Source of the DNA: a virus | Reading direction: 5' to 3' (one strand) | Length of the DNA stretch: 64,000 bases | IMG/VR virus record: IMGVR_UViG_3300027872_000002 | Span: 1-64,000 of that record | Shown here: in pieces, positions 1-64,000 of the stretch | How positions within the stretch are numbered: position 1 is the first letter of the stretch | How the letters are laid out: every line of letters begins with the position of its first letter | Position numbers and translations under genes: made by a program | The notes under the pieces: model-generated | What the model saw: only the letters and a program-made list of their open reading frames with translations | The model's database searches: none | Told to the model about the DNA's origin: nothing

Positions 1-296
1 CTCAAGGCTGACGGCCCAGAGCACACAATCATCCTAATGGAGGACTAGGACAGACCGGCCCCTCATTTCCCCACCCTCATCGAGGCCCTCAGGATCGCTC
101 CTGGGGGCCTTTAGTTTTGCGGGGAGGTTAGGCCCCACGGATCCTCCCCGGAGCCGTTAGAACAGCTGCAGGAGCCCTCCCTGGGCTGGCCTTTACTTTC
201 CGGAGACCGGCCCCTAAGATGTGGGAGGCCGGAGGACCCCAGAATTGGAGAATGGGCCATGAAAAATTTTACAGTCTCAAACCAACAGGGAGTGAA

Positions 297-572
297 ATGG
301 ATCTCAAGGAATTGATGCGCCTGTGCTACAATGCAGGATTTGAGGATGTGGACGGATTCCAAGCTTGGTGGGATGAGCTTGGGGAGGACCGCCATGACGA
401 CTTCGTCAGAGATGGGGCAAACCCTGAGATGTTGGATGTAATGAGGGGGTTGCTCCGGACCCTCAACACCGTCATCGAGACAGCCAATGAAAGTGGACTC
501 GACTTTGTCAAGGGTGATGTGATGAAGTGGGGAGCCATGGCCAGTGAGCTGATCCAGAAACTGGAGAGCTAA
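297..572 (+). CDS. hypothetical protein (small, acidic)
   Basis: 3' part of track ORF 219..572. ATG 297 has GGGAG 4-5 nt upstream (alternative starts 219, 252). The next gene starts 3 nt after its stop. Antisense ORF 111..599 judged spurious. Confidence 0.4.
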   Translation: MDLKELMRLCYNAGFEDVDGFQAWWDELGEDRHDDFVRDGANPEMLDVMRGLLRTLNTVIETANESGLDFVKGDVMKWGAMASELIQKLES

Positions 573-574
573 CC

Positions 575-838
575 ATGAAGCGCATTTACAAGTATCCATT
601 CACCATCGAGGCCCCCACAACGGTGGTGCTGAAGGTGGGGGCTGAGGTCCTCAAGGCTGGAGTCCAAAACGGGAACCCTGTCATGTGGGCCTTGGTCGAT
701 CCTGCTGCTGCGGATGAGACGTGGACCTTTGATGTCTACGCCACGGGAGGGGAGATTGACGACGCAGTGGATTCTGTCAGCTATGTGGACACGATCTTTT
801 TGGATAATGGACTTGTGTTCCATATCTTTGTAGCGTGA
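575..838 (+). CDS. hypothetical protein
   Basis: 87-aa ORF, tightly packed with neighbours. No recognisable motif. Confidence 0.45.
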   Translation: MKRIYKYPFTIEAPTTVVLKVGAEVLKAGVQNGNPVMWALVDPAAADETWTFDVYATGGEIDDAVDSVSYVDTIFLDNGLVFHIFVA

Positions 839-1011
839 TGTGGGGCCGGTTCCTCTGCTGGGTTGGCTTCCACGACTACACGAGCAACGTGGCTGAGGGT
901 ATCGAGCCGGATCATGAGAAGATGAAGAAGGACCCTGTGGGGTATTTTTTTGAGTTCAGTCGGCAATGGTGCCGGCGCTGTAAGCATGACTGGGAGGGCA
1001 ACCGAAATGTT
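838..1011 (+). CDS. hypothetical small Cys-containing protein (57 aa, below track cutoff)
   Basis: Read by hand: ATG 838 overlaps the previous stop (TGATG) and its stop overlaps the next start (ATGTTTGA). Sequence MWGRFLCWVGFHDY...WCRRCKHDWEGNRNV. Confidence 0.3.
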
Positions 1012-1189
1012 TGAGTACAAGGAGATCCAAATCACAATCCGCTTGCCGGACGATATTGCTGAGCAAGCCATCAAGGTCGAGCAAGATGACCCTGACTTCC
1101 TGAGCCGTGTGGTCCTGTATGGATTGACCAGACGGTCCATCTATCACCAGCTGCGAGATCATGGTAGATCCAAGTGGGCCGGAGAATGA
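1007..1189 (+). CDS. ribbon-helix-helix-like DNA-binding protein (tentative)
   Basis: Internal ATG 1007 of ORF 950..1189, preceded by GGGAGGG. The N-terminus MFEYKEIQITIRLPDDIAEQA looks like a CopG/RHH beta-strand plus helix. Confidence 0.35.
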   Translation: MFEYKEIQITIRLPDDIAEQAIKVEQDDPDFLSRVVLYGLTRRSIYHQLRDHGRSKWAGE

Positions 1190-1533
1190 GCTACTATGAC
1201 TACAAGCAGTCAGTGTACATCGAGTTGAAGCAATATCCATTCTACGCTTTGGTCATGGCTGCGATGCGACAGGCCGATACCGACAACTTGGCGATGCTGG
1301 AAAGCTGCTGGCCGGAGACCTGGGCTGAGCTACAAGCTCGATACAATGCGCCTGGTGGATTGCTTGAGGGAGAGGAGCCTCCAAAGCCCACGTGTGGTCA
1401 CTCGATGCCCCAAGAGGACCGGGATGCGTTTGGGATCAAGACTTGGGACCCACACTGCGCACGCGAGCCAGACCATCCAGGTGACCACGCCATCTCCCAG
1501 GAAGGCGTGTCTTGGAGCAACGATGAGGGCTGA
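1186..1533 (+). CDS. hypothetical protein
   Basis: ORF 1174..1533. ATG 1186 forms an ATGA overlap with the previous stop. Confidence 0.45.
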   Translation: MSYYDYKQSVYIELKQYPFYALVMAAMRQADTDNLAMLESCWPETWAELQARYNAPGGLLEGEEPPKPTCGHSMPQEDRDAFGIKTWDPHCAREPDHPGDHAISQEGVSWSNDEG

Positions 1534-1696
1534 TGGCAAGACGGAGTATCTGTGCTCCAAATGCGGGTGGTCCCAGAGCTTTGGATTCCCCAAGGGCCAG
1601 AGGCCCCTGCGCCGCTGGCTCCTCGACTGTAGGCGCTGTGGGGGCAAGCGCTGGTTCCATCCAAGGCTGAGGCCCTTGACTGGCGACTATCGGTGA
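1523..1696 (+). CDS. small zinc-ribbon-like protein
   Basis: Internal ATG 1523 of ORF 1346..1696, overlapping the previous gene end. Two CxxC pairs (CSKCG ... CRRCGG). Confidence 0.4.
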   Translation: MRADGKTEYLCSKCGWSQSFGFPKGQRPLRRWLLDCRRCGGKRWFHPRLRPLTGDYR

Positions 1697-1724
1697 GAGG
1701 GCTCCGGAGGGGCCTGCAGGAGCC

Positions 1725-2006
1725 GTGGGGGATTCAGGGGTCACTAGACTACCTTGGTACCCCACGAACACGCTTAGACAACGAATGAGCAGCCTTAAAA
1801 ACGATCCTAGCACAGTCAAATACCGTATAACAGTGGGTCGAGCCGAGAACGGCTGGATCTGTGTGGGGATCCAAGATGGCCGATCATGGGCCTCAGACAT
1901 GTTCAGAATCGAGGACCTGGATGGGGCAGTGGAGCAATTGGGGAGGAGACTTGGCAAGACGGCAAAAGTGCCAAAGGGCACAGGGAGGTTTGGCGATGTG
2001 GAATAG
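1725..2006 (+). CDS. hypothetical protein
   Basis: 93-aa ORF (GTG 1725, alternative ATG 1785). No motif. Confidence 0.35.
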   Translation: MGDSGVTRLPWYPTNTLRQRMSSLKNDPSTVKYRITVGRAENGWICVGIQDGRSWASDMFRIEDLDGAVEQLGRRLGKTAKVPKGTGRFGDVE

Positions 2007-2199
2007 AATCTGGAACTGGATTGAATTGGTCCTGATGATCGTGGGGTTCATATACACCGTGGCCGTCTTGGCTGCTGGCTTCGTATTGCTGGTGCCCATC
2101 TTCATTTTGTTCGAGCGGAGGAGCAAGCCCAGAGAGGTCCCATCAGACGATGGCTGGCACAAGGACAAAATCGAGCCACAGGACAGGTACCCAGGATGA
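1996..2199 (+). CDS. small membrane protein
   Basis: Internal ATG 1996 of ORF 1861..2199. One long hydrophobic segment ELVLMIVGFIYTVAVLAAGFVLLVPIFILF. Confidence 0.45.
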   Translation: MWNRIWNWIELVLMIVGFIYTVAVLAAGFVLLVPIFILFERRSKPREVPSDDGWHKDKIEPQDRYPG

Positions 2200-2465
2200 G
2201 GTGCGTGGCTCCCAGGATCCCTGGCGTCCATGAGGAGATGTTGGCCCAGGACCAAGATGAATACCTGACGGTGTGCGTTGGGTTGATCCCATATGTGGAC
2301 GGAGCCATTGGCGCTGTCACTCGATGGCGTCTGACAGATGAGGAGAAGCAACGCATCATGGAGGGTGAGGATCTGTACCTCAATCTCTTGACCCAAGGTG
2401 GAGGAATGCAGCCAGTGCGGCTGGAGGTGGGGCCGGTCCCTGACGACTGGCATATCAAAAGGTAG
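2196..2465 (+). CDS. hypothetical protein
   Basis: 89-aa ORF with an ATGA overlap to the previous gene. Confidence 0.45.
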   Translation: MRCVAPRIPGVHEEMLAQDQDEYLTVCVGLIPYVDGAIGAVTRWRLTDEEKQRIMEGEDLYLNLLTQGGGMQPVRLEVGPVPDDWHIKR

Positions 2466-2472
2466 GCAAAAG

Positions 2473-2970
2473 ATGGACAGCAATTTACCACCAGGAGTTA
2501 GCATTGGAGATCTGCCAGGCAACCGGCCTGATGATGAGGCTTGGGATGAGTTCCACGAATGGGTGGATGAGCAAACTGAGGACAAGGGCCTGAGCCCACA
2601 AGAGGCCAGGGAGATTTGGTCCAACGGAATGAACGCCAAAAAGCTGATGAGCTTGGACCAGTGGGCACAGGTGATCAACCAGTGGGCAGTGACCAAGGGC
2701 TGGAATGAGCAGATGCCCTCACAGGGCGAATGGATCGCTCTGGCGCACAGCGAGCTATCTGAGGCGCTGGAGGCCCATCGAGATGGGACCGGCGTGGGAC
2801 TGGTGTTCGTGGATGGAAAGCCTGAGGGCGTGGCGGTTGAGTATGCCGATTGTATCATCCGGATCCTCCACTGGTTCGCCAGACATGACCTCTCTCCCAA
2901 CGACATCGTTGACGCCAAGATGGTCTACAATGATGGCCGTCCATACAAGCATGGAGGAAAGGCGCTGTGA
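2473..2970 (+). CDS. MazG-like nucleoside triphosphate pyrophosphohydrolase domain protein
   Basis: Internal ATG 2473 of ORF 2398..2970. The C-terminal half (EWIALAHSELSEALEAHRDG ... KPEGVAVEYADCIIRILHWF ... YNDGRPYKHGGK) has the all-alpha MazG/NTP-PPase EExxE/D-style helices common in phages. Confidence 0.55.
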   Translation: MDSNLPPGVSIGDLPGNRPDDEAWDEFHEWVDEQTEDKGLSPQEAREIWSNGMNAKKLMSLDQWAQVINQWAVTKGWNEQMPSQGEWIALAHSELSEALEAHRDGTGVGLVFVDGKPEGVAVEYADCIIRILHWFARHDLSPNDIVDAKMVYNDGRPYKHGGKAL

Positions 2971-3338
2971 GCGAGGCTCAATTTGATCCGCAGTGGCCAG
3001 CGCCCAAGCACGAGATCCGCTGCGATGAATATCATGCCCACACTCGCATTGGAATCAAGTACACGGCTGAGGGCCGGTGCTGTACGTCTGACTGCCCCGG
3101 TTGTCGATGGGAGAGGACCCTTGAGATGATCGACATCACCTGTATCTGTACGCACACAGGGCGTGAGATCGAATACATGAATGTCGATTCCAATTGCTTC
3201 GTTCATGGGCGCTGGAATCCAGATACAGTCAAGCGATTGTCCAGGCGTCTCCAAATCCTGTACGAGTGGCACAGGGCTGGCTACTTCGGCAGCAAAGAGG
3301 CATCTGCGGATTGGTGGTTCAAAAAACTGGGGGTTTGA
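2967..3338 (+). CDS. Cys-rich hypothetical protein
   Basis: 123-aa ORF with a GTGA overlap. Many Cys/His residues (CCTSDCPGC, CICTH, CFVH). Confidence 0.45.
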   Translation: MSEAQFDPQWPAPKHEIRCDEYHAHTRIGIKYTAEGRCCTSDCPGCRWERTLEMIDITCICTHTGREIEYMNVDSNCFVHGRWNPDTVKRLSRRLQILYEWHRAGYFGSKEASADWWFKKLGV

Positions 3339-3339
3339 G

Positions 3340-4008
3340 ATGGAGGAGCTTGCGATCATGAAGGGCCTGTGCTACCGGCTCGATACCTCTGATGCCTTCA
3401 TCATCCGGGAGATGGGCACGTATGGGCCGTTGATCCTCGATACTGAGGATGTGGTCCTTGACGTTGGCGCCAACATCGGAGCATTTGCGGTCCTCCGGGC
3501 ACCACACTGTCGGCAGGTCATCTGTATCGAGCCAGAATCTGACAACCTGAGGGTTCTGAGGGCCAACGTCAAGACCAAGGGAGGCCCAGGTGTCCATGGG
3601 GAGCGGAGAATTGTGGAGGGTGCGGTCGTTTCCAATAGCTGGACAGAGGATGAGGTGCCCCTGTATGTCAACAGGAAGCAAGGCAAGGCCATCCACTCGC
3701 TGGAGCCAACCAAGGGCCGTGTGATCCAGATGGTCCCAGCCCTCCGATTTGAGGACATGCTGGCCTTGGCTCCGGGAGCGACAGCCCTGAAGTGCGACAT
3801 CGAGGGGTGGGAGCATTTCTTGCCGTGGAACGATCTCTTTGAGACGGAGATCCGCAAGCTGGCCATGGAGCTTCACCTCACCGGCCCAGGCCATCGAGAA
3901 TTGGCCTATGCTACGGTCATCGCCATCGAGAGGGCTGGGTTCATATCAGTAGCAAAACCGCCAGATATGAGCGCACGAGTGACCACCCTGGGATTCTGGA
4001 AACGATGA
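3340..4008 (+). CDS. FkbM-family SAM-dependent methyltransferase
   Basis: Internal ATG 3340 of ORF 3181..4008. Has the SAM-binding loop VLDVGANIGAFAV and the overall FkbM-like layout (EP...N...L..N, KCDIEGWE). Confidence 0.6.
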   Translation: MEELAIMKGLCYRLDTSDAFIIREMGTYGPLILDTEDVVLDVGANIGAFAVLRAPHCRQVICIEPESDNLRVLRANVKTKGGPGVHGERRIVEGAVVSNSWTEDEVPLYVNRKQGKAIHSLEPTKGRVIQMVPALRFEDMLALAPGATALKCDIEGWEHFLPWNDLFETEIRKLAMELHLTGPGHRELAYATVIAIERAGFISVAKPPDMSARVTTLGFWKR

Positions 4009-4361
4009 TCTATCTGACCAAGGGTGAGAGGCTCTGGATTTGGGGGCGTCGATGGGGCAAGAGCCGGGAGGACATGGCGTCAATTTACAGCGTCAGTGGA
4101 GCAACCATCTCGACTTGGTTCAAAGGGTTCGCCCACAATGACTCTGAGGTCCCAGAGGTAGCTCTCAAGGAGCCGATTCAGAAATGGGAAATGATGACGG
4201 TTGCTAGACGTAGGATGGGGCTGTCCATTCAAGCTCTCGCATCCGAGCAAGGAATCTCACACGTCACCCTCATTCGGAGGGAGAGAGGAGAAGGCAATTG
4301 GCGAGCCAGTTGGGACTGGTGGACAGGCAAGGTCCCGGCACCGATAGGAGGCAAAATATGA
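4005..4361 (+). CDS. DNA-binding protein with two helix-turn-helix-like segments
   Basis: 118-aa ORF with an ATGA overlap. Segments REDMASIYSVSGATISTWFKG and SIQALASEQGISHVTLIRRERG resemble HTH motifs. Confidence 0.5.
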   Translation: MIYLTKGERLWIWGRRWGKSREDMASIYSVSGATISTWFKGFAHNDSEVPEVALKEPIQKWEMMTVARRRMGLSIQALASEQGISHVTLIRRERGEGNWRASWDWWTGKVPAPIGGKI

Positions 4362-4561
4362 CAAGCGTTGGAGAGGACTTTCCCAGGCAGGTCCAGAGGG
4401 TTTGGGAACTGCGCGAGCAGTACGTGGCGCTGCCTGAGGGAGTGGGCGCGTATGGCGCTCTGGAATTGAAGATGATGCTGGAACGGGCCACTGAGGCCCA
4501 AGCGTCTGGAGACATCGTGAGAATCCTCCGGAGCTACTCAGAATTGAGCGAGGCAGAATGA
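4358..4561 (+). CDS. hypothetical protein
   Basis: Internal ATG 4358 of ORF 4298..4561, with an ATGA overlap to the previous stop. Confidence 0.4.
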   Translation: MTSVGEDFPRQVQRVWELREQYVALPEGVGAYGALELKMMLERATEAQASGDIVRILRSYSELSEAE

Positions 4562-4821
4562 TGAAACAAGAATTGGCGAATGTGGAGGAGACTGAAGCGT
4601 TCACAGGGGTGGAGGAATGGGTCGTGCTTGTGCTGTTGAGGCTTGGCCCGTTGAGTACTGTTGAGCTACGCAACATCGGTGGTTCGATCTTGCCGCGTGG
4701 GATGCCAGGACACTATGTCTTGGCCAAGCTGGAAGACATGGGATTGATCCAAGGTAGGCTTCCAAATCGGGACAGCCCGTTCAGGATCTACAGCATAGTG
4801 GAGAATGAAGATGACGATTGA
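4558..4821 (+). CDS. winged-helix DNA-binding protein (MarR/PadR-like, tentative)
   Basis: 87 aa with an ATGA overlap. WVVLVLLRLGPLSTVELRNIGG ... YVLAKLEDMGLIQGR fits a wHTH. Confidence 0.5.
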   Translation: MMKQELANVEETEAFTGVEEWVVLVLLRLGPLSTVELRNIGGSILPRGMPGHYVLAKLEDMGLIQGRLPNRDSPFRIYSIVENEDDD

Positions 4822-5041
4822 CCTGACTGAGGCCGTGAGCTTGGCCAACGAGTTGCTTGAGGACGTGGACAAGCTGAATGTGCGGATCGCTCATGCTTGC
4901 GACAACGGGATGTTCATCAATCTGGCGTTGACAGAGCGTGAGTCTGTGATTGGCCCAACCAAGGGCCGGTGCCCCAGAATCAATATGGGGGTTGCCATGG
5001 ATCCGCGCACCATCTCCGGACCCAGGATTGGCAGCGCCTGA
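4805..5041 (+). CDS. hypothetical protein
   Basis: 78-aa ORF, no motif. Confidence 0.4.
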   Translation: MKMTIDLTEAVSLANELLEDVDKLNVRIAHACDNGMFINLALTERESVIGPTKGRCPRINMGVAMDPRTISGPRIGSA

Positions 5042-5319
5042 TGGGATACTATTTGCTGTCCACGGGGCCACCCAAGGGCAAGGCTGAGGCGTTGAAGAAG
5101 GATCATGGTGCCCGCATGGTCTCAGAGAGCGAGGCTGCGTTGGAAGTTGAGACGATGGGCGTCATTTGCGTCGTCTACAACACAGCCTGGGATGCTGCTG
5201 GATTTGCGTACAACCTGAAGGAGTTTGCGAGGATGCTCCCAAGGTCTGACGACCAGCGGCCCAGGCGTTGGATGGTGATGGACCGGGAGACGGCTGAAAG
5301 GCTCTCTGGCTACAGCTGA
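5041..5319 (+). CDS. hypothetical protein
   Basis: Internal ATG 5041 of ORF 4969..5319, with a TGATG overlap to the previous stop. Confidence 0.4.
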   Translation: MGYYLLSTGPPKGKAEALKKDHGARMVSESEAALEVETMGVICVVYNTAWDAAGFAYNLKEFARMLPRSDDQRPRRWMVMDRETAERLSGYS

Positions 5320-5388
5320 TCTAAGGCCCCAGGGTGGTTCGGGTAACCTCTCGGACCTCCTGGGGCCTCCACACGTGGGAGAGAGGAA

Positions 5389-5838
5389 ATGAGCATGGTA
5401 GAAAGGATGGTAGTGGGGTTCGCTTTTACAGTGGACCGAACGTCTGTGATTTTGATCCGCAAGAACCGGCCTGAGTGGCAGAAAGGCAAACTGAATGGCG
5501 TGGGTGGCCATATCGAGCAGGGAGAGCATCCAAACAAGGCCATGGAGCGAGAGTTTGAGGAGGAGACCGGTGTCCACGTCAAGGCATCGAGATGGGAGAG
5601 GGTGGTGATGATGGAGGGCAATGATTGGCACGTGACGTTCTTCAAAGCGATTCTGACCAACCTGGATCGCCACCACATCCAGACCATGACAGATGAGGCG
5701 GTTGTGGAGGTCCAATGCGACATCCCAGGAGGGATGATCCAAAACCTGTCGTGGCTCCTGCCTTTGTGCCTCGATGAGACAGGCGTCCAAAGGCCCATTC
5801 AGGTGAGAGACTTGGGAGTCAAAAATGAAGGCCGATGA
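5389..5838 (+). CDS. Nudix hydrolase
   Basis: Complete Nudix box GX5EX7REUXEEXGU: GHIEQGEHPNKAMEREFEEETGV. Confidence 0.8.
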   Translation: MSMVERMVVGFAFTVDRTSVILIRKNRPEWQKGKLNGVGGHIEQGEHPNKAMEREFEEETGVHVKASRWERVVMMEGNDWHVTFFKAILTNLDRHHIQTMTDEAVVEVQCDIPGGMIQNLSWLLPLCLDETGVQRPIQVRDLGVKNEGR

Positions 5839-6031
5839 GGAGCGGGCAAGACGGATTGCGCAGGGTACTGATGAGCTGAAGAGGAGACAGTTGGAGGACC
5901 GGCTTGAGAAGGCTCTGGTGAGTGCGGATTGGAGGACCCTTGCTGGCGTGATTCTCGACCTGTATATGAGGCTGCTGAAGGTGGAGAGATTTGCTGCCGA
6001 TATGATCGCTGAGCTTGAAGCCAAAAAATGA
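5825..6031 (+). CDS. hypothetical coiled-coil protein
   Basis: 68-aa charged helical ORF overlapping the Nudix gene end. Confidence 0.4.
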   Translation: MKADEERARRIAQGTDELKRRQLEDRLEKALVSADWRTLAGVILDLYMRLLKVERFAADMIAELEAKK

Positions 6032-6275
6032 GTTCATTGGCGGCCCCTGGGATGGGGACGTCACCGATGCGAGCCAGCCAGAAATCAAGGTCAAGGGCAA
6101 GCATTACCCGCACCTGAAGACTTTCCAATTTGACGGCCCTGACGGGACCACCGAGCTTGGCATAATTGACCTCGACCGGCCTGAGAAACACATCGTTGGA
6201 TCCTACCACTTCCGGCTCCACCGCCGGAGCCGTCCAATGAGATTCGCCTACATCTGGGTCCCACTCGTGGACTGA
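6015..6275 (+). CDS. hypothetical protein
   Basis: 86-aa ORF with a TTG start. Last gene before the 380-bp gap. Confidence 0.35.
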   Translation: MKPKNEFIGGPWDGDVTDASQPEIKVKGKHYPHLKTFQFDGPDGTTELGIIDLDRPEKHIVGSYHFRLHRRSRPMRFAYIWVPLVD

Positions 6276-6656
6276 TATCGGTATATACGACAACCCAGAT
6301 TTTGTGATGAGAGTGATTCCTAGACCCAAGACAATATTGCCTGCCAATATCAGGCTATTCCTCTGCGTAGGTACACCGATATTGGTAGCCTATTGAATGA
6401 CGTATTGACACTCCCAGTACCAATAGGGGATGTAAGTCATTACAGGGCAGGGAGCTACCCATAAAGTACCCCCACGACAGGCCATTTTGGAAAAAAACTT
6501 TTTTGTCAAATCGACACTCGTATAACAATATGCCAATAGGTGTGGCGAGTCCTCCCGGAGACCCTTGGTTGTTTAGCGTCAAATGGGGCATGGCTATATC
6601 TCTTGTCTGACCATACGAAACCATGTGAAACAGCACCACCACCCAAAAGCAGAAAA
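6276..6656. promoter_or_regulatory. large intergenic region upstream of the packaging/structural operon, with CCAATA(G/T) boxes
   Basis: No convincing ORF. Boxes: TGCCAATAT 6342, GATATTGG 6378 (inverted), GCCTATTG 6388 (inverted), TACCAATAGGGG 6418, TGCCAATAGGT 6531. A7/T6 tract at 6491-6504. TTGTCA (6503) and TATAAC (6521) are sigma70-like hexamers, but their spacing is poor. Confidence 0.4.
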
Positions 6657-7283
6657 ATGGCCACTGTCGAGACCGGATTGGAAGGACCTGATTTGGATGC
6701 CGATCTGCCCCCAGCGGGCACCTCCATTGGCGAGTGGAGCCCAGGCGGCAAGTCATTCTATGATGGGCTGAGCGACCAGCACAAGTTGGTGGTGGATTTT
6801 TACGTCATGGATCCAAGCTCATTCATGGGTGCTTGCTTGTCGGCTGGCTACTCCAAACGCGCCATTTCTGCCATCGCCCATGAGCTCCACCACCAGCCCT
6901 CGATGGCCGCTGCCATTGCTGAGAAAATGAATGAGCGCTCAGAGCGCACGATGATCACGCAAGACCGGATCCTGCATGAGCTTGCAATCATCGCTTTCAG
7001 TGACCTGCGCAACTACACCATCGACCCCAAAACCGGCTCCATCGAGCTACCTGAGGGCGTGCCTGACTTCGTCATGCGGGCTGTGTCCTCGATCAAGTTC
7101 ATCGTCACCATCGATGAGGCCGGTCACGAGAGACGGACCCTTGAGTTCAAACTGTGGGATAAGATGGGTGCGCTCCGCATGATGGGACAGCACCTGGCCA
7201 TGTTCACCGACAAGCTCGATGTGAGGGGTGAACTCGATGTCCGGCAGAAGTGGATTATTGGCGGCAAAGAGATCGTGTTTTAG
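6657..7283 (+). CDS. terS: terminase small subunit
   Basis: Internal ATG 6657 of ORF 6540..7283. The LSDQHKLVVDFYV ... ACLSAGYSKRAISAIAHELHHQPSMAAAIAEKMNERSERTMITQDRILHELAIIAFSDLRNY pattern is typical of Terminase_2 (P27-type) small subunits. Lies upstream of terL. Confidence 0.7.
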   Translation: MATVETGLEGPDLDADLPPAGTSIGEWSPGGKSFYDGLSDQHKLVVDFYVMDPSSFMGACLSAGYSKRAISAIAHELHHQPSMAAAIAEKMNERSERTMITQDRILHELAIIAFSDLRNYTIDPKTGSIELPEGVPDFVMRAVSSIKFIVTIDEAGHERRTLEFKLWDKMGALRMMGQHLAMFTDKLDVRGELDVRQKWIIGGKEIVF

Positions 7284-7930
7284 ACAGCATTCAAATGCAG
7301 CATTCAGGCACCCAAAAATCGGGCGTGAATCGGAGGGTGAAAATGCAGCATTCAAATGCAGCAATCAGTGCAGTACAAAGCACATTGGAACACTAGTATC
7401 TAAGCCGTTTTTGCAGCATCCAGGTGCAGCATTCAGACACATGTAAATCTGGGTGCATTATCACATGTAAAATGCACTGTCCAAATGCAGCATTCAGGCA
7501 GGTGAATTTGATGGGTGCATTCACACTGGATTTGGGTGCATTCGACACTGTGCGTGCACGTCAGCTGCATTGTTGGGTGCATTCACACTGATTTTGGGGG
7601 TGAATTCAAGTGTTGCAAATGCAGCATTTCAGTGCAGTCAAATCACAGGTGCATTCAATGGGTGCATTACACATGAAAACGACAGCATTCAAATGCAGCA
7701 AATGCACTGTCTCAAAGCACATGCAATCAATGGGTGCATTACACATGTACCATCGAGGATCTAAGCCGTTTTTGGGTGCATCCAGTGCAGCATTCAAATG
7801 CAGTTGAATTCACTGTCCCAAATGCATGTAATCCCATGGGTGCATTCACATGTGCTTCGACAGCATTCAAATGCAGTCAATATCATGTCAAATGCACTGT
7901 CCAAATGGAGGTGATTTCGATGGGTGCAAT
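7284..7930. repeat. dense non-coding motif array between terS and terL
   Basis: GCATTCAAATGCAG x5 exact (7287, 7348, 7685, 7790, 7863). GGGTGCA(T/A)T x9. AAATGCACTGTCCAAATG x2 exact (7470, 7890). ATCTAAGCCGTTTTTG x2 exact (7398, 7759). Copies fall in all three frames. Confidence 0.85.
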
Positions 7931-8042
7931 TACATTGTGGATTTTGGCCGGCATTTTCATCGGGTGGAACGTCCCCCAGCCCACGTATGCACGGCTCGTG
8001 CAATCCTGGGTGGTCCGGAAGGTCAAGGGCATCGGCAAATGA
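7920..8042 (+). CDS. possible 40-aa single-pass membrane peptide
   Basis: Internal ATG 7920 of ORF 7734..8042: MGAITLWILAGIFIGWNVPQ... The start lies in the last degenerate repeat unit. Confidence 0.3.
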   Translation: MGAITLWILAGIFIGWNVPQPTYARLVQSWVVRKVKGIGK

Positions 8043-8131
8043 AGGGCTTCCTCATCGGTGTCCTCGTGACCGTGGCCCTCGTGGCCCTCGCCATATGGGG
8101 GCTGATGGTCCTCACCCAGCCGAGGATGTAG
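8039..8131 (+). CDS. possible 30-aa single-pass membrane peptide
   Basis: Internal ATG 8039 (ATGA overlap) of ORF 7850..8131: MKGFLIGVLVTVALVALAIWGLMVLTQPRM. Confidence 0.3.
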   Translation: MKGFLIGVLVTVALVALAIWGLMVLTQPRM

Positions 8132-8134
8132 CGC

Positions 8135-8359
8135 ATGGCCGTCTCGATACCCAAGGCAGGTGGGATCATCGCTACAAAGGGCACGTGGTCCCAGGACAAG
8201 AATGGCGCCTGGCTAGGCTGTCCCCATACATGTCAGATGTACACACATATTGAACTCGCCAACATTGCGGAGAGCGGAGACGTGACGCCATCATTTGATT
8301 GCCCCAACTGTGACTATGATGAACTGGTGACCTTGACTGGCTGGGTCGCACCATCATGA
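8135..8359 (+). CDS. hypothetical protein (Cys/His-containing)
   Basis: 74-aa ORF with CPHTC ... CPNCDYDE. Confidence 0.4.
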   Translation: MAVSIPKAGGIIATKGTWSQDKNGAWLGCPHTCQMYTHIELANIAESGDVTPSFDCPNCDYDELVTLTGWVAPS

Positions 8360-8565
8360 GCACATGTCGATTTGGGGCCAGCCACCAGCAAAAATCCACA
8401 ATGGAAACACAGTGAAAATCCAGGCCGAAATGGGGCTGCAAATCTGGGCCCCCCAACGATTGAAAATCAACGTAAGCGCTGCGCCTGGATGGCACGAATT
8501 TTTTCAGCCCGACCAATCCCGGTTTGCCTTTGCCCTCCGAAAATTTTTCACCATGAGTTGGGCCC

Positions 8566-8751
8566 GTGTCTGAATTGGAACTGAGACGTTGTACCCACGA
8601 GGGCTGCGACTATCCAGATCATATCGAGAACTGCCCAGATTGCTTTGGCTGGGGGTTCGTGGACGGTCGCATAATCATCGCTGCTGAAGTCGAGTCTGCG
8701 CGCAGCATGAATTGGACTCGCTGCGATGTCTGTAAGGGATCGCCAGAATGA
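8566..8751 (+). CDS. small zinc-ribbon-like protein
   Basis: 61 aa with an ATGA overlap to terL. CTHEGC ... CPDC ... CDVC. Confidence 0.45.
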   Translation: MSELELRRCTHEGCDYPDHIENCPDCFGWGFVDGRIIIAAEVESARSMNWTRCDVCKGSPE

Positions 8752-10151
8752 AAACGTCAGAGCACATCCGCAAGGCATACGAAGCCAAGATGCGGGAGCC
8801 TTCCTTCAAGGCCACGCCCAAGCAGGAGATTTTTGCTGAGGCCGTGTTCTCAGGTGAGTATCTGTACCTGGCTCTTGGCGGTGGGATCCGTGGGACCAAG
8901 ACGTGGGGCACCCTGGCGATGGTATTCTTGCTCTGTCGCATTTTTCCTGGATCTCGATGGGCGATTGTCCGCAAGGACCTTCCCACATTGAGACGGAACA
9001 CTCTCCCCTCCATCGCAAAGCTCCGGCTCACAGCGGCAGGGTTTGTCGGGGACATCAACCAATCGACTTGGAGCTATATGTGCAATAACGGTTCTGAGAT
9101 CCTCTTGTTTCCGGAGTCCATCCAGACAGACCCTGACCTCGACCGTTGGAAGGGATTGGAGGTCAATGGCTTCGTGCTTGAGGAGGCCAACGAGATGGCC
9201 GAAGCCAGCGCCAACAAGGCCATCGAGCGGGCAGGATCTTGGATCATCCCAGCGACTCCGTTCAATCCCCATCCGAAGCAGCCTCCACCATTCGTATTCT
9301 TCACTTTCAACCCGTGTGCGAATTGGCCGCGCCAGTGGTTCTATGAGCCATCGGAGAATGGGACTTTGAAGCCGCCATTTTTCTATCTCCCATCCACCGC
9401 TGCCGACAATCCGTACATACCCGATGAGGTGCGAGAGGCTTGGAAGAATCTGCCCCCAGCAGAGTATGAACGGTTCATCGAGGGCTCATGGGAGTTCACG
9501 GATGACCCTGACCAGCTGTTCAAGGCCGAATGGATCCTGGCAGCCCGTGGTTTGGAGCAGGTCATGGGGCCGGCACGACTGGGAGTGGACCCCGCACGGT
9601 TTGGGGATGATGAGACCACGTTTTGTCGTACCTCCGGCAACAGCTGGATCTCGATGACCTCGCATCCCCAACTCAAACTCGACCGGTGCGCCGATATTGC
9701 GATGGCGATGGCCCAAGACCGGCTGGACCCGATCAATGGCGAGGATATACGCATCGACACCGTGGGGCTTGGCGGTGGTGTTGCGGATATAATGACGACC
9801 AGGGGCTGGGAAATCATGGAGGTGGTGGCGGGTGCCAAACCCTGGAAACGACGGGAGTCATTCTACAAGTTCAAGAACGTGCGGAGCCAGATGTGGTGGG
9901 AGGGGGCAGAGAAGTTCCGCCAAGGTCTCTGTCCATTGCCGGATGAGGTCCCAACAAGGCTGTTCGCGGATCTCACTGCAGCACATTATAAGATAAGCGC
10001 TGACCGCACTGTTGAGATCGAGCCCAAGGACGCAATGAAGAAGCGCATTGGCCGGAGCCCTGATTGGGCCGATGCTTATCTCATGGCCATCATGGACCCA
10101 CCCGAATTGGGGCGTCCACAGAAGGTCCAATTCACCAACGTGAGGATGTAA
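8748..10151 (+). CDS. terL: terminase large subunit
   Basis: 467 aa. Walker A-like GGGIRGTKTWG, Walker B-like FVLEEANEM, C-terminal nuclease-like region (GVDPARFGDDET ... DWADAYLMA). Located just upstream of the portal gene. Confidence 0.85.
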   Translation: MKTSEHIRKAYEAKMREPSFKATPKQEIFAEAVFSGEYLYLALGGGIRGTKTWGTLAMVFLLCRIFPGSRWAIVRKDLPTLRRNTLPSIAKLRLTAAGFVGDINQSTWSYMCNNGSEILLFPESIQTDPDLDRWKGLEVNGFVLEEANEMAEASANKAIERAGSWIIPATPFNPHPKQPPPFVFFTFNPCANWPRQWFYEPSENGTLKPPFFYLPSTAADNPYIPDEVREAWKNLPPAEYERFIEGSWEFTDDPDQLFKAEWILAARGLEQVMGPARLGVDPARFGDDETTFCRTSGNSWISMTSHPQLKLDRCADIAMAMAQDRLDPINGEDIRIDTVGLGGGVADIMTTRGWEIMEVVAGAKPWKRRESFYKFKNVRSQMWWEGAEKFRQGLCPLPDEVPTRLFADLTAAHYKISADRTVEIEPKDAMKKRIGRSPDWADAYLMAIMDPPELGRPQKVQFTNVRM

Positions 10152-10154
10152 CAG

Positions 10155-11858
10155 ATGCCGCATAATGAGCAGATCGGCACGCCTGAGGAATTGAGGTCCA
10201 TCAGCGCCAACCAGCGCAAGAGTGTCACGAGCAACAAGCCCAATCTGCCCACGTATGTTCGACCGGAGTGGCTGCGATGGATGCCGGATCTCAATTTGCT
10301 CTTTCGACTCCTCGCTGGCACCCGAACGATGTGGCAACACGTCAGAGAATACATCCGCCAATGGGCCGATGAGGAAAACACGGTTTATTGGATCCGCGCA
10401 CGCAGCGAACAGCTGTTTGAAGGGCTCGGACGCACCCTCTCAGCGGCCATAGGCATGCTATTCGCCAAACCCCCAGCCGTAGTGTTCCCAGACGGTTCTG
10501 CAGCCCGTGCAGAGATGGAGCCTCATTTGGAAAACATCGATGGCGCTGGGACAAACTTCAACGTGTTCGTGAAGAGGTTCACCGAGGCCAGTTTGCGAGA
10601 TGGGGATGGCCTCATCCTCGTGGACTTCCCCACAGGGATCCTCGACCAGGAGACCGGCTTGCCCCGTGAAGTGTCCTCTGCTGAAGAGGAAGAATTGGGG
10701 CTGCGACCAACGTGGGCTCGATATGATAGGGCCAACATCCGGAACTGGCAGACCGGGAGGTTTGATAACCAAGACGTCATCACCCAAGTCAACCTGTATG
10801 AACCGCTGTTCGTCAAGGATGGCCGGTTTGGGGTCCGGTGGGAGCATCGGTGGAGGTTCCTCCACATGGCCCCAAAGCTGTCCAACCCCATTGACCCAGC
10901 GTCAACCCCAGTAGGGATCCAAGCGCAGTGGTCGCTGATCCGTCTCCTCCCGGACAAGAGTGGAGATGAGCCGGAGGACTTTCAAACGGTGGGCCAGGGC
11001 GTGTTCATGGACAAGGATGGCGGGACCTTTGACCGGCTCCCCATCTCCATCGCGTATACAGGCAAGAAGAATGCCCCCTTGGTCGCTGTCCCTCCCCTCT
11101 TGGGAGTGGCGTGGGCCAACCTGGGGCTCTGGCAAATCGCTACCAATGTCCGATTTTATCTGGACTTGGTATCGTTCCCTCAGCCCACGATTATTGGCGA
11201 CCTCAACGAGGTCTCTGGGATTGACGAGAATGGGAACCGGATCACGGTCCCTGGCAAGCTCAAAATTGGCCCCATGGTCGCTGTCCATCTGTCTGCTGGC
11301 AATGCCGACTCGCCACCAAGCTCCTATACCTTCACCACGCCCACTTCGGATGGGTTCGTGCCCAACGAAAATGCGATGCGTAGGAAGCGTGAGGACATCG
11401 CGGCCCTGGGGATGTCCTTCCTCGACCGTGACAAGCGAGCAGCGGAGACCGCAGAGGCCAAGAGGCTCGATGCCACTGCCGAGAACGCCACCCTGGCGAC
11501 CGCAGCCCAAGGGATAGATGATGCGGTGGATGGGGCCATGAAAATCCACGCTCAATATCTTGGCTTCTCCAAAGAGGAAGCTCCCAGCGTTACACTCAAC
11601 AGGGACTTCGATCAGAACATCATGGACGCCCAGATGATGGGCGCTTGGATCGCTGGAGTCGAGAAGGCTGGCTTGCCGCCACGTATCCTGCTGGAAGCTT
11701 GGCAAGCCGGTGGCCAAATCCCGGATGGCGTGGACCTCGATGAGTTGGAGCAGGAGATGCTGGCTAACCAGGCCGCCAAGGAAGCAGCTGAGCAACTGGA
11801 GCGTGAGGAGCGGATGGCCCAATTGGCACTACCACCAGGAGAGAATGAAGATGGCTAA
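10155..11858 (+). CDS. portal protein
   Basis: 567 aa, immediately after terL. Size, acidic/coiled C-terminus and gene order fit. No diagnostic motif read by eye. Confidence 0.7.
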   Translation: MPHNEQIGTPEELRSISANQRKSVTSNKPNLPTYVRPEWLRWMPDLNLLFRLLAGTRTMWQHVREYIRQWADEENTVYWIRARSEQLFEGLGRTLSAAIGMLFAKPPAVVFPDGSAARAEMEPHLENIDGAGTNFNVFVKRFTEASLRDGDGLILVDFPTGILDQETGLPREVSSAEEEELGLRPTWARYDRANIRNWQTGRFDNQDVITQVNLYEPLFVKDGRFGVRWEHRWRFLHMAPKLSNPIDPASTPVGIQAQWSLIRLLPDKSGDEPEDFQTVGQGVFMDKDGGTFDRLPISIAYTGKKNAPLVAVPPLLGVAWANLGLWQIATNVRFYLDLVSFPQPTIIGDLNEVSGIDENGNRITVPGKLKIGPMVAVHLSAGNADSPPSSYTFTTPTSDGFVPNENAMRRKREDIAALGMSFLDRDKRAAETAEAKRLDATAENATLATAAQGIDDAVDGAMKIHAQYLGFSKEEAPSVTLNRDFDQNIMDAQMMGAWIAGVEKAGLPPRILLEAWQAGGQIPDGVDLDELEQEMLANQAAKEAAEQLEREERMAQLALPPGENEDG

Positions 11859-11985
11859 GCAAGGAATCAAACCGGTCAGCCCCAGCACCAGGCCAGGGTC
11901 CGCCAAGAAGGTTGGAAAAGTCGCAAGGCCTGTACCCCCACGAGGTCGTGGCAAGGGTGGCCGCAATCCACGGAGGAACCGATAA
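11851..11985 (+). CDS. possible 44-aa highly basic protein
   Basis: Internal ATG 11851 of ORF 11710..11985, with GGAGAG 7 nt upstream: MAKQGIKPVSPSTRPGSAKKVGKVARPVPPRGRGKGGRNPRRNR. TAATG overlap with the next gene. Confidence 0.35.
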   Translation: MAKQGIKPVSPSTRPGSAKKVGKVARPVPPRGRGKGGRNPRRNR

Positions 11986-12485
11986 TGGGAACTGTTCTTG
12001 AGGTGGTCCTGTCGAGTCCTCCGTTGGGTGTCCGGGAGGATCCTGACCTGGGCCTCGATAAGGTGGTGGATCCAACGGTGGTCCACTCGATGGTCATCCC
12101 GGTGGGCGCGAGCCTGGGGCCAGACACGACTCCTCCCGTGACGCAGGTTTGGAGCGACAGGATAGCTCTTGTTGCTGGGGTGTTCACACTCGACCTCCAA
12201 GCCTTGGTCGGATCCAACCTCCCAACCATCGACCTCACTGGTCTCAAGATCCAGATTTTTCAGTTCTCGTGCCCACAGGCGAACAGTGGCTTCATCAACG
12301 TCACTCCGGGAGCCGTCAATGGGTACGATCTCGTTGGGGCCTCCATGTTCGTCAGCCTCTTGCCCGGAGACTTCCAGCTGCTGGTTCTGAATGACTCCCA
12401 GGCAGACGTATCTGGCCCCAATAGCGAGATTGATTTTACCGGCTCCGGAGTTGACGAATTTGACATCCTCATAGCCGCAGGATAG
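11985..12485 (+). CDS. hypothetical virion-module protein
   Basis: 166-aa ORF between the portal and MuF-like genes. Confidence 0.5.
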   Translation: MGTVLEVVLSSPPLGVREDPDLGLDKVVDPTVVHSMVIPVGASLGPDTTPPVTQVWSDRIALVAGVFTLDLQALVGSNLPTIDLTGLKIQIFQFSCPQANSGFINVTPGAVNGYDLVGASMFVSLLPGDFQLLVLNDSQADVSGPNSEIDFTGSGVDEFDILIAAG

Positions 12486-12489
12486 CACC

Positions 12490-12807
12490 ATGGTCGATGT
12501 GACAGAAGGCAAAGATGAGAATGGCGGGATCCCGATTCATATGGCCCAGAGCTTGGCCTACATGAGGACCGCCAAGGCAATGCAGGATGCGATGAAGCTC
12601 CTTGGGCGTCCTGCGGAGATCATGATTGGCCCGCAACTCAATGAGGGCGAGATGTACGTGGTCAATACCAGCTTGGAAACGGACATCTATGCCTCAGAGG
12701 ATCCTGGCCGCATCCTCATCGTCCATAAGGGCATGCTTGAAGAGGCTGAGGTGATGAAGGCCGCATTGGATTCGGCACTCGATGAAGATGAGGGGCCGGA
12801 GGGATAG
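12490..12807 (+). CDS. hypothetical acidic protein
   Basis: 105-aa ORF, tightly packed. Confidence 0.5.
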   Translation: MVDVTEGKDENGGIPIHMAQSLAYMRTAKAMQDAMKLLGRPAEIMIGPQLNEGEMYVVNTSLETDIYASEDPGRILIVHKGMLEEAEVMKAALDSALDEDEGPEG

Positions 12808-13793
12808 TGGCCAGCGCAGCAGCCCTCCGGCTCCAACGCAGGATTGCCAGATTTGCTCGGACCTTGGAACCTGAGTTGGCCCTCCGGATATTCCAAGCCT
12901 GGAATGCCATTCGGACAGTCCTCAGCAATGATGATATTATTGCCCTCCTCAAGCTTGGGGCTGGAGCGGAGAGAGTGGTGACGGAAGTGGCTGCGTTCAA
13001 GGACTTGGACCGATTGTTTGTCAGCACCGTTGGCCCAGCCCTGAATGGAGGCGCAATTCGGGCTGGTCGAGCATTCTCGATAGACCTCCCAACCAAGGCC
13101 GCACGCGAGGCCGCCAAGGGAGGGATTGACTTGTTGAATCCACGGGTCATCGATGGGCTCAGAAAGCTTGACGACAGGGTGTTCATGAAGATGGTGATTG
13201 GGACTCAGGAAACACTCCAGCAAGCGATTGGGAGAGGGCTGGCTGACGGGATGGGTCACCGCGCCATAGCTCGGGAGGCAAGAGCGGCGATTGGGTTGGC
13301 CCCAAACAATGAAAGAGCAGTTGCCAATTTTGAGAAAATGCTTCGTGAGGGCAACCCTGATGTGCTCCGGAGGAGTCTGCGAGATCGGAGGTTTGACGGC
13401 ACCATCAAACGGGCCTTTGGGAAAGGTGGCAAGGGCTTGACGGAGAAACAGATTCAGAAGATGGTCGCTGCCAACCGGCGCAGGGCCATTGCGTCCAATA
13501 CTGCACGCCACTCCAAGGATGCCTCGCTGGATGCCACTCGTATGGGGCAACGGATGAGTTTTGAGGATGCATTTTCCAAAGGTCTCGCCAAACGAGAGGA
13601 GACGTGGAAACGTAGGCATGACGTAGGGGATAGCTTCGTCAGGCCGGTCCATGCAGAGATTGACGGAGAGGAAGTGCAGTTTGATGAGCCATATGGAAAT
13701 GGCGAGATCGTGGCCGGAGATTCCAGCATTGCCTGTCGTTGCTCGGATGAGTATTTCACCAAGCTCCTTTCCACCGGTATAGCAGGGGCCTAG
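12807..13793 (+). CDS. head morphogenesis protein (Mu F / SPP1 gp7-like)
   Basis: 328 aa with a GTG start. C-terminal signature VRPVHAEIDGEEVQFDEPYGNGEIVAGDSSIACRCSDEY, typical of the Phage_Mu_F domain. Confidence 0.7.
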   Translation: MASAAALRLQRRIARFARTLEPELALRIFQAWNAIRTVLSNDDIIALLKLGAGAERVVTEVAAFKDLDRLFVSTVGPALNGGAIRAGRAFSIDLPTKAAREAAKGGIDLLNPRVIDGLRKLDDRVFMKMVIGTQETLQQAIGRGLADGMGHRAIAREARAAIGLAPNNERAVANFEKMLREGNPDVLRRSLRDRRFDGTIKRAFGKGGKGLTEKQIQKMVAANRRRAIASNTARHSKDASLDATRMGQRMSFEDAFSKGLAKREETWKRRHDVGDSFVRPVHAEIDGEEVQFDEPYGNGEIVAGDSSIACRCSDEYFTKLLSTGIAGA

Positions 13794-13858
13794 ACTTGAC
13801 AGGATTCATAAGAACGCTCGCACGCACGTTCACATTATCGTCTGAGGAGTGATTCCAA

Positions 13859-14590
13859 ATGGCGTGGCCAAAGTACAAGACCAAGGATGAGGTACCCAAG
13901 GAGTTTTTGGGCGAGTATCATGAAGTGGATGGAGAGTGGGTAGCCAAGCCTCCAAAGGCTCCGGAGGGAACCCCAACGCCTGAGGATTTGGAGAAGGTCA
14001 AAGGGGCACTCGAAAAGGAGCGTGAGGAGCGCAAAGCAGCCGACAAATTGGGCAAGGAAACAGCCGCCAAGTTGAAGGAGGCTGAGGAAGCTGCTGCCGG
14101 TAAGAAGTTGGGCATGACGGAGGAGCAAATTGAGGAGTTCAAGGTCTCGATGCGCGCTGACCTCACGGAGGAGTACAAGGGCAAGCTTGAGGAGTTGACG
14201 GGCAAGATTGAGAAGCTCTCCGGAGTGGACGCTGAGAACCGTGGCCTCAAGCTTGATACTGCCGTCAAGGCTCGCATGCTGGCCAAGGAGATTGGCGTCA
14301 GAGGAGACCGTGTGGACGATCTCTTCAACTTGGCGAGAGGGGAATTTGATCTCACCGAGGACGGCAAGCCCAAGCTCACCAAGCATCCGGGCAAGACCGT
14401 GGATGTGTTCCTTGGGGATGACCTCAAGAAGCGATATCCAGAATTTTACATTGGCACCAAAGCTACCGGTGGCGGTGGTGGAGGAGCTTTCAACGCAGAC
14501 GGGTCTCCTGTGGTGGGGACTACGGCTGAGGATGTCTTGAAGAATCCCAAAGAGGCCATCGAGGCGGCACGCTCTCAAGAGACCGCCTGA
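13859..14590 (+). CDS. scaffolding protein
   Basis: 243 aa, Lys/Glu-rich coiled coil (KEREERKAADKLGKETAAKLKEAEEAAAGKK...), directly upstream of the capsid gene. Confidence 0.65.
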   Translation: MAWPKYKTKDEVPKEFLGEYHEVDGEWVAKPPKAPEGTPTPEDLEKVKGALEKEREERKAADKLGKETAAKLKEAEEAAAGKKLGMTEEQIEEFKVSMRADLTEEYKGKLEELTGKIEKLSGVDAENRGLKLDTAVKARMLAKEIGVRGDRVDDLFNLARGEFDLTEDGKPKLTKHPGKTVDVFLGDDLKKRYPEFYIGTKATGGGGGGAFNADGSPVVGTTAEDVLKNPKEAIEAARSQETA

Positions 14591-14676
14591 AGTAGCTCCG
14601 GCGTGATGCCGGCGCAGGACAGCTAGGCAGCCAGCGAGAGGTTGCCCCGTGGCTTGGCGCCATGGTGAGTTCCGAA

Positions 14677-14784
14677 GTGAGTCAGGGGATCTGGCTCGAC
14701 CATATAGAGGCACGGGCGTGACGCCCAAGGGTCTCCATGGTTTGAGGAAAGGTCACACGGATCCCCTGGCTCACTTTTTGTGTT
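14677..14784 (+). terminator. long stem-loop followed by a T-run (terminator/attenuator-like)
   Basis: GTGAGTCAGGGGATC (14677-14691) pairs with GATCCCCTGGCTCAC (14760-14774): 15 bp including one G-U. It encloses an inner hairpin GGGCGTGACGCCC and is followed by TTTTTGTGTT. Confidence 0.35.
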
Positions 14785-14823
14785 CCGGGGACAAACAGAA
14801 ACCCTGGACAGAGGAATTGAACC

Positions 14824-15762
14824 ATGTCGCTGACCCTAGTGGAGGCCAGTAAGCTGATGGCCAACCAGGGTGAGACGCTCAGGGCTGGAGTCATCGCGAT
14901 GTTTGCGAGATCCAGCGACATCCTGATGCGCCTTCCCTTCAAGAACATTGCCGGTAACGCATTTGCGTATAACCGGGAGGGCTCCCTGCCCTCAGTAGCT
15001 TTCCGTGGCGTGAACGAGAGCTACACACCGTCCACGGGCGTCATCAACCCGTTGACAGAAGCACTCCGAATTGCCGGTGGCGATTTGGACGTGGACACCT
15101 TCATCGTCTCCACTGGTGGGCCTGGCGTGCGCGCTACCCACGAGGAGTTGAAGGTCAAGGCACTCTCTGCCGAATTGACACGCGTCATCGTCAAGGGTGA
15201 CAGCGAGTCGCAGCCACGGGAGTTTGATGGACTCCAGGCGCGCATCACCGGCACTCAGCTCATCGAAAATGGCGCAACGGATGGGGGTGATCCTCTCTCG
15301 TTGCTCAACCTCGATGAAGCCTTGGACCAGTGCATCGGTCCCAATCAGGTTCTCCTGATGAACAAGGCGATGCGTCGGCGCATCACTGTCGCCGGTCGCA
15401 CAGAGGCCGTGAGTGGGCACGTGAACTACGTGCTCGATGAGTTTGGCCGTCAGGTCACTCAGTATAACGGCATCCCGATCATGACTGCCTACTCGGACAA
15501 TGATGGAGTGGATCCCATTGCGTTCGATGAGCTTGGCTCCACGGGAGCTACGGCAACCGCATCGTCCATCTACATTCTGGCGTTGGGCGATGGGCTCGTG
15601 TCGGGAATCCAGAATGGGGTCATGTCGGTTCGTGACCTTGGAGAGCTTCAGACGGATCCTCTCTGGAGGACTCGCGTGGAGTGGTTCACTGGGCTCGTCA
15701 TTGAGCATGGTCGCGCAGCTGTCCGGCTGCGGGGAATCACTGACGCTCCGGTTGTGGTCTGA
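14824..15762 (+). CDS. major capsid protein
   Basis: 312 aa. The N-terminus MSLTLVEASKLMANQGETLRAGVIAMFARSSDILMRLPFKNIAGNAFAYNREGSLPSVAFRGVNESY matches a widespread phage major capsid family pattern. Positioned after the scaffold gene. Confidence 0.8.
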   Translation: MSLTLVEASKLMANQGETLRAGVIAMFARSSDILMRLPFKNIAGNAFAYNREGSLPSVAFRGVNESYTPSTGVINPLTEALRIAGGDLDVDTFIVSTGGPGVRATHEELKVKALSAELTRVIVKGDSESQPREFDGLQARITGTQLIENGATDGGDPLSLLNLDEALDQCIGPNQVLLMNKAMRRRITVAGRTEAVSGHVNYVLDEFGRQVTQYNGIPIMTAYSDNDGVDPIAFDELGSTGATATASSIYILALGDGLVSGIQNGVMSVRDLGELQTDPLWRTRVEWFTGLVIEHGRAAVRLRGITDAPVVV

Positions 15763-15765
15763 TCG

Positions 15766-16116
15766 GTGTCGCAGAGAACCATCACACGTAGGCTCCTTGC
15801 CTTCGATATTGAAGGTGGGGTGAGGGCACGTCGCAATCTTGCCATCGCCTACGGCCAACACGTCACCGTGACGGCTGATGATGATGTCGAGACCGGGCTG
15901 GAAACGGTCCAGCAGATTGTGGCGTCAGCGGATGATGACCCTGCGGTGGATGCCTTCTATATCACGGCGACAGCCGGAGACCAATCGGGCACGCCACCGC
16001 AGGGATCCGTGAAGATCAAGACTTGGAAATCCACGGGACCGGGGAACACAGAGTTGATCCCGGCCACAGCGTTCGGAGTCGAAGTGAATTGGATCGCCTT
16101 CGGCACGCTGACTTAG
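15766..16116 (+). CDS. hypothetical head-module protein
   Basis: 116 aa with a GTG start 4 nt after the capsid gene stop. Confidence 0.45.
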   Translation: MSQRTITRRLLAFDIEGGVRARRNLAIAYGQHVTVTADDDVETGLETVQQIVASADDDPAVDAFYITATAGDQSGTPPQGSVKIKTWKSTGPGNTELIPATAFGVEVNWIAFGTLT

Positions 16117-16177
16117 CGAGCGGCCCAATGGCTGCCGCATACCTCAAGCAGGGTGGGTCCCTGCCAAGGAGAGGATC

Positions 16178-16657
16178 ATGACGAGGAACCGCAAGGACAG
16201 GACCTTTGATGCCGCAACCGAACTCAAGGATGCGGGCCTGATTGCTGCGTCGGCAGCTACCCAGGTCGGAGGCTCCGATGTAATCTTGGATCTGGAAGAG
16301 GGTGGTGGTCTTTTCGACACGCCCAGCGGCAGCGATGGGAGCCGGTTCGATGGCTCTATCATCATCGATGTCACGGAGATCGAAATTGCGACGGGTGATG
16401 AGGTGTTCGACATCCTCGCCCAGGTCTCCAGTTCGCCCACGTTTGCGAGTGATGTCAAGAACGTGGCTGGCCTCAACCTCGCTGCGACGGCTGTGGCGGA
16501 TGGCGGAGCCGATGATGGCGAAGTTGGCCATTATGAACTCGGCTTCACCAACGAGCAGAATGGCGTGGCTCGCCGGTACATGCGGCTGTTCACGGTCGTG
16601 GCCGGAACCATCGCCACTGGTATCGACTACGTGGCCCATCTGGCCAAGAAGGCGTAG
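16178..16657 (+). CDS. hypothetical structural protein (possible decoration protein)
   Basis: 159 aa with GGAGAGGA upstream. Followed by hairpin CTCTCCCA(16691)/TGGGAGAG(16714). Confidence 0.5.
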   Translation: MTRNRKDRTFDAATELKDAGLIAASAATQVGGSDVILDLEEGGGLFDTPSGSDGSRFDGSIIIDVTEIEIATGDEVFDILAQVSSSPTFASDVKNVAGLNLAATAVADGGADDGEVGHYELGFTNEQNGVARRYMRLFTVVAGTIATGIDYVAHLAKKA

Positions 16658-16748
16658 CGCAGAACGTAGTCAAGACATCCTGTGAGATCGCTCTCCCATC
16701 GGGGCACGCTCGGTGGGAGAGTCCTCCCGGAACCAAACGGAGATCACG

Positions 16749-17138
16749 ATGCCGAAATCCACAGTAATTCCCAAGGACCTCCCCAAGCTCCCAAGGCTCC
16801 CAAGTGGCGCTTTGAAGATCAAGATTTGGAACAAGGAGACGGGTGAGGAATTTGAGCGCTGGCCGATTGATGCCAGAGCGATGTTGGGGAGCGGTCATTA
16901 TACGACCACCAACCCAAACGACTCAAGCGTCACGACTGCTTCTGACGTTGGTCTCCCGGAGCCTGGAGATGAGGAGCCTGAAGCGGATCCTGCTCCCCAA
17001 GCGACAGCTGCCAAAGAGGCGTCTGGAAAAGAGCACAGCCCTGGGGTCCCGCTGAGGGCAACTCCGGCTGAGAAGCCAGCGGCCAAGAAGGGTAGTGGTG
17101 GCCGCAAATCCCAAGCGTCCAAAGAGGCTGGGGAGTAG
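16749..17138 (+). CDS. hypothetical protein with a low-complexity Pro/Ala/Lys tail
   Basis: Internal ATG 16749 of ORF 16713..17138, with GGAG 6 nt upstream. Confidence 0.45.
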   Translation: MPKSTVIPKDLPKLPRLPSGALKIKIWNKETGEEFERWPIDARAMLGSGHYTTTNPNDSSVTTASDVGLPEPGDEEPEADPAPQATAAKEASGKEHSPGVPLRATPAEKPAAKKGSGGRKSQASKEAGE

Positions 17139-17141
17139 ACC

Positions 17142-17705
17142 ATGGCAGTTTCGCCCATCGTTGCGACTCCTGGGGCCGCAGACGCCAACTCCTTCATCGA
17201 TGAGGCGTTTGCCGATCAATACCTGGAGGACCGGCTCAATGCTGAGTCTTGGGCGGCAGCGGATCCGGATGACAAGAGTCGAGCCCTCATTGAGGCCACC
17301 CGTGATCTGACTCGGCTGGTGTACATCGGCCAAAGAACCGATGACGTCCAAGCTCTCTCATGGCCGCGGTTTGAAGCCATCGATCCAGACACGCCACTCT
17401 CGGATGATGGCTTTGGAAGCATCTCATTCTATCCTGATGATGAGATCCCTGACCGGATCCAGAATGCCACTGCGGAATATGCTTTTGAGTTTATCAAGTC
17501 CGGAGCCGTGGACGTGGCTGCGATTGATCCCAGCGCCGGCATCAAGAGGACCAAGGTGGACGTGTTGGAAACTGAGTTCTTTGCTCCTGGTGGTACGTCT
17601 GGTGGGGCTGAAGGTTTCAACCGCTATCCAAGGGTCATGTCAGAGATCACTCCTCTGCTGGATGAGTCATCTGCCGGCGGATCCCTTGAAGTGTTGAGGG
17701 CATAA
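17142..17705 (+). CDS. head-tail connector/adaptor protein (gp6-like)
   Basis: 187 aa. The N-terminus ADANSFIDEAFADQYLEDRLNAESWAAADPDDKSRALIEATRDLTRL is typical of Phage_connect_1-type adaptors. Confidence 0.6.
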   Translation: MAVSPIVATPGAADANSFIDEAFADQYLEDRLNAESWAAADPDDKSRALIEATRDLTRLVYIGQRTDDVQALSWPRFEAIDPDTPLSDDGFGSISFYPDDEIPDRIQNATAEYAFEFIKSGAVDVAAIDPSAGIKRTKVDVLETEFFAPGGTSGGAEGFNRYPRVMSEITPLLDESSAGGSLEVLRA

Positions 17706-18175
17706 TGGCTGAAGTTGTCAAGATCGCAGACAAGGACATCAACCTTTCCCTCTTGACGGAGGAATTGGCTGCGACCATCGTGCCGGCTTATGGGCTCTTG
17801 CTGGCTGGCTTCACCTTCAGTCGCTCCAGTGGCTTTTATGAGCCAAATGGGAGGGCCACGATCATCTCCACTCGCTCGGATGGCCAGGGTGGAACGATCA
17901 ACGACATCGCAGCAATCGGAGAGCTACGGTTTGAATTCCGGAGTGCTCTGACGGCAGCAGAGGACACCGCGCTGGATGGGGCGTTGACGGCTCATACCGC
18001 TACCACAAAAACCAATGAGCAGCAGAATGAAGCTCAGGACGATATAGATGCGGCGCAGCTTTTGGTTGACTATGGAAACTGGGATGGTATGACAGCCGTC
18101 CAGAGGGATGCCACGACCAAGATTATGCTGCGCCTCCAGACTCGCAAGCTCCTTGGACCGGTGGCTGATATCTAA
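17705..18175 (+). CDS. hypothetical neck-module protein
   Basis: 156 aa with an ATGA-type overlap. Confidence 0.5.
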   Translation: MAEVVKIADKDINLSLLTEELAATIVPAYGLLLAGFTFSRSSGFYEPNGRATIISTRSDGQGGTINDIAAIGELRFEFRSALTAAEDTALDGALTAHTATTKTNEQQNEAQDDIDAAQLLVDYGNWDGMTAVQRDATTKIMLRLQTRKLLGPVADI

Positions 18176-20031
18176 TGTCGATTGAGCGAGCCCTTGCGAG
18201 CGCCAGTTTCGCATTGGATGATCTGGTTTACACCCAGATTAATGGCATGACTTTGACTCCAGGGAAGGCTCCGGGAGGATACCTGGCATTCTTCTCGATG
18301 GACCAAACTTTTGCCGATCCCGTGAGTGGTGCGGCATTCCTCAGAACTCAGATCTTTGATAATGGGGTGGGGCTTGGTCATTCGATCAGGCGACTCGATG
18401 CTGATAACTCAATCGACGCTGCTCAGATTCCCACTATTGGAAGTGCCTTCGTGGACCCGGAAGATGGAGAGGTGGTTGAGGTTCGCTACCTTGTTGGATC
18501 TACTGGCGAGATGGTGGGCTTCAATCGGGAGCTAACCTTGTTCCCAGCCAAGGACATTCTCCAAGATACGGCAACCGGAGATGACACGATTGCTAGTGCC
18601 ACCTTTGCCCAGCTTGGGAGTATGGTCCGGACTCCTCCGGCTGGGACCTATCTCTTGTTGTTCACGACATCCGCAGATGGGCCTGGGGATATTCCAATTG
18701 GCTTTAGAGTGGCGATTGACGGGACTCCCATCGCCCACACTCTCCGCCAGAAGGAAGATGAGGGATCAGCGCCCAACTCTGCGTATGGAATCATGATTGC
18801 GGCTTCCATCACCGTGGACGGAACTGAGGAAGTTGCGATTGAGTGGAACCGAGTGGGAAGTGGGACGGTGACCTGCCATGAGCGGAACATGATTTTTGTC
18901 CCGACCAAGGACACAAATATCTTCCAAGCCACGGGGACCGCTACTGATACTGACACCACGCTCGATGATGTTCTGATTGATGATATGACGATCTCCTCTC
19001 CACCTGGCCCTTTTGATTATCTGGCTCTGTTCTCGGCATATGATTCCTATGTGGCGACTCCAGCGGATGCCAAGACCAAGTATTCCATCATCGTGAATGG
19101 GTCTCTCCCGGCAAACCTTGATCGGACTCACGAGCATGAGGACTCGATTGACGATGCCTTCATGACAGTCTACTCGGGAGGACGCATCTCAGTAGTCAAG
19201 GAAGCTCCACCGCCACCTCCGATTGTCCCAATTGTTCCAGACGATAGTGGCCAGGGCTGCTCAGCTGCCGCCACGACTCATGACATCACCGGAGCTACCC
19301 ATGGATTGACCGTTGGCTCTGGGAATGATCGCTACCTCTTGGTGGCTATTGCTCAGGGAGATACAGAGGCAGTCTTGACCTCAGTGACTTGGGATCAGGG
19401 CGGCAGTAACCAGGCGATGACTCGGGTTGGGGATGCGACGTTCTCACCAGACACAAGGATCGAGCTTTGGGAGTTGATCAATCCTGCGGCAGGGAATCTG
19501 GATCTCAGGGTTGTCTCCCCTTCCTCTGTTGGGATCGCTGCGGGCCTCTCCTCTTATGAAGAAGTTGACCAGACAACTCCATTCAGAAATTTGGTTACCA
19601 ACACTGGCGCTGGGACTCCGGGCCCACCTCCCTCCATAGTTGTGAGTTCAGTTGTTGACGATCTGGTAGTGGACGCTGTTTCTTCAAAAGATGTTGCTGC
19701 CGGTCATACTCCGGGAGCCGGTCAGACGGAGAGATGGGACATTGCCTGTAACGGGAACAACGATGACTCTGTTGGATCAGACAAGGCTGGAGCCGCCAGC
19801 GTGACGATGAGTTGGAGTGCCTCGATCACTGAGCAGTGGGCCGTGATTGGGTTGTCTCTCATTCCTGCCGTGGGAGCCGGGAGTGGAGTTGATCCTGATG
19901 TCAAAGTATTTTGGCAGAGTAGCATTGCAGACATAAGAGCAATCCATGAACGCACGCTGGTCTTGCTTCGTGAACCGTTCTCGTCACTTCGACCATCTTG
20001 GCCTAACCGATACCCACACTTGAGGATGTAA
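18175..20031 (+). CDS. large hypothetical structural protein
   Basis: 618 aa with an internal PPPPPIVPIVP linker. No recognisable catalytic motif. Confidence 0.55.
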   Translation: MSIERALASASFALDDLVYTQINGMTLTPGKAPGGYLAFFSMDQTFADPVSGAAFLRTQIFDNGVGLGHSIRRLDADNSIDAAQIPTIGSAFVDPEDGEVVEVRYLVGSTGEMVGFNRELTLFPAKDILQDTATGDDTIASATFAQLGSMVRTPPAGTYLLLFTTSADGPGDIPIGFRVAIDGTPIAHTLRQKEDEGSAPNSAYGIMIAASITVDGTEEVAIEWNRVGSGTVTCHERNMIFVPTKDTNIFQATGTATDTDTTLDDVLIDDMTISSPPGPFDYLALFSAYDSYVATPADAKTKYSIIVNGSLPANLDRTHEHEDSIDDAFMTVYSGGRISVVKEAPPPPPIVPIVPDDSGQGCSAAATTHDITGATHGLTVGSGNDRYLLVAIAQGDTEAVLTSVTWDQGGSNQAMTRVGDATFSPDTRIELWELINPAAGNLDLRVVSPSSVGIAAGLSSYEEVDQTTPFRNLVTNTGAGTPGPPPSIVVSSVVDDLVVDAVSSKDVAAGHTPGAGQTERWDIACNGNNDDSVGSDKAGAASVTMSWSASITEQWAVIGLSLIPAVGAGSGVDPDVKVFWQSSIADIRAIHERTLVLLREPFSSLRPSWPNRYPHLRM

Positions 20032-20033
20032 CG

Positions 20034-20516
20034 ATGAGAGGAATCTATGCTGTCGCGTTCACTGGGTATTCGATCAACAATGCCGATGGTATCCAAGACC
20101 TGTTCGAGATTCAACCGGCTGCTGATAGGCCAATCGAGCTAGTTGGGTTCAAGTTCTCCCAGAGAACCGATTTTGGGGACTCTGAAGAGGAAGGCTTGCC
20201 GGTCAATGTCATTCGTGGGAATCTGGTCATTGGGTCCGGAGGATCTGCTGTGACTCCTCGCCCACTCGACCCACGAGATTCTGCGGCTGGCTTCACGGCA
20301 GTCCGAGGCAATACCACTCCGGCATCGACAGGGGTGGAGCATCTTCTGGATGCGGAGAGTTGGAACATTCGTCAGACGATTCTCAACATGCCGGTTCCAG
20401 AGGCTCGCGGCAAGGCTGACAACTTGGCTGCGAATAGGATCCTGGTTGTTCGTTTGCTGGTAGCACCAAATAGCGACATCGTCACAGAAGGCACTGCTTG
20501 GGTCAGAGAGCTTTAA
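20034..20516 (+). CDS. hypothetical structural protein
   Basis: 160 aa, starting 3 nt after the previous stop. Confidence 0.5.
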   Translation: MRGIYAVAFTGYSINNADGIQDLFEIQPAADRPIELVGFKFSQRTDFGDSEEEGLPVNVIRGNLVIGSGGSAVTPRPLDPRDSAAGFTAVRGNTTPASTGVEHLLDAESWNIRQTILNMPVPEARGKADNLAANRILVVRLLVAPNSDIVTEGTAWVREL

Positions 20517-20544
20517 CCATCACCACCAAGGGGAGGACCGTACA

Positions 20545-21129
20545 ATGAGGACAGTGGAGATTCAGCGCCGATTTGATATGACGGCGCAAGAAGTCGAGGC
20601 AGCGCGCAAGCGTTTCTCCGGCAAGTTTGGCGCGCAGCCTGGGCGCTGGCACAATCGCAACGGAGTCATGGTCCATGAGTATACCGATGAGATGATCTGG
20701 ACTCCCAATCTGGTCGTCAACGAGGGCCTGAACCACGCCTTGGAAACGGTCATCAACGCTGGGACTCCGATCACGGTTTGGTTCCATACCGGATTCACGG
20801 ACAACATCACTCCGCTGGCCACGCACACGGCAGCGGTTCCGGGTGTCACGGAGATCGACGCTGCTGACGTTGCCGAGGCCGTGCGGGAGACCTTCAACGC
20901 CAACGCTGCGTCGGGCCAGTCCATCGACAACGTGGCTGGGCCGGTCTCGCAGTACACAGCTGATCAGACGTTCACGATGTTCGGAATGGAACTGATCGGT
21001 GGTGGGACTTCAGCATTCGGCAACACTGCCGGAACCCTGTGGGCACAGAACCTGCTCGCACCGTCCAGACCAATGGTAGCGTTGGACACGCTCGACATGG
21101 TCTACACCTTCCCCGCAACGGCCACCTGA
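20545..21129 (+). CDS. hypothetical structural protein
   Basis: 194 aa with GGGGAGGA upstream. Confidence 0.5.
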   Translation: MRTVEIQRRFDMTAQEVEAARKRFSGKFGAQPGRWHNRNGVMVHEYTDEMIWTPNLVVNEGLNHALETVINAGTPITVWFHTGFTDNITPLATHTAAVPGVTEIDAADVAEAVRETFNANAASGQSIDNVAGPVSQYTADQTFTMFGMELIGGGTSAFGNTAGTLWAQNLLAPSRPMVALDTLDMVYTFPATAT

Positions 21130-21151
21130 TACGGGGACCAAGGAGGCAATC

Positions 21152-21397
21152 ATGGCTGTACCGGAAACCAAACTTACCAAGAGGGCATATCCTGACAAGG
21201 AATCTGCCAAGCGTGGAGCCCTCACCAAGACGGTCCGCAATTTCAAGCTCTCCGTCAAGACTTGTGAGGATGCTCTCGCACAGCGCATCAAGGATGGAGA
21301 AAAGGAGATTGCATTCTTCAAAGCTGAGCAAGACAAAGCTGAGAAGATGTTGGTTGCTTTTGAGGCGGCAGTGACCGCAGCAGCCGAGAAGGAATAA
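21152..21397 (+). CDS. hypothetical coiled-coil protein
   Basis: 81 aa, Lys/Glu-rich, with AAGGAGG upstream. Confidence 0.45.
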   Translation: MAVPETKLTKRAYPDKESAKRGALTKTVRNFKLSVKTCEDALAQRIKDGEKEIAFFKAEQDKAEKMLVAFEAAVTAAAEKE

Positions 21398-21403
21398 GTC
21401 CAA

Positions 21404-23983
21404 ATGTCAGGGGTGTTTCGTAGGCGCCATTTCTGGCCGCATTTTACGCGGAGGGCAATGCTCTTCACGGCGGCTGGCAGTGCGGCGTTCAGCTCATCAG
21501 AGGTTGCTGGAATTGCCTTTGGTTCCGTCCCTGATACAATCTCTGCGTTTGAAGCTTCTGAGTCGAGTGGGATTGGCTTCGGGTCTACTCCCCTTGCGAT
21601 TGGTTCTTTCAATGCCTCGGAGTCATCTGGCATTGCCTTCGGCTCAGTTGAGTCTGTTGTCAAATCTTTACTCGCGTCTGAGACAGCAGGGATAGAATTT
21701 GGCTCTGTAGAGAATGTCACTGCGAGCCTCCAAGCTTCTGAGTCAGCAGGAATCGAGTTTGGATCTATCCCTGTTGTTGAAGGCGATTTCATTGCCACTG
21801 AATCCTCCGGGATTGGGTTTGGTAGCACGCCAGCCACTACTCTCGATGCCATTGCGTCGGAGACGGCTGGGATTGGGCTCGGGTCCACGCCAACCGCAAC
21901 CCTTGACGCCCTGGCATCGGAGTCGAGCGGAATTGAATTTGGCTCCGTTGAATCTGTGGTCCTTGTCCGTCTGGCATCGGAGACGGCTGGGATTGAATTT
22001 GGGTCTCTTGAGTCTGCTATCTTGGCAGCCATCGCATCGGAGACGGCTGGGATTGAATTTGGGTCTGCCCCTGCCACCGAAGCAGACTTCATTGCCTCAG
22101 AGTCGGCTGGGATCGCATTTGGTTCCGTAGCTCTGGCGACACCCACTGCTCTGGCCTCAGAAACTGCCGGGATTGAGTTTGGGTCGGAGGAGTCTGCGGT
22201 TGCTGCTTTCCAGGCATCGGAATCCTCTGGGATAGCGTTTGGATCCGTAGCTCTGGCGACACCGCTGGTAGGTGCCTCAGAGATCGCTGGAATTGGGTTC
22301 GGATCCGAGGAGTCTGTCACCGCACAATTCCTTGCCTCAGAGACGGCTGGGATCGCATTTGGATCCACGGCTCTCGTTGAGGGTGACTTCCTTGCCTCAG
22401 AGACGGCTGGGATTGGGTTCGGCTCAGTCGAGTCTACCAACCTTGCCGCTGAGGCTTCTGAGTCCTCCGGTATCGAGCTTGGTTCCACCCCAGACACCAC
22501 CGGGGCCTTCCAGTCATCGGAGACGGCTGGAGTCGAGTTTGGGTCTGAGGAATCTGCCACTCTGACGGCCATCGCCTCAGAGACCGCTGGGATAGGATTT
22601 GGGTCTGAGGAATCCACAATACTGGGTCAAGCCTCAGCGGAAGCAGGGATTGGGTTTGGGAGTACACCTCAGACCACCCTGATGGCCACGGCCTCAGAGA
22701 CGGCTGGGATCGCATTCGGATCCAACCCACTTGCTGAGGGAGCTTTTGAGTCCTCAGAGATCGCTGGAATCGCATTCGGATCTGTAGCACTAGCCACCCA
22801 GTTCTTTGAGGCATCGGAGACCGCTGGGATAGGATTTGGCTCAGCCGAGAATGCCGCCCTCCAAGCCATCGCCTCAGAGTCGAGTGGGATAGCGTTTGGA
22901 TCGACTCCCTTCACTGCCCTAGTTGGGACAGCATCAGAGTCCTCCGGGATAGCTCTTGGATCCGTAGCCCAAGCAACCCTCGATGCTCTTGCCTCAGAGA
23001 CGGCTGGGATCGCATTCGGCTCGATAGCGACCATCAGCAACATCCTGGCCTCAGAGTCCTCCGGGATCGGATTTGGCAGCGTTGCAGGATCTGTTCTAAC
23101 GGCTCTGGCCTCTGAAAGCGCAGGGATAGCCTTTGGCAGCGTTGAGACAGCGGAGGGAGTGTTTGCAGCATCTGCATCGTCTGGAATCGCATTCGGGTCT
23201 ATAGCCCTGGCCGTGTTCACGCCGATCACGCCGGTCCTGGTTGGAAAATATCAGCCAGAGCACGCACGTGCGCTCATCGACCTAACCAACGCCGGCACAT
23301 CGGTCATATTCACAAATGAGAATCCATCCTACACATTCAACCCAGGGATCTCTGGACTCAGCGCCACGACTGTAGACGGCAAGGCCATCGAGACATCCGG
23401 AAGGCCCTTCAGATATGAGGGCTCCACGCTGGTTGTCACGGAGGACCCAACCCTCATATTTGCACCGACTGCCTATGGGAATTTCCCAGACATCGGGGAC
23501 CACGTTATTTGGAGGGGCCTGGACCACATCGTTGCCGACATCGAGCTACTGGCACCTGATGCCGTCACGATCCTCGCCTTCATCCGAATCTCACTCCAAG
23601 ATTCTGGTGTACAATCCATACCTGGGACTGAGTTCCTCCCGGACCATGCGAGGGCTCTCACTCAAATCAAGGATGCTGGAAGGCCCGTGACATTCTTGGA
23701 AGACAATCGGGTGTACACGTTTGAGACTGGGCTGAGTACAATCTCCCAAACCGCCATCGAGGGCCATGCGATTCGCACCGGTGGAACCAAGAAGATGTAT
23801 GAGCTACTTGGCCTGGTTGAAAGAGACGCCGTGACCCTGCTCTTTGCCGGGAATACCTTTGGTGAGTTTCCCAACACGGGGATGAGGGTTGATTGGGGGA
23901 GCATTGACTACACCGTTCGTTGGACTCAGCGCATAGCTCCAGACGGTGGAACGATCATCAGCCGTGTGGTGGTATCGAGATGA
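21404..23983 (+). CDS. tandem-repeat structural protein: about 29 x 20-aa repeats plus a duplicated C-terminal domain
   Basis: 859 aa. Repeat consensus ASE[ST][AS]GI[AEG]FGS-x9. Two roughly 110-aa C-terminal paralogous modules (PEHARALIDLTNAG... and PDHARALTQIKDAG...). Confidence 0.7.
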   Translation: MSGVFRRRHFWPHFTRRAMLFTAAGSAAFSSSEVAGIAFGSVPDTISAFEASESSGIGFGSTPLAIGSFNASESSGIAFGSVESVVKSLLASETAGIEFGSVENVTASLQASESAGIEFGSIPVVEGDFIATESSGIGFGSTPATTLDAIASETAGIGLGSTPTATLDALASESSGIEFGSVESVVLVRLASETAGIEFGSLESAILAAIASETAGIEFGSAPATEADFIASESAGIAFGSVALATPTALASETAGIEFGSEESAVAAFQASESSGIAFGSVALATPLVGASEIAGIGFGSEESVTAQFLASETAGIAFGSTALVEGDFLASETAGIGFGSVESTNLAAEASESSGIELGSTPDTTGAFQSSETAGVEFGSEESATLTAIASETAGIGFGSEESTILGQASAEAGIGFGSTPQTTLMATASETAGIAFGSNPLAEGAFESSEIAGIAFGSVALATQFFEASETAGIGFGSAENAALQAIASESSGIAFGSTPFTALVGTASESSGIALGSVAQATLDALASETAGIAFGSIATISNILASESSGIGFGSVAGSVLTALASESAGIAFGSVETAEGVFAASASSGIAFGSIALAVFTPITPVLVGKYQPEHARALIDLTNAGTSVIFTNENPSYTFNPGISGLSATTVDGKAIETSGRPFRYEGSTLVVTEDPTLIFAPTAYGNFPDIGDHVIWRGLDHIVADIELLAPDAVTILAFIRISLQDSGVQSIPGTEFLPDHARALTQIKDAGRPVTFLEDNRVYTFETGLSTISQTAIEGHAIRTGGTKKMYELLGLVERDAVTLLFAGNTFGEFPNTGMRVDWGSIDYTVRWTQRIAPDGGTIISRVVVSR
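21494..23222 (+). repeat. 60-bp coding tandem repeat array (about 29 units)
   Basis: Period 60 nt (two 57-nt units). Units are diverged at the DNA level but conserved as the peptide ASExxGIxFGS. The antisense strand stays open as a compositional artefact. Confidence 0.85.
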
Positions 23984-24360
23984 CTTTTCAAACGGATATT
24001 GCGAGGTTTGTCGTCAAGACTTTTGTGAAACAAAAGCTCATATTCTTCACCGTGGCGAATGAGCTACAAACCAGCGTCAAGGAAGGGAGCAAAATTACCG
24101 GGAGCCCTGGCCAACCGGTGGCCATATTGAATGGAGGCGAACTGAAAAATTCATGGCAACTTGAGTTCTTGGATTTGTTCCTTGCAACGACCACCACTCC
24201 AATCATATATGCCAGAGGTATCGAGGAAGGAATGGACCCAAGGACTGGGAACCAATTGACGTTGAGATCGGAGGTGGGAGGATTCCATAGCGTGAAGCTG
24301 ACTCGTGCGGGATACCAGAAGCTGGTCAACCAGGTTGCTAGAAAGGTGAGACAACTCTGA
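23980..24360 (+). CDS. tail completion protein (HK97 gp10-like, tentative)
   Basis: Internal ATG 23980 (ATGA overlap) of ORF 23920..24360. Has TGSPGQPV...GELKNSW and IYARGIEEG patterns and sits upstream of the tail tube gene. Confidence 0.5.
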   Translation: MTFQTDIARFVVKTFVKQKLIFFTVANELQTSVKEGSKITGSPGQPVAILNGGELKNSWQLEFLDLFLATTTTPIIYARGIEEGMDPRTGNQLTLRSEVGGFHSVKLTRAGYQKLVNQVARKVRQL

Positions 24361-25037
24361 TGCCATTCAGCAATTTTCAAATAGTGGAGACCTTCAGAGA
24401 CCGATTGGTCACGCTCTTGGTCGTGCCGGCTCCCGTGGTTGATATCGAGGTTGTAGAGGGCTCCCCAGACGACACATATGTCAGGGCCTCAGGGTCATGG
24501 GTCGATGATGGATTTTATCCAGGGATGGAAGTCGATGCGTCAGGGTTCGCAGACTCGGCCAACAATGGCCTATCTGTAGTGAAGGTCGCCACCGATTTGG
24601 TGCTGACCGTGGATGAGAATTTGTCGAATGAAGCTTCAGCATCAGGAAGGTCGATCAGTGTGGGGTTGCCCTCCCGGATTGCTCCTGAGAATATTGAGTT
24701 CACCCCGGATGAAGGCAAGCCATACGTGGAGGAAGGTTTCGTCCCAGGCCCAACAACGCAAGAGACTGTGGGACCGGGAGGAGATATTGAGGCTGACCCA
24801 TTGTATGTTGTGAGGCTGTTTGTCCCAGCAGATTATGGGCCTGAATCTTTGCACTTATATGGAGATGCCCTGGTGGCTCTATTTGCTTCCAGGACTGCTA
24901 TGTCCCTAACCAATGGAGATGTGTTGCGAGTCCGTACAAACCCTGGACCATTCCGGGGCCAATTGCTTCAGTTGAAACCAGGGTGGGCCACCGTGCCGGT
25001 GTCGATCCCGCTCAGGATCCGCACTATCAACCCGTAA
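24360..25037 (+). CDS. tail terminator-like protein (DUF4128-like, tentative)
   Basis: 225 aa. C-terminal pattern YVVRLFVPADYGPESLHLYGDALVALF ... WATVPVSIPLRI, and position immediately before the tail tube gene. Confidence 0.45.
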   Translation: MPFSNFQIVETFRDRLVTLLVVPAPVVDIEVVEGSPDDTYVRASGSWVDDGFYPGMEVDASGFADSANNGLSVVKVATDLVLTVDENLSNEASASGRSISVGLPSRIAPENIEFTPDEGKPYVEEGFVPGPTTQETVGPGGDIEADPLYVVRLFVPADYGPESLHLYGDALVALFASRTAMSLTNGDVLRVRTNPGPFRGQLLQLKPGWATVPVSIPLRIRTINP

Positions 25038-25055
25038 CAACGGAGGACAGAGCAA

Positions 25056-26252
25056 ATGCCGGAACAGACTGGACAAAACGTCCTGGTGGCTTACAAGGAG
25101 GAATCAGCCTTCAATGATCCGCCAGCACCTGTCACGGGAGGGAGACGGTTGCGGTTGAATCCAACGCCTGGTCTTCAACTCGCGGCACCAACGATTCTGC
25201 CTGGTGAGCTTAGGTCAGATCTGCTGACTCCAATTGCTCGGCTGGGGAGCCGGTCAGTTGGCGGAAACTATCTGTGTGATATGTCGGTTGGTAGCTTCGA
25301 TGACATTTTCGAGGCTGTGCTGAGGAGCACATTTGTTGCCGAGGTATTGATCACAGAAGTGGCGATGACTTCGATCACCACGACCACTAGCACCATCGTG
25401 GCCGCTGGAGGATCTTGGATCACCGAGGGAGTGAGAGTTGGCGACATCGTGAGGCTCACCGGCCACTCGACTCCAGCCAACAACGACATCAACCTTTTGG
25501 TCTTGAGCTTGACGGCCTCGACCATCACCCTGGTGGGGACTCCGCTGGTTGTCGATGCGGCTCCGGATGCCACCTTCACTCTCACCATCCTCAAGAAGGT
25601 TACCAATGCGCCGGCACCGTTGCGCCGGAGCTTCCATCTTGAGGAATACTTTGCCGACATCGACCAGTCGCTGCTCTTTGGTGGCTGCCGTTGGGATGGC
25701 ATGACCATCACGGGAAGCCCAGACGGAATGGCCACGATTGACCTGCCGGTTGTCGGGGCCTCCCAGACTCCTCTGGACACTGGCGCTTCTCCATTCTTTG
25801 ACACCCCATCTCTGGACACCACGATTGGGTTGGTTTTCGTGGACGCCCAGATCTCCTTGGGCGGTGTGTTCCTGGTCACAGGGACAGCCTTCACCCTTGA
25901 GCTTGCTCTCGGGATGGCTGGACTTCCGGTGATCGGATCCACGGTCACCCCAGACGTTTTTGACGGGAGGTCCGTGATCAGCGGATCCATCTCCATCGTG
26001 AGATCGGATTTGTCAAGGGTCACTGCTTTCGATGCAGAGACTGAGTTTGAACTTCATGTCCTCTTGGAGGAGCCGACTGGGACTCCCAAGGGTGCGCTGA
26101 GCATCTTCATTCCCAAGCTCAAGTTCACGGCTGCTGACGCGCCATTGGGATCGGATGGAGCTATGATTGAGACCATCCCCTTCCAGGTTGGAGTTGAGCC
26201 AGGGACGACCACCAAGGACACCACGATGATCACGATCTGCACGGAGACTTGA
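25056..26252 (+). CDS. major tail (tube) protein
   Basis: 398 aa with GGAGGA upstream. Lies between the terminator-like gene and the chaperone/tape-measure genes. Called on gene order only. Confidence 0.6.
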   Translation: MPEQTGQNVLVAYKEESAFNDPPAPVTGGRRLRLNPTPGLQLAAPTILPGELRSDLLTPIARLGSRSVGGNYLCDMSVGSFDDIFEAVLRSTFVAEVLITEVAMTSITTTTSTIVAAGGSWITEGVRVGDIVRLTGHSTPANNDINLLVLSLTASTITLVGTPLVVDAAPDATFTLTILKKVTNAPAPLRRSFHLEEYFADIDQSLLFGGCRWDGMTITGSPDGMATIDLPVVGASQTPLDTGASPFFDTPSLDTTIGLVFVDAQISLGGVFLVTGTAFTLELALGMAGLPVIGSTVTPDVFDGRSVISGSISIVRSDLSRVTAFDAETEFELHVLLEEPTGTPKGALSIFIPKLKFTAADAPLGSDGAMIETIPFQVGVEPGTTTKDTTMITICTET

Positions 26253-26432
26253 ATTGTGAATTGCCTCAGGGAGATTGCACGCGGATCCTTGGGGTGTAGT
26301 GCGAGGGCAAGACTACAACTTTGGTCTTGGGCCTGTGCGGTGCCGGAAGCTGAGGGATATGTTGCCTGACTCGGTGGATGGGCGTGTCACGTAAGTCGCA
26401 GGTTCAAGATCATCTTTCAAAGGAGCAGGACG

Positions 26433-26876
26433 ATGACGGAAGGCAAAGAGGGAGTGGGTGGCTTTGATCTCGCAACCGCTGCGCCAGTCTCTGAATTGGA
26501 GGAGACGGGACAGTGGATCGAGATTGTTGGAACTGAGGGAGAAGTTTTGCTGTGGGACAACCATACCAAGCCGGTGAGAATCCAAGTCATCGGATCCTAC
26601 AGCAAGACCTATCGGAAACTCATGCACACCCAGACGACCAAGGCTGTGAAGCGCAAGACTACTCAGATCACCGGGGAGCTACTGGCGCGTCAGCGGTTGG
26701 AAGTGGTGGCCGGATCGGTCCAGTCGTGGGAGGGCTTCTACAATGCCGGCAAAAAGTTGGATTGTACGAGGGACAATGTCAAGCTTGTTTTGGACAACTA
26801 CCCGTACATCATGGAGCAGGTTGAAGCAGCCTTGGAGGATCACGAGGCTTTTTCACCGGCCAACTCCTCCAACTGA
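26433..26876 (+). CDS. tail assembly chaperone (gpG-like)
   Basis: 147 aa acidic protein directly upstream of the tape measure gene. Confidence 0.55.
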   Translation: MTEGKEGVGGFDLATAAPVSELEETGQWIEIVGTEGEVLLWDNHTKPVRIQVIGSYSKTYRKLMHTQTTKAVKRKTTQITGELLARQRLEVVAGSVQSWEGFYNAGKKLDCTRDNVKLVLDNYPYIMEQVEAALEDHEAFSPANSSN

Positions 26877-26992
26877 TCGAGTGGGTCCGCCACAATGCGC
26901 GTCTGGATAGGAGTGAGGGAACTGATGGCATTTCAATTCGGGCGCACCTTGAGCAAGCGGCAAGCCGAGGGCATGTCTGGTCCATCGAGCAA

Positions 26993-27259
26993 TTGGACGG
27001 GCCAGACATGCCTGAGGTCCTCGATTATCTCTTGGATATTTTTGAGGAGTTGGCCATGGCGAGAGGCATGGGCATGAGTGGTTGGAATCCCATTGGATAT
27101 ACTGAGATCATGTCTTGGTGTTATCTGACTGGAATCCAACTTGGACCTCACGAGGTGAGAGGCTTGATTGCGCTGGACGCTGCCTCCCGGTTCCCTGGTG
27201 AGATTGATGCTGAGGAGCAAGAAGCAAAGCCAGACATCTCTTGGCCGGAGCACAAATAG
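26993..27259 (+). CDS. tail assembly chaperone -1 frame segment (gpT-like; probably expressed as a G-T fusion)
   Basis: This frame is open from 26825 and overlaps the end of 26433..26876, with a T5 run at 26849-26853. The segment PEVLDYLLDIFEEL...GMSGWNPIGYTEIMSWCYLTGIQL resembles DUF1799-type chaperones. It ends 1 nt before the tape measure start. Confidence 0.45.
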   Translation: MDGPDMPEVLDYLLDIFEELAMARGMGMSGWNPIGYTEIMSWCYLTGIQLGPHEVRGLIALDAASRFPGEIDAEEQEAKPDISWPEHK

Positions 27260-30200
27260 ATGGGCGTAGATATTGCAACACTTGGCCTGATTCTTGATGG
27301 CCGTCAGATGCGGGCTGAATCGGCTCGCGTCAGTACGTCCTTGGCCACAGTTGGAAAGACAGGCGCTGGCGTCACCAAGACCATGCTTCGACTTGGGCTG
27401 TCCATCGGTGCGCTTGTGGCCTTCCGGACAGCCACGAAGTTGGCCGGAGACTTCACGACCGCCATGACTCGCTCCCTCGCCATCATGGGCGATGTTGATG
27501 ACCTCATGCGCAACCGGCTCTCCAATGCGGCTCGTGAGGTTGGGATTGAATTGAACCTTGGCGCCACCCAAGCGGCTGAGGCATTTTTCTTCCTCGCCAG
27601 CGCGGGCCTCGATGCTGAGGCTGCGTTGGGGGCTCTGGTTCCGGTCGCTACATTCGCCAAGGCTGGTATGTTCGATATGGCGTTGGCCACTGACCTTGCT
27701 ACAGACGCCCAAAGTGCTCTTGGTCTCAGGACTAATGACGTTGCTCAGGACATCGAGAATTTGACGAGGGTGACGGACGTGCTGGTGAAGGCCAACACCA
27801 TCGCCAACGCAACTGTGGAACAGTTCGCAACGTCCATCACGACAGAGGCCGGAGCCGCACTGAAAATCTTCAATAAGGATATTGAGGAAGGCATTGGAGT
27901 TCTGGCCGTGTTCGCTGACCAGGGCGTCAAGGGTCAGGTGGCCGGTTCCGGCTTGGCCAGGATCCTCCGAATCATGACATCCGCTGCGGTCAATAATGCG
28001 GCTGCGTATGAGAAGATGAACATCGAGGTCTTTGATGCGGAGGGCAATGTAAGAAACTTTGCTGACATCGTTGAGGATCTGGAGAATGAGCTTGGAGGAT
28101 TGTCAGATGCTCAACGTGTAGCTTCTCTACAGACTCTTGGCTTCAAGGCTCGCATCCAAGGCGTGATCAATCCACTCATTGGAGCCAGCGAACAGATCCG
28201 TGGTTATGAGGCTGCTGCCAGGAGTGCCGGAGGGATCACCCAAGAGGTAGCAGACAAGCAACTCGCAGCACCGATGGAACGTGCCGGAATTGCGATGAAG
28301 ACATTCGCTGATGCGGGGATCTCGGCTGGTATGACTATCCTCCGGGTCATGGTGCCGGCTCTGGAGGCTCTCGCAGAGAATGTGGGCCTTGTAGTCGATG
28401 TCCTGCTGACCCTGGCGGTAGCTCTCGTGGCCCTCAAGCTTGGGGCCTTGATCCCCTCCCTCTTTGCTGCCGGCGCTGCGGCTCTGGCCTTTGGCGCCAA
28501 TCTCATATTTGTAGCGACTACTGCCGCCACCGCCTCAGCCGCACTCCTCAACGTCGCAATCCTCCTGGGACCTGCCGCCCTGTTGATCGTAGGTGTGGCT
28601 GCGGTTGCTGCTGGTTTCTTCCTTTGGAGGAGAAGTGTGAGGGCGACCAGAGAGGAGATGGAGAGGCAAGAATCAGTCATAAATGCAGACACAGATCGCA
28701 TCAAGACCTTGACCGATGTCAACTTGGAGCTAGCCCAAGCCCAAGCCATCCGTCTCCTCACCCAGGCACGGTTGGCTAGGTCTGCTGGAACGATCTCTGA
28801 AGAGGAGGAAGTCAGGGCCACTCGATTCTTGAATATCTTGACCAAGACCACCAGGGAGATCAAGTCAAGGGCAGACGCTGAAGCTGAGGCCGCTGCCAGG
28901 CGTGCCACTGCTGAGGCCGCATTGGGAGTTGAAGGTGCTCTTGCCTTCGTTGGATCTGCTGAGGAAGCAGCCGAGAGAGAGTTGGAAAGGATCACGGCTC
29001 TCAACGCTGCCTTTGGTCAGTCGGCAACGGCTCTCGATAAGATCAATTTGGAGTTTGATCGCCAAGAGAAGTTGCTTGATATTGCCACCGATGCCGAGCT
29101 TGAGAATTTGGCGGCACTAACCAGGGTGACCCAGGCCATATTCGATCAGAAGTTGATACAGATTGAACTCAACGAGGCCAGAGAACAGGGGCAGTTGGAG
29201 TCCAGTCGAGAGAGGGAGTTGGCTTCAATTATCGCACGCAATAATGCCATCGGTCAGAGTGCTGAAGAGCAAGCCAAGTTGAATGTGGAGCTTGCGAGAG
29301 CCGACCAATTGGCGAAGGATGCTGAGACGCTCTCCGGCCAAGCTCTTGCGGATGCAGAAGCTCACACGAATGCATTGGCCGATGAACGCCTGAGGACCAT
29401 CGAGCTAACCCAAGCCGAGGCTGATCGGGAAATCATCGCACAGGCTGGGAACCAAGTCGAGCGTCAGCGACAGATCAACGAGGCCACTTTGGCCGGAGGA
29501 GATGCCCTGGAGAGGCTCAACGTGGAGCTTGCGAGGAAGGCTGCTCTGGACGCAAATGGCAAGCGTGCCTCGGGACAGACTCTCATTGATCTGAACAACG
29601 CCACCAACGCCCTGTTTGATCTCCGGGCAGCATTGGTCGGAGCCAACGATGAATTTGATAAGGGCAAGGATCTCCCGGAGCTATACGCTGAGGCCCTGAG
29701 GCAGATTCAAAATGCGTTCGCTGGGGGCTTTGATAGCGTCTTTGAGAATGGCCTTGCAGGATTTGAAGATATGGCCAGAGGCATCCTCGATATTTTCCAG
29801 GGCTTGGCGGCAGATATTGCTGCTGCGTTTGCTGCCGATAAATTGGGCATCGATGATATTGTCAAGACCTTGTCAGAGGGAGGAGAACTGTCGGGAGCCC
29901 AGCAACTAATTGGGGGAGCAGCCTTTGGGGTAGGGATCGGATCAGCCGTTGGCGGTGGGGGACTCGGGAGCCAGATTGGCGGAGGGATCGGTGGGGCTGC
30001 AGGGTTCGCGGTTGGAGGCCCGATTGGTGGAGCTATTGGGGGAGCTATCGGTGGCGCCATCGGTGGATTGTTCGGTGGCGATGAAGATAAGGAAGCCCAA
30101 AAGGAATTCAGTCAGACGGTTGAAAAATTCATCAACTCGATGAGGTCAGCATCCGCTGGGTTCCAGGATCCCGCCATCGCCGTACAGCAGCAGTTGCTGA

Positions 30201-31183
30201 GCTTGGTCGAGGGCTTTGAAGATGCCTTCGACAAGACCGTCATAATCACCGAGCAACAGAGGGAATTGATAGCTCAGAGTCCATTCCTCAGATCCCAGGG
30301 GTTCCTTGAAGGGAACACGTTGCTCAACGCCAATACAAATCTGGAGGACTTCACCCAAGGAGTCCGGGATGCCCGTGACCGATTCAAGGATGGATCGAAA
30401 GAATGGAATGCACTGAACGAGGTTCTTGAAGCTTCCACCCTGGCCGTGGCGGAGTTCCGGAGACAACAGCGCGAGTTGACCAAGGACTTCGTGGCCGACT
30501 TGACGGCACGTGAGGCTGCTCTCTCGGGAGATGAGGCAGGGGCCATTTCCGCCACGCTTGTCAGAGCGCAAGAGAAGGAGCTTGCCGGGGCAAGAGCGCT
30601 GGTGGAGCAAGGGACGATCACAGAGGATCAATTCCAGAGATTGGCCAGGGTCTTGGATCAAGAATTGGCCGAAGCTATAATGAGCGTGGACGGCTCAGTG
30701 GACCAGCTTCTCGGGACTTTATTGGACTTCCAAAATGAGCTTACATTCGGAGCCAATACGGCTGTGGCTCCGACTCAGCAACTCGATATAGCACGGCAAC
30801 AATTTGAGGATGCCCGGAGAGCAGCCCTGGCCGGAGACGCCCAAGCCCAAGCCTCTCTCCCGGAGTTGGGCAAACAGCTGCTGGCAGTCTCCCGCCAAGT
30901 CAACGCTTCTGGGGCTGGCTTCCAGCAAGACTTTGCTCGCGTCTCCTCAACGGTCGATGAGGTCATTGCGCAGTTTGGAGAACAGTCGAGCATTGAGGAG
31001 AGAGGAGTCAAGGCCCAGGAGTCGAGCCTCCAGAAAATCACAGAGGCTCTTGCTGAGAGTCAAGAGACCAATCGACTCCTCAGGGAAGGGTTCCAGCTTG
31101 AGGGCGACAACCAGGTCCAACAGAGAGCGGCCACGGAGGATCTGACCGATGAGGTTGCCCGTGGCGGGGAGGTGCTTGTCTGA
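27260..31183 (+). CDS. tail tape measure protein
   Basis: 1307 aa. N-terminal tape-measure core style (FFFLASAGLDAEAAL), hydrophobic helices at about 28.37-28.63 kb, long coiled coils, and a Gly-rich block GGGIGGAAGFAVGGPIGGAIGGAIGGAIGG at about 29.9-30.1 kb. Confidence 0.9.
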   Translation: MGVDIATLGLILDGRQMRAESARVSTSLATVGKTGAGVTKTMLRLGLSIGALVAFRTATKLAGDFTTAMTRSLAIMGDVDDLMRNRLSNAAREVGIELNLGATQAAEAFFFLASAGLDAEAALGALVPVATFAKAGMFDMALATDLATDAQSALGLRTNDVAQDIENLTRVTDVLVKANTIANATVEQFATSITTEAGAALKIFNKDIEEGIGVLAVFADQGVKGQVAGSGLARILRIMTSAAVNNAAAYEKMNIEVFDAEGNVRNFADIVEDLENELGGLSDAQRVASLQTLGFKARIQGVINPLIGASEQIRGYEAAARSAGGITQEVADKQLAAPMERAGIAMKTFADAGISAGMTILRVMVPALEALAENVGLVVDVLLTLAVALVALKLGALIPSLFAAGAAALAFGANLIFVATTAATASAALLNVAILLGPAALLIVGVAAVAAGFFLWRRSVRATREEMERQESVINADTDRIKTLTDVNLELAQAQAIRLLTQARLARSAGTISEEEEVRATRFLNILTKTTREIKSRADAEAEAAARRATAEAALGVEGALAFVGSAEEAAERELERITALNAAFGQSATALDKINLEFDRQEKLLDIATDAELENLAALTRVTQAIFDQKLIQIELNEAREQGQLESSRERELASIIARNNAIGQSAEEQAKLNVELARADQLAKDAETLSGQALADAEAHTNALADERLRTIELTQAEADREIIAQAGNQVERQRQINEATLAGGDALERLNVELARKAALDANGKRASGQTLIDLNNATNALFDLRAALVGANDEFDKGKDLPELYAEALRQIQNAFAGGFDSVFENGLAGFEDMARGILDIFQGLAADIAAAFAADKLGIDDIVKTLSEGGELSGAQQLIGGAAFGVGIGSAVGGGGLGSQIGGGIGGAAGFAVGGPIGGAIGGAIGGAIGGLFGGDEDKEAQKEFSQTVEKFINSMRSASAGFQDPAIAVQQQLLSLVEGFEDAFDKTVIITEQQRELIAQSPFLRSQGFLEGNTLLNANTNLEDFTQGVRDARDRFKDGSKEWNALNEVLEASTLAVAEFRRQQRELTKDFVADLTAREAALSGDEAGAISATLVRAQEKELAGARALVEQGTITEDQFQRLARVLDQELAEAIMSVDGSVDQLLGTLLDFQNELTFGANTAVAPTQQLDIARQQFEDARRAALAGDAQAQASLPELGKQLLAVSRQVNASGAGFQQDFARVSSTVDEVIAQFGEQSSIEERGVKAQESSLQKITEALAESQETNRLLREGFQLEGDNQVQQRAATEDLTDEVARGGEVLV

Positions 31184-31641
31184 TGGGATTGGTCCAACCT
31201 CACACCTATGACGTTTGGCACTTCGATGCGTCCTCCGGATTCCATGACCATACAAATGATGAGCTTGCGATTGCCCTTAGCAACCGGACTCCGGATGAAG
31301 CAAATGATCAAGGTCACGTTGACGCGGTAGAGATCGACCTTGGCTTTGGATACGATGGCCCAATCGACACCCAGAATTTTGAGTTGATTGTTGGGCCAAT
31401 TTATCAGATCAACGCTAAGCAGTTCACCATTGTCGCAACTGGAGGCACCATTGGTCCATTCAAGATTTTAGTCCTCCAAAATCGGGATTTGATATTTGGG
31501 CTTCAGGAGAGGCTACTTTGCTATTGGCCTTTGGGTGAAGAAATTTCCATTCTCGATGGCGGATCCTTTGGGTGGCTTTGGCAAGGGTTCCCTGACCAAC
31601 CTCCGTCTCCATTTGATCCCGCCATGTTGAGTATATTCTGA
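31183..31641 (+). CDS. hypothetical tail protein, paralog A (152 aa)
   Basis: ATGA overlap with the tape measure gene. Shares H-x-H, EI.LG.GY.G..D, F[TS]IVA[TA]GG.IGPF and ILDG motifs with the next gene. Confidence 0.55.
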   Translation: MGLVQPHTYDVWHFDASSGFHDHTNDELAIALSNRTPDEANDQGHVDAVEIDLGFGYDGPIDTQNFELIVGPIYQINAKQFTIVATGGTIGPFKILVLQNRDLIFGLQERLLCYWPLGEEISILDGGSFGWLWQGFPDQPPSPFDPAMLSIF

Positions 31642-32100
31642 ATGGCCATCTCCCGGAGATTTGCGATTTGGACTACGGACTCGATGCGTGATGGAGTTCA
31701 CAATCACAGTGATCATGACTTCCATGTTTATCTCACCAACGACACGATCAGTTCTGGCGACAGAGCAACTAAGCAACTCAAATCTGAGATCCCTGAAATT
31801 GCTCTCGGGAATGGATACGCTGGGTCCGTTGATATCCTGAATACCTTCACCAATGTCGGCAAAAATTACACGTTCTTTGGTAGGTCATTTTCGATTGTTG
31901 CTGCGGGAGGTGACATCGGTCCATTCCGCCATGTGGTCTTGTTCAATTTCGAGACAGCCGTGAAGGTGGATCCATTGCTCTTCAATTATGATCACGGAAG
32001 CAACTTTACAATCTTGGATGGAACCACCCATGAGATCCTATGTGGTGGGGCTCCTGTGGGGCAGGATGGGCAAATCCTTCAAATATTCAGTCTGATATGA
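31642..32100 (+). CDS. hypothetical tail protein, paralog B (152 aa)
   Basis: Same length and shared motifs as 31183..31641. Confidence 0.55.
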   Translation: MAISRRFAIWTTDSMRDGVHNHSDHDFHVYLTNDTISSGDRATKQLKSEIPEIALGNGYAGSVDILNTFTNVGKNYTFFGRSFSIVAAGGDIGPFRHVVLFNFETAVKVDPLLFNYDHGSNFTILDGTTHEILCGGAPVGQDGQILQIFSLI

Positions 32101-32285
32101 TTATTCAACCAGGACAACAATCGACGGTCCCAAATGCCCCAAGGCCATGCTGCCGGCTGAAGGTGAATCTTCAACGCATGCCCACGGGGCAGCGCGAGTT
32201 CCTTGTCTACATTTGTCGGGTTTGCGAAGGGGTTCACACCAAGGTCATTTTGGAGACTTGTAAGATGGGCGGTGCTTTCGGATGA
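32097..32285 (+). CDS. possible small Cys-containing protein
   Basis: Internal ATG 32097 of ORF 32040..32285, with ATGA overlaps at both ends. PCCRLK ... CRVCEG. Confidence 0.35.
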   Translation: MIIQPGQQSTVPNAPRPCCRLKVNLQRMPTGQREFLVYICRVCEGVHTKVILETCKMGGAFG

Positions 32286-32938
32286 GTGCTGAATATCAAC
32301 AAGAGGATACGGCTTCAGTCTCTGGCCAAATCGTTGCTTGTGATACCTCCGGGGAAAGCAACTCTGGCTTCGCCCAAGACTACCTTTGCGTTGATGGCGG
32401 GACTCCTGGCGTTGGCGTAGATATCATGGGGAATAGCAGCGGTCTCTTTGATCAACGATGCTGCTACTTTGAATTTGAGCCAGCAGTCGGTACATTTTGG
32501 GCTGCGGGCTTGATAACAGTTCGCATAAGAGCCACCGGAAACTTCCTTGGATTGACATGGGAAACTGTTAGAATTTGTCGATTGAATTCAGGAGGCGTGA
32601 GTCAAGGACAGATGGGCATCAGCGATGGAAATATTGTCGCTATGGCCCCAGCCGGAGTCAAGGCAATAGTGTGCGGAGTAACAGCGCAGCCAAACAATCC
32701 AGGGGATCGAGTCTTCATCATCTGTAGCTTCTCCTCAGGGGGCCTCACATCTGACCAAATCAACATGACTCCTGACCAATTGATCAGCACCCCATTCCTT
32801 ACTGCGAGCCAGACCGTTTTGAATCAGGGTGATGGCCGTATAGTGCTGGGCGCTTTGAGTGGGGCTGGCGAGTTGGAGCCAAGAGAGCGGCCATTGAGGC
32901 CTGAAGGATTCAATGACCTTGACATCGTGATTCCCTAA
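32282..32938 (+). CDS. hypothetical tail protein
   Basis: 218-aa ORF with overlapping starts and stops. Confidence 0.5.
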   Translation: MSAEYQQEDTASVSGQIVACDTSGESNSGFAQDYLCVDGGTPGVGVDIMGNSSGLFDQRCCYFEFEPAVGTFWAAGLITVRIRATGNFLGLTWETVRICRLNSGGVSQGQMGISDGNIVAMAPAGVKAIVCGVTAQPNNPGDRVFIICSFSSGGLTSDQINMTPDQLISTPFLTASQTVLNQGDGRIVLGALSGAGELEPRERPLRPEGFNDLDIVIP

Positions 32939-35478
32939 TGGCTAGGCTCACTGAAGGTCAGGTCATTTGGCTAGTTGTCATAGAGGCCACGGATCTGATA
33001 ACGGGTGTGGACAAGACCTTGCGATTTTCCAATGTAGCTTTGGTCTCAAGTCCAGAGGATTCTCCTGACAGCGAGTTCTTTGATCCAAGGGTTGTCACGC
33101 CCTGCCGGATCCGGAGGAGCATGTTTGCTCCAGGCAAGACTTTTGGGCAGAGCCAAGTGGGATTTGGCAAACTGGTTCTGGCCAACGATGATGGGAATTT
33201 GGACTTCCTCTCGGACTACGGGTTTGATGGTCGTGCCATAATCCAGTATCGAGGAGAGACTGGGGCCGGAGGAAAGTTTGAAAAGAAGCTCCGTGCCGTT
33301 ATGGATCAGGTTGTGTTGTCTCGCACGAAGTTCACCATCAATATCAAGGACCGGCAGACGGAAGTGGACACGACCTTCCAAGAGACCAAGTACACCGGGA
33401 TGAACATGCTTCCGGATGGCCTGGAGGGGGTGTCTGATCTTCAAGGAAAGCCCAAGCCAGTTCTCTATGGTCGTGTCAAGAATGTTTCCCCTCCCATCGT
33501 CAATACCTCCAAGCTGATCTACCAAGTCAACGATGGGGAATTTGAGAGCTTGGATGAGGTATATGATGCCGGGATTGCATTGTCCCAGTCTCCTCGACTC
33601 TGGACCCAAGAGACCTCCGGAGTTGCCACCACGATTGGCCAAGGAACCTTTGGCGGGTCAGGCTTGCTTGGGCCTCTTGGCGGAGGAAGGTATGTCGTGG
33701 TGGGGGAGGCTGGGGTGATTCTGACCTCCGATGATGGCGGGTCTACTTGGACTCCCAGGACCAGCGGATTTGGAGGTGGCGATGACATAAAGAACGTTGC
33801 CTGGAGCGAGGATCTTGAATTGTTCGTAGCAGTCGGGCAAAGCAATACCATCTCGACCTCTCCGGATGGGATCACTTGGACCCTCAGGACAAGCCAGTTT
33901 GTTGGCGGCTCAGAGATTTTTGGAATCGTGTTTGGCCAGAGTGTCTTTGTCGCTGTAGGATCTGCAAATCAGGTTCAGACTTCTGGTGATGGAATCAACT
34001 GGACCCTCAGGACTGCATCTGGCCCAATCTTCAATCTGTTTGAGGTAGCGTTTGGGAGAAACATCTTTGTCGCCATTCGAGGAATAGCAAGTGGACCAGA
34101 TGCCGAATTCAAGATTCTCACTTCTGGAAATGGGGGGCTCTCCTGGGTTGAAGCAGAATCCGCATTGCCACCTGCCATTCAGTTGATCTCTTTGGGATTC
34201 GGCAATGGCCAATTTGTCGCTGCCGGGAGAGACTTTGGAGCAGGCGTTGACCCGACAATCATCACCACTTCTCCGGATGGGCGCGTTTGGACGCCCCAGC
34301 TATCCATAGCCACTGAATCCTTTGGCCTTGACTACTCTGATTCGATGGGCAAATGGATCATGGCGGCAGGGAACATTCCAGGTACTGAGAATGGCGTCTT
34401 GTCATCTCCGGATGCCACGGAAGGATCGTGGGAGATTCACGATGCCGGCTTTGGGTCGAGTCGAGTTGAAGGGGTGGTGATTCCCGTGGGGACTTCCCTG
34501 CCGATTCTCACCTGTGGCTTTGACGGAAAGATCGCCAGCACCGTTGGAGCGGATGATCTTCCATACTTAACAGAAGCTGCGATGCTGCTCGACTCAAACA
34601 TCCCGGCTCCCGGTACATATCGTCACTTCTTGGAGGGCGGATATTTCAGGCTTGGCTCTCCTCCCTTTGGACAGATAACGTGCGACGCTACAGAGGGAGC
34701 TACCTTGGCTGATAGGACGGCTGCGACTTTGTATCAATCCGTCATAATCCGAGGAGGCAATCTGGATGAGAACGCCATCGACCAAGGGGACCTAATTGCG
34801 TTGGATTCTTCAGTCCCTGATGTGCTTGGATTCTGGTCGGGCTCCTCAGAATTGATGAAGTCTACAATCCTGAGTGTCATAGCAGAGAGCGTTGGCGGTT
34901 GGTGGGGCATTGATGCGTTGGGCAAGTTCCGGATCAAACAGATATTGAATCCAGATATCATCCCCATCATCCAATCGTTTACTGACAACGACATGGTTGG
35001 TCGTTCAGGGTTCCTCCAAAGGATCCCCACCAATGATGAAGGGAGAGGAATACCACCATGGAGATTCAAGGTTCGGTATTGCCGCAACTACACACTCCAG
35101 ACCGGAGGTGAGCTTGCGGGAGCGGTGACGGATGTTCGCAGGGCAGACCTCTCCGTGACACATTTTGAAGCCATCGTCAATAACACAAATCTTCAAATTG
35201 ATCACCTCCTGACTCGGCAGCAGATTTTCACCACGCTTCTCCAAGAGTTGGGAGATGCTGATGCAGCCGCACTGAGGTTCCAAGCTCTGAGAGGAGTGAA
35301 GCGAGACATGTATACATTCAGCGTGGCCTATCGTGATGCATCTGACCAGCTAGACTTAGGTGCCGGCGTGAAGGTGACGCACCCTCGCTTCATGCTTTCA
35401 GAGGGCAAGAATTTCATCGTGACCGGATTCGATCCTGACCCAAAAAAGGATCTCATCAAACTGACTGTGTGGGGTTGA
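32938..35478 (+). CDS. tail tip/host-recognition protein with an internal BNR (Asp-box) beta-propeller
   Basis: 846 aa. Five to six SxDxGxTW-type boxes: TSDDGGSTW, TSPDGITW, TSGDGINW, TSGNGGLSW, TSPDGRVW, SSPDATEGSW (about 33.72-34.44 kb). Confidence 0.65.
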   Translation: MARLTEGQVIWLVVIEATDLITGVDKTLRFSNVALVSSPEDSPDSEFFDPRVVTPCRIRRSMFAPGKTFGQSQVGFGKLVLANDDGNLDFLSDYGFDGRAIIQYRGETGAGGKFEKKLRAVMDQVVLSRTKFTINIKDRQTEVDTTFQETKYTGMNMLPDGLEGVSDLQGKPKPVLYGRVKNVSPPIVNTSKLIYQVNDGEFESLDEVYDAGIALSQSPRLWTQETSGVATTIGQGTFGGSGLLGPLGGGRYVVVGEAGVILTSDDGGSTWTPRTSGFGGGDDIKNVAWSEDLELFVAVGQSNTISTSPDGITWTLRTSQFVGGSEIFGIVFGQSVFVAVGSANQVQTSGDGINWTLRTASGPIFNLFEVAFGRNIFVAIRGIASGPDAEFKILTSGNGGLSWVEAESALPPAIQLISLGFGNGQFVAAGRDFGAGVDPTIITTSPDGRVWTPQLSIATESFGLDYSDSMGKWIMAAGNIPGTENGVLSSPDATEGSWEIHDAGFGSSRVEGVVIPVGTSLPILTCGFDGKIASTVGADDLPYLTEAAMLLDSNIPAPGTYRHFLEGGYFRLGSPPFGQITCDATEGATLADRTAATLYQSVIIRGGNLDENAIDQGDLIALDSSVPDVLGFWSGSSELMKSTILSVIAESVGGWWGIDALGKFRIKQILNPDIIPIIQSFTDNDMVGRSGFLQRIPTNDEGRGIPPWRFKVRYCRNYTLQTGGELAGAVTDVRRADLSVTHFEAIVNNTNLQIDHLLTRQQIFTTLLQELGDADAAALRFQALRGVKRDMYTFSVAYRDASDQLDLGAGVKVTHPRFMLSEGKNFIVTGFDPDPKKDLIKLTVWG

Positions 35479-35481
35479 CCG

Positions 35482-36342
35482 ATGTCCAATATGCTCTTTG
35501 CTTTTCCCAATCTTGCGGACGATGCGATACTCAGCAATGGTCGCTACCTCGCAACCCTTCCCCAGAGCAATGTCCAAGATGATCGGCTCGACAAAGTAGC
35601 TCGCTCAATCACCACGGCTCTCGCAGATACAATCAATGATTTTGATCTCGGGACCTCACGGGTGATCAGGATTGTCTCAGTCCTCTCTCACAACCTCTCG
35701 ATAAACGCCACCATCCGGATCCGGGGAGGAGAGGACCCAACATTCGCGGTGTTCAATTATGACTCCGGATTCTTGGATGCCTACCCTGAGATATATCCCT
35801 CTGGGGTCCTGGCTTGGGGTGATGCCGGTTTGTGGGATGGGAAGGCTGGCCAGGGAGAGCTTGATGGGGGCTACCCAATCGAGTTCCACCACCTTGTGAG
35901 CCCAATCAACAAGGGCCAATATTGGAGGGTTGAGATCAGCGATGTATCCAACCCTCTTGGCACTGTCGATGTCGGGAAAATAGTCATCAGTCCTGGGTAC
36001 CAGCCGACCATCAATATGATCCAGGGACTCTCGATTGGATATGAGACTTCCTCGACCAGCACGGAGACGGATGGCCAGACCAGCTTCCACAACGCAAGAG
36101 TCCGCAAACGCAAGGTTGACTTCCGGTTCAATGACATCCCTGGAGATGAGGGATTTGTTAAGCAATTCGACATCCCCAGAGATCGCGGAACCAGCGAGCC
36201 CTTCCTGTTCATCTATGACCCTGATGATACGTTCCATCTCCATCGTCGCAGTGTCTGGGGAACCTTGAGACGCCTCAGCCCTCTTGGGGTTCCATTCGCC
36301 ACACGAACCACGTCTGCCTACACATTTGTAGAGGAGTTGTAA
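35482..36342 (+). CDS. hypothetical tail/baseplate protein
   Basis: 286-aa ORF in the tail tip block. Confidence 0.55.
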   Translation: MSNMLFAFPNLADDAILSNGRYLATLPQSNVQDDRLDKVARSITTALADTINDFDLGTSRVIRIVSVLSHNLSINATIRIRGGEDPTFAVFNYDSGFLDAYPEIYPSGVLAWGDAGLWDGKAGQGELDGGYPIEFHHLVSPINKGQYWRVEISDVSNPLGTVDVGKIVISPGYQPTINMIQGLSIGYETSSTSTETDGQTSFHNARVRKRKVDFRFNDIPGDEGFVKQFDIPRDRGTSEPFLFIYDPDDTFHLHRRSVWGTLRRLSPLGVPFATRTTSAYTFVEEL

Positions 36343-36343
36343 A

Positions 36344-36844
36344 ATGTCGGTCATCCTGAATGGCAACACGTATGAGCTTGCCGATTTTGTCGGGCCTGAT
36401 GGGAGGGGATACACCAACATCAATCCCGACACGGGGCTCCCATTTTTCCCAGACTCGATTTTCCAAGACATGTTGGAGGAGATTGATCAATCCCTCAACT
36501 CATACGACATCACCGCATTCTTCTATCGGGACCTTGATGGGACTTCTGTCGCAGGAGTCATGTTTGGGGCGATGATCGTTCGCAATGTGACCTTCGCTGA
36601 TGATTTTGCGGGATCCTTTTCTGAGGCTCAGGTGGGAGCCCTCAACGACAGGATCTTCAACATCCAGAAGAATGATATCACAGTTGGGACTTTGACGTAT
36701 CCTAATGGCGGCCAGACAAACGGAGTCTTGGCGACCGGCGGTGGCTCCGTACAATTCCTGGTGGGCGACAAATTGACCATCGTGTCTCCGGGTGGAGATA
36801 CCAACTTGAATGAAATCTCGCTCACGCTCAAAGGCGGTGTATAG
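36344..36844 (+). CDS. hypothetical tail protein
   Basis: 166-aa ORF starting 2 nt after the previous stop. Confidence 0.5.
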   Translation: MSVILNGNTYELADFVGPDGRGYTNINPDTGLPFFPDSIFQDMLEEIDQSLNSYDITAFFYRDLDGTSVAGVMFGAMIVRNVTFADDFAGSFSEAQVGALNDRIFNIQKNDITVGTLTYPNGGQTNGVLATGGGSVQFLVGDKLTIVSPGGDTNLNEISLTLKGGV

Positions 36845-39731
36845 TCTCTTGGGATACCAACCTTCATTCACATCACGGTCTCTCGCGCCAGTCGCAAATC
36901 TGACGAATGAGTATGCCGTCAACATCAGGATTGAGCCGTTGAGCTACATCCTCCCGGACAACTTTGATCCGCAGGGCTGGGTGATGAACTTCTGGTTCGT
37001 TCCAGATTGGGACAACACCGATGGGATCCGTCACATCATAGCACAACTCCGTCTTGATGCTGACAACAATGTGACTATCGAGAAGGATGCTGCCGGTGAT
37101 CTGATCATGACCTATGTGGCGCAATCGCAGATCACAGTCATGACAAGGACAGTTGCTTTCACCTCAGGGACTCCGGTGTTTGTTGGAGTAGCGATTGATG
37201 GAATTGGGGCACCCTCAAACACACGTCGCTATACCTACATTGCGGCTGATCAAAATGGGGATGGATCAATCGAGTATGACTTCAAGGGTCAGTTTGGATT
37301 CCCCCCAGACATTGACCCTCTTTTGGACGGGACCTACACCCTCCATGTGGGATCAGATTTTGAGTTCACTCATCCCCTGGATGGGGCGGTCTCCCTCCAG
37401 ATTATAAACACGCAAGACAACACCGCCATCTTTGAAAGATTCAATGGAGGGGCTGGTCTGGCGTTGGAGGGAAATGATAGCTGGATAGCTCGCTGGTGTG
37501 AGTTCTTGGTGATCTCTGTCTCCGCTGAAGCCAACGGCAATGTGAGGGCTGATACTCGGGAGGGAGCCACTGACCTAATGAACGTGGCAGATCCAGGGAC
37601 CGGCAAGTTGGTCTTCAATCAGATTGATGAGGATTATGTCGAGTTCGGGAACACCACTATTTTTGATGGCTTGGCGGCAGGAACATTCTTCTTTGACTTT
37701 GAGAATAAGAACACATCCCAGGGCAAGATTCTGGCGGGCCGGTTCCGTCTTGCCGGCAACAATAATCGGCAATGGCTGGCATCGTTCTTTGGTCTGGGAG
37801 AGTTGGATTTTCAAATCAACATTGACCCATCTCCCGGAGGAGAGAACGGCAACGCCCACTACCAGCAGCGAGTGGCTCAGTTGGGCCAGAGGATATGTTG
37901 GATTGTTCGGTACGATGGATCCCAGCCGGATGACTTTGGGCCCACCGGAAAGATTCGGTATTGGTGGGCCTTGTATTCTTCCACGGGAGCCATTGGCGTA
38001 CCATTCCCGGCACCTCTCAATCCTGAGCGGATCTGGACACCTCTGGAGGAGACCCCAATAGCAGATATGTCCAACACCGGGACAGGGCCAATCCCATCTA
38101 CGTTCAAATCTGCAATCGGCTCGACAAACTACCGTTGGTCATCCTTCGATGATCAGCAGGTCAGCGAGATGACTGGGGACCTCCACGACTTCCGATTCAA
38201 CCTTGGAAGGGCTCTCGACCCATCTGAGATTGAAGCAATCAATCCCTCAGAGTTTATCAGAAGCCAATGGACCCATCGATGGGGCATGGTTCTGAATGCT
38301 GCTGGGGAGGTTCCGGATGATTATGGATCGGGCATTGATGGGTCTATGGAGACCGTTGGAGGGGATGGTCCGGATGAGGCCAGCGATGACAGAAGTTTCC
38401 GCCACGGCCAATTCCCAAAAGACATTGAGGAGGGGGTCTTTGCTTTCGATGGGATAGATGACCTGATCCTCTCAGCGGATCCTGGGGACGATGCAGAAAT
38501 TGAATTGAATCGTCTCTCACTACCTGGCGACAGCAGTGTCTCTGGAGGCAATCGAGCGGAGACGCCCGACAATGTTGCCATGGATGTTTTGGTTGGTGAT
38601 CTTGACCTCAGGGTGGACATTCGCAGGGATAGCTTCACGGATGGCCCGACTCAGTTCAGCCAACAGACAATACTGACAAAAACCAATGGATTCCCCGACA
38701 GGGTTTTTGACTGGGCCTTCTCCAGCTTTGGGACTTTTGTTGTTACCGTATATCGAGATGACGGACAAGGATTTGGCTTTGCGATTGCTGAGTTCATGCC
38801 TTACTGGTTGGATGGGAGGCGTCTCTGGATTCGATGCACAGTTCAGCTGGATGATGGCTCTGGTAATCGAGTCGCCATCTTCTACTACTCAGAGACCTGG
38901 GATGGGGTGTCGGCAGATGATGGAGAGACCTGGATTGAAGTAGGCCGCGACACCGATGCTGGAGTTATCTCGCCAGCCCTCAATACTGGGTCTGATATGG
39001 AGCTTGGCTCTTCCAGCTTCAACGCATTCTCTCGGCTCCGTGCTGATGTCTTCCGGGCCCAAGTCAGAGACGGGATTGATGGAACGATTGTTTGGGATCC
39101 GGACTTTGAAGCAGAGGCTCCCGGAACCACCAGCTTCACGGAGGATGCGAATGCGTTGACCGTTGACATAATCCAGAACATCCCAGGGACCAATACCTTT
39201 GCTGAGATCACGAATGGACTCCAGCGGGCATCCTGGGGATGGTGGGGACGGATTGGCAGTATTGCTGCTGGACCATTGGATACCATCTTTGGGAGATACG
39301 ATGCCGCTGATAACCAATTCCGGATTGTCCGAAATGGACCTGACATTCGGGTTGAGATTTCCAGTGGCGGAAATGATCAATCCAACTATGTTGATTTCAC
39401 TCTGGGGATGGAGGCCGGACAGAAGTGGAAGTTCATCGTAGTCTATGTTGGGTCTGGACCTTATGCCTATCCCCAAGATGATCCACCAAAGGGAATCCGG
39501 GTGACCTTGTATGCCTACCTCTTTGATGAGGCCACCGGCCAATACGGATCCCGCCAGACTCCTCTTGGAGTAGTCACAGGGCTCCTCCCGCAAAGCTTGG
39601 TGCCATCGGCTCTGGGATATGTCTGGGGCAACTCATCCTTCCTGGGAGAGGTTGATGAGACTCGGATATGGAATGATGTAGAGCTTGATGCCATTCAAGC
39701 AGATGCTGAAACAGTCTACCAAAGCGCGTGA
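36810..39731 (+). CDS. large tail fibre/host-specificity protein with LamG (concanavalin-like lectin) domain signatures
   Basis: 973 aa (start uncertain). LamG_3-like endings MTGDLHDFRFNLGRALDPSEIEAI and SSFLGEVDETRIWNDVELDAIQ, plus FAFDGIDDLIL. Confidence 0.6.
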   Translation: MKSRSRSKAVYSLLGYQPSFTSRSLAPVANLTNEYAVNIRIEPLSYILPDNFDPQGWVMNFWFVPDWDNTDGIRHIIAQLRLDADNNVTIEKDAAGDLIMTYVAQSQITVMTRTVAFTSGTPVFVGVAIDGIGAPSNTRRYTYIAADQNGDGSIEYDFKGQFGFPPDIDPLLDGTYTLHVGSDFEFTHPLDGAVSLQIINTQDNTAIFERFNGGAGLALEGNDSWIARWCEFLVISVSAEANGNVRADTREGATDLMNVADPGTGKLVFNQIDEDYVEFGNTTIFDGLAAGTFFFDFENKNTSQGKILAGRFRLAGNNNRQWLASFFGLGELDFQINIDPSPGGENGNAHYQQRVAQLGQRICWIVRYDGSQPDDFGPTGKIRYWWALYSSTGAIGVPFPAPLNPERIWTPLEETPIADMSNTGTGPIPSTFKSAIGSTNYRWSSFDDQQVSEMTGDLHDFRFNLGRALDPSEIEAINPSEFIRSQWTHRWGMVLNAAGEVPDDYGSGIDGSMETVGGDGPDEASDDRSFRHGQFPKDIEEGVFAFDGIDDLILSADPGDDAEIELNRLSLPGDSSVSGGNRAETPDNVAMDVLVGDLDLRVDIRRDSFTDGPTQFSQQTILTKTNGFPDRVFDWAFSSFGTFVVTVYRDDGQGFGFAIAEFMPYWLDGRRLWIRCTVQLDDGSGNRVAIFYYSETWDGVSADDGETWIEVGRDTDAGVISPALNTGSDMELGSSSFNAFSRLRADVFRAQVRDGIDGTIVWDPDFEAEAPGTTSFTEDANALTVDIIQNIPGTNTFAEITNGLQRASWGWWGRIGSIAAGPLDTIFGRYDAADNQFRIVRNGPDIRVEISSGGNDQSNYVDFTLGMEAGQKWKFIVVYVGSGPYAYPQDDPPKGIRVTLYAYLFDEATGQYGSRQTPLGVVTGLLPQSLVPSALGYVWGNSSFLGEVDETRIWNDVELDAIQADAETVYQSA

Positions 39732-39737
39732 GATAAA

Positions 39738-40637
39738 ATGCCGATCACCCCAAACAACCGTTGGAATTTTAGAGCATCGGAGGAAGTGGATGAAGCCGAT
39801 GCTCCCATCGTGATTATTCCGCCACCACCCCCACCACCCCCACCCACTCTTGTCTCAGGAGATCTGATTGATTTGGGGGGCGGAGAGTTTGCTGGCGCAA
39901 CCAATTTCTCAGAGTTCTCAGTGGCCGGAGGCATCCCCTCCGGTATCACGCAATTTGGCATTAGCTCCACGTCTCCGGTAACACACGCAATCGCCAATGA
40001 CGGAGTTGAGGGCAACTACTTCTCAATGGACGGCCACTCCACCGCAGCGGAGGGGTTTGGATATGGCTATGATGCCTTCGACAATGTCTTTGAGTTTGGT
40101 GAAATTCTCGTCAGGATCCGCACAGCCTTTGATGATTCGAACAATGGCCGTAGGAGCATTGGAGGGGCCGCCAGAATCTCAGGGCTGATTGGCCGTCCTG
40201 AGATAGGTCCGGACTTTGATTGCCTCAATCAGGGACTGAGCCTAGCCAGCCCAACCTTCCTTGACACCGGACTCTACCAAGATGCAGGCAGCGGATCCTT
40301 GCCGTCGAGTGGCGCCGTCCAAGAGATTTTCCAGACAGGACAATGGATCTGGATGCGTGTGCGAGTATCCCAGAGCATCCCTGACCCTTCCGAGGATGAT
40401 TGGATCATCACCTCATGGTATGGGAGCCAAGTGGATGCTCTCGATATCAGTGGACAGCCTGGCCCAGATTCAGTCAATTTGGATCGCTTCCGGACCATCA
40501 GTGCGGTCGATGCTCTTGGATGGGCTGCGGCAGCTTTTTGCGATGGGGCTGAGCAGAGGATCTCATACTTGTCATTCTCGACTGACCCGACAGTGACGCC
40601 ACCACCTCTCCCAGGCACCGTGATTGGAGGCCCCTGA
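39738..40637 (+). CDS. hypothetical tail protein with a Pro9 linker
   Basis: 299 aa with nine consecutive Pro codons at 39819-39845. Confidence 0.5.
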   Translation: MPITPNNRWNFRASEEVDEADAPIVIIPPPPPPPPPTLVSGDLIDLGGGEFAGATNFSEFSVAGGIPSGITQFGISSTSPVTHAIANDGVEGNYFSMDGHSTAAEGFGYGYDAFDNVFEFGEILVRIRTAFDDSNNGRRSIGGAARISGLIGRPEIGPDFDCLNQGLSLASPTFLDTGLYQDAGSGSLPSSGAVQEIFQTGQWIWMRVRVSQSIPDPSEDDWIITSWYGSQVDALDISGQPGPDSVNLDRFRTISAVDALGWAAAAFCDGAEQRISYLSFSTDPTVTPPPLPGTVIGGP

Positions 40638-41809
40638 TGACTGAAGTTATCAATGCCCTGACGGGAGACCTGGACCTGGTAGTTGTCGGAGCTACCCAAG
40701 CTGCCGATCTGAGACAGCCTGTGGGGTTTGTACGTGATGGGATTGGGGAGATTGAGAAGTGTCGAGGATCCTACCTTGCCTGCGATGGCTTGGCTGGGTC
40801 ATTTGCTAGCATCGCCAGCACCTCTCTCATGGACATCCTTTCTGATGAAATTGAGATCTGGATTGACCTTGCTGCCCGGAGATGGGATGGCGGGACTGGT
40901 GGGGAGAATTATTGCGGGAGATGGGCAGAGACTGGGGATGAAAGATCCTGGAAGGTCTTCACTGGAGGGGGCGGTGGTGGCGGGAGCCTTCAGCACTTCT
41001 GGAGTTCGACCGGGATCAATTCAGTCAACATCGCTGCTGGCCCCCAATTGTTCACTCTCGCCAATAGTCCCATGCGGATGAAATTCCGCATGCAGATGGA
41101 TCTGAAAACGATCAACAGAATTGAGAATCGAGTGTTCCGCAGATTCTCTGATACAGAGCCCTGGGTCAACATGGTGAAGCATTTCCAAACAGGGACTGTT
41201 GGGATCTTCAACCCCACCGCTGATTTGAGAATTGGAGATGTGGGACCAGGTGGAGAGAATCCATTTCTTGGTCAGTGGTTCTCACTCAGAGTCTGGGATG
41301 GGCTCCGGGAGAGAGGTGGCGTGGAGAAGATCAATATTGACTTCACCAAGGCCACTCCTGGTTCCACTTCATTCTTTGAGGGAGCCCAGGGAATGGAGGT
41401 GAACATAAATGGGACCGCTGAGATCAAAACTGGAGGCTCAGGATCAAGTCTTGGCGACTTCCGCTACAGGCTCAAGAACGTTGGGAGCCATCATCCTATA
41501 GTCCTCAAGACTGACGCCAATATTGAGTTGCTCCGTGGAAGGCTCAATGTCGCCAAGTCCTTGTCTCGGGGAGTGGCAGAGTCCTCCGGAGTCAGCAGGA
41601 TTGATCCTGAGTGGGATTCTGATTTGAGAGTTCCGATCCTCAAGTCTCAGAGTGCCGAGGAGAATGCCACCGCCATCCGAAATGCCACGGGAGAAGCTGG
41701 CTTGCTACAATTGGAATCTCAGATCTTTTCAGAAGCATACTTTGACGATCTGAGGATGTTGGTGTTGGAGAGAGTCGTGCCCATACGGCAAAGAACCATC
41801 CATATCTAG
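40637..41809 (+). CDS. hypothetical tail protein (LamG-like signature, tentative)
   Basis: 390 aa with an ATGA overlap. NPFLGQWFSLRVWDG resembles a LamG C-terminal strand. Contains a Gly6 run. Confidence 0.5.
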   Translation: MTEVINALTGDLDLVVVGATQAADLRQPVGFVRDGIGEIEKCRGSYLACDGLAGSFASIASTSLMDILSDEIEIWIDLAARRWDGGTGGENYCGRWAETGDERSWKVFTGGGGGGGSLQHFWSSTGINSVNIAAGPQLFTLANSPMRMKFRMQMDLKTINRIENRVFRRFSDTEPWVNMVKHFQTGTVGIFNPTADLRIGDVGPGGENPFLGQWFSLRVWDGLRERGGVEKINIDFTKATPGSTSFFEGAQGMEVNINGTAEIKTGGSGSSLGDFRYRLKNVGSHHPIVLKTDANIELLRGRLNVAKSLSRGVAESSGVSRIDPEWDSDLRVPILKSQSAEENATAIRNATGEAGLLQLESQIFSEAYFDDLRMLVLERVVPIRQRTIHI

Positions 41810-41819
41810 GGAGGACCAA

Positions 41820-42194
41820 ATGCACTATGACGTAAAGTTTGGCGATGCCGTCGTGATGACGGTCCACGATCTCGATTCTGCTACCAATCTTGAAGCAGCC
41901 CTCAATGAGGCGGCAGTCGATGGCTTCCAGGTCGAGGGCCTCAAGGCCAGCGTTGAGGAGACTGATAGAGGCCCAGGGCTTGTTGCGGAGGACCCGGAGG
42001 ACCCTTCAGATGACGAAGTCTACTATGCACTAAATGCGGACGATGCAAAGGCCTGGATCAGAGACCACGAGGATACCGATGACGTGGAGTCTCTGATGCT
42101 GGTCGAGCGGTCCCATCCTCGATTCGCTGGAGGCCGGAGCGGAGTGTTGGACGATGCGGAGTCGCACCTTGAGGAGCTTTCTGACGGGGAGTGA
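41820..42194 (+). CDS. hypothetical acidic protein
   Basis: 124 aa with GGGAGGA upstream. Confidence 0.45.
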   Translation: MHYDVKFGDAVVMTVHDLDSATNLEAALNEAAVDGFQVEGLKASVEETDRGPGLVAEDPEDPSDDEVYYALNADDAKAWIRDHEDTDDVESLMLVERSHPRFAGGRSGVLDDAESHLEELSDGE

Positions 42195-42586
42195 GTATCA
42201 TGTTGGTTGATCGGTTGGTTCCAATCCCGGTTCTGGGTGGGCTGCTACTTCAGGTCGAGCCCATCATTTCTTCCAACTGGGCCGCCATGGTTGGGGCCGG
42301 TGGGGTGATCTTGGTGGCGGTGGTCGTGACGCTCGACAAGCTGGGTCTCCTCAAGAAGTTTGGAAGCAACGGAGATGCTGCGTCGGCACGTGCCCAGGAA
42401 GGTCTGAAAGATTCGCTCGATGGCCTTGGAGGGAAGGTGGATAAATTGACGGCCACCCTGAACTCCCAGGTCATGATCCTTGGAGGTCTCAGCGAGGATC
42501 TGAAGGAGACCAACAAGGCTGTGGCGGAAGTCCATAAATGGATCCAAGTTCAGGAGGAAGTGAGGAGACGGGTTGCTGATGGATAA
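42191..42586 (+). CDS. membrane protein (holin candidate)
   Basis: 131 aa (GTG 42191 or ATG 42200). Hydrophobic segments PVLGGLLLQV and AAMVGAGGVILVAVVVTL, then a coiled coil. Lies upstream of the endolysin. Confidence 0.4.
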   Translation: MSIMLVDRLVPIPVLGGLLLQVEPIISSNWAAMVGAGGVILVAVVVTLDKLGLLKKFGSNGDAASARAQEGLKDSLDGLGGKVDKLTATLNSQVMILGGLSEDLKETNKAVAEVHKWIQVQEEVRRRVADG

Positions 42587-42809
42587 GGGCTGGACAAGCG
42601 GCTCCAGATTTTGGAGGATCACACCATACGTGGTGGTTCTCTCTGCCGTCCTTGCCATGTACTTCGATGACCCCACGACCTTCATCGCCATCACAGCGCC
42701 TTGGATAACCGTAGCAGGAGGCAAAAGCATGCTGAGTACCCATGGCAAGAATGGTAGTGTAGCTCCGGATCCCGATGTGGGTCTGGGTCAAGATGCGGGG
42801 CCCAAATAA
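42573..42809 (+). CDS. membrane protein (holin candidate)
   Basis: 78 aa. ITPYVVVLSAVLAMYF and FIAITAPWITVAG hydrophobic segments. ATAATG junction with the endolysin. Confidence 0.4.
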   Translation: MLMDKGWTSGSRFWRITPYVVVLSAVLAMYFDDPTTFIAITAPWITVAGGKSMLSTHGKNGSVAPDPDVGLGQDAGPK

Positions 42810-43360
42810 TGGCTGGGCCTTTCAGGTTTGGTACGGCATCGTCCTCACAACTTACCACTGTCCATCATGACCTTGCGATCATCATGGGCGAGGCCATTGA
42901 GATTTTTGACTTCTCGATACATCAAGGAGCCCGCACAGTCGAGGAGCAAATCAGGAACATTCGCAAGGGAGCCAGCAAGACCCTAGACAGCAGGCACATC
43001 CCACGGAACACCGATGGCGAATATGATCCAAACGCCAAGGGTATGGCCGCGGATTGCTTGCCCTACACCAAGGGCGTGAACGCCTGGCCACAGGACGATG
43101 ATGCTCCCAAGGTTCGCCAAAAGAAGGCCCACAGATTCTACTACATGCAGGGCATCTTCTACACCATCGCCAAACGCAACAACATCGACATCATTCAGGG
43201 AGTCGATTGGGATATGGATGGCAACTTCTTTGACCAGACCTTTGATGACCTTCCTCACATCCAACTAGCAACCAGGCTCCCCAAGCTCCGGGTTGAGGGA
43301 GAGCTTCTGGAAATGGCCAATGAGGCTCTGCTATCGAGGGGGCTGAAAGCTCATGCCTGA
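42809..43360 (+). CDS. endolysin, peptidase M15 family (VanY / L-Ala-D-Glu peptidase-like)
   Basis: 183 aa. Zn-ligand pattern SRH ... GMAADC ... DDLPHIQL, flanked by membrane proteins. Confidence 0.7.
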   Translation: MAGPFRFGTASSSQLTTVHHDLAIIMGEAIEIFDFSIHQGARTVEEQIRNIRKGASKTLDSRHIPRNTDGEYDPNAKGMAADCLPYTKGVNAWPQDDDAPKVRQKKAHRFYYMQGIFYTIAKRNNIDIIQGVDWDMDGNFFDQTFDDLPHIQLATRLPKLRVEGELLEMANEALLSRGLKAHA

Positions 43361-43526
43361 CAAGAGGTCGTGGTTTGATAATTTCACATTACCAAAGTTG
43401 TTCCTGTCACTTGTCGTTTTGCTTATCATCGTGAGGATCGTTCACCCTCCAACAGCCGAGTGGATCCTCACCCCCATCATGGCCGTCGTTGAGATGGGCC
43501 GTGACTTCTTTGGAGAGATGCCATGA
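43353..43526 (+). CDS. possible 57-aa membrane protein (below track cutoff)
   Basis: Read by hand: MPDKRSWFDNFTLPKLFLSLVVLLIIVRIV... Overlaps the endolysin stop and the next start (ATGA). Confidence 0.35.
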   Translation: MPDKRSWFDNFTLPKLFLSLVVLLIIVRIVHPPTAEWILTPIMAVVEMGRDFFGEMP

Positions 43527-43897
43527 AACTTCTCGCATTGCTTTTGATCGCTGCCCCGTTGGCGGCTCAGCAGAGCACCACCACCCTCACTCCAGACATC
43601 AACGTCAATCTCCCTCCGATGGAGATCACCAACGAGATCACGGTGATGTCGGATGAGGAACGACTGGAGAGGATCGCTGTGGCTCTTGAGAACCTGGCAT
43701 TGGCCATCGCCAACCAAGAGTGCAACACCTGTGGTGCGGGTGCGTCCACCACGGCCAAGATCGGGTTGGGGGTGGCGGTGCCGCTGCTCTTGTGGATAGC
43801 CATCTCGTTGAACAAGAGCGCCAACAGAACTGACGTTCATGAAGTCAACATCCCGCCACGTGAGCCCAAGAAGGAAAAATATGGAGAGAGCGGATGA
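43523..43897 (+). CDS. secreted/membrane-anchored protein (lysis accessory candidate)
   Basis: 124 aa. Signal-peptide-like MKLLALLLIAAPLAAQQ (no lipobox Cys) and a C-terminal hydrophobic segment GLGVAVPLLLWIAISL. Confidence 0.4.
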   Translation: MKLLALLLIAAPLAAQQSTTTLTPDINVNLPPMEITNEITVMSDEERLERIAVALENLALAIANQECNTCGAGASTTAKIGLGVAVPLLLWIAISLNKSANRTDVHEVNIPPREPKKEKYGESG

Positions 43898-44535
43898 AGA
43901 AAATCAACTGGAATTGGCTCGCCTGGATGGCAGGAGCCTTTGCCTTCATCGCCATCATCAACAACCTCAATGGTGCTGCGGATCGGGAGGCTGAGGCTGC
44001 ACAAGTTGCTCGTGATTCGATCCGCATCATCGTGGTCGCTGACTCTGTCCTCCGGGTCCAAGACCTGGAACGATTTGAGGAGAACCTGGCACTGGCTCGG
44101 GAGGATGCGAGAGTTGAGCGAGAGGCCCGTCAGGCAGCGGAGCGGAACAGGCGCTTGGCCAGCGCCCAGAGGGACAGTTTGGATAGCATAGTCGATGCCC
44201 TCCCGGACACAGCCACGATGGTGCCTCGGGAATTGTATGACAACGCTCGACTCGCTGCTGACGAAACAGAATCGGCGCTCATAACTATCAACCAAACTCT
44301 GGTGGCCGATACCGTCAGGCTGAGTGACCTTTTGGCAGAGGCCAGCGCTGGTTGGATGGGAGAGATCGACAGCCACAATCTGACTCGTGGACTCAACGAG
44401 GCAAATCGGCTTCTGGCTGAGCGGTGGGAGCGTGCCGCCAACCCTGGCTTCCTGGGCAAGCTCTGGGAGGGCAAAGAGGAGTTCCTGTTGGGGGCCGTGG
44501 TAGGGGCTGTTTTGCTGGGTGCATTCGGGAATTAG
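43894..44535 (+). CDS. N-terminally anchored coiled-coil protein (i-spanin-like candidate)
   Basis: 213 aa. N-terminal TM WLAWMAGAFAFIAII, long Arg/Glu/Ala coiled coil, C-terminal hydrophobic tail. Confidence 0.4.
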   Translation: MKKINWNWLAWMAGAFAFIAIINNLNGAADREAEAAQVARDSIRIIVVADSVLRVQDLERFEENLALAREDARVEREARQAAERNRRLASAQRDSLDSIVDALPDTATMVPRELYDNARLAADETESALITINQTLVADTVRLSDLLAEASAGWMGEIDSHNLTRGLNEANRLLAERWERAANPGFLGKLWEGKEEFLLGAVVGAVLLGAFGN

Positions 44536-44553
44536 GCTTGCTCATTCTACGTC

Positions 44554-44612
44554 TGCGGGGCCTCGTGGGGCATCCAGGGGGTCTAGGGAGCCCAGAGCAT
44601 CGAGGCCCCGCA
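44554..44612 (+). terminator. 12-bp inverted repeat after the lysis block (possible terminator or protein-binding site)
   Basis: TGCGGGGCCTCG (44554-44565) and CGAGGCCCCGCA (44601-44612) with a 35-nt loop. No clear U-tract. Confidence 0.3.
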
Positions 44613-44689
44613 TATCGTGTCTATTGGTGCCCCTCCCTATAGGCTCCCGGTTCCTGTGGTGTGATGGATTCCCGTGACGGAGATCATAG

Positions 44690-44875
44690 CACGTGCCAAT
44701 AGGTCCGGAGGAGCGAGGAGCTAGCAGGACGGAAGGGTGCTATTGGACATGATATTGGTACTCATTCTGCCAATAGGTATCGAGAGCTATTTGGACCTCA
44801 CGCAACTCCTCATTCTTCCAAAAAAATTTCCTCTCAATCTGGCTCTCGTTTAGCAATAGCACAATAGGTCCACGC
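44690..44875. promoter_or_regulatory. cluster of CCAATAGG-type boxes upstream of the replication operon
   Basis: TGCCAATAGGT at 44694 and 44768 (identical to 6531). ACAATAGGTC at 44861. Inverted copies TGCTATTGGAC at 44738 and GATATTGGTAC at 44751. A7 tract at 44820-44826. Confidence 0.45.
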
Positions 44876-44955
44876 CCCAGCCCTTTCCCCATCGAGGCCC
44901 ACCCCGTATAGTCACAGCGTCGCACCGATCTCAGAATTGAAGAATTGGAAAGTCA

Positions 44956-46398
44956 GTGTCCAGTTTCCCTTACAAAACAGATCCCTATTCTCATCAGCGA
45001 GATGCCCTCAGGTTCCTCGCCAAGCGTGGCAAATATGCTGGTCTGTTCATGGAGCAAAGGACCGGCAAGACCAAGGTCATTCTTGACGAGGCAGCATGGC
45101 GATTCTTGAAGGGAGAGATTGGCGCCCTGCTGATCCTGGCTCCCTCCGGAGTCCACACCAACTGGGTCCGTGATGAGATCCCTCTCCACCTCTCTGATGA
45201 GGTCGAGCGTGTGGTGATCGAATGGGACACAGGGAAGTCCAAAACGAAATGGTTCAGGGAGATGTTCAGAGAGGCTATGGCGACCAAAGGCAAGTTGGTC
45301 ATCCTCAGCATGAACATCGAGGTCCTGATCACAGACGGTGGCAAGAAGGCAATCAAGACTCTCATGCGATACTTCCCCACCATGATGGTCATCGATGAGA
45401 GCACCGACATCAAGACGGCTGGAGCCAAGAGAACCAGGAGCGCCAAATACCTTGGCAAGCGTGCGGTGTTCCGTCGCATCCTCTCCGGATTCCCAGACCC
45501 AGAAGGGCCACTGGACTTCTACGGTCAACTGAGCTTCCTGTCGCCTGAGATTATTGGATCGAATGTAGCGACCTTCAAGGAGAGGTATGGCCGATTTGAA
45601 CAACGCTACTATCACGGCAAGAATGCCAAGCCGGTTCAAGTCCTAGTTGGGTACAAGAACCTCCCGGAGCTAACCAAAATTGTCGCCCAACATTGCTTCC
45701 GTGTCCGGAGAGATCAGGTGTTTGATCTGCCTGACAAAATCTACCAGAAACGATACTTTGATTTGTCACCGGAACAGAACCGAATGTATGCCGAGCTTGA
45801 GACCGATTGGCTCACCAACTACATCGAGGATGATGCTGAGGTGAGCGCACCCTTGACCATCGTTCGGCTCCTCCGGCTCCAACAGATTGCGTCTGGCTAT
45901 GTCCCCACTGATTCCGGGGAGGAACCAAACCGGCGGATTGCTGGGCCCAACCCTCGACTCAAAGCTCTGACCGATGCGGTCTCCAGGGTTGATGGACAGA
46001 TCATCATTTGGTATCGCTACCGGATGGACGGAGACCTGTTGGAAGAGACCCTTGGCGACGATGTTGTGAGGTGGGATGGCACGACCAAAAAGACCAGGGA
46101 GGAAGGCAAGGTCAAATTCATTCAGGGCAAGGCTCGATTCTTCATAGGATCCCCAAAGGCTGCTGGCCGCGGATTGACCCTCAAGATGGCCCAAGCCTCA
46201 CTCTACTTCTCTCACTACTGGAGCCTGGAAGCAAGAGTCCAATCTGAGGATCGTGCGGTGGGCGAGAAGGACTGGCCACCGCTGTATATTGACATCATGG
46301 GAAAGGACACAGTGGATGAAAGGATCATTGATGCCCTCCGCGCCAAGGATGACTTGGCTCGCCTAGTGTTAGGAGACCCAGCAAGGAAGTGGATATAA
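44956..46398 (+). CDS. SNF2-family (SF2) helicase/ATPase
   Basis: 480 aa with a GTG start. Motif I EQRTGKTKV, motif II VIDESTDIK, and a helicase C region GSPKAAGRGLTL ... QSEDR. Confidence 0.8.
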   Translation: MSSFPYKTDPYSHQRDALRFLAKRGKYAGLFMEQRTGKTKVILDEAAWRFLKGEIGALLILAPSGVHTNWVRDEIPLHLSDEVERVVIEWDTGKSKTKWFREMFREAMATKGKLVILSMNIEVLITDGGKKAIKTLMRYFPTMMVIDESTDIKTAGAKRTRSAKYLGKRAVFRRILSGFPDPEGPLDFYGQLSFLSPEIIGSNVATFKERYGRFEQRYYHGKNAKPVQVLVGYKNLPELTKIVAQHCFRVRRDQVFDLPDKIYQKRYFDLSPEQNRMYAELETDWLTNYIEDDAEVSAPLTIVRLLRLQQIASGYVPTDSGEEPNRRIAGPNPRLKALTDAVSRVDGQIIIWYRYRMDGDLLEETLGDDVVRWDGTTKKTREEGKVKFIQGKARFFIGSPKAAGRGLTLKMAQASLYFSHYWSLEARVQSEDRAVGEKDWPPLYIDIMGKDTVDERIIDALRAKDDLARLVLGDPARKWI

Positions 46399-46800
46399 AT
46401 GAGCAAAGTGTATGTCGTTCAGGACCCTATGATCATGCGGGATGGCCGCAAGGAACGCAGGTTCAGTTTGGCCCCTGCTGAAGAATATGGAGAGTTGGTT
46501 TTTCTGCTGGGCTGGAATGATACAAGGGGATTGGGAGTCAAGCCTGGCGCAGAGCGCAGATTGTACCGGACACTCCGGTATAACCTGCGTGAGTTCAATG
46601 ACTCGGACTATCTGTTGATGACCGGGAATTGGACGGCTATGGCGATGGCCGTCGTGTGTGCTCTGGAGCATACTCGTGGCTTCGTGAGTTGCCTCCAGTG
46701 GGATCAGGAGGATCGTGAGTACAGGGTCATCGCAATTGATGTCAACCTCGATGACGATGACGAGAATTGGACACCAGAATTGGAGAATGAAGATGAGTGA
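46399..46800 (+). CDS. hypothetical protein
   Basis: 133 aa with a TAAATG junction and an acidic C-terminus. Confidence 0.5.
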   Translation: MSKVYVVQDPMIMRDGRKERRFSLAPAEEYGELVFLLGWNDTRGLGVKPGAERRLYRTLRYNLREFNDSDYLLMTGNWTAMAMAVVCALEHTRGFVSCLQWDQEDREYRVIAIDVNLDDDDENWTPELENEDE

Positions 46801-47314
46801 TCTAACCAACTTGGTCGCGCTGGCCGAGGAGATGGTCAAGCTTGAGTATGCAATCGCAGATATTGACGACCAAAGGAAGGCCCTGGCGGGTCTGTACAGG
46901 GCTATCGAGGAGAGTGACCTACCAGAAGCTATGGAAGCGGCAGGGGTTGCGGACTTCACCATGAAGGACGGGAGGAAGGTCACGACCAAAACCCGCACCC
47001 ACACTCACATTTCCGAGGACCACCAAGAGGGAGCTTTTGAATGGCTCCGGGTCAACGGCCATGATGATATCATCAAGCGCATGATCTCTGTGAGCTTTGG
47101 GAAAGGAGAGGACAAGAAAGCTGAGGCCCTGTATGCCTTGCTCGTCAAGCGAAAGGGCCTGTCCGATAACTCGATTGTAGGCAAGCAATCCGTTCACGCT
47201 TCAACCCTCAAGTCATTCGTGACTAAGGCACTCGCTGCGGGCGAGGAGATCCCGCACGACCTCTTTGGAATTCACCAGGTCCCAATCGCAGTTATTGGGT
47301 CGGTGAAGAAGTAG
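46793..47314 (+). CDS. hypothetical protein (possibly recombination/replication associated)
   Basis: Internal ATG 46793 of ORF 46715..47314. N-terminal coiled coil. Sits next to the SSB-like gene. Confidence 0.45.
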   Translation: MSDLTNLVALAEEMVKLEYAIADIDDQRKALAGLYRAIEESDLPEAMEAAGVADFTMKDGRKVTTKTRTHTHISEDHQEGAFEWLRVNGHDDIIKRMISVSFGKGEDKKAEALYALLVKRKGLSDNSIVGKQSVHASTLKSFVTKALAAGEEIPHDLFGIHQVPIAVIGSVKK

Positions 47315-47378
47315 GGTCTTGACGGGAGCCGGACCCATTAAACCAGGCCCCCAATAATTCGATTGGAGCAAGAGTATC

Positions 47379-48236
47379 ATGGCAACGAAAAAAGGAAAGG
47401 CAGTAGCAAAGAAGGAAGGCCAGACTGGCTTGGCACTCTCAGAGTATGGCGAGGATGCTGGGGCAGGGTTTGAAGACGTCACGCAAGCAGACCTTATCAT
47501 TCCATTCCTGAACGTCATGCAGAAGATGTCTGACTTGGTTGATGAGGAGCACCCGTCTCATGTGACGGGAGCCAAGGCTGGGATGCTGATGAACTCGGTG
47601 ACCGAGGAGCTTCATCCTGGCCAAGAAGGGATCCTGTTCATCCCAGTCCATAAGACCCATAAGTTTGTCGAGTGGGTCCCACGGGATCAGGGTGGCGGAT
47701 TTGTGGGGGTCTATGAGGTCTCAGACCCAATGGTCATGGAGGCTCGCAAGGGCCATGAGTTTGGGAGGGTTGAGAGCCCAGACGGCAATGACCTCGTGGA
47801 GACCTTCTACATGTTCGGTCTGGTGGTGGACGTTGATGGGGGATACAATCCAGCCGTCATCGCATTCGCCAGCACCCAGATCAAATCCTACAAGAAATGG
47901 ATGACGACGATGAGGTCAGTCCAGCTTGAGGATCCGGAGACGGGCAGAAGGATCACACCTCCAATGTTCTCGCATCTTTTCAGGGTGCGCACGAGGCATC
48001 AGGAGAACGCCAAGGGCTCGTGGCATGGGCTCAATATCACATTCGCCAAAGAGGGAGATCCCAAGGAAGGCGTGAGCCCTGCTGTGGCCTCCCGGATCAG
48101 CGTGGATGATGAACTCTACCAAGCGGCAAAAGAGTGCCGCAGTATCGTGGTTGAGGAGGGTGCCAAGGTCTCCTATGAGACTTCCGGCAAGGGTGGAGAG
48201 GGTGGAGATGGAGACGGTGGGGATGACGATTTTTAG
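47379..48236 (+). CDS. single-stranded DNA-binding protein, T7 gp2.5-like (tentative)
   Basis: 285 aa. The C-terminus GGEGGDGDGGDDDF is an acidic tail ending in an aromatic residue, as in gp2.5/SSB proteins. Located in the replication module. Confidence 0.45.
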   Translation: MATKKGKAVAKKEGQTGLALSEYGEDAGAGFEDVTQADLIIPFLNVMQKMSDLVDEEHPSHVTGAKAGMLMNSVTEELHPGQEGILFIPVHKTHKFVEWVPRDQGGGFVGVYEVSDPMVMEARKGHEFGRVESPDGNDLVETFYMFGLVVDVDGGYNPAVIAFASTQIKSYKKWMTTMRSVQLEDPETGRRITPPMFSHLFRVRTRHQENAKGSWHGLNITFAKEGDPKEGVSPAVASRISVDDELYQAAKECRSIVVEEGAKVSYETSGKGGEGGDGDGGDDDF

Positions 48237-48326
48237 GTAGCATGTAGCCCCCCAGACGTGCCCCCTTCCGGCATCACGTAAGCCAGGAGGGGGCGTGACT
48301 CCTCACTCTCTGAGAACGAAGGCAAA

Positions 48327-49877
48327 ATGTCTGAACTGGCTGAGCGATTTTTTGCTCGCTTCCGAGGATTGGATCGTGCGTTTGGTCTGTACGGATTGAA
48401 AGGAAAAGCCAAGAAGGGCCAGAAGCATCTTGGATCCGCCCAGACCTATCGAGAGGCCCCGCATGCGGGCCTCTGGCACGACCACTTGGAGGGCAAAACT
48501 ACTCTTGGAATAGTCCCCATCTGTGATGATGGTACAGCTTGGTTTGGCGCCATTGATATTGACGTGTATGATGGGCTCGACCACAAGGCCATTGCTGAGC
48601 AGATCCTCGCCTGGGACCTTCCGTTGATCGCTTGCCGGACCAAATCCGGAGGGCTCCATCTGTACCTGTTTTGTCGCGACTCGATACCGGCAGAATTGAT
48701 CCGTGGCAAGCTCATGGAGTGGAGTGTCCAGCTTGGCTTCTCCGGAGTCGAGGTGTTCCCCAAGCAGACCCGATTGGCCAACACCTCAGACGTTGGCAAT
48801 TGGATCAACATGCCCTACTTCGGTTGCGAGACTGCCACAGGGAAGGACAAGGGCAAGGGAGACCGCTATGCCATCTTCAACGGCAAGGCTCTGACGGCTG
48901 AAGCATTCCTCAAACTTGCCGAGACAATTGCGGTTGATACAGATAGTCTCAGGTCTGTGGCTGTCCCAACTGATGACCCATCCCAAGGACTCCTCCGGGA
49001 GGGCCCACCGTGCCTCCAAACTCTCCACCAACGTGGCGGGATCCGGGAGGGTGGAAGGAACAATGGACTCTTCAACATCGGAGTCTATCTGAGGAAGCGA
49101 TTTGGCCAAGGAGAATGGGAGGCCCACTTGGATGAATACAACCAGGCTCTCCTTGATCCTCCGTTGGGCCATAAGGAAGTCTTGCAGATTGTCAAATCCG
49201 TCAATCGCAAGGCGTATGAATACAAGTGCGCAGACCAACCAATCTGTGACGTTTGTAATCGCCAGATCTGCCTGTCCCGTGAGTTTGGTATCGCCACCGG
49301 GGAGGGAGACCCTGGTGTGACGTTTGGGCAACTGATCAAGGTGGAGACGGATCCCGTGACTTGGATCTGGGATGTGGACGGGGCACGCATCGAGCTAACC
49401 ACCCAGGAGTTGAAAGACCAAGCTCGATTCCACACGAGAGCTATGGAGGAATTGAACAAGTGGCCGTTGGCGGTCAAGGCTCCGGACTGGGCCAAGATCG
49501 TTCGGCAATATTTGGAGTCCGTCGAGATCATGACGGTTCCGGAGGATGCCAAAATGACGGGCCAGGTCATGTTCTTCTTGGAGTTGTATTGTACACGAGA
49601 GACCCGTGCCCTCAACCGCGATGATCTACTGAAGAAGAAACCATGGACCGACGATGGCCGTGTCTACTTCCATGGACCAGACTTCCGCCAGTTCTTGGCC
49701 AAGCAAGGTCTCCGGATGAGGCCTGGGGATCTTTGGAATCAACTCAGGGAGAGAGGCGCTGAGCCGCAGTTCTTCAACATCAAGGGCCAAGGGATCAACG
49801 TCTGGAGCCTCCCAGCCTTCAAGGAGCAGGATGAGGCGTTTGACGTTCCCATGATCGAGAGCCAAGGAGAGATGTAA
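48327..49877 (+). CDS. primase-polymerase (archaeo-eukaryotic primase superfamily) with a C-terminal extension
   Basis: 516 aa. AEP motif I AIDIDVYD, motif II KSGGLHLYLF, then a PriCT-like PPCLQTL...GGRNNGLFNIGVYL. Confidence 0.6.
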   Translation: MSELAERFFARFRGLDRAFGLYGLKGKAKKGQKHLGSAQTYREAPHAGLWHDHLEGKTTLGIVPICDDGTAWFGAIDIDVYDGLDHKAIAEQILAWDLPLIACRTKSGGLHLYLFCRDSIPAELIRGKLMEWSVQLGFSGVEVFPKQTRLANTSDVGNWINMPYFGCETATGKDKGKGDRYAIFNGKALTAEAFLKLAETIAVDTDSLRSVAVPTDDPSQGLLREGPPCLQTLHQRGGIREGGRNNGLFNIGVYLRKRFGQGEWEAHLDEYNQALLDPPLGHKEVLQIVKSVNRKAYEYKCADQPICDVCNRQICLSREFGIATGEGDPGVTFGQLIKVETDPVTWIWDVDGARIELTTQELKDQARFHTRAMEELNKWPLAVKAPDWAKIVRQYLESVEIMTVPEDAKMTGQVMFFLELYCTRETRALNRDDLLKKKPWTDDGRVYFHGPDFRQFLAKQGLRMRPGDLWNQLRERGAEPQFFNIKGQGINVWSLPAFKEQDEAFDVPMIESQGEM

Positions 49878-50135
49878 ATGAAGCTGGAGCATTGGGAGAC
49901 ACAACGCTACAAGATCAGCCTCAAGCCGGGAGTGGATGGCCGACTGGCCGATGTCCGTGGCATTGTGGTACATGACGTGATTGGCGTCCACATGGACCCA
50001 GAAAGTAGGTGCCTCTGCTTGACGGAACTGGCGTCAGGAAAGAGGTTCCAAAATACATACTTTGATCTGCTTGTGGCGGTTGAGGAAGCTCAGCGACTCG
50101 CAACGGAGGGATGGCCAAAACATGAGGTGGAGTAG
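49878..50135 (+). CDS. hypothetical protein
   Basis: 85 aa with a TAAATG junction. Confidence 0.45.
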   Translation: MKLEHWETQRYKISLKPGVDGRLADVRGIVVHDVIGVHMDPESRCLCLTELASGKRFQNTYFDLLVAVEEAQRLATEGWPKHEVE

Positions 50136-51393
50136 TCAACAAGCCAAGGCCCTCGATGAGGTAGCGAAATGGCTCAAGAATCCAACCAAGCCATTCTTCT
50201 ACCTCGCTGGGTTCGCGGGCACGGGCAAGACCACACTCGCTCAACACTTCGCAGAAGGCGTCAACGGGCTGGTCCTCTTTGCCGCTTACACAGGGAAGGC
50301 TGCCAGCGTTTTGAAGAACAAGGGATGCGCCGACGCAAGGACCCTCCACAGCATCCTGTACCAGGTCTCCGATGCCGACAAGACCAAGCTCCGGTTGTTG
50401 GAGGAGAGGTTGCGGAAAATCCTTGAGGCCCCTCTGGGAAAGAAGCTGGAAGCCATCATGGAGCGGAATGACGACATCGCAGAATTGGAGGAGAAGTTGA
50501 AGGATGAGCGGGCACGATCCTCCGGCCCTCGCTTCAACCTCAATGAGGACTCCGTGCTACAGGAAGCTGAGTTGCTCATTTTGGATGAATGCTCCATGGT
50601 GGATCGGAGGTTGGCCAAGGACGTGCTCCACTTCAACAAGCCGGTCTTGGTCCTTGGGGATCCAGCCCAGCTACCTCCAGTCAAAGGCGCAGCCTACTTC
50701 ACCAACCGGGATCCGGATTTGTTGCTGACGGAGATCCATCGCCAAGCCCAGGGCAACCCCATCATTCGAGCAGCGACCGCCATCCGGGAGCGGAGAGCCA
50801 TACCGTTTGGGGAGTGGGAGGTTGACAACATGTTCTTCCGCAAGCTCCGGAGGGAGAGTGCCGATGTGAAAGCCATCGCAGCGGCTGCGGCTGGGGAGGG
50901 CTCCCAGATCTTGACCGGCAAGAACGTCACACGCCGCAAGATCAATCGCTATGTGAGGAAGTCGCTTGGCTTCAAAGGTCCGTACCCACAGGCCGGTGAA
51001 CGCTTGGTGGTCCTCCGGAATGACCGAGAGATGGGCGTGCTAAATGGCGTGGTCTGCTACGCAAGCTCGGATGCGTATGAGTGGGATGATGAGCCGGAGG
51101 GCTTGACCATTCGACTCGACTATGAGGGCCACCTCATCCCTGGCCTCTTGATGGAGCGAACGCCATTCGATATGTACAGAGATCCATCACTGGAGGAGCA
51201 CTGGAGCCCCAACCGATATATGTTCCAAGCCGACTGGGGATATGCGTTGACTGTCCACAAGGCTCAAGGCTCAGAATGGGATAATGTTTTGATCATTGAC
51301 GACGGTATGGCCAAGCGCAATGGAACCTTCCGTGCCCAGTGGCTCTATACCGCAATCACCAGGGCATCGGAAAGGCTGACGATCATAGCATGA
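50122..51393 (+). CDS. RecD/Dda-like SF1B DNA helicase
   Basis: Internal ATG 50122 of ORF 50062..51393. Walker A GFAGTGKTT, LILDECSMV, VLGDPAQLPPV, YALTVHKAQGSEWDNVLII. Confidence 0.8.
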   Translation: MRWSSQQAKALDEVAKWLKNPTKPFFYLAGFAGTGKTTLAQHFAEGVNGLVLFAAYTGKAASVLKNKGCADARTLHSILYQVSDADKTKLRLLEERLRKILEAPLGKKLEAIMERNDDIAELEEKLKDERARSSGPRFNLNEDSVLQEAELLILDECSMVDRRLAKDVLHFNKPVLVLGDPAQLPPVKGAAYFTNRDPDLLLTEIHRQAQGNPIIRAATAIRERRAIPFGEWEVDNMFFRKLRRESADVKAIAAAAAGEGSQILTGKNVTRRKINRYVRKSLGFKGPYPQAGERLVVLRNDREMGVLNGVVCYASSDAYEWDDEPEGLTIRLDYEGHLIPGLLMERTPFDMYRDPSLEEHWSPNRYMFQADWGYALTVHKAQGSEWDNVLIIDDGMAKRNGTFRAQWLYTAITRASERLTIIA

Positions 51394-51620
51394 CTGGAGA
51401 AGTAAAGATCATCCAAGGAGAGGATCCGTGGGACACCAAGGTTTGGTTGAACGGCCATGAGCTACAAGGGCTCTGTGCTCTCCAGGTCAACATCGAGGCC
51501 CAGGAGCTACCAACCATCACCTTCACCATTGAGCCGGCAATGATCGAGTTTGAGGGACTCGTGGAATTGAAGCGAGTGTTTGAAAAGCCAGTGGTTCCTA
51601 TCGAGGACCTGGCGCCATAG
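51390..51620 (+). CDS. hypothetical protein
   Basis: Internal ATG 51390 (ATGA overlap) of ORF 51339..51620. Confidence 0.4.
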   Translation: MTGEVKIIQGEDPWDTKVWLNGHELQGLCALQVNIEAQELPTITFTIEPAMIEFEGLVELKRVFEKPVVPIEDLAP

Positions 51621-51635
51621 AATTGGAGAACCAAG

Positions 51636-52154
51636 ATGACGATTCAAGCAATCCCAACACACTACGCCAACCACAAATTCAAGAGCCGCACAGAGGCTCG
51701 ATGGGCAGTGTTCTTTGACAGCATGAAAATTCGCTGGGAGTATGAGCCAGAGGGAGTGGTGCTGCCGGATGGGACATGGTATCTTTGCGACTTCTGGTTG
51801 CCTGATTTGAAGGTGTGGGCTGAAGTCAAGCCTGAGGAGATCACTGATGCGGAATGGACCAAGGCAGAGGAGCTTCACAGGGTCAGTGATTTCTCAGTAC
51901 TGATGCTGAATGGAGCGCCCTGGCCAAAGTGGTATGGGGCCACTGATCATCGAGGCCCTAATGAAGGCGATGTCTGTGGTGATTATCCTTGGCCCAATCG
52001 CCAACACTTCTGTTGGGGCAAGAACATTATTTGGTGGGGGTTCGGAGATGAGTGGGAGGATCTGGAAGGCACCATTCCGTCTGAGCCTATTGTAAGAGAA
52101 GATTGGGAAGATGCCATGGCATATGCCAGAGCTTTTGACTTCTTGGCTCAATGA
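51636..52154 (+). CDS. PD-(D/E)xK-fold nuclease (tentative)
   Basis: 172 aa. FKSRTEARWAVFFDSMKIRWEYEPEG...YLCDFWLPDLKVWAEVK fits the D...E.K restriction-endonuclease-like core. Confidence 0.5.
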   Translation: MTIQAIPTHYANHKFKSRTEARWAVFFDSMKIRWEYEPEGVVLPDGTWYLCDFWLPDLKVWAEVKPEEITDAEWTKAEELHRVSDFSVLMLNGAPWPKWYGATDHRGPNEGDVCGDYPWPNRQHFCWGKNIIWWGFGDEWEDLEGTIPSEPIVREDWEDAMAYARAFDFLAQ

Positions 52155-53635
52155 AGCTCATCCTTGGAGGACCTGGTTGCGGCAAGACCACTCGACTCCT
52201 CCGGGTTGTTGAGCAAGAATTGGATAATGGCGTGCGCCCTGATGAGATTGCTTTCGTGACCTTTACTCGCGCTGCTGCGAATGAGGCCAGGGATCGTGCC
52301 GCCCTCAAATTTGATCTCGACCCTGAGACGGACATGCCTTGGTTCCGGACCATCCACAGCCTCACATATCGAGCCCTGGATATGACCAGGGAGGAAGTCA
52401 TGAGCCGGGATGATTGGAACGAGTTCAGCAAGCTCATCGGGGAGCCCATCGCTGGAACGGTATCGAGCTTTGAAGCATCGACCAACGCCCACCATGGAGA
52501 CAAGCTCTTGAGGGTGGTCGATTATGCCGCCACAACCAAGCAATCTCTCCGGGAGGCATGGAACGAAATTGGTGATGAGACGGCATGGCGTGACGTGGAG
52601 CAATTTGAGGCTGCGCTGCGTGAGTTCAAGACCGCCATCGCAAAGATTGGATTCACTGACATGCTCACCAGCTATGTGGCTGAAGGTGAGCCGGTGAAGG
52701 TGAAGGTGGCGTTGGTCGATGAAGCCCAAGACCTCACAGCCGCGCAATGGAGCGTGGTGGGGCGGGCATTTGAGAATGTGGACCGGCTCTACATCGGTGG
52801 CGATGATGACCAAGCAATCTATCGTTGGGCCGGTGCCGATGTTGAGCATTTCCTCCATCTCTCGACTGGCGGTGACCGGGAGATTCTGGAGCTATCCCAT
52901 CGACTCCCAAGGAGCGTTTTTGAGGTTGGCCAAAGGATCGTGACCCAGATCTCAAATCGCTATCAGAAACCATACCGTCCATCAGATCGGGATGGTGTCG
53001 TGGACCATCATATGCATATTGAGTATGCTCCTCTCCGGAACCAATCTGGGAGTTGGCTCCTGTTGGCGAGGAATGGGTACATGCTGGAAGGTTTGGAGGA
53101 AGTTTTGAGGGCTCGTGGGCTCCCATATGCCAGGAGGACCGGCCCCGTGGCCTCTGAGAAGGAGCTAGACGCGATTGCTCTGTGGGATTCCCTGCAGAAG
53201 GGCCGCATTTCTGTGCTCTCCGCGTCTGAGGCCAGGGGTCTGTATAAGACCCTGGGTAGACCACGCCCAGCGCTTAGGGAGCTAACAGAGTATGGGCCAG
53301 GAGAGCTTGAGTTGGACCTCGCCAAACCTTGGACCTATGCCATGGCCGGAGGGATCCCAACCTGGAGGCGCGACTACTACACAGAGTGTATGAACCGGGG
53401 AGAAAATTTGAGGCTTGAGCCAAGGTTCCGAGTGGAGACAATTCATGGGGTCAAGGGAGCCCAGGCCGACAATGTTCTGATGCTCCTCGACTACAGCCGG
53501 AGGACCGCCAACGGATTCAACCTCAAACCTGATCATGAGCATCGAGTGTTCTATGTCGGAGTGACCAGGGCCTACCATTCTCTTCACATCATCCGTCCCC
53601 AAACATACAACTCATATCCAGGGCTGTCGCGATGA
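52151..53635 (+). CDS. UvrD/Rep-like SF1A helicase
   Basis: 494 aa. Walker A GGPGCGKTT, VDEAQDLT, TIHGVKGAQADNV, FYVGVTRA. Confidence 0.8.
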   Translation: MKLILGGPGCGKTTRLLRVVEQELDNGVRPDEIAFVTFTRAAANEARDRAALKFDLDPETDMPWFRTIHSLTYRALDMTREEVMSRDDWNEFSKLIGEPIAGTVSSFEASTNAHHGDKLLRVVDYAATTKQSLREAWNEIGDETAWRDVEQFEAALREFKTAIAKIGFTDMLTSYVAEGEPVKVKVALVDEAQDLTAAQWSVVGRAFENVDRLYIGGDDDQAIYRWAGADVEHFLHLSTGGDREILELSHRLPRSVFEVGQRIVTQISNRYQKPYRPSDRDGVVDHHMHIEYAPLRNQSGSWLLLARNGYMLEGLEEVLRARGLPYARRTGPVASEKELDAIALWDSLQKGRISVLSASEARGLYKTLGRPRPALRELTEYGPGELELDLAKPWTYAMAGGIPTWRRDYYTECMNRGENLRLEPRFRVETIHGVKGAQADNVLMLLDYSRRTANGFNLKPDHEHRVFYVGVTRAYHSLHIIRPQTYNSYPGLSR

Positions 53636-53692
53636 CCCTTTCCAACTGGGCCTCCGCAACGTATGTTTGTCTGACGCCAAAGAATTGGAGAA

Positions 53693-54262
53693 TTGAAGAG
53701 TATGGTCACACGAATCGCATTCCCAACCCCATCCTCCGTGGACATCCGCGAGTATGCGGATATGAAGGTGGCGGAAGCATCAACGTCTGGCATCGCAACA
53801 GGCGCAGTTTACATCTTTGCGGAACTCACCCCAGAGTCCATCCAGGTCCTCAACCTTGGCCAGATGGACGTGATCATCGGTCTGTACAACAGGATAGTAA
53901 AGCGCATCACAATTCCAGCGTTCAAGCCAGAAGCCACACTGCTCTGCTTGGACATAATTCCAGTACTTGCCAAGGAGGCAAATCAGATGGCGACCAAGAA
54001 GACAACCCCAGCCAAGAAAAGCCCAGCAGCCAAGAAGCCAGCAGCCAAGAAGGCTCCGGCAAAACGGTCATCTGGCTTGGAGGGCAAGAAGCTCTTCAAA
54101 ACTGGGGAGAGGGAGAAGGGCAAGGGCCACAAGAACTCAAGGCGTGCCGTGTCCTACTCGTTGATCAAGAAGGGCATGAAATACGAAGCTGCCATCGCAG
54201 CCGGAGCCCACAAGGACGACATCGCACGGATGTTGTACGACAACCAGTTGGAAGCCAAGTAA
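53693..54262 (+). CDS. Lys/Ala-rich (histone H1-like tail) DNA-binding protein candidate
   Basis: 189 aa with the central segment KKTTPAKKSPAAKKPAAKKAPAKR. The alternative-frame ORF 53632..54342 is rejected. Confidence 0.45.
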   Translation: MKSMVTRIAFPTPSSVDIREYADMKVAEASTSGIATGAVYIFAELTPESIQVLNLGQMDVIIGLYNRIVKRITIPAFKPEATLLCLDIIPVLAKEANQMATKKTTPAKKSPAAKKPAAKKAPAKRSSGLEGKKLFKTGEREKGKGHKNSRRAVSYSLIKKGMKYEAAIAAGAHKDDIARMLYDNQLEAK

Positions 54263-54276
54263 ACTTCCAACCCATC

Positions 54277-54333
54277 GGTAGGCCAGCGAGCCTACCGCAA
54301 CCCCACTTGCCCATCGAGGGTGAGTGGGGTTTT
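54277..54333 (+). terminator. tandem hairpins ending in a T-run (intrinsic terminator)
   Basis: First hairpin GGTAGGC-CAGCGA-GCCTACC (54277-54296). Second hairpin CCCCACTTGCCC-ATCGA-GGGTGAGTGGGG (54301-54329, 12 bp including 2 G-U) followed by TTTT. Confidence 0.6.
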
Positions 54334-54356
54334 CACGTCTAGGGGATACGTCCAAA

Positions 54357-55310
54357 ATGCGAATCATCGGCGCAGGAATGGCAGGGCTGCTGGCCGGCAA
54401 TATGCTCAGACGATACCAGCCCAATATTTTGGAGGCCAACCGGGAGCTACCGGACAACCACGGGGCACTCCTCCGTTTCAGATCCAACGTGGTAGCTGAG
54501 GCCGTGGGCCAACAGTTCCGGGAGGTGTCGGTGATGAAGGCCATCCGGCATTCCACGGGCATGCTATCCTCCGGACCTCCAGACCTGTCCCAAGTCAATC
54601 GCTACTCCATCAAGGTGACCGGGAGAGCGATGCCCAGGAGCATCATGAACCTCGATACTGTCCAGCGGTGGATCGCTCCTGATGACTTCCTTGAGGTCTT
54701 GGCCCAAGGGGTTGGCGGGCAGATCTTTTTGGACAGCTATGTCAACATGGATGGGATCCGAGGAATGGTGGAGCAAGGGCTCCCGATCATCAGCACGATT
54801 CCAATGGGGTCTCTGATGAGCATGATGCCGGGATGGGATGACCGGGAACCTATCTTTCCAAGGACTCCAATTTGGTCGCTCAGGGCTCGCATCATGGGGC
54901 TCCCGGAAGTGGACGTTCATCAGACCATCTACTACCCAGGGCGTGAGCCATTCTATCGAGCTTCGATCACAGGCAACCTCTTGACGGTTGAGTATCTCCA
55001 AGAGCCGGCAGCGGTGGGCCAGACGGAGGGATTGCGGCTCATCCTTCAAAACGATTTTGGGATCGAGGTGAAGCCGGAGTCCATCACCTTCAAGGCCATC
55101 TACTTCCAACCCTTGGGCAAGATCCTCCCCATTGATGAGGAGATGCGGAGAGAGTTCATATTGGAGATGACAGACCGCTACAAAATCTACAGCCTGGGGA
55201 GGTTCGCCACCTGGCGTCAAATACTCTTGGACGATGTCGTGAATGACATACGTATGATTGATAAATGGATCACTGGTAGAGACTCATACAGACGGAGAAT
55301 TGAATCATGA
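54357..55310 (+). CDS. FAD/NAD(P)-binding Rossmann flavoprotein (UDP-galactopyranose-mutase/amine-oxidase-like, subfamily uncertain)
   Basis: Internal ATG 54357 of ORF 54324..55310. Dinucleotide-binding MRIIGAGMAGLLAG. The C-terminal YSLGRFATWRQILLDDVV resembles the GR..Y.Y..MD motif of UGM-like enzymes. Confidence 0.55.
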   Translation: MRIIGAGMAGLLAGNMLRRYQPNILEANRELPDNHGALLRFRSNVVAEAVGQQFREVSVMKAIRHSTGMLSSGPPDLSQVNRYSIKVTGRAMPRSIMNLDTVQRWIAPDDFLEVLAQGVGGQIFLDSYVNMDGIRGMVEQGLPIISTIPMGSLMSMMPGWDDREPIFPRTPIWSLRARIMGLPEVDVHQTIYYPGREPFYRASITGNLLTVEYLQEPAAVGQTEGLRLILQNDFGIEVKPESITFKAIYFQPLGKILPIDEEMRREFILEMTDRYKIYSLGRFATWRQILLDDVVNDIRMIDKWITGRDSYRRRIES

Positions 55311-56101
55311 AAGTCACGCTCATTAGTCACACACCCAATGCCCTGGCAACCTTGGTCTATACCAAGAGCACCAGGCTCAGCATGACGGCCACTGGCTTCG
55401 ATCAGATTTTGGCGATGCCGGAGGAGAAGCTGATGGAGGAATGGGAGTACATGAAGAACACCATCAAGAGCAGTTGGGAGTTCCTGGAATTTCTGTTCTT
55501 GATTGAGGACGTATCGAGGGCCTTCACCCATCAGTTGGTTCGCCATCGGATTGGTACCAAGTTCGCCCAGCAGTCGCAGAGGACCGTGGACATGGGAGGG
55601 TTTGGATTCATCATGCCTCCGCCAGGACTCGATGACCCTGGGATAGCTGACGAGTTTGAGTTGGCTTGCGAGAGCATTGATGACTCATACCAACGCCTCA
55701 TATCTGTCCATGGAGTGAAGCCTCAAGACGCACGGGCCTTGCTCCCAACGAACGTGAGCACCAACATCAACTTCGGCTCCAACCTCCGGACCCTTCATGA
55801 CATGGCTCGGCTCCGGCTCTGTACCAAGACGCAAGGAGAGTTCCAAGACGTGTTCAGGGCCATCAAGGCTGAGGTCCATCGAGCCCTCCCATGGGCCGCC
55901 ACGGTCCTCCAAGTCGAGTGTTGTTGGAGCGGCACGTGCGCCTTCCCTACGTTCCCAACGGAGGACTGCGTACTCAAGCCCCACGTGTACGATCCAACGA
56001 CTGGTTCGGCATATCAAATCAAGCCAGGCTTGCTACACGAGAAGAAGCCATCCACCCTTGTCCAGCTTCGTGAGATTGACGCCACAAGGGGCAACGGATG
56101 A
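55307..56101 (+). CDS. thyX: flavin-dependent thymidylate synthase ThyX
   Basis: 264 aa. ThyX motif RHR-X8-S-X-R present (HQLVRHRIGTKFAQQSQR). Confidence 0.8.
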   Translation: MKVTLISHTPNALATLVYTKSTRLSMTATGFDQILAMPEEKLMEEWEYMKNTIKSSWEFLEFLFLIEDVSRAFTHQLVRHRIGTKFAQQSQRTVDMGGFGFIMPPPGLDDPGIADEFELACESIDDSYQRLISVHGVKPQDARALLPTNVSTNINFGSNLRTLHDMARLRLCTKTQGEFQDVFRAIKAEVHRALPWAATVLQVECCWSGTCAFPTFPTEDCVLKPHVYDPTTGSAYQIKPGLLHEKKPSTLVQLREIDATRGNG

Positions 56102-56454
56102 AGCCCTGGGTAGGGGTGGACTTGGACGGCACGCTGGCCTTCTATGACCACTTCCAAGGAGCCGGTCATATTGGGGAGCCCGTGCCACGGATGCTCAAGT
56201 TTGTCCAGGGTCTCCTCGATGATGAGGTTGAGGTCAGAATCTTCACGGCTCGCGTGGGGCTCCAGCAGGATCCTCGTGACATCCAGATCGCCAGGAGCAA
56301 GATCCAAGAATGGTGCCTCATCCATCTGGGGCAGGTCCTCCCGGTGACCTGTGAGAAGGACTATGGAATGGTGACCCTGTATGATGACCGTTGTATCACC
56401 ATTGAGAAGAACACAGGACGGCTCTTGACAATCTTGGAGGATGATGATGGCTAG
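56098..56454 (+). CDS. HAD-superfamily phosphatase-like protein
   Basis: 118 aa. Motif I VGVDLDGTL, then IFTAR. ATGA overlap. Confidence 0.55.
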   Translation: MKPWVGVDLDGTLAFYDHFQGAGHIGEPVPRMLKFVQGLLDDEVEVRIFTARVGLQQDPRDIQIARSKIQEWCLIHLGQVLPVTCEKDYGMVTLYDDRCITIEKNTGRLLTILEDDDG

Positions 56455-56764
56455 ACCAAACCGGGAGCACCAAGCTCTCATGAAATCCATCTTCAAGGAA
56501 TCGCTTGCCACGATCATCGAGCGAGAGGCATTGTACGGATCCGGTTCAGGGGATCTAGGAAGGGCCTTGCACGCGTTATTCCCTGAGGGGGTGACCCTAG
56601 ATACCCCTGAGGACTTCGCACGCTTCTCCGACTTCCAGCAAGTGGTCGCCAAACTCAACCGATACGCCAAGAGCTTCAGTGACGGAGGGCATCTGGATTC
56701 GATCCATGACGCCGGCAATTATGCCAAGCTCCTTGAGGCCCAAGACCGGAGGGCAGCAGAATGA
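56441..56764 (+). CDS. all-alpha MazG/DUF1599-like protein (tentative)
   Basis: 107 aa. YGSGSGDLG ... KLNRYAK ... DSIHDAGNYAKLL resembles the DUF1599 / NTP-PPase helical pattern. Confidence 0.4.
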   Translation: MMMARPNREHQALMKSIFKESLATIIEREALYGSGSGDLGRALHALFPEGVTLDTPEDFARFSDFQQVVAKLNRYAKSFSDGGHLDSIHDAGNYAKLLEAQDRRAAE

Positions 56765-57636
56765 AGCGCAAGGTCTGGATGATCTTTCCAAGCCACAACC
56801 AGGACTGGGCCACGACCATGATTGGATCCTTGGAGCACATGGAGCATTTCATGAAGTGCTACAACGTTGGGATCCTGGTCCACGCCCAGTGGCCGCACAC
56901 GCGAGCATCCGTGCGAGAGATGAGGGATGCGTTTCTGGATCACGGGGCCAAATCTTGGCACGATGTCTTCAGCACCCAGAGCGTTGTCAAGAGTTGGAAG
57001 ATGGAGGAGCTTGGCTGTCCAATCGCCACCATACGCAATGCGTGTTTCCGTGGGACGGTCATCGAGCCGGGAGACATCATCTTCAACCTGGACGATGACT
57101 TTGAATTCTCGGGTGGGACTCTCAAGTACCATTGGTCATCTGGCGACCATTACTCAGACGTCATCGAGTACATGTTTGATAATCCGCGATGTGGGTCGGT
57201 GATGTGTACGGGCCACCTTGGCGGGACTGGAAAGGAGCGCACAATCTATCCACGAGTCCACGACCTGTGGGCGACCAATCGTGGTTTGTTTCTCCTCCGG
57301 ATCCCAGAGATGAAATTGCCGTTGGTTCCCACCTGGTCTCTCCGGATGAGAGGAACGATGGAGGAGACCGCCATGGTGTACTCAAGGATCGCTGAGGGCC
57401 TGTATCCTGCCAAGACGATGAACTGTCCGACCATCCATCGCAATGCGGGGAATGCGTCCAGAGACGCCCATGACGATCCACTCCACTACATCGAGTATCA
57501 ATACCTTCACACGACCAAATACATCCGTGAGAAATGGGACCAACCGGACTGGGACTATGAGAAGCGGAGATTGCCCCAGGGGCTCATCAAAGAATACCTG
57601 GAGGCCGGTGGGGATCCGGAGATGTTGAGGACATGA
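56761..57636 (+). CDS. GT-A fold (family 2-like) glycosyltransferase candidate
   Basis: 291 aa. N-terminal VWMIFPSHNQ and a DxD-type IIFNLDDDFEF. Confidence 0.5.
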   Translation: MKRKVWMIFPSHNQDWATTMIGSLEHMEHFMKCYNVGILVHAQWPHTRASVREMRDAFLDHGAKSWHDVFSTQSVVKSWKMEELGCPIATIRNACFRGTVIEPGDIIFNLDDDFEFSGGTLKYHWSSGDHYSDVIEYMFDNPRCGSVMCTGHLGGTGKERTIYPRVHDLWATNRGLFLLRIPEMKLPLVPTWSLRMRGTMEETAMVYSRIAEGLYPAKTMNCPTIHRNAGNASRDAHDDPLHYIEYQYLHTTKYIREKWDQPDWDYEKRRLPQGLIKEYLEAGGDPEMLRT

Positions 57637-58196
57637 GCGCCAGGATCCTGGTTCTGGATTTGGAGACCACTTGGCTCAGGGGGCCGGAGGCTCTGCCCAT
57701 CGACCAGCAGCCGCGCATCATCGAGGTGGGCGTGGCCGTTCTCAGCAAGACCAAGGGCCTCAAAAAATTGGAGACCTTCAGCACCTTCCTCAACCCCGGC
57801 ATTCCCATCCCGGAGGAGAGCGTCAAGATCACGGGCATCACGGATGAGATGGTGGCTGAAGCGCCATCGTTCCCAGGGGTCTATAATCGACTGGTGGAGT
57901 TGTTCTATGGTTGCCGGATCCTCGTGGCCCACAACCTCTCGTTTGATCGAGCGGTGTTGATCTCTGAGCTTGAGAGGATTGGACGGCCATACCAATTCCC
58001 GTGGCCACCGGAGCACATCTGTACAGTCGAGGAGACCGAACATCTGAAGGGCAAGATGCTCAAGCAAAAGGACCTGTACCAACTCGCCACCGGAGAGGAA
58101 GCCAACCAAACCCATCGAGCCCTCGATGACGTTGATCAGTTGGTCACGATCCTCCGTTGGATCCAGAGAGAGGAGAACCCACCATGGCTGAGGTGA
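57633..58196 (+). CDS. dnaQ: DnaQ-like 3'-5' exonuclease (DEDDh)
   Basis: 187 aa. ExoI VLDLETT, ExoII VAHNLSFDRAVL, ExoIII HRALDDV. Confidence 0.8.
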   Translation: MSARILVLDLETTWLRGPEALPIDQQPRIIEVGVAVLSKTKGLKKLETFSTFLNPGIPIPEESVKITGITDEMVAEAPSFPGVYNRLVELFYGCRILVAHNLSFDRAVLISELERIGRPYQFPWPPEHICTVEETEHLKGKMLKQKDLYQLATGEEANQTHRALDDVDQLVTILRWIQREENPPWLR

Positions 58197-58197
58197 T

Positions 58198-61059
58198 ATG
58201 ATCCATTTGAGATTGCGGACTGAGTTCAGTTTCCGGAGGGCTTATGGGCGACCATCGCAGGTCCTCGATGCCCTTGGTCCCAACCCAATCGCTGCCGGCA
58301 TAACGGACACCGGAACCTGGGGCCACGTGACGTGGTGGAAGCAATGTCGAGAGGCAGGGGTCAAGCCAATCCTGGGGGCGGAGGTCCTGTGCGTGCCGGA
58401 TCCCTTGGACAAGACTCGCCAGACCGGACCCATGGTTGCTCTTTTGGCCACCTCTGAGAAGGGCCTGGGGGAGCTATACCGGCTCATGAGTCGAGCCAAC
58501 GGGGCAGATCAATTTTACTATGTCCCACGCACAAGCTACGATCAACTGAACAAGACCTCTCCCGGCATCGTGGTTCTCTCCGGAGCCAATGCGGATCTGG
58601 GAGCCTTGAAGGATCGTGAGAACGTCTGGTTGGAAATGACTCCTGGCAACAGCGCTTGGAATCGGAGAGTGGCCAGTGAGAAGGGTTGGAAGAAAGTGGT
58701 CACCGGCAACAACCTATACCCAAGGACGGAGGACAATGAGGTTTATGAAATCTTGGCCGGTCGCAATCGGCGCACTCGTATCAGTGGCACTCATATTCAG
58801 AGCCACGAGGAGCTTGCGCTTGATATCCCGCAAGCAGGACCCTCAGAGTTTGCTGCGTCGCATCAGATCGCAGGGCTTGTAGACATCCAAGGTCTGCCAC
58901 AAAGCGTGATGGTCACGGAGGACTGGCCAAAGGATCTGTTGACCCTCTGCCAAGAGGGCATCAAGTATCGAGGCTTCACCAAGACCGGCAAGCTCCGGTG
59001 GACGGCTGCGTATGAGGCCAGGATGAAGCATGAGTTGAAGATGCTCCGGGACAAGGATTTTGAAGACTACTTCCACGTCATCACAGACATGGTCGTTGGG
59101 GCCAAAGATGCCGGGATGTTCGTGGGACCGGCTCGTGGTTCCGCTGCCGGCTCGCTGGTCTGCTATCTGCTCAGGATAACCGATGTGGATCCAATCCTTC
59201 ATGACCTCATGTTTGAGCGATTCGTGGACGTGACCCGCAGCGACCTCCCGGACATTGATATTGACTTCCCTGATGTGAAGCGGGAGGATGTGATCCAGCA
59301 ACTCAGGGATCGCTGGGGAGAGGACCGGGTTGGGAGGTTTGGAACGGTCATGAGATACAAGCCCAAGAGTGCGATTGGCGATGTGGCTCGTGAGCTGAAT
59401 ATCCCGCTGTGGGAGGTCGAGGATGTGAAGGGCACGATCACTGACCGTAGCTCCGGCGATGAGCGTGCCGCATTCGGTGTAGCAGACGCCTTAGATGACA
59501 CCGAGGTAGGAAGGGCCTTGGTGGAGAAGTATCCTGGTATGCGGCTGGCAGGGGTGATCGAGGGCCACGCGAGACAGAGCGGAATGCATGCGGCTGGAGT
59601 CCTGGTGACCGAGAGTCCTTTGACGGACTTCGCTGCGGTCACTCGGGATGGGATGGCCCAGATCGACAAGAAGGATGCTGACGCCTTGGGGATGCTCAAA
59701 ATTGACTGCCTTGGGCTCCGGACTCTCTCTGTCTTGGAGGACTGTCTGGCCCAGATCGGGAAGGATCCCGAATGGCTGAACAACTATCCTCTCGATGATG
59801 AGGAAGCGTTTGAGGTTCTCAATGAGGAAAGGTATGCCGGCATCTTCCAGTTTGAGGGATATGCCCTCCAAGCTCTCTGTCGGGAAATGAAGATCAGGGA
59901 CTTCAGCGACATCGCATCCATCACGGCCCTGGCCCGTCCTGGCCCTCTCCATTGTGGGGCTGCCAGCGACTTCGTTGCCCGGAGATTGGGGACCCAAAAA
60001 ATCGAGGAGCTTCACCCAATTCTGACAGAGGCTGCGAGCGACAGCTATGGGACCGTCATCTACCAAGAGCAGGTCATGAAGGTTTGCCGGGAGATGGGCC
60101 AGTTCAGTTGGGAGGATGTGACGATGATCCGTCGCATTATGTCCCAGAGCTTTGGTGATGAGTTCTTTGCGAGGTACTGGGAGAAGTTCAGGAAGGGAGC
60201 AGCCAGCGTTGGCGTGGATGAGGAGACGGCACAGATCGTTTGGGACAAGATCTGCACGTTTGGATCGTGGGCCTTCAACAAGTCTCACGCCGTGTCGTAT
60301 GGACTCATCTCATACTGGTGCTGTCTCCTCAAGGCCCACCATCCCCTGGAGTTTGGAGCAGCCTGTCTCCGCAACACCAAGGGTGACGATCAAGCCATCA
60401 AGATCCTCCGGGAGCTTATGACTGAAGGAGTCGCATTCACGCCGGTCGATCCAGACCACTCTGGGCTCACTTGGGAGGTCCATGAGGGCCGGTTGATTGG
60501 AGGGTTGACCAACATCAAGGGCATCGGTCCAGCCAAGGCTCGCGACATCATGAGGAGACGCGATGAAGGCAAACCGATGACCCCAGGACTGGCCAAAGCT
60601 CTGCTGGATCCGGAGACGCCATTTGATCGACCATTTGAAGCCAAGGATAGATTTGGGGACATGTACGACAACCCCAGCGACCATGGGATCAATTCTGGAG
60701 GAGTGTCACGGATCCAGGACATCCACGAGGCCGGAGAGTATGTGTTCATCGGCAAGCTTGTACAGCGGAAATTGCGGGACATGAATGAGGCGTTCACAGT
60801 AGCCCAACGTGGGGGTCGATTGATCAAAGGTCGGACCAGATTTTTGAACCTAGTTTTGGAGGACGATAGTGGCCAGATCATCGGCAAGGTGACACGGGAC
60901 CGATACCACAAATTGGGCAAGCCAATCGTTGAGGAAATGAACAACGGTGACTACTGTCTTTTCAAGGGCATTGTGCGCGATGGATGGCGTATCGTTTACA
61001 TCAAAAAATGGAGGTATCTTGAGGGCAAGGATGCCCCACCTTTGGAGGCTGTAAATTGA
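58198..61059 (+). CDS. dnaE: DNA polymerase III alpha subunit-like (C-family) polymerase
   Basis: 953 aa. N-terminal PHP-like region, GPARGSAAGSLVCYLLRITDVDP, FERFVDVTRSDLPDIDIDF, FNKSHAVSY. Confidence 0.9.
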   Translation: MIHLRLRTEFSFRRAYGRPSQVLDALGPNPIAAGITDTGTWGHVTWWKQCREAGVKPILGAEVLCVPDPLDKTRQTGPMVALLATSEKGLGELYRLMSRANGADQFYYVPRTSYDQLNKTSPGIVVLSGANADLGALKDRENVWLEMTPGNSAWNRRVASEKGWKKVVTGNNLYPRTEDNEVYEILAGRNRRTRISGTHIQSHEELALDIPQAGPSEFAASHQIAGLVDIQGLPQSVMVTEDWPKDLLTLCQEGIKYRGFTKTGKLRWTAAYEARMKHELKMLRDKDFEDYFHVITDMVVGAKDAGMFVGPARGSAAGSLVCYLLRITDVDPILHDLMFERFVDVTRSDLPDIDIDFPDVKREDVIQQLRDRWGEDRVGRFGTVMRYKPKSAIGDVARELNIPLWEVEDVKGTITDRSSGDERAAFGVADALDDTEVGRALVEKYPGMRLAGVIEGHARQSGMHAAGVLVTESPLTDFAAVTRDGMAQIDKKDADALGMLKIDCLGLRTLSVLEDCLAQIGKDPEWLNNYPLDDEEAFEVLNEERYAGIFQFEGYALQALCREMKIRDFSDIASITALARPGPLHCGAASDFVARRLGTQKIEELHPILTEAASDSYGTVIYQEQVMKVCREMGQFSWEDVTMIRRIMSQSFGDEFFARYWEKFRKGAASVGVDEETAQIVWDKICTFGSWAFNKSHAVSYGLISYWCCLLKAHHPLEFGAACLRNTKGDDQAIKILRELMTEGVAFTPVDPDHSGLTWEVHEGRLIGGLTNIKGIGPAKARDIMRRRDEGKPMTPGLAKALLDPETPFDRPFEAKDRFGDMYDNPSDHGINSGGVSRIQDIHEAGEYVFIGKLVQRKLRDMNEAFTVAQRGGRLIKGRTRFLNLVLEDDSGQIIGKVTRDRYHKLGKPIVEEMNNGDYCLFKGIVRDGWRIVYIKKWRYLEGKDAPPLEAVN

Positions 61060-61481
61060 GTACAGAATCAGGGCTCTGGGGACTCATCAGAAAGAGCCAT
61101 CCTGAGGGCCATTGGGTCAGGGTTGAGAACCGTGTCGAGCTTGGGACTCCTGACGTCAATTTCTGCCTCCCAGGTGGCTTTGAAGGATGGGTAGAATTGA
61201 AGGTGGTATCGAGATGGCCAGTGCGTGGCGGTCCTCTCCGGACTCCCCACTTCACCAAGGAGCAAAGGTGGTGGCTCAGGACTCGGACCAAGTATGGAGG
61301 CCATGCTGGATTGCTCCTCAGAGTGGACAAAGGTCCCAAGCGATATTTGTTGCTGCCTGGGGCTTGGGCTGCGGACTATCTTGGCGAGGAGACTCAAGAA
61401 GTTTTGGAGCAGAGAGCCGTGGGAGTTTGGGGTCCCAACTTTGACAAATATGAACTCATGAGAGCCGTGAAGCTCCTGTAG
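61056..61481 (+). CDS. VRR-NUC / PD-(D/E)xK nuclease-like protein
   Basis: 141 aa. GTPDVNFCL...GWVELKV fits the D...ExK core. Followed by the hairpin AGGGCC-TAT-GGCCCT. Confidence 0.5.
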   Translation: MSTESGLWGLIRKSHPEGHWVRVENRVELGTPDVNFCLPGGFEGWVELKVVSRWPVRGGPLRTPHFTKEQRWWLRTRTKYGGHAGLLLRVDKGPKRYLLLPGAWAADYLGEETQEVLEQRAVGVWGPNFDKYELMRAVKLL

Positions 61482-61660
61482 CGCCAAAGGGCCTATGGCC
61501 CTATGTTGTTCCCGAATCAGCCGCCACAGAATTGGAGATTTGGCTGGATAGGGTGCGTCATTACTCGTGTTCCAAAATAGGCCCATTTTCAGGTAGCCAA
61601 TCGCTCCAATCTCAGCGTATCTTTGATGTAGGGAATGATCCCTGAAACGAGGAGATTGAA

Positions 61661-61927
61661 ATGACGGACCTGACCAACGCTTCAGACGCACTGCTGACCT
61701 ACCTCAGGGAAGCTGCCATCAACGATGACTGCGAGGACTGGGCAGACGTGATGTTGGAGGACGGAGAGTTGACCGCCCAACAGCGTGGCAACATGACAGA
61801 CCTCAAGGGCAAAGGGCTCCTGGAATATGGCGTGCGGGATTCTGATGGCTGGAGAGAGTACACTTGGTACCGTGTGGACATGGTGACCGAGGTTCAGATT
61901 GTTGGCGTCAACCAGGAGGGGGCCTGA
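61661..61927 (+). CDS. hypothetical protein
   Basis: 88 aa, preceded by GGAGATTGAAATG. Its stop lies inside the 28-nt cassette. Confidence 0.45.
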   Translation: MTDLTNASDALLTYLREAAINDDCEDWADVMLEDGELTAQQRGNMTDLKGKGLLEYGVRDSDGWREYTWYRVDMVTEVQIVGVNQEGA

Positions 61928-62180
61928 GACGGTCACTCTCACGAGGGCTGAGCAGTTGCGGGCAGGACGGGCCTGGAACAAGATGATTGACCATGAGTGC
62001 GGAATTGAGCCGGATGGCCTTTTCCCAGAGGGTCACCAGGTCGATGATCCGACTGGCGAGATGGGCTGGACGATGTTGACCATCGAGGCTGACCGTCAGG
62101 CCAATTGGGACAGCCGGACTTATGAGGAAATTTTGGCCACCAAAGCCCAGGACGTTCTGGCCTGGGAGAACGCATCATGA
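61899..62180 (+). CDS. hypothetical protein (start uncertain)
   Basis: ORF in the +1 frame relative to the previous gene (TTG 61899, next ATG 61979). Begins with the conserved RRGPETVTL. Confidence 0.35.
   Translation: MLASTRRGPETVTLTRAEQLRAGRAWNKMIDHECGIEPDGLFPEGHQVDDPTGEMGWTMLTIEADRQANWDSRTYEEILATKAQDVLAWENAS
61912..61939 (+). repeat. exact 28-nt cassette, copy 1 (CCAGGAGGGGGCCTGAGACGGTCACTCT)
   Basis: Identical to 62587..62614. Contains the upstream gene's TGA stop. Confidence 0.85.
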
Positions 62181-62213
62181 ACACCATACCCAAGGAGATT
62201 GAAATGGACAAGT

Positions 62214-62602
62214 ATGAAGCCCAGATGAGATTCGCATTCGCAGCCGTCGCCACCATCGCTGGTGAGATGGCCTCTGGCGATTTTGAAGGCCACTCGGGAA
62301 CCATCAATATGGAGATGGCCGGAGCTATGGAAAATTACCTCAACTTGGTGGGCTATGTATCGGCCCATGGGATGCGCCATAGCGGCTACACCCTCAGAGA
62401 GCTACAGGGCAACATCGAGGATCTTGGACGCCGTGGTGTGGTGACCCAAGAGACGGTCGATGCCGTGGAGCATTATTGCTCTGAGGTTGACAACCTGTAC
62501 TTGGATGAGCCCATCCAGTGCGGCAAGAGACGGGCCTCCACCAAGTGTGAGTGCGGTTGGAGAAGCTGGAGCCAGAACCACCCTTGCCAGGAGGGGGCCT
62601 GA
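62214..62602 (+). CDS. hypothetical protein
   Basis: ORF 62177..62602. ATG 62214 is preceded by AAGGAGATTGAA (alternative ATGA-overlap start at 62177). Its stop lies inside the second 28-nt cassette. Confidence 0.45.
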
Positions 62603-62614
62603 GACGGTCACTCT
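62587..62614 (+). repeat. exact 28-nt cassette, copy 2
   Basis: Identical to 61912..61939. Contains the stop of ORF 62177/62214..62602. Confidence 0.85.
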
Positions 62615-62636
62615 GAGAGAGCAAGCTTGGCTGGAC

Positions 62637-62786
62637 ATGATCGCTCGTGAGAATGGAGCCACCCATGATTGCGAGCTTTGTGGCCGCCCAATCCGCCACA
62701 AGGGCTGGTGCGTCGGCTGTGAGGCAGATCTGGACCATGGCCAGGATGACTATTACTACGCTCTCAATCAGGAGGACGGATCATGA
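62637..62786 (+). CDS. hypothetical Cys-rich protein (start uncertain, may extend upstream to include RRGPETVTL)
   Basis: 3' part of ORF 62460..62786. ATG 62637, alternative GTG 62547. CELCG...CVGC. Confidence 0.35.
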   Translation: MIARENGATHDCELCGRPIRHKGWCVGCEADLDHGQDDYYYALNQEDGS

Positions 62787-63037
62787 CGGACTTCCTGCTG
62801 AAGGATGAGGGAGAGTTCATTGCCGTCAAGCCTCAGACGGAGAGGGCCAAGGAATGGGCCCATGAGCATGGCTACAAGAATGACCTCCACGCCCAGTTCC
62901 CTGATGGGTTCTGCGGCCAGCCCACTTGGGCTCCCGGACACGATGGGGTCTACTCATTCGGCATCCGCCCAGGAGCCCCATACGTCTTCATCAGCCTCAT
63001 CGAGTCGGCTGGCTTCTCCCAGCAAGGAGACTTTTGA
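62783..63037 (+). CDS. hypothetical protein
   Basis: 84 aa with an ATGA overlap. Confidence 0.45.
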   Translation: MTDFLLKDEGEFIAVKPQTERAKEWAHEHGYKNDLHAQFPDGFCGQPTWAPGHDGVYSFGIRPGAPYVFISLIESAGFSQQGDF

Positions 63038-63252
63038 TGGCCCACTATGTGATGGACGTCAACTTCATCGGCCAGCCCGTGGCCCGCAAGTTCACCAAGC
63101 GGCAACGACACGGCGTGTGGCAGGTTCGCATGGACACGATTGTAGCCGGTTGGATGGTGGACTCGACCTTCTACCCATTGGACACCAACGAGGGCCGGCA
63201 GACGCTGGCTAGGATGTGCGTATCACCCGATATGCTGACGGAGGAAAGGTGA
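63037..63252 (+). CDS. hypothetical protein
   Basis: Internal ATG 63037 (TGATG overlap) of ORF 62926..63252. Confidence 0.4.
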   Translation: MAHYVMDVNFIGQPVARKFTKRQRHGVWQVRMDTIVAGWMVDSTFYPLDTNEGRQTLARMCVSPDMLTEER

Positions 63253-63458
63253 TGAGCCGTCTCAAACCTTGGAACGACCTCTTCCATCCCGCACCGGACA
63301 GAAAGAAGGTGACTTGCCGGTTGTGCGGACGGAGAGTGGTCATCATGAAAAATGGACAGATATTCAACCACCATGGAATCGAGGACCGGAAGCAATGGTC
63401 CAAGACGACGTGGTGCCCAGCAGGACTCACGCAACACAAGGAGATTGAAAATGGATAA
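63252..63458 (+). CDS. hypothetical small Cys/His protein
   Basis: Internal ATG 63252 (TGATG overlap) of ORF 63216..63458. CRLCG ... HH ... C. Confidence 0.4.
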   Translation: MSRLKPWNDLFHPAPDRKKVTCRLCGRRVVIMKNGQIFNHHGIEDRKQWSKTTWCPAGLTQHKEIENG

Positions 63459-63897
63459 GCGGATCAAGGATGTGGTGGAGTTCGCAGAGGAAGTCTTGGA
63501 GGCAGTGACCAGGACCATCCATCACGAGTATCTTGGAGACACCAGCATCGCTGAGTCCCACGACATCGAGGAGTACACGTTTGGGCTACAGAGGGCCATC
63601 GATGCCCTCAAAGCGGATCCTCCCAGAGAGTTTGACTTTGGGATGACTGGAGACCGGGAGGACGTGCTGGAGCAGATGGTGGACCAAGGCCAGCTGGCCA
63701 ACGTCTTGGATGCCCTGGCCCAAGTCTGCCACAACAAGGGAGCCCATCTTGACCACGCATGGGACGATGTCGCTGCTGCCGGTCGCTGGGCTGGGGCCGC
63801 TGGTGAGATCGAGGAGCTTGCGGCTGAGACAGCCTACCCATGGATCATCCACCGCACAGGCCCACGCCTGATGAAGTCCAACCGCAAAGGAGATTGA
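63451..63897 (+). CDS. hypothetical protein
   Basis: Internal ATG 63451 of ORF 63352..63897, preceded by AAGGAGATTGAAA. Confidence 0.45.
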   Translation: MDKRIKDVVEFAEEVLEAVTRTIHHEYLGDTSIAESHDIEEYTFGLQRAIDALKADPPREFDFGMTGDREDVLEQMVDQGQLANVLDALAQVCHNKGAHLDHAWDDVAAAGRWAGAAGEIEELAAETAYPWIIHRTGPRLMKSNRKGD

Positions 63898-63900
63898 CTG

Positions 63901-64000
63901 ATGAAGGAGCAAATCACGGAACAGATTGAGTACAGCTGCCAGATGCTGGACGGTGGCGGCATTTGGAGGAAATGCGCGATGGCTCCTCCGGCTGACGTGA
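63901..64000 (+). CDS. hypothetical protein, 5' fragment (runs off the window)
   Basis: ATG 63901 preceded by AAGGAGATTGA. Open to the window end. Confidence 0.3.
   Translation, partial: MKEQITEQIEYSCQMLDGGGIWRKCAMAPPADV

Follow-up and report, generated by a model that had tools for sequence, protein, structure and literature searches.

What does a 636-bp noncoding array of short repeated boxes do between the terminase genes of a phage whose genome is otherwise densely packed? The window, by which we mean the whole 64-kb stretch of viral DNA analyzed, carries a genuine SF6/SPP1 G1P-type small-terminase gene, terS (6657..7283, + strand), whose product has an N-terminal HTH and matches PF03592 (E=2.8e-21) and phrog_51; structure matches were PDB 3ZQP (SF6 small terminase; E=3e-8) and the DNA-binding-domain entries 4ZC3 and 2CMP. 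The large-terminase gene, terL (8748..10151, + strand; phrog_2, E=2.3e-31), is also real, and both neighbors are what the initial annotation had taken them for. The head genes, which include a DUF4055 portal and a Mu-F/SPP1 gp7-like head protein, fit an SPP1-like head/packaging module, from which we infer headful packaging, and the gene complement matches that of a virulent siphovirus that encodes its own replisome.

The terS-terL gap had been described as being mostly array. It does measure 1,464 bp, but the array makes up only 43% of it. The remainder holds four small genes, all on the + strand, and a conserved noncoding spacer upstream of terL (8360..8565, + strand). The genes are g40 (7920..8042), for a 40-aa single-pass membrane-type protein; g29 (8042-8131), for a small membrane protein; g74 (8135-8359), zinc-ribbon-like; and g61 (8566..8751), a small CxxC zinc-finger ORF. 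Both g29 and g74 are conserved in relatives; g61 is an indel, present in the window and in relative L222 and absent from relatives L224 and L001.

Boxes of the array and their helical phasing

The array (7284..7919, + strand) starts one base past the terS stop codon and is 100% identical across three independent assemblies. The phage is present in samples ERZ27250394, ERZ27250328, and SRR7615965. It is the longest noncoding stretch and the most repeat-dense part of the window, with a GC content of 43-47% against ~56% for the window as a whole. Boxes A, B, C, and D, all in one orientation and on the + strand, make up its ~8-9 composite units; in each unit an A box (palindromic GCATTCAAATGC) is followed by a B box (ATGGGTGCATT), and there is one D box (CTAAGCCGTTT) per ~361-bp super-unit. 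Box A (CAGCATTCAAATGCAG; first copy, 7285..7300) has exact copies starting at 7285, 7346, 7683, 7788, and 7861 and degenerate ones at 7414 and 7622. With up to three mismatches, this 16-mer has seven matches, all inside the array, and a count of at least seven was reached in 0 of 100 shuffles. The 14-mer GCATTCAAATGCAG, first reported in five exact copies (7287, 7348, 7685, 7790, and 7863), occurs at precisely those positions and nowhere else in the 64 kb; its proposed inverted-repeat core is borne out as the imperfect palindrome GCATT-CA-AATGC of box A.

Box B, (A/T)TGGGTGCA(T/A)T (7451..7459), recurs at 7513, 7534, 7575, 7660, 7732, 7774, 7838, and 7922, with successive gaps of 62, 21, 41, 85, 72, 42, 64, and 84 bp. 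The array thus holds nine copies of GGGTGCA, against one elsewhere; the count of about nine given for the longer motif GGGTGCA(T/A)T drops to eight, the copy at 7774 reading GGGTGCATC. Box C (AAATGCACTGTCCAAATG; 7470..7487) is found exactly at 7470 and 7890 and in degenerate form near 7700 and 7808, and box D (ATCTAAGCCGTTTTTG; 7398..7413) is repeated exactly at 7759, 361 bp away, both as originally described. Apart from one degenerate master copy in the spacer at 8360-8565, boxes A, C, and D are confined to the array. An excess of GCATT(C/A), put at about 18 copies where about 1 was expected, is real, with different figures: 647 bp contain 16 copies of GCATT[CA] and 18 of GCATT, and from the 24 occurrences of GCATT[CA] in the other 63 kb only ~0.25 would be predicted. 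By eye, box B does not read as a DnaA box, its conserved part being GGGTGCATT and not the 9-mer, and box D is a poor fit to the E. coli IHF consensus.

Duplications with periods of 13, 21, ~62, and ~361 bp are nested in the array, and TRF reports a 21-bp period (4.2 copies, 7512-7598). The longest exact internal repeats are only ~18 nt, for which reason low coverage or microdiversity better explains the contig breaks inside it. A CRISPR-like mini-array with a ~61-bp period was considered and rejected, since identity between the repeats over 39 nt is just 62-77% and the boxes recur within the "spacers" too. No cas genes were observed.

The recurring TGCA and GGGTGCA cores lie on one face of the helix. 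The position spectrum of the 31 TGCA cores peaks at 10.48 bp with a power of 9.6 (P ~0.008 over periods of 5-40 bp; ~0.001 within 10.3-10.7 bp), and all eight B-B gaps fall within 0.14 turn of a multiple of 10.5 bp (P ~4e-5). The same TGCA peak is found in the two diverged orthologous arrays, those of relatives L222 (10.48 bp; power, 10.0) and L223 (10.44 bp; power, 7.2). The periodic signal resides in specific boxes (GCA and GGG); AAA/TTT and CA/TG bendability periodicity in the array is no stronger than in control windows, and generic nucleosome-like bendability was rejected on that ground.

The initial annotation had placed the constraint on the DNA rather than on protein, noting that the exact 14-mers occupy all three reading frames; it also listed overlapping ORFs at 7228-7446, 7570-7764, and 7610-7807. 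The DNA-level constraint holds: the copies at 7287, 7348, and 7685 fall at 0, 1, and 2 mod 3, no gene is called inside the array in any of five assemblies, the ORFs are frameshifted in patches in L222 and broken in L223, and it is the spacing in whole helical turns that is kept. Action through RNA or protein, as a structured or sponge RNA in the late operon or through translation of those ORFs, is thereby rendered extremely improbable. The array does lie inside a codirectional operon and is probably transcribed, AGGTG Shine-Dalgarno-like sequences precede three B boxes, one 65-aa ORF retains its length in L222, and a relative carries a tmRNA gene in the same slot. However, the window gave 0 Rfam matches at the gathering threshold and 0 ARAGORN genes, a GACAGCATT...AATGCACTGTC hairpin is not retained in L222, and spacing quantized at 10.5-11 bp has no rationale for RNA or codons. 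A folding z-score of -3.4 was obtained on both strands; this does not discriminate, being expected from inverted half-sites rather than RNA structure, and RNA structure was rejected. On these patterns we regard the array as a cis-acting, DNA-level, and stereospecific element, a predicted protein-docking platform on double-stranded DNA.

Relatives with and without the array

The orthologous arrays make it possible to ask what has been kept. Boxes B and D carry zero substitutions in both L222 and L223: none of the 132 nt compared has changed, whereas the remainder of the array has 74 changes over 747 nt (Fisher P=4.7e-6). The L222 comparison shows 38 substitutions over 593 nt along with three +1/-1 indel pairs that cancel out, and all seven B-B intervals as well as the 361-bp D-D interval are unaltered; in L223, where the sole net length change is -11 bp, motif positions diverge by 7.5% and nonmotif positions by 19% (P=0.004). 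As judged from these alignments, the boxes and their whole-turn spacing are under selection in the relatives, with the B and D boxes preserved. These results bear on the view that the array is nonfunctional or selfish, a spacer copy tandemly duplicated in a cargo slot by slippage or unequal recombination and not yet decayed. The nested duplications and the variable presence of the array among near-identical phages would suit such an origin, and the 4-fold-site divergence of the adjacent g40 and g74 (0.05-0.06) is as low as the divergence of the array (0.064), so that overall conservation may reflect recent shared ancestry and not constraint. Even so, we think this view quite unlikely, given that substitutions avoid boxes B and D, that whole-turn spacing is held both between paralogous units and between orthologs, that a different array at the same site in relative L140 keeps box D and the ~10.5-bp phasing, and that the rest of the genome is densely packed.

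Comparable arrays in close relatives, on which the initial proposal depended, exist only in part. Orthologs are present in L222 and L223, but there is no array in L139, L225, L224, or L136, whose TerS proteins are 93%, 89%, 88%, and 87% identical, respectively, and in all four of which terS abuts the next gene. The TerS recognition-helix region of L136 is almost identical to that of the window (AISSIAHELHHK against AISAIAHELHHQ). A survey of ~85 terS loci turned up an array after terS in just one further lineage, L140, making two in all. The L140 array is phased at ~10.5 bp and almost without TGCA, and only box D and GACAG are common to both arrays; among the fetched loci, the box D 10-mer was found only inside arrays. 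Elsewhere the slot holds the tmRNA gene (L233) or a 239-aa gene (L220), the post-terS position being a general hot spot for accessory cargo. The array itself is an optional element and not the minimal or essential pac site, because it is absent from relatives with 87-93% identical TerS.

The boxes seem to have a local source. In relatives, the spacer upstream of terL contains CGACAGCATT (A-like), AAATCATGGGTG(G/C) (B-like), GAAATCGGGCC, and a near-invariant TGGGCCCCCCAACGATTGAAAATCA, and the A-like and B-like boxes are there in array-less relatives as well. The left end of the array (7291-7333) aligns to this spacer, with a score of 28 for L224 against a shuffle maximum of 27 and P ~0.02 versus shuffles for L001 and L136. 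We infer from these similarities that the A and B boxes were copied from the conserved noncoding element upstream of terL that all close relatives share. Such a copy would have come to lie between terS and g40 and then undergone amplification, with the start codon of g40 captured along the way: the RBS and start codon of this gene lie within the last B unit, and the last GGGTGCA box provides the start codon. Derivation of the array from the 5' end of g40 was considered and rejected in favor of the reverse direction. The gene, which differs from its L222 counterpart by mostly synonymous changes and no indels, has homologs without any array in L225, L003, and L004, and in L225 its N terminus differs; the likely source of the boxes is the terL-proximal spacer. 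The L140 array does not fit this origin, its similarity to its own spacer upstream of terL being nonsignificant (P=0.18).

Searches beyond these loci returned little. Neither the array nor the region 6500-10200 had a blastn match (distant mode) in 50,697 phage records or the PLSDB plasmids. In IMG/VR, the exact 14-mer gave single chance matches only and the 18-mer none, and a scan for paired D boxes gave five matches in unrelated contexts, about the chance level: three iteron-like arrays (L226, L227, and L229) and two coding sequences. The nearest isolates by terL tblastn are only 23-31% identical, and so there is no cultured relative. A terL profile search of genome contigs yielded nothing beyond one distant contig that had been binned with a Gemmatimonadaceae MAG, and this gives no reliable host call. 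We found no published description of such an array; a cis recognition element copied and amplified within a phage genome with whole-turn spacing preserved has rarely been documented.

Candidate readers of the boxes

The most economical reading, to which we assign a probability of roughly 0.4, is that the SF6-type TerS binds the array, which would serve as an accessory, pac-like site. Its reader would be a multisubunit protein touching successive helical turns, and the candidate is the phage's own TerS ring. TerS proteins of the SPP1/SF6 family bind direct-repeat boxes, with neighboring HTHs about one helical turn apart and DNA wrapping favored (PMC4737164, PMC6316719). A ring presenting one HTH per helical turn would be a natural reader of an array phased at 10.5 bp (PMC4737164), and because the HTH domains lie about one turn of B-DNA apart, the DNA might wrap around several rings. 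The array would then form an accessory, high-avidity extension of the packaging-recognition region, of which relatives have the single master copy only; it would raise the odds of its own genome being picked for packaging initiation, with the phage remaining viable without it. The initial annotation proposed the array as pac itself; the DNA-level constraint and the real terminase neighbors remain in favor of that proposal, but a minimal or essential pac would not be missing from relatives with such similar TerS proteins. A pac signal should be unique to its region, and ATGGGTGC, with seven copies in the window, all within 6825-7920, is confined in that way. A pac should also be conserved along with TerS, and here the array departs from expectation, as its distribution shows.

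The closest parallel is the G1P-bound pacL-pacC-pacR region of SPP1/SF6, which shares with the locus the TerS family (PF03592, PDB 3ZQP) and the presence of several short direct-repeat sets adjoining terS. SPP1/SF6 pac, however, overlaps the promoter(s), RBS, and 5' end of terS and is not downstream of it (PMC6316719), whereas the array begins beyond the terS stop, has ~30 half-sites spread along 636 bp, is not needed by close relatives, and has no sequence similarity to that pac. The upstream region here holds another conserved element, outside the array: a noncoding region (6276..6656, + strand) with a cluster of CCAATAGG/CCTATTGG boxes. This region has 76% column identity over the window, L136, L139, and L140; the cluster is conserved down to relatives at 51% TerS identity, and a second one (44536-44955) lies upstream of the replication module.

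The boxes might instead be operators, A and B sites for a phage or host regulator that acts on the late genes from the spacer upstream of terL, with the amplified array serving as a cooperative operator bank, roadblock, or sink that tunes read-through from terS to g40 and on to terL. We hold this to be unlikely. Repressors that bind cooperatively typically have helically phased sites. The imperfect palindrome of box A is of the type that dimeric regulators bind, the boxes recur in the conserved noncoding region directly upstream of terL, the other conserved, operator-like CCAATAGG clusters stand at two operon starts, and the phage encodes a weak Xre-type HTH protein (4005-4361). SPP1 TerS is reported to repress its own promoter (work cited in PMC6316719), and SPP1 pac thus doubles as a regulatory site. 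Against operators, the array has a single sigma-70-like promoter (7857-7886), which is lost from both L222 and L223 and was rejected as unconserved, ~30 half-sites over 636 bp far exceed what known operators need, and no regulator gene travels with the array. Nor is there a promoter-like site in 8360-8565, which is weak evidence because a sigma-70-like model may not suit the promoter type of the host.

Returning to TerS as the reader, a length of 636 bp is, to our knowledge, several times that of any characterized pac site. The pac site of phage P1, of ~160 bp, consists of clusters of TGATCA/G hexamers (seven in all) that flank the cut, lie inside pacA, and are gated by Dam methylation. Both sites use many copies of a very short word with a 4-bp palindrome (GATC in P1 and TGCA in the array), and both have two clusters or super-units with a different, possibly architectural, site between, the comparison of the P1 IHF site with box D being an analogy only. 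They differ in that the P1 site is far shorter and lies within a gene, and in that no methyltransferase was found among the 50 ORFs of our phage that were scanned. In lambda, cosB comprises R1-R3 and the IHF site I1 upstream of Nu1. It likewise places multiple TerS sites (candidate sites here) beside the small-terminase gene, with an unrelated site interspersed, but its R sites number only three, are upstream of Nu1, and serve another TerS family and a cos rather than a pac mechanism.

Amplification with preserved spacing suggests that related phages compete for packaging or for a regulator. Packaging drive, in which amplified terminase-recognition boxes would let an array-bearing genome beat array-less relatives for terminase during coinfection, would explain why the array is optional and polymorphic among near-identical phages and why box sequence and helical phase are strictly constrained; we consider it a long shot. 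If TerS reads the array, the locus would be a natural substrate for multi-ring wrapping and would allow a direct test of DNA recognition by a ring-shaped small terminase of the SF6/SPP1 family, with the box sequences, the master copy, and natural array-minus controls already in hand. Given its position in a cargo slot, the array could also have no relation to packaging; should some other protein be the binder, the locus would still represent a new type of accessory, noncoding, DNA-level cargo in a phage hot spot.

Iterons, titration, and the TGCA contrast

Iteron arrays and titration loci are known from P1 (oriR and incA), R6K, F, and E. coli (datA). The array resembles them in its ~21-bp (two-turn) direct repeats on one DNA face and in a presence and copy number that vary between relatives, extra arrays away from an essential copy being able to titrate. 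It differs in lying in the packaging module and not the replication module. An iteron-type origin, copy-control locus, or partition centromere would account for the 21-bp tandem core (7512-7598), the location of all sites on one helical face, and a GC content lower than that of the flanks; phased direct repeats in the ~17-22-bp range of iterons are indeed present, as the TRF period and the 10.48-bp phasing show. We nevertheless judge such a role to be very improbable. No initiator or par gene adjoins the array, whose neighbors are terS, g40, g29, and g74, and the replication module, with helicase, primase, and polymerase genes (44956-61481), is ~37 kb away behind a conserved upstream region of its own. 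Cumulative GC skew rises monotonically across the window, with no inflection at the array; no A+T-rich unwinding block is evident (minimum GC, 0.43 per 300-bp window); the array is absent from the closest relatives; and there is no similarity to PLSDB plasmids. Neither parA nor parB/parR, as a partition centromere would call for, nor any lysogeny, plasmid-maintenance, or methyltransferase gene was found among the 50 of ~89 ORFs scanned.

Among titration loci, datA titrates DnaA and P1 incA titrates RepA. The array might by analogy be a decoy for a host DNA-binding factor, such as a defense sensor, a nucleoid protein, or a TGCA-specific restriction-modification enzyme. What speaks for a decoy, besides the position of this accessory array in a hypervariable cargo slot, is the contrast in TGCA. 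In the window outside the array, no tetranucleotide is more strongly depleted than this word (63 observed against ~199 expected), which is depleted in all relatives as well (observed/expected, 0-0.47), yet 31 copies are packed into these 636 bp. The related boxes of array-less relatives lack TGCA, however (L224 and L225 have 0 TGCA), so that the word may simply have been carried along in the founder unit that was amplified; the L140 array almost lacks it, too, and we know of no virulent phage in which an array serves as a DNA decoy. A decoy thus seems improbable. Under packaging drive, a further possibility follows from the boxes having come to contain a word that the remaining genome has purged: their recognition could be gated by TGCA methylation in the host, as P1 pac is by Dam. 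The 31 copies in the array, set against strong group-wide depletion of TGCA, point to a host constraint, for example, restriction or methylation.

A helically phased array after terS

The 636 bp that follow the terS stop codon (7284-7919) are the longest noncoding and most repeat-dense stretch of the window, in a tightly packed, one-strand genome; their GC content is 43-47%, against ~56% for the window. All motifs listed in the initial annotation were recovered where it had placed them, including five copies of GCATTCAAATGCAG, two of AAATGCACTGTCCAAATG (box C), 18 of GCATT, and two of ATCTAAGCCGTTTTTG (box D), 361 bp apart; GGGTGCA occurs nine times, although its proposed longer form, GGGTGCA[TA]T, fits only eight of these. 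The array was also said to make up most of the terS-terL gap, of which it in fact fills 43%; the remainder is taken up by four small genes plus a noncoding spacer that is conserved. The long motifs have no further copies in the rest of the 64 kb, and all copies within the array share one orientation. A search with the box A 16-mer, CAGCATTCAAATGCAG, allowing up to three mismatches, gave seven matches, all within the array, a number reached in none of 100 shuffles. Since positions 6000-9000 are 100% identical across three independent assemblies, the array is not an assembly artifact.

The array is built from ~8-9 composite units. Each opens with box A, an imperfect palindrome, and box B, (A/T)TGGGTGCATT..., closes most of them; some have box C between these two, and box D occurs once per super-unit of ~361 bp. 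The shared element is a half-site, TGCATT, which occurs in either orientation (GCATT 18 times, AATGC 12 times). The gene g40 takes its start codon (ATG GGT GCA...) from the final B box, and the ribosome-binding site GGAGGTG precedes it.

The key new property of the array is its helical phasing. The strongest periodicity of its 31 TGCA cores is 10.48 bp (power 9.6; P ~0.008 relative to randomly placed sites when all periods of 5-40 bp are considered, and P ~0.001 in the prespecified range of 10.3-10.7 bp), and the gaps between the nine GGGTGCA boxes (62, 21, 41, 85, 72, 42, 64, and 84 bp) all deviate by at most 0.14 turn from a whole multiple of 10.5 bp (P ~4e-5). This signal is carried by specific boxes (GCA, TGC, and GGG); generic AAA/TTT or CA/TG bendability is not its source.

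A search with the 40-aa g40 protein identified two contigs, L222 and L223, that both begin inside an orthologous array and whose terL genes are 90.6% and ~81% identical to that of the window (8748-10151) at the nucleotide level. TGCA phasing is kept in both (10.48 and 10.44 bp, respectively). The L222 array differs by 38 substitutions in 593 nt and by six single-base gaps, which form three compensating +1/-1 pairs, and its seven B-B intervals and 361-bp D-D interval are exactly those of the window; in L223, the sole net length change is -11 bp, one helical turn. Boxes B and D are unchanged over 132 aligned nt, against 74 changes in 747 nt for the rest of the array (Fisher P=4.7e-6), and L223 diverges by 7.5% at motif positions versus 19% at nonmotif positions (P=0.004). 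Overall array divergence (6.4%) is far below that of terL four-fold sites (27%) and near that of four-fold sites in g40 and g74 (8135-8359; ~5-6%), so the region is perhaps of more recent shared ancestry, and the evidence for constraint is confined to within-array contrasts. Both box sequence and whole-turn spacing are thus under selection, and the array is a DNA-level set of specific boxes kept on a single face of the helix. Neutral or selfish amplification, an improbable account, is contradicted by this constraint on boxes and phase.

The claim that constraint acts on DNA rather than protein held up, as the array ORFs are not conserved while the boxes and whole-turn spacing are kept. In none of five assemblies did gene callers predict a gene within the array. 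The 65-aa ORF at 7610-7807 has the same length in L222 with two inner patches frameshifted, and it is split in L223; L222 has another frame open, a 175-aa ORF absent in the window. By contrast, g40 differs from its L222 counterpart by no indels and by mostly synonymous changes. Rfam and tRNA searches gave no match for the array, its folding z-score is the same on both strands, and its candidate hairpin is missing in L222. A functional RNA or small ORFs as the product of the locus would thus be extremely improbable, given that neither ORFs nor hairpin are conserved and that helical phasing has no RNA rationale.

Outside the array, TGCA is the most underrepresented tetranucleotide of the window (63 observed versus ~199 expected; O/E 0.32), and GTGCAC is absent where 18 copies were expected; the array alone holds 31 TGCA copies. 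The depletion recurs in every relative (O/E 0-0.47 in L001-L004, L132, L136, L139, L140, L141, L220, L224, and L225) and is not present in unrelated viral contigs; being groupwide, it points to host restriction/methylation or a signature constraint. TGCA is missing from the homologous boxes of array-less relatives, so its enrichment is a derived trait of this array; it is either functional or was carried along with the founder unit that was amplified. A decoy or titration locus, possibly with a TGCA-related role, would suit an accessory array; however, TGCA may be a passenger, and no precedent is known, which counts against this improbable explanation.

Distribution of the array and origin of its boxes

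Comparable arrays in close relatives, on which the initial annotation had made its reading depend, are kept in L222 and L223 but missing in four contigs with similar TerS proteins. In L139 (TerS 93% identical), L224 (88%), and L136 (87%), the stop codon of terS and the start of a 29-aa gene overlap; in L225 (89%), terS is followed immediately by a g40 homolog with a different N terminus (MTTIAFW...). The putative recognition helix of L136 TerS is almost the same as that of the window. Judged from these genomes, the array is optional.

In more distantly related phages, the slot after terS is occupied by different cargo: a 239-aa gene in L220, a zinc-ribbon gene in L132, and, in L233 (TerS 69% identical; 1224-1718), a terminator (GC-rich hairpin plus T run) ahead of a tmRNA gene. 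The tmRNA gene (ARAGORN, tag AEFDIAPAVEPEMEYLQAA*) extends to the contig end and is either phage-borne or a prophage/ssrA junction. The terS-terL interval is itself a mosaic of optional small genes: a 61-aa CxxC zinc finger ORF (8566-8751) occurs in the window and L222 and is absent in L224 and L001, and the 40-aa membrane-type gene (g40, 7920-8042) occurs in the window, L222, L223, L225, L003, and L004 and is absent in L139, L136, and L224.

Among ~85 terS loci, a repeat array after terS was found in just one further lineage, L140 (TerS 75% identical; L137 is the same phage). This 450-bp array begins immediately after terS, has a super-unit of ~213 bp, and differs in its abundant words (GGGGCCTC and GGATCC); it shares CTAAGCCGTT(T), in four copies spaced 63, 149, and 63 bp, and GACAG is common to both arrays. 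The D boxes match at 16 of 18 nt (P ~0.002), and the D-box 10-mer occurs only inside arrays in the fetched loci. GACAG and CCTAAG, a combination picked after ~10 motif sets had been tested, are phased at 10.56 bp (power 8.9 of a possible 10). The spacer upstream of terL in L140 shows no significant resemblance to the L140 array (P=0.18). Downstream of this array, in place of g40, g29 (8042-8131), and g74, lies an extremely basic 47-aa ORF (L140 1517-1660; 38 aa from an internal ATG; ...KAERQKNRGKGKSGGRKAGPKREPRRPARRRRR).

All close relatives share a conserved noncoding spacer directly upstream of terL, aligning to 8360-8565, with a near-invariant block, TGGGCCCCCCAACGATTGAAAATCA. In array-less relatives it contains CGACAGCATT (box A), AAATCATGGGTG(G/C) (box B), and GAAATCGGGCC repeats. 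Positions 7291-7333, at the left end of the array, align colinearly with the spacers of relatives (score 28 for L224, against a shuffle maximum of 27; P ~0.02 for L001 and L136), and the CAGCAT-to-GGGTGC distance is 61 bp in both the L001 spacer and the last array unit. Boxes A and B are more degenerate in the window's spacer, its master copy, than in the spacers of array-less relatives. Most parsimoniously, the boxes would derive from this conserved packaging-module element: a copy may have been inserted at the terS/g40 junction, been amplified, and captured the g40 start codon. The spacer is a candidate essential cis element, either pac or a late regulatory site. It also carries repeated GAAAT(C/G)GGGC boxes, and a related ATGGTGGGCCC box lies directly after terS in the distant relative L132.

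Candidate binders

The phage is an uncultivated siphovirus with its own DNA polymerase, primase, and helicases, and its closest isolated relatives share only 23-31% TerL identity. Among the 50 ORFs scanned, none was a lysogeny, partition, or RNA polymerase gene. TerS (6657-7283) is an SF6/SPP1-type small terminase (PF03592; PDB 3ZQP, E=3e-8); terL encodes the large terminase and is followed by a portal gene, and an SPP1 gp7/Mu-F-like head protein and a 1,307-aa tape-measure protein are also encoded. The head and portal module is SPP1-like, and packaging is presumably headful.

The array was initially proposed to be a TerS-binding (pac) site, and we infer that TerS is the most economical candidate binder. 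The SPP1-like module favors it, as does the uniqueness of the boxes to the terS-terL module: the box B core 8-mer, ATGGGTGC, occurs seven times, all within 6825-7920 and nowhere else in the 64 kb on either strand, with five copies in the array and two inside the terS coding sequence (6825 and 7164; codons M-G-A). In SF6-type TerS rings, the HTH domains are spaced by roughly one helical turn, and DNA wrapping is the favored model (PMC4737164), a geometry that likewise argues for TerS; so does the binding of SPP1 TerS to two repeat-bearing regions flanking the cut (PMC6316719). Against TerS, relatives with nearly the same protein lack the array, which lies downstream of terS, is unusually long, and occupies a general cargo hot spot. 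Two defining features of the SPP1 pac family were looked for in the array and neither was found; together with the points against TerS, this places the array outside that family. We file it as possibly working like an expanded pac or an iteron-type nucleoprotein platform.

A regulator might instead use the array as an operator, roadblock, or sink, which is conceivable though unlikely, the sole promoter-like site in the array not being conserved. A replication origin or centromere is very improbable: no initiator or par genes lie next to the array, there is no GC-skew inflection at this site, and relatives do without it.

Other repeats and regulatory regions

Conserved noncoding regions upstream of terS (6276-6656) and of the helicase/replication module (44536-44955) contain clusters of CCAATAGG/CCTATTGG boxes and share a block, A7/T6...CTCGT(A/T)TA(A/G)CAATA; they are probably operon-start regulatory regions. 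Conservation of the terS-upstream region extends to relatives whose TerS is 51% identical; because CCAATAGG clusters also precede the replication module, this region looks regulatory and not unique. GTDB genomes yielded a single relative, the 14.7-kb contig L231 (TerL 52% identical over the N-terminal half), which is binned in a Gemmatimonadaceae MAG, at best a weak hint of the host. A box D match in the unrelated viral contig L227 is probably due to chance; at 2450-2660, this contig has tandem 12-mers, GGTTACCTTCTT, broken by CTAAGCCGTTTTTTTGG, within a 328-aa ORF that is flanked by helicase and primase genes, an arrangement resembling origin iterons inside an initiator gene. In the window, repeat density is second highest at 21500-23300, a coding repeat within an 859-aa structural-module protein (ORF 21404-23983); its recurring 8-mers include CGGCTGGG and GCCTCAGA.

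Follow-up and report, generated by a model that had tools for sequence, protein, structure and literature searches.

The genes of type 1 phage necks are ordered Ad1-Hc1-Ne1-Tc1, and the distance between the head-tail adaptor (Ad1) and the head-closure or stopper gene (Hc1) is typically 1, with 2 tolerated; the known stoppers are single-domain proteins of about 100–130 amino acids, one per phage (PMC4362835). Solved stoppers are hexamers in which the N-terminal helix lies on the outer side of the adaptor-stopper junction (PMC10276861, PMC9942802), and some connectors, those of Jabs, T5 and DT57C, lack a stopper (bioRxiv 10.64898/2026.07.24.740622). The prevailing view is that stoppers are minimal one-domain gatekeepers and that the known neck fibres are separate accessory proteins.

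Phage fibres are mostly trimers, and T4 fibritin (Wac) is a trimeric coiled coil. The collar whiskers (NPS) of TP901-1 and the 936 group are fibres of the siphophage head-tail junction that are thought to provide ancillary low-affinity host binding and have variable distal parts; NPS is a separate, non-essential protein with a BppU-like ring domain (an 18-mer) at its N-terminus, then a trimeric coiled coil, and carbohydrate-binding modules at its C-terminus (PMC6669499). In A-1(L), a pentadecamer anchors five neck fibres (PMC10966104). The literature on tandem or fused stoppers and on neck fibres yielded no account of a stopper fused to a fibre, and the putative stopper-whisker fusion presented here, together with its 20-residue repeat, has not previously been named or described.

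A duplicated stopper-family domain in the neck gene cluster

Our analysis of the window (the whole stretch of DNA studied, 64,000 nucleotides) centers on an open reading frame with an ATG start that encodes an 859-residue protein. The first-pass annotation had described it as a repeat array followed by a duplicated C-terminal domain, and ORF calling, a motif scan and alignment confirm this exactly. The features of the region are as follows:

17142..17705, plus strand: head-tail adaptor Ad1 (phrog_477, E 8e-37), the protein expected above a stopper ring
21010..22617, minus strand: antisense shadow ORF of 535 aa that runs through the array; not a gene
21404..23983, plus strand: entire gene of the putative stopper-whisker fusion, 859 aa; its own stop codon TGA shares bases with the start codon of the gene that follows (ATGA)
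21404..21493, plus strand: N-terminal leader, 30 aa, MSGVFRRRHFWPHFTRRAMLFTAAGSAAFS, pI 12
21494..23227, plus strand: repeat array, 29 tandem units, residues 31–608; consensus ASE[ST][AS]GI[AGE]FGS plus 9 variable residues
23243..23593, plus strand: stopper module 1 (head-closure, Hc1-like), residues 614–730; N-terminal helix, then beta strands
23594..23629, plus strand: inter-module linker, LQDSGVQSIPGT
23630..23980, plus strand: stopper module 2 (head-closure, Hc1-like), residues 743–859; the best-modelled part, pLDDT about 80
23980..24360, plus strand: ORF of 126 aa with translational coupling to the fusion; its place is that of the neck protein Ne1
24360..25037, plus strand: tail terminator (PF13554, phrog_179), the protein expected below a stopper ring
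25056..26252, plus strand: tail tube protein (PF18906, Phage_tube_2)

The local order is Ad1 ... fusion, 126-aa ORF, terminator, tube, chaperone and tape measure. Downstream of the fusion this fits the type 1 neck order; the upstream side differs in that Ad1 is not adjacent but lies five genes upstream (five ORFs intervene, an Ad1-to-Hc1 distance of six genes). The 126-aa ORF matches no Pfam or PHROG family and is kept in the related L003, L004, L005, L007, L008 and L014.

The two C-terminal modules are paralogues (39% identity over 116 aa, E = 7e-28). They had been placed from the letters at about 23255 and about 23639, and PEHARAL and PDHARAL lie at nt 23255 and nt 23639, respectively; their suspected likeness to head-tail joining or closure domains is borne out as well, since both match PHROG 161 and the structural model matches solved neck or stopper chains. 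In the linker motif LQDSGVQ the four full-length proteins differ at the S alone, which is A in two of them. The 257-aa C-terminus matches phrog_161 ('head closure Hc1') in two stretches (E 5.4e-7), the window's modules taken alone do so at E of about 1e-3 to 5e-7, and so do 10 of 10 modules from five relatives (best E 4.6e-6). A HMMER search of 1.84 billion representatives gave 295 matches for the modules, mostly single-module proteins of 117–125 aa. Such stand-alone relatives of about 120 aa are 35–45% identical to either module, and the seven that were scanned all have phrog_161 matches, which mostly span nearly the full profile and in five cases reach E 1e-9 to 1e-11. Pfam found no match in the window's modules; PF05354 (Phage_attach, the lambda gpFII family) is matched by 18 of 89 stand-alone relatives (best E 1.4e-4). 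Alignment of the family profile with lambda gpFII by hhalign is weak (probability 8%, E 0.004), with the register kept around the APDG/SPDD motif, and gpFII itself is assigned to phrog_82, not phrog_161. A module-profile sequence search of the PDB gave non-significant matches, the best relevant one being 'Stopper protein gp12' (E 0.7). By profile, then, the modules are linked to characterised stoppers indirectly.

The AlphaFold2 model of module 2 has a helix at residues 746–758 followed by strands. In Foldseek comparisons the model matches 8hdr_A (Pam3 neck), 9l0e_A (T1 stopper-terminator) and 8gtf_M (R4C stopper-terminator) with probability 0.98–1.0 and TM 0.45–0.53, and its BFVD matches are proteins of about 120 aa that carry the annotation head closure knob or head-tail connector (TM 0.6–0.84). 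Module 1 is modelled poorly (pLDDT 35–70) and owes its fold assignment to its paralogy with module 2; each module retains the N-terminal helix. We place both modules in the head-closure/stopper family (PHROG 161, Hc1). They are like the Hc1 stoppers SPP1 gp16, lambda gpFII, R4C gp9 and Pam3 connector gp11 in their size (about 117–120 aa) and helix-plus-beta-barrel layout, in their PHROG profile match and structural similarity to neck chains, and in being encoded just upstream of the terminator and tube. On the other hand, the distance from Ad1 and the marginal sequence links to gpFII are unlike the Hc1 stoppers, and in place of the single domain of known stoppers the protein has two modules and a 608-residue N-terminal extension, so at 859 aa it is a variant and not a canonical member. 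Relatives with three modules exist, and one relative has a two-module ORF and a separate third module.

Might the protein instead be an accessory fibre or adhesin with borrowed stopper-like domains that attaches elsewhere, for example to the tail or capsid, or a protein absent from the virion? The five additional genes between it and Ad1 would fit such a reading, as would the existence of connectors that have no stopper (see above) and the single-module relative P0005 (in L006), whose gene lies outside a neck module and adjoins one with a Mu-F-like product, as judged by eye. We nonetheless consider it improbable, since the gene has the canonical place of Hc1, with the Ne1-like ORF (to which it is translationally coupled), the terminator and the tube following directly, a six-frame search of the 64-kb window found no stopper-like sequence besides the fusion, and the arrangement of the locus is shared by at least three divergent lineages.

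The repeat array and its relatives

The motif scan finds the 29 units of the array in residues 31–608, as against the approximately 29 units from residue 31 first reported. Twenty-seven units are 20 aa long and two (units 19 and 26) are 19 aa, and the 28 unit-to-unit spacings are 20 aa in 26 cases and 19 aa in two; this periodicity is far beyond chance. Unit positions 1–3, 6, 7 and 9–11 are near-invariant (A in 24 of 27, S 26, E 25, G 27, I 26, F 24, G 27 and S 27), with I7 and F9 as invariant residues, and positions 12–20 are variable, of which 15, 17 and 19 are hydrophobic in the array units. Positions 17 and 19 covary, L/A against G/F, in a pattern like volume compensation (MI 1.52 bits, z = 22.6). 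The net charge of the array is about -66. The 60-nt units have a mean pairwise nucleotide identity of 54% (maximum 77%) and an amino acid identity of 53%, and in the conserved 11 residues the mismatch frequencies at the three codon positions are 0.18/0.15/0.60. This asymmetry means that the motif is under purifying selection at the protein level, which is where the earlier reading had placed the maintenance of the period, rather than in recent slippage. TRF picks up just one short 60/120-nt stretch of the array; given this limited detection and the divergence of the units, the array is not a product of recent slippage, and collapse in assembly is unlikely.

Arrays of this kind are present in three independent metagenomic contigs (L003, L004 and L005). 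The variation in repeat number for which the first-pass annotation had proposed to search metagenomes does exist, with 29 units in the window and 34, 37 and at least 30 in relatives. Window units 7–29 are collinear one-to-one with units 15–37 of L003, including the positions of both 19-aa units, so that the collinear stretch in the orthologues is the neck-proximal 23 units. At the same locus in sister lineages two stopper modules stand behind different N-terminal arrays (P0012 in L008 and P0008 in L014), and in other lineages large globular domains take the place of the leader at the N-terminal end. Because unrelated arrays and tip domains are found on the same anchor across sister lineages, the putative neck fibre looks exchangeable and probably faces the host or the environment.

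These observations bear on whether the array is an artefact, that is, a collapsed or expanded mis-assembled repeat, a pseudogene, or the shadow of a real antisense gene at 21010..22617. A public gene call at the locus (P0001) does begin at internal Met427, leaving out the first 20 units, the antisense frame is open for 535 aa, and in the short contigs L001 and L002 homology is lost upstream of the modules. However, assemblers would not collapse units that are just 54% identical in nucleotide sequence, the three independent contigs have intact, in-frame, collinear arrays, and the frame with the above codon-position pattern runs on into conserved domains. The antisense ORF shares its wobble position with the plus frame, so codon statistics cannot discriminate between the two strands; it is rejected as a gene for its lack of conservation (it is in pieces in the window and L003, and any antisense ORF in the L004 array is shorter than 100 aa) and for the continuous plus frame. 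We also doubt that L001 and L002 are natural array-less variants, since their homology simply stops upstream of the modules, and they may be chimeric short contigs. An artefactual or non-coding array is thus almost certainly the wrong explanation.

No Pfam, NCBIfam or PHROG model covers or names the 20-residue repeat, in agreement with the initial failure to recognise a named family, and NCBIfam applied to the protein and nine relatives gave nothing relevant. The match to PF24078 (autotransporter beta-solenoid) is weak (19.9 bits versus a cutoff of 27, E 6.9e-4), and membership in that autotransporter/TPS beta-helix family was rejected because the score is below the gathering threshold. The RTX motif is the nonapeptide GGxGxDxUx; an RTX beta-roll was rejected as well, as the unit here has 20 residues, its motif is ASExxGIxFGS and nonapeptide periodicity is absent. 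There is, on the other hand, a related and widespread unnamed 20-residue repeat, [ST]DG[IV]x[FW]GD, in the metagenomic phage proteins P0013, P0015, P0026, P0050, P0096 and P0144 (phmmer E 1e-21 to 1e-7). It has the same period and likewise a G-[IV]-x-[FW]-G core with small or acidic residues on either side, and units of L004 (SESDGIGFGS, GIQFGD) fall between the two motifs. These proteins, none of which has been characterised, differ from the fusion in having no stopper modules, in carrying LamG or other domains and in being encoded elsewhere in their genomes (in an SU10-like phage, for instance, upstream of the portal). The match to P0136, a eukaryote-like protein whose AGFDATQLKE decapeptide repeats were read as pentapeptide-repeat-like, is spurious. 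Searches by tblastn and blastn found no match among 50,697 GenBank phage genomes for the gene or its C-terminus, for a repeat relative or for the terminase-portal region, and a scan with the C-terminal domain found no relative in the genomes of 185,579 species, so no host is assigned.

Predicted fold of the array and the N-terminal leader

The array is predicted to be a beta-solenoid rod, within the beta-solenoid or fibrous fold first proposed for it. In the full-length AlphaFold2 model it is all-beta with a 20-residue period (pLDDT 60–86), and a 9-unit fragment gives the same picture (mean pLDDT 77.8, pTM 0.67); both models rest on 1–3 sequences in very shallow alignments, with the array modelled as a monomer. 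The DSSP trace has two strands per coil, and no helices are predicted by AlphaFold2 in the first 608 residues. The PDB neighbours found by Foldseek are solely beta-helix or solenoid proteins, all weak (E >= 0.7, TM < 0.5). AlphaFold is prone to turn any regular repeat into a solenoid. In its coil of about 20 residues and periodic all-beta prediction the array is like the single-chain beta-solenoids of the FHA/HpmA/HxuA TPS domains, autotransporter passengers and tapirin, but its motif is different, it has two rather than three strands per coil, and it is extremely acidic.

The same anchor might instead carry a trimeric beta fibre of the triple beta-helix or beta-spiral type, made of three intertwined chains, with two or four fibres per neck. 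Trimers are, as noted above, the commonest state of phage fibres; the prediction was made on a monomer, and solved solenoids in the PDB give no significant Foldseek match to the array model. In addition, the repeats of the sister protein P0008 contain HxH, reminiscent of the T4 gp37 needle, a metal-binding trimer. Yet chains that exit a ring at intervals of 60 or 120 degrees would need to come together off-axis, the two-strand inward/outward pattern of the unit with its i/i+2 compensating core pair is typical of single-chain solenoids, and the monomer model reaches the pTM given above. A trimeric shaft is therefore rather unlikely in our judgement, and the predicted solenoid is presumably monomeric.

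The leader, MSGVFRRRHFWPHFTRRAMLFTAAGSAAFS, consists of a basic part followed by an Ala-rich hydrophobic part; its type is retained in L003 and L004, and AlphaFold2 leaves it unmodelled (pLDDT 24–31). It could be a distal tip or a solenoid cap. By eye it resembles a signal peptide, with a basic n-region and an Ala-rich h-region, and in the window and L003 it includes a Tat-like TRRxxLF motif. A signal-peptide-like N-terminus is odd for a neck protein assembled in the cytoplasm. These features might mean that the protein is exported to work outside the virion, perhaps as an acidic repeat protein that is secreted or sits on the cell surface and takes part in superinfection exclusion or the timing of lysis, but L004 lacks the RR motif, other lineages have their large globular domains at this end, and the stopper modules and neck-operon position point to cytoplasmic virion assembly; we regard export as very improbable.

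A proposed neck whisker

We think it fairly probable that the fusion is an elaborated Hc1 of this uncultured siphophage, a tandem-duplicated stopper in the neck that displays single-chain beta-solenoid whiskers. Family assignment, fold matches and synteny all favour the first-pass guess of a collar fibre or whisker anchored to the neck by the C-terminal modules, and the protein is presumably incorporated there. The C-terminal 251 residues, two tandem stopper domains of about 120 aa, would after DNA packaging assemble into a ring beneath the dodecameric Ad1 adaptor, where the ring would retain the genome and offer a docking face to the terminator-capped tail. Since the N-terminal helix is at the outer junction in the solved stoppers, the 578-residue array would exit the ring at its periphery, and the rod presumably lies outside the neck. 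The array would fold as a one-chain beta-solenoid, one 20-residue coil per unit, in which I7, F9 and positions 15, 17 and 19 would face inward, with turns at the invariant SE and G-S residues. Such a solenoid would be a very acidic rod roughly 14 nm long (29 x ~0.48 nm) and would form a collar fibre or neck whisker; its stacked acidic ladder may be stabilised by cations.

Such a whisker would be like NPS in being a fibre at the siphophage head-tail junction (here predicted from sequence), but unlike NPS its anchor would be the stopper itself, at the C-terminus (a reversed polarity), and its shaft is all-beta in the model. A lactococcal NPS-type whisker was rejected because Pfam and PHROG searches found no carbohydrate-binding or BppU-like domains in the fusion and its first 608 residues have no predicted helices, a point that also sets the array apart from the coiled coil of fibritin. 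Fibritin and the A-1(L) fibres are likewise attached to the neck, but as separate proteins docked on neck proteins.

The copy number and function of the whisker are matters of speculation. We slightly favour three chains that form a pseudo-hexameric ring over six chains that form two stacked rings; a pseudo-hexamer would halve the number of whiskers, as with the tandem-duplicated T5 tail tube protein pb6, three chains of which make a pseudo-hexameric ring with three decorations per ring. This protein is a precedent for the tandem duplication of a ring-forming phage domain, although its fold and position (tube, not neck) differ. As candidate roles of the whisker we consider weak, reversible adhesion to surfaces of the host or the environment, electrostatic spacing, and control of other fibres. 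In a more specific version, which we put forward only as a tentative possibility, a single C3 pseudo-hexameric ring of three chains with their modules side by side would carry three single-chain, cation-stabilised acidic solenoid whiskers and be the first case of a stopper duplicated in tandem. Relatives with three modules, and the one whose third module is separate from its two-module ORF, would form 2 x 3 versions of this ring, and the G-I-x-F-G repeat would be a new beta-solenoid class that phages exchange as a shaft cassette between the necks of siphophages and the fibres of podophages.

A structure or profile model for the unnamed 20-residue repeat would improve the annotation of many phage 'hypothetical proteins', and the present gene has already been mis-started by public gene calling. 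If the proposed reading is true, it raises a question of symmetry (three, six or twelve chains), and the essential neck ring itself can serve as a display platform.

The fusion gene and its surroundings

The window is one strand-coherent phage segment of about 55% G+C with almost all of its long ORFs on the + strand, and no tRNA genes were found in it. The head and neck genes, from terminase through portal, head morphogenesis, head protein and Ad1 adaptor, are followed by five ORFs, the fusion gene described here, a 126-aa ORF, and then terminator, tube, chaperone and tape measure genes. The stopper (head-closure protein, Hc1) is the ring between adaptor and tail terminator.

Features of the window
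8748, terminase
10155, portal
12807, head morphogenesis
14824, major head protein
17142-17705, Ad1 adaptor
17705-21397, five ORFs (156, 618, 160, 194 and 81 aa)
21404..23983, + strand, stopper-array fusion; coupled 126-aa ORF next
24360-25037, tail terminator
25056-26252, tail tube; then chaperone
27260-31183, tape measure
47379-48236, Pam3 gp34-like family protein
48327-49877, AEP primase with PriCT domain
55307-56101, ThyX
58198-61059, DnaE-type Pol III alpha

Ad1 and stopper genes are normally adjacent, and the five ORFs that intervene here may encode additional neck or head appendages. The 618-aa ORF has a weak 'minor tail protein' match, and its positional counterpart varies in length among metagenomic loci that carry relatives (316 aa in L003, 417 aa in L004, 462 aa in L014 and 792 aa in L008). 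For a siphophage of about 70 kb the replication module (44956-61059), in which two SF1 helicases and one SNF2 helicase are also encoded, is of an unusual kind. The closest isolates are far removed: portal identity to Bordetella and Xanthomonas phages is ~25%, and the tail tube shares 40% identity with its counterpart in a Bradyrhizobium prophage.

The fusion gene has an ATG start, a GAAGGA motif 11-12 nt before it, and a 3' end that overlaps the next ORF as ATGA. The first 30 residues of its 859-aa product (21404-21493) start basic and turn Ala-rich and hydrophobic (FTRRAMLFTAAGSAAF; L004 counterpart RKANRLGIIAAAAGAFVA), a leader that resembles a Sec/Tat signal peptide or a solenoid end-cap. 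By motif scan, residues 31 to 608 are 29 consecutive units, spaced by 20 aa in 26 of 28 cases and by 19 aa in two (units 19 and 26). Positions 1-3, 6, 7 and 9-11 are near-invariant (A-S-E-x-x-G-I-x-F-G-S), and positions 12-20 are variable with a hydrophobic pattern retained at 15, 17 and 19. The array is strongly acidic (net charge about -66, pI about 4), and Glu is invariant at position 3.

The 60-nt units have a mean DNA identity of 54% (maximum 77%), mismatch rates at codon positions 1, 2 and 3 of the conserved 11 residues are 0.18, 0.15 and 0.60, and TRF picks up only a short 60/120-nt stretch of the array; recent slippage or assembly collapse is therefore a very unlikely origin, and the periodicity is, as the first-pass annotation held, one maintained in the protein. 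An antisense ORF (21010..22617, - strand, 535 aa) stays open across the array's first two thirds, and because it shares its wobble position with the + frame, codon statistics cannot tell the strands apart. We rejected it as a gene: it breaks up into fragments in the window and in L003, antisense ORFs of 100 aa or more are lacking from the L004 array, and the + frame continues into conserved domains. Automated annotation cannot be relied on for arrays of this type: JGI's public gene call here (P0001, 433 aa, 22682-23983 +, 100% identical) begins at internal Met427 and leaves out 20 of the 29 units.

Two stopper modules at the C-terminus

The 251-aa C-terminus consists of two modules with 39% identity across 116 residues (E = 7e-28), and the starts that had been assigned to them (23255 and 23639) are exact. 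Two stretches of it match PHROG 161 ('head closure Hc1'; E 5e-7), as do all ten modules from five relatives. Among 1.84 billion cluster representatives, HMMER returned 295 proteins at E <= 1e-3; the best 150 of these are mostly stand-alone proteins of 117-125 aa that are 35-45% identical to either module 1 or module 2, and all seven stand-alone relatives scanned match phrog_161, mostly across almost the whole profile (five of them at E 1e-9 to 1e-11). The Pfam family of λ gpFII, Phage_attach, is matched by 18 of 89 relatives from this search. Direct comparison of the family profile with λ gpFII, which falls in PHROG 82 and not 161, is only suggestive of kinship (hhalign E 0.004, 8% probability).

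AlphaFold2 predicts module 2 as a helix followed by a β domain (pLDDT about 80). Foldseek matches this model to a 110-residue Pam3 neck chain and to a chain each of the T1 and R4C stopper-terminator complexes (probability 0.98-1.0), and to many viral proteins of ~120 aa (annotated as head closure knob, head-tail attachment or connector; TM up to 0.84). N-terminal helices are predicted at residues 618-630 (module 1) and 746-758 (module 2), with the motif HARAL. Profile, fold and a position ahead of the terminator and tube place the modules in the Hc1/stopper superfamily, and the head-closure likeness noticed at first pass is supported. No second stopper-like sequence was found by the family HMM in six frames of the 64-kb window, and from profile, structure and gene context we conclude that ORF 21404..23983 probably supplies the head-closure protein of the phage.

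The whole 859-aa protein lies outside the definition of a stopper as a single small domain adjacent to Ad1. Lopes et al. report that they never detected more than one Hc1 per phage (PMC4362835), and our literature search turned up no account of a stopper that is duplicated in tandem or fused to a fibre.

Predicted fold of the array

The full-length AlphaFold2 model renders the array (pLDDT 60-86) as strictly periodic and all-β, with about 16 strand residues per unit and a 4-residue break at S-E-x-x. A 9-unit fragment, modelled with the array's other two thirds supplying the alignment rows, has two strands per unit (I-x-F; positions 14-21), pLDDT 77.8 and pTM 0.67. Its Foldseek PDB neighbours are overwhelmingly β-helix/solenoid proteins (tapirin; LpxA/LpxD/GlmU; SufB/D; the TPS domains of FHA/HxuA/HpmA; VacA p55; the IgA1 protease and SepA passengers), all at E >= 0.7 and TM < 0.5. 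These models indicate a β-helix/solenoid class, in line with the β-solenoid or fibrous fold proposed from the sequence, although no PDB match was significant and no solved relative emerged from the PDB. The array may be a monomeric solenoid, on a model built from very shallow alignments. Unit positions 17 and 19 covary strongly (L/A 35 times, G/F 27 times, A/F 10 times; MI 1.52 bits, z = 22.6, inflated by unit-subtype inheritance), as would be expected of two adjacent inward-facing side chains in one core. At the canonical β-solenoid rise of ~0.48 nm per coil, the 29-37 coils of the family would form rods of 14-18 nm, and the stacked ladder of about 29 glutamates suggests that cations may stabilise them.

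In the window protein and nine relatives the repeat is covered by none of the Pfam, NCBIfam or function-bearing PHROG models (the best Pfam match, an autotransporter β-solenoid region, is below threshold), in agreement with the first pass, which recognised no named family in it.

Relatives, possible cassette exchange and a proposed neck whisker

The family is rare. A word-index search with the C-terminus matched only the gene itself and two fragments, and relatives were found neither in 50,697 GenBank phage genomes nor in one genome for each of 185,579 prokaryotic species. Scans of IMG/VR and metagenome contigs gave three loci with orthologues.

Orthologues of the 859-aa protein
L003, 1021 aa, 37 units, C-terminal identity 75%
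L004, 961 aa, 34 units, C-terminal identity 64%
L005, 5'-truncated, at least 30 units, C-terminal identity 63%

All three retain the double module and the same neighbours, and they differ in repeat number, a point that the first pass had marked for checking. Window units 7-29 align one-to-one with L003 units 15-37 (55-95% identity, both 19-aa units included), and the eight-unit difference is confined to the N-terminal third; the neck-proximal rod therefore appears stable, with length shifting by whole units at the distal end. In two short metagenomic contigs with stopper modules (L001 1-210 and L002 1-362) similarity to the family is lost upstream, after the last half unit in L001 and inside module 1 in L002; they may be assembly chimeras, or genuine variants that lack the array or are rearranged.

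Exhaustive searching found many proteins whose long arrays repeat every 20 residues and show a related motif that has no Pfam or NCBIfam name, [ST]-D-G-[IV]-x-[FW]-G-[DS] (E 1e-21 to 1e-7; P0013, P0015, P0026, P0050, P0080, P0096, P0112 and P0144 among them), and L004 units contain intermediates (ASESDGIGFGS, GIQFGD). These proteins have no stopper modules, carry LamG or other N-terminal domains, and occur in other phage contexts: P0013 (L009 1608-5342) on a contig with an HK97-type capsid gene, and P0050 (L012 8001-10988 / L013 2435-5422) upstream of the portal gene in an SU10-like phage. Several proteins with [ST]DG[IV]x[FW]GD arrays terminate in short TFTVK-type repeats. The podophage protein P0050 shares an N-terminal domain with P0012 and P0103, and one JGI sample with P0012, which suggests module exchange across phage types.

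Conversely, two stopper modules stand behind N-terminal parts of quite other kinds, with unrelated arrays in the sister lineages L014 and L008: a globular domain and about 20 HxH repeats of ~22 aa in P0008 (L014 8001-10769, present on 10 contigs), reminiscent of the metal-binding repeats at the T4 long tail fibre tip; a ~170-aa globular domain and GDGAG...Y repeats in P0012 (L008 3899-6901); and another domain with LTQHN repeats in P0010. The P0012 and P0008 genes, the two whose surroundings were obtained, lie at the locus of the window gene, before a 119-135-aa ORF, a PF13554 terminator and a PF18906 tube gene. Module number varies as well, with three per chain in P0007 and P0103 (counted by eye), a two-module ORF joined by an ATGA overlap to a separate third module in L007 1-833 (P0004, 117 aa), and a single module with an extension in P0073 and P0088. 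Taken together, these sequences suggest one conserved anchor at the neck, to which shaft and tip cassettes of different kinds would have been added. The stand-alone stopper-family protein P0005 (123 aa; L006 169-1385) is encoded directly upstream of a gene whose product resembles, by eye, a Mu-F-like head morphogenesis protein, a departure from the usual place beside terminator and tube.

Solved necks of R4C and Pam3 have a hexameric stopper (named connector in the latter) beneath a dodecameric adaptor, and the stopper's N-terminal helix rings the outside of the adaptor-stopper junction and touches two adaptor subunits (PMC10276861; PMC9942802). Because both modules are predicted to keep this helix, we propose that the modules form the stopper ring, that the chain before module 1 would leave at its periphery, and that the array would jut from the neck as a whisker. 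A hexameric ring with two modules per chain could be built from three chains in one pseudo-hexameric ring or from six in a pair of stacked rings; variants of the three-module and 2+1 types would also fit the former (2 x 3 = 6), and stacking would fit any module number. The three-chain, in-ring arrangement is slightly favoured, because both modules keep stand-alone stopper features and bulky extensions would be halved in number, for which the tandem-duplicated T5 tube protein is a precedent. The first-pass reading of a solenoid or fibre anchored to the neck by its C-terminal modules is supported overall, with virion presence and oligomeric state as predictions. The collar-whiskers of lactococcal NPS, which contribute weakly to host binding in an ancillary role (PMC6669499), are displayed at the neck, as is proposed for the array. 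From this analogy, and from the cassette-like variation of the distal parts, we infer that the array may serve in reversible adhesion, electrostatic spacing or contact with other fibres.

Follow-up and report, generated by a model that had tools for sequence, protein, structure and literature searches.

The thymidine hypermodification pathways of phages phiW-14, SP10, ViI and M6 are said, in work attributed to Lee et al. from 2018 and 2021, to consist of a dUMP hydroxymethylase, a 5-hmdU DNA kinase and an aGPT-Pplase, together with PLP, radical-SAM or FAD tailoring. The known products of these pathways are listed in PMC6449724. A sugar-type hypermodified thymidine at TG was described in the DNA of the Pbunaviruses F8 and 14-1 (2025 preprint, PMC12191111); the modified nucleosides, with masses of 362 and 390, are sugar alcohol or aldopentose derivatives, and the authors report that these phages lack known modification genes. 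Wifceviruses are insensitive to every tested RM system except EcoP1_I and have no known protection mechanism (PMC11990801).

The window analysed here, a whole stretch of 64,000 nucleotides of viral DNA, carries a cluster of five genes (g1-g5), four of which have counterparts in Pbunavirus; hypermodification was demonstrated only in F8 and 14-1 (PMC12191111), where no gene has been assigned to it. The cluster resembles the phiW-14, SP10, ViI and M6 pathways in that it adjoins the replication genes of a lytic phage, thymidine is the target base in its relatives and the products confer restriction resistance. However, the enzymes that define those pathways were absent among the scanned window ORFs, the thymidylate synthase is ThyX rather than a ThyA-type hydroxymethylase, and the relatives carry a sugar or sugar-alcohol adduct instead of an amine or amino acid. 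Because the relatives that bear the core genes carry a sugar-modified thymidine of unknown genes, the cluster is a testable candidate for the Pbunavirus-type pathway. The reading that we prefer, to which we would give an even chance, is that the module makes a sugar-decorated thymidine, with g5 (an SDR or Mom in other lineages) as the lineage-specific decorating enzyme.

Organisation and conservation of the operon

The operon covers 54357-61481, with a hairpin at each end, and joins g1-g5 to dnaQ, dnaE and one further gene. The features of the region are:

52151..53635, + strand: UvrD-type SF1 helicase, conserved neighbour upstream of the module (Pfam UvrD-helicase, 5.7e-30)
53693..54262, + strand: K/A/P-rich histone-H1-like protein (KKTTPAKKSPAAKKPAAKKAPAKR), last gene before the hairpins (from its translation)
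54277..54333, + strand: tandem hairpins and TTTT, terminator- or attenuator-like 5' boundary of the operon (sequence and RNA fold)
54357..55310, + strand: g1, FAD-binding flavoprotein of the phage-only family phrog_4828 (1.2e-61)
55307..56101, + strand: g2, ThyX flavin-dependent thymidylate synthase with a Cys-rich C-terminal extension (Pfam Thy1, 7.1e-34, 117.7 bits)
56098..56454, + strand: g3, putative minimal capless HAD-type phosphatase (VDLDGTL; phrog_1238, 4.4e-6; phrog_415, 3.1e-5)
56441..56764, + strand: g4, small helical domain protein (phrog_4889 positions 248-325 of 339, 5.5e-11)
56761..57636, + strand: g5, predicted GT-A fold glycosyltransferase of a rare phage family, insert in a variable slot (fold matches)
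57633..58196, + strand: DnaQ-like 3'-5' proofreading exonuclease (Pfam RNase_T, 4.4e-25; phrog_192, 1e-36)
58198..61059, + strand: DnaE-type DNA polymerase III alpha subunit (37% identical to the 14-1 DNA polymerase across 826 aa)
61056..61481, + strand: operon gene 8, in the position of Pbunavirus ORF54 (phrog_2165, 5.8e-31)
61488..61502, + strand: hairpin 3' of gene 8, AGGGCC-TAT-GGCCCT, a terminator-like site

The ORF check found all five genes where the preliminary description had placed them. That description took them for a discrete operon, but it does not end at g5: the operon continues through dnaQ, dnaE and gene 8 to the hairpin at 61488-61502, its likely end. ATGA stop/start overlaps join g1/g2, g2/g3, g4/g5 and g5/dnaQ, g3 and g4 overlap by 14 nt, and gene 8 overlaps the dnaE stop codon; translational coupling from g1 to dnaQ through the ATGA overlaps counts in favour of the module. 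What had been proposed as a terminator at 54333 is a hairpin pair (54277-54329; dG -42.6 kcal/mol, z -4.86, equalled by 0 of 200 shuffles) followed by TTTT. The consensus terminator scan did not flag this pair because its T-run has only 4 bases; in Wifcevirus WFH, an annotated terminator occupies the corresponding position. The histone-H1-like protein, probably DNA-binding, matched nothing in Pfam or PHROG, and K/E/A-rich proteins occupy the same position in Pbunavirus (ORF66) and Wifcevirus (WFH_67). A terminator or a low-complexity DNA-binding gene precedes the module in the window and in Pbunavirus. In most IMG/VR loci, and in a Tara contig (L007), g1 is preceded by the gene of a UvrD homologue.

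Gene order and strand are identical to those of ORF65-ThyX-ORF57-exonuclease-DnaE in the Pbunaviruses PB1, 14-1 and F8, with identities of 35-36% for g1 (ORF65), 38% for ThyX, 36-37% for DnaQ and 37% for DnaE. ORF54 of 14-1 lies directly 3' of the polymerase gene, as gene 8 does in the window, and DnaE Pfam domains were recorded in the syntenic loci. On the other hand, five small ORFs separate the flavoprotein gene from ThyX in Pbunavirus and are absent from the window, and only the window has a GT-A gene inserted before dnaQ. The structural genes of the two show no detectable relation, and the replication module (35-38% identity) is the sole part of the window detectably common to it and 14-1.

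Beside the module, conserved proteins common to the window and 14-1 are a Pam3_Gp34-like protein (47379-48236) and an ORF52-like protein (46715-47314).

The order g1-ThyX-HAD-g4-DnaQ-DnaE is kept in Pbunavirus, Wifcevirus, a Ralstonia phage and marine contigs, and in 39 of the 44 longer IMG/VR loci. ThyX lies 3' of g1 on the same strand, at a median gap of 8 nt, in all 74 IMG/VR loci that extend at least 1.5 kb beyond g1; the 80 IMG/VR loci, being those of the closest relatives, are not independent samples. The g1-ThyX pairing also occurs in Pbunavirus, Wifcevirus, a 40-kb Ralstonia phage, Rhizobium Cuauhnahuacvirus, Tara contigs and the loci L011, L014 and L015. The claim that the five genes form a co-evolving system could not be sustained, since the backbone of g1, ThyX, HAD and g4 occurs in more than 1000 phage lineages, most of them without g5. 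Elsewhere the variable slot holds other enzymes of modification type, namely an SDR (14 of 44 loci), Mom (L018) or a methyltransferase (L011), and in L015 also a dCMP deaminase and a MazZ-like pyrophosphatase. Under the preferred reading, g1-g5 form the first half of a conserved phage operon in which deoxynucleotide and DNA chemistry would be coupled to the DnaQ/DnaE replicase.

The flavoprotein, ThyX and the split HAD pair

The g1 protein starts with MRIIGAGMAG and further on carries GRFATWRQILLDDV. It has 2696 homologues, none of them named, in 1205 clusters at 50% identity, and the family appears to be restricted to phages: a pattern scan, sensitive to close g1 relatives only, gave a single match in 185,579 genomes, on a phage-sized contig in a MAG. 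With the AF2 model (pLDDT 88.3), the top Foldseek matches in the PDB were UDP-galactopyranose mutases (UGMs; TM 0.62-0.64 normalised to g1), and PPO, PDS, NicA2 and renalase also scored high. The top 11 matches of a profile search against PDB sequences were all UGMs, at E-values of only 0.0015-0.018. Like UGMs, especially those of the eukaryotic type (PDB 4dsg, 5vwt, 3uka), g1 has an FAD Rossmann GxGxxG and an acidic residue ending beta-2, and the ISTxP, Y(F/Y)PE..(F/Y)YRA and YSxGRFxxWR motifs align, the latter two also being lined up (as YFPE..FYRA and YSxGRFxxWR) in the profile alignment. The arginines aligned with the FYRA and GRF motifs are conserved in g1 (R201 invariant, R282 nearly so); the corresponding arginines of UGM contact the UDP diphosphate and the flavin. 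Unlike UGMs, which have about 365-520 aa, g1 has 317 aa, being shorter by about 60-190 residues; it covers only 43-51% of the UGM structure (TMt), so that a domain is missing, and it gave no Pfam GLF match. Its family is also confined to phages and coupled to ThyX, a coupling that we know of for no UGM. In one lineage g1 is fused to a YfbR-like 5'-deoxynucleotidase, which we count in favour of the preferred reading. The fold and the profile thus bear out the proposal of a UGM- or amine-oxidase-like flavoprotein, and suggest that g1 is a distant, truncated relative of UGM.

The assignment of g2 as ThyX is confirmed by its Pfam Thy1 match, and g2 has the RHR-x7-SxR motif (RHRIGTKFAQQSQR); against TIGR02170 it scored 87.4, just below the cut-off of 87.9. 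For g3, the HAD phosphatase assignment may stand tentatively on the DLDGT motif and the phrog_1238 match, together with BLASTP matches to a HAD_PNKP protein of L008 (1e-4) and a phrog_1238 protein of L011 (2e-4), but g3 fell below all Pfam thresholds. The MazG/DUF1599-like identity proposed for g4 reached threshold in no library, and Pfam and NCBIfam gave no match; BLASTP related g4 to the C-terminus of WFH_63 (1.9e-17), L015_174 (4e-21) and ORF57 of 14-1 (1e-5). These matches indicate that g3 corresponds to the N-terminal domain of Pbunavirus ORF57, and g4 to the C-terminal domain of ORF57 and of Wifcevirus WFH_63. Thus, g3 and g4 would be the two halves, HAD and helical, of the Pbunavirus "PNK/phosphatase", a single gene there and two genes here. 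The two are fused in Pbunavirus, Wifcevirus and L014, and fused homologues match Pfam HAD_PNKP at 42.3 and 33.5 bits. The DxDxT motif and these matches recall T4-type polynucleotide kinase/phosphatase; however, a kinase domain is found nowhere in the family, and the partner of the HAD is a small helical module in place of a P-loop kinase.

It is possible, if rather unlikely, that the module merely conditions the nucleotide pool for replication, with ThyX making dTMP, g1 acting as an accessory redox/flavin partner or nucleotide-directed oxidoreductase that supports ThyX, the HAD/g4 pair being a nucleotidase or a PNKP-like DNA 3'-phosphatase for pool cleaning or end repair, and g5 an unrelated accessory gene that arrived by chance in a permissive slot. 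The location within the replicase operon, the HAD_PNKP matches, the fusion of g1 to a YfbR-like 5'-deoxynucleotidase in one lineage, the absence of a glycosyltransferase from most lineages and the contents of the L015 slot all suit this explanation. However, ThyX is not known to need a protein partner in any studied system. Flavin reductases that serve other enzymes have, as far as we know, a different, smaller fold, and the nearest relatives of g1 are UGMs, not reductases. Moreover, at least six separate lineages have g5 in the module, a recurrence not easily ascribed to chance, and pool conditioning would leave Pbunavirus hypermodification without any candidate genes.

The glycosyltransferase candidate

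The g5 protein carries IFPSHN and NLDDDFEF and belongs to a family of only 12 clusters in 5.8e9 proteins, with no Pfam, PHROG or NCBIfam match. The GT-A fold proposed for it was confirmed with the AF2 model (pLDDT 83.7), whose Foldseek matches in the PDB were all GT-A (TarS, AvpGT, K4CP, PcManGT, TarP and others; best E 7e-6), and its BFVD matches comprised GT2 and GT-A proteins as well as one TET-associated GT. Conservation is complete at D111 and D112 and nearly so at D113, R92 and E201. This R...DDD...E pattern (R92, D111-113, E200/E201) is reminiscent of the R...DDD...EDY/F of the phage GT-A DNA glycosyltransferases that act on 5hmC, the trypanosome base-J glucosyltransferase JGT and S. 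aureus TarP/TarS (bioRxiv 10.1101/2023.12.21.572611), with which g5 also shares the fold and, as for the phage enzymes, a neighbourhood of thymidylate synthase and DNA polymerase genes. Nevertheless, the third motif is EET instead of EDY/F, TM-scores are only 0.45-0.52, with no membership at the sequence level, and no 5mC oxidase or hydroxymethylase partner was found among the scanned window ORFs.

Among g5 homologues with enough flanking sequence (L017 is too short to judge), those in the window, L011, L014, L015, L019, L053 and L101-L107 all lie in the g1-ThyX-HAD-(g4)-DnaQ/DnaE module, usually adjoining the HAD gene. The remaining ones belong to Rhizobium Cuauhnahuacvirus phages, which have g1 and ThyX in their genomes too, and a distant one lies in a locus with ThyA-like, dCMP-deaminase and TAGT-like genes. 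The proposed check for co-occurrence of flavoprotein and glycosyltransferase with ThyX in other phages was therefore positive for g5 homologues with context. We conclude that g5 is a lineage-specific insert, one of several alternative occupants of the variable slot.

The preliminary description also offered a sugar-nucleotide pathway that glycosylates virion proteins or host surface glycans rather than DNA. Here g1 would yield a furanose nucleotide-sugar, such as UDP-Galf or UDP-Araf, for g5 to use. The UGM-like character of g1, the wall-teichoic-acid glycosyltransferases TarS and TarP among the best matches of g5, the SDR in the slot of relatives and an FkbM-family methyltransferase gene in the window (3181-4008) are in keeping with it; such methyltransferases are frequent in glycan clusters. 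We consider it very improbable, since the genes lie within the replicase operon, away from structural and lysis genes and at a distance of 50 kb from the FkbM gene, and since g1 occurs without g5 in more than 1000 lineages and lacks the extra UGM domain and the GLF match. In addition, relatives of g5 adjoin gyrase, DnaE, DnaQ, ThyX, ThyA-like and dCMP deaminase genes, and TarP and JGT are the closest structures of validated phage DNA GT-A enzymes, TarP being their top PDB match too (bioRxiv 10.1101/2023.12.21.572611).

A possible route to sugar-decorated thymidine

The observed gene structure, folds, family relationships, synteny and co-occurrence are consistent with a module that builds a sugar-decorated thymidine in phage DNA, as reported for Pbunavirus, and by analogy with these relatives the DNA of the window phage may be modified. 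The enzymatic activities and substrates that we infer are as follows. ThyX would supply thymine or C5-methylene chemistry, and g1 would bind FAD along with a sugar or nucleotide substrate that bears a phosphate, and would forge or remodel the sugar part; in UGM, such sugar chemistry proceeds via a flavin-N5 iminium. The HAD/g4 pair may take phosphate off an intermediate, and g5 may move a sugar from a nucleotide-sugar to the modified base, or lengthen its glycan, through a DDD metal site like the TarP-/JGT-like GT-A enzymes that glycosylate 5hmC in other phages. For activation of the thymine methyl, no TET/JBP dioxygenase, ThyA-type hydroxymethylase or 5-hmdU DNA kinase was found among the scanned ORFs. 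As Pbunaviruses make their adduct without a recognisable glycosyltransferase, g5 would be dispensable for it.

Several points count against this preferred reading, among them the two just given and the shortness of g1 and its lack of a GLF match. Most g1-bearing phages lack g5, and g1 is tied to the modification by association, as further conserved proteins are common to the window and Pbunavirus. The mark is TG-specific, which implies action on DNA, while UGM-type and ThyX enzymes act on free nucleotides. The papers on Pbunavirus (PMC12191111) and Wifcevirus (PMC11990801) nonetheless back the earlier idea of a hypermodification locus, if not that of a discrete five-gene system.

Other genes could be responsible for the Pbunavirus modification, such as the hypervariable ORF70, the Pam3_Gp34-like ORF51, ORF52 or early-region genes; g1 and the HAD/g4 pair would then be unrelated to it and g5 would modify DNA or nucleotides in the window phage by an independent route. 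Between F8 and 14-1, identity is only 57% in ORF70 but 94-99% in its flanks, and the two phages carry different adducts; the Pam3_Gp34-like and ORF52-like proteins fit as well. We regard this possibility as improbable, because homologues of ORF70 are confined to Pbunavirus-like Pseudomonas phages, with none in the window, because ORF70 has no detected enzyme domain, and because g1 is the sole shared protein with a cofactor-dependent, sugar-nucleotide-type fold.

Layout of the operon

Five neighbouring genes on the + strand at 54357-57636, here termed g1 to g5, lead into dnaQ and dnaE in the following arrangement.

54357-55310, + strand, g1, ORF for a flavoprotein resembling UDP-galactopyranose mutase (UGM)
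55307-56101, + strand, g2, ORF for ThyX
56098-56454, + strand, g3, ORF for a putative HAD protein
56441-56764, + strand, g4, ORF for a small helical protein
56761-57636, + strand, g5, ORF for a predicted GT-A glycosyltransferase
57633-58196, + strand, dnaQ, ORF
58198-61059, + strand, dnaE, ORF
61056-61481, eighth gene, directly after dnaE
61488-61502, hairpin after the eighth gene, from the terminator scan

The seven ORFs from g1 to dnaE (54357-61059) are arranged head to tail, with ATGA stop/start overlaps at four gene junctions and a 14-nt overlap between g3 and g4. The discrete five-gene operon of the preliminary description is therefore too narrow, as the operon spans at least eight genes, the replicase included. 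On its 5' side, two hairpins followed by TTTT ending at 54333 lie 3' of the stop codon of a K/A/P-rich protein. This hairpin pair folds with a dG of -42.6 kcal/mol (z -4.9) and was not flagged by the consensus terminator scan because its T-run is short.

The K/A/P-rich, histone-H1-like protein directly upstream of the operon (53693-54262, + strand) has counterparts at the same position in Pbunavirus (ORF66) and Wifcevirus (WFH_67), which are K/E/A-rich, of low complexity and carry a small conserved C-terminal domain. These features suggest a DNA-binding partner that is conserved together with the module. The possibility that Pbunavirus ORF66 is a hidden glycosyltransferase was ruled out, given its K/E/A-rich low-complexity character, and its apparent divergence between phages F8 and 14-1 is an artefact of the BLAST low-complexity filter.

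The encoded proteins

All the motifs quoted in the preliminary description were found in the translations. The g1 protein belongs to PHROG 4828 (phrog_4828, 1e-61), annotated as function unknown, and has 2696 homologues in a set of 5.8 billion proteins, none of them named, each about 310 aa long and from source contigs of up to ~70 kb; at 50% identity the family forms 1205 representative clusters. It has the FAD-binding Rossmann fold of UGM, G5, G7 and G10 of the GxGxxG motif being invariant and E26, the acidic residue after beta-2, nearly so. With an AF2 model built from 44 sequences (pLDDT 88.3), the top PDB fold matches in Foldseek were UGMs (TM 0.62-0.64 relative to g1), and protoporphyrinogen oxidase, phytoene desaturase, nicotine oxidoreductase and renalase also ranked high. 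A single-sequence search of the PDB gave nothing useful; a 78-sequence profile searched against PDB sequences returned UGM entries in the first eleven places, the best being the T. cruzi UGM (E 0.0015). The profile alignment spans ISTxP, Y(F/Y)PE..(F/Y)YRA and YSxGRFxxWR, and R201 and R282 of g1 align with the FYRA and GRF motifs in 4dsg and 3uka. Across the 78 sequences R201 is invariant and R282 nearly invariant. In UGMs, the arginines of these two motifs contact the diphosphate and the flavin.

The three-domain UGM architecture with its helical uridine-binding domain is not found in g1, which has 317 aa as opposed to 365-520 aa and covers just 0.43-0.51 of UGM chains in Foldseek; since it is far shorter and covers about half of their structure, a domain is missing. 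The Pfam GLF model gave no match, and Pfam and NCBIfam together yielded sub-threshold Rossmann matches only. Thus, of the earlier assignment to UGM- or amine-oxidase-type flavoenzymes, the fold stands on the Foldseek and PDB profile matches, but g1 is not a canonical UGM. A pattern scan of 185,579 prokaryotic genomes, sensitive to close relatives only, gave one match, on a phage-sized contig in a MAG. In one lineage g1 is fused to a YfbR-like 5'-deoxynucleotidase; the fusion lies at 2671-4191 of the metagenomic phage L018, whose module also carries a Mom-family DNA-modification gene at 6846-7415, between DnaQ and a helicase.

The identification of g2 as a ThyX, judged by its sequence, was borne out by Pfam Thy1 (117.7 bits against a cut-off of 24.8, full model 1-191 covered) and by the RHR-x7/8-S-x-R signature, present in the translation as RHRIGTKFAQQSQR. 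The score against the NCBIfam equivalog TIGR02170 is narrowly below the trusted cut-off (87.4 against 87.9 bits). Beyond the Pfam domain g2 has a C-terminal extension of 68 aa (residues 197-264, window positions 55895-56101), which is Cys-rich (ECCWSGTCAFPTFPTEDC...); its ThyX relatives range from 213 aa in marine contigs to 305 aa in Pbunavirus. The reaction predicted for g2 is that of ThyX enzymes, from dUMP to dTMP with CH2-THF and NADPH.

The g3 product, previously called a minimal HAD phosphatase, carries motif I DxDxT at the end of beta-1 (VDLDGTL, residues 6-12), matches phrog_1238 (4.4e-6) and phrog_415 (3.1e-5) and gives a BLASTP match to a HAD_PNKP protein (1e-4), but neither HAD_PNKP nor any other Pfam HAD model scored above threshold; the fused homologues that combine the HAD and g4 parts do exceed the HAD_PNKP threshold. 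The g4 protein matches the C-terminal 80 residues of PHROG 4889 and the C-termini of Pbunavirus ORF57, Wifcevirus WFH_63 and L014_275, all of which have HAD_PNKP domains as N-termini, so that g3 and g4 correspond to one two-domain protein, split. WFH_63, of a length similar to g5, was considered as a g5 homologue and discarded, being such a fusion. The MazG/DUF1599-like label given to g4 found no backing: g4 and its homologues match neither the MazG clan nor DUF1599 in Pfam or NCBIfam, the lone signal in the family is DUF6378 (E 0.015, in one of five proteins), and the PDB profile search gave POU-domain matches at chance level only. Its KxxR / DSxxDxxNY pattern may resemble that of DUF1599. 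HAD subtype and protein pI were uninformative as discriminators.

For g5, the expected GT-A fold was recovered in an AF2 model (pLDDT 83.7, pTM 0.86) whose significant PDB matches are all GT-A enzymes (TarS, AvpGT, K4CP, PcManGT, GnT-I and TarP) and whose matches among BFVD viral models are likewise GT-A only, one being a TET-associated glycosyltransferase. We therefore regard it as a predicted GT-A glycosyltransferase. Its relatives form only 12 clusters; the 11-member family matched no curated glycosyltransferase family (Glycos_transf_2, TAGT) in Pfam, PHROG or NCBIfam, Pfam giving matches at chance level for all 11, and neither the sequence nor the family profile found a relative in the PDB. 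In the DxD motif (IIFNLDDDFEF), D111 and D112 are invariant and D113 is at least 90% conserved among 11 sequences. Set against the R...DDD...EDY/F pattern of phage DNA-base GT-A (JGT-like) enzymes, g5 has R92, D111-113 and E200/E201, but its third motif reads EET instead of EDY/F. Phage GT-A enzymes validated on 5hmC have TarP and JGT as nearest structures, and their genes adjoin thymidylate synthase and polymerase genes (bioRxiv 10.1101/2023.12.21.572611). A pathway for non-DNA glycans we consider very unlikely.

The metagenome protein P0125 (478 aa) is 81% identical to g5 over its C-terminal 64%; where the N-terminal half of the GT-A domain would be expected, it has 290 N-terminal aa of unrelated sequence, the result of either chimerism or faulty assembly.

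A conserved core with a variable slot

Searched as nucleotides, 54300-58200 matched none of 50,697 phage records, so relatives are found at the protein level only. At that level the order flavoprotein-ThyX-HAD(+g4)-DnaQ-DnaE recurs in Pbunavirus 14-1, Cisa and F8, in Wifcevirus WFH, in a 40-kb Ralstonia phage, in Tara Oceans contigs, where g1 and ThyX overlap, and in the metagenomic phages L011, L014, L015 and L018; in the Rhizobium Cuauhnahuacvirus g1 and ThyX are 2.4 kb apart. A sample of 80 IMG/VR loci consists of the closest relatives, which are thus not independent samples: ThyX lies downstream of g1 on the same strand in 74 of the 74 loci with at least 1.5 kb downstream (median gap 8 nt), and of the 44 longer loci 39 have all six genes of this arrangement in order, 14 have a short-chain dehydrogenase (SDR) after g4 and only two have g5. 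The g1-ThyX-HAD/helical gene set is small, conserved and apparently phage-only, common to Pbunavirus, Wifcevirus and more than 1000 metagenomic lineages.

Homologues of g5 lie between ThyX/HAD and DnaQ/DnaE, often right after the HAD gene, in L011, L014, L015, L019, L053 and L101-L107, and in Rhizobium phages they adjoin gyrase genes in genomes that also encode g1 and ThyX. Co-occurrence with the g1 and ThyX module, which the preliminary description had proposed to check, was confirmed for g5 homologues with readable context, the short contig L017 apart. Its placement in these neighbourhoods marks g5 as accessory: it requires this nucleotide/replication context, or is at any rate always found in it, and the core is independent of g5. 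An SDR stands in the same position in some other lineages; elsewhere it is a Mom-like enzyme, a methyltransferase, or the pairing of a dCMP deaminase with a MazZ-like pyrophosphatase. Instead of a unit of five genes, the system is a conserved core beside which one slot, for decorating enzymes, varies, and rare GT-A, SDR and Mom genes occupy that slot.

Several of these loci have features of their own. The most distant g5 homologue, in the region 253-9206 of L017, has as neighbours an HD protein, SbcCD, a thymidylate-kinase-like protein, a ThyA-like protein that is possibly a hydroxymethylase, a dCMP deaminase, a second glycosyltransferase with a sub-threshold TAGT match, and a dUTPase; the region looks like a classical hydroxymethyl-pyrimidine glycosylation locus. 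The DnaQ-DnaE interval of L015 (9300-10798) encodes a dATP/dGTP pyrophosphohydrolase (PF04447, MazZ-like), a Sequestin-domain protein and a dCMP deaminase, which hints at further nucleotide-pool editing. DnaE carries a C-terminal uracil-DNA-glycosylase (UDG) domain in L011 (9305-13024) and L014 (8853-12644).

Proposed role in thymidine hypermodification

Pbunaviruses are among the Pseudomonas phages most used in therapy. Virion DNA of F8 and 14-1 resists enzymes with TG in their site and contains new nucleosides of 362 and 390 Da, with about a quarter of thymidine replaced; the authors stress that Pbunaviruses are without the genes earlier tied to hypermodification, and the sugar-type modification sets off END-nuclease defence (Yee et al. 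2025, preprint, PMC12191111). Wifcevirus is insensitive to every restriction-modification system tested except EcoP1_I, without explanation (PMC11990801). In the literature we found no paper assigning genes to the Pbunavirus modification.

It is about an even call that the module supplies all or some of the genes still lacking for sugar-type thymidine hypermodification in this large phage group, with g5 as a lineage-specific glycosylating step in the window phage. We favour this reading because g1 is the sole conserved phage-specific cofactor-dependent enzyme with sugar-nucleotide ancestry common to Pbunavirus, Wifcevirus and the window, because translational coupling ties it to ThyX, which makes the substituent at thymine C5, because a phosphatase pair accompanies it, and because modification-type enzymes repeatedly insert beside it. 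The case for the g1 module rests on association. Searches of 25 larger window ORFs outside the structural region against Pfam, PHROGs or NCBIfam recovered no dUMP hydroxymethylase (ThyA-like), 5-hmdU DNA kinase or aGPT-Pplase, the enzymes of classical thymidine hypermodification of the 5-HMUDK / aGPT-Pplase type, and no thymine-methyl-activating step. Moreover, the TG specificity of the mark implies chemistry on DNA, yet the homologous enzymes act on free nucleotides. A module for ordinary nucleotide-pool chemistry, beside which the glycosyltransferase is unrelated, is a less probable explanation, though one to be taken seriously. We would class the module as a variant among phage DNA hypermodification systems; the earlier comparison with such loci is partly supported, but not for a unit of five genes.

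How such a mark might be made can be sketched, though we rate this reading as rather improbable. We infer that the g1 family could be the key enzyme of an undescribed flavin-dependent route to sugar-hypermodified thymidine, in which the hydroxymethylase, kinase and aGPT-Pplase machinery would all be dispensable. UGM proceeds through an acyclic flavin-N5=C1(sugar) iminium, and in ThyX the uracil C5 attacks a flavin-N5=CH2 iminium before hydride return; on this basis, an enzyme of UGM type working with ThyX could attach a sugar to uracil by alkylation. In a first version, g1 coupled to ThyX would link a sugar carbon straight to uracil C5, and the adduct would be an open-chain 'sugar alcohol' after reduction but a 'circularised' one after addition of an internal OH. 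In a second, g1 would act as an oxidase, taking hydride from the thymine methyl in DNA, and a sugar hydroxyl would add. In either, g5, the SDR and Mom would vary the mark further, each in its own lineages, as additions to the common route. By arithmetic on the reported masses (PMC12191111), the uracil C5 substituents are C5H11O4 for 362 Da and C6H11O5 for 390 Da, and both versions are isomeric with these nucleosides: an O-linked tetritol or pentose on 5-hmdU, or a C-linked 1-deoxypentitol or hexosyl whose 'methyl' carbon is sugar C1.

The analysis puts forward specific candidate genes for a question that has newly arisen in phages of therapeutic importance. If the hypermodification reading is true, it would mean new enzymology for DNA hypermodification, phrog_4828 would be a marker gene to predict modified genomes, and the restriction resistance of therapy phages and their sensitivity to modification-dependent nucleases would be explained in part.

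It is improbable, in our estimate, that the Pbunavirus modification genes lie elsewhere, and some proteins outside the g1 module bear on this. By BLAST, the window resembles Pbunavirus 14-1 in the replication module only (~44.9-61 kb) and its structural and lysis genes have no similarity, so the genome is mosaic, or distantly related outside the module. The sole other non-replisome proteins that BLAST finds common to both are a Pam3_Gp34-like protein (47379-48236, + strand, Pfam 220.8 bits; ORF51 in 14-1), for which there was no PDB match and nothing useful in the literature, and a 199-aa protein (46715-47314, + strand; ORF52 in 14-1); both are alternative candidates for the modification pathway. 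The Pbunavirus protein ORF70 (L001 1913-3217 and L099 2013-3209, both - strand) is only 57% identical between phages 14-1 and F8, with flanking genes at 94-99%, and 32% to 100% identical across the genus; the thymidine adducts of 14-1 and F8 also differ (PMC12191111). ORF70 has no domain, PDB relative or window homologue, and it remains an alternative candidate for the Pbunavirus modification.

Elsewhere in the window, two long minus-strand ORFs (1896-2918 and 5125-6024) were rejected as genes, having no phage homologues and so being probably spurious. The FkbM-family methyltransferase cited earlier is real (3181-4008, + strand, TIGR01444 46.7 bits against a cut-off of 37.7; no match in Pfam) and lies 50 kb from the cluster. 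An archaeo-eukaryotic-type primase is encoded at 48327-49877 (+ strand), with a PriCT_1 domain and the AEP domain to which Pfam gives the name of the TOTE conflict system.
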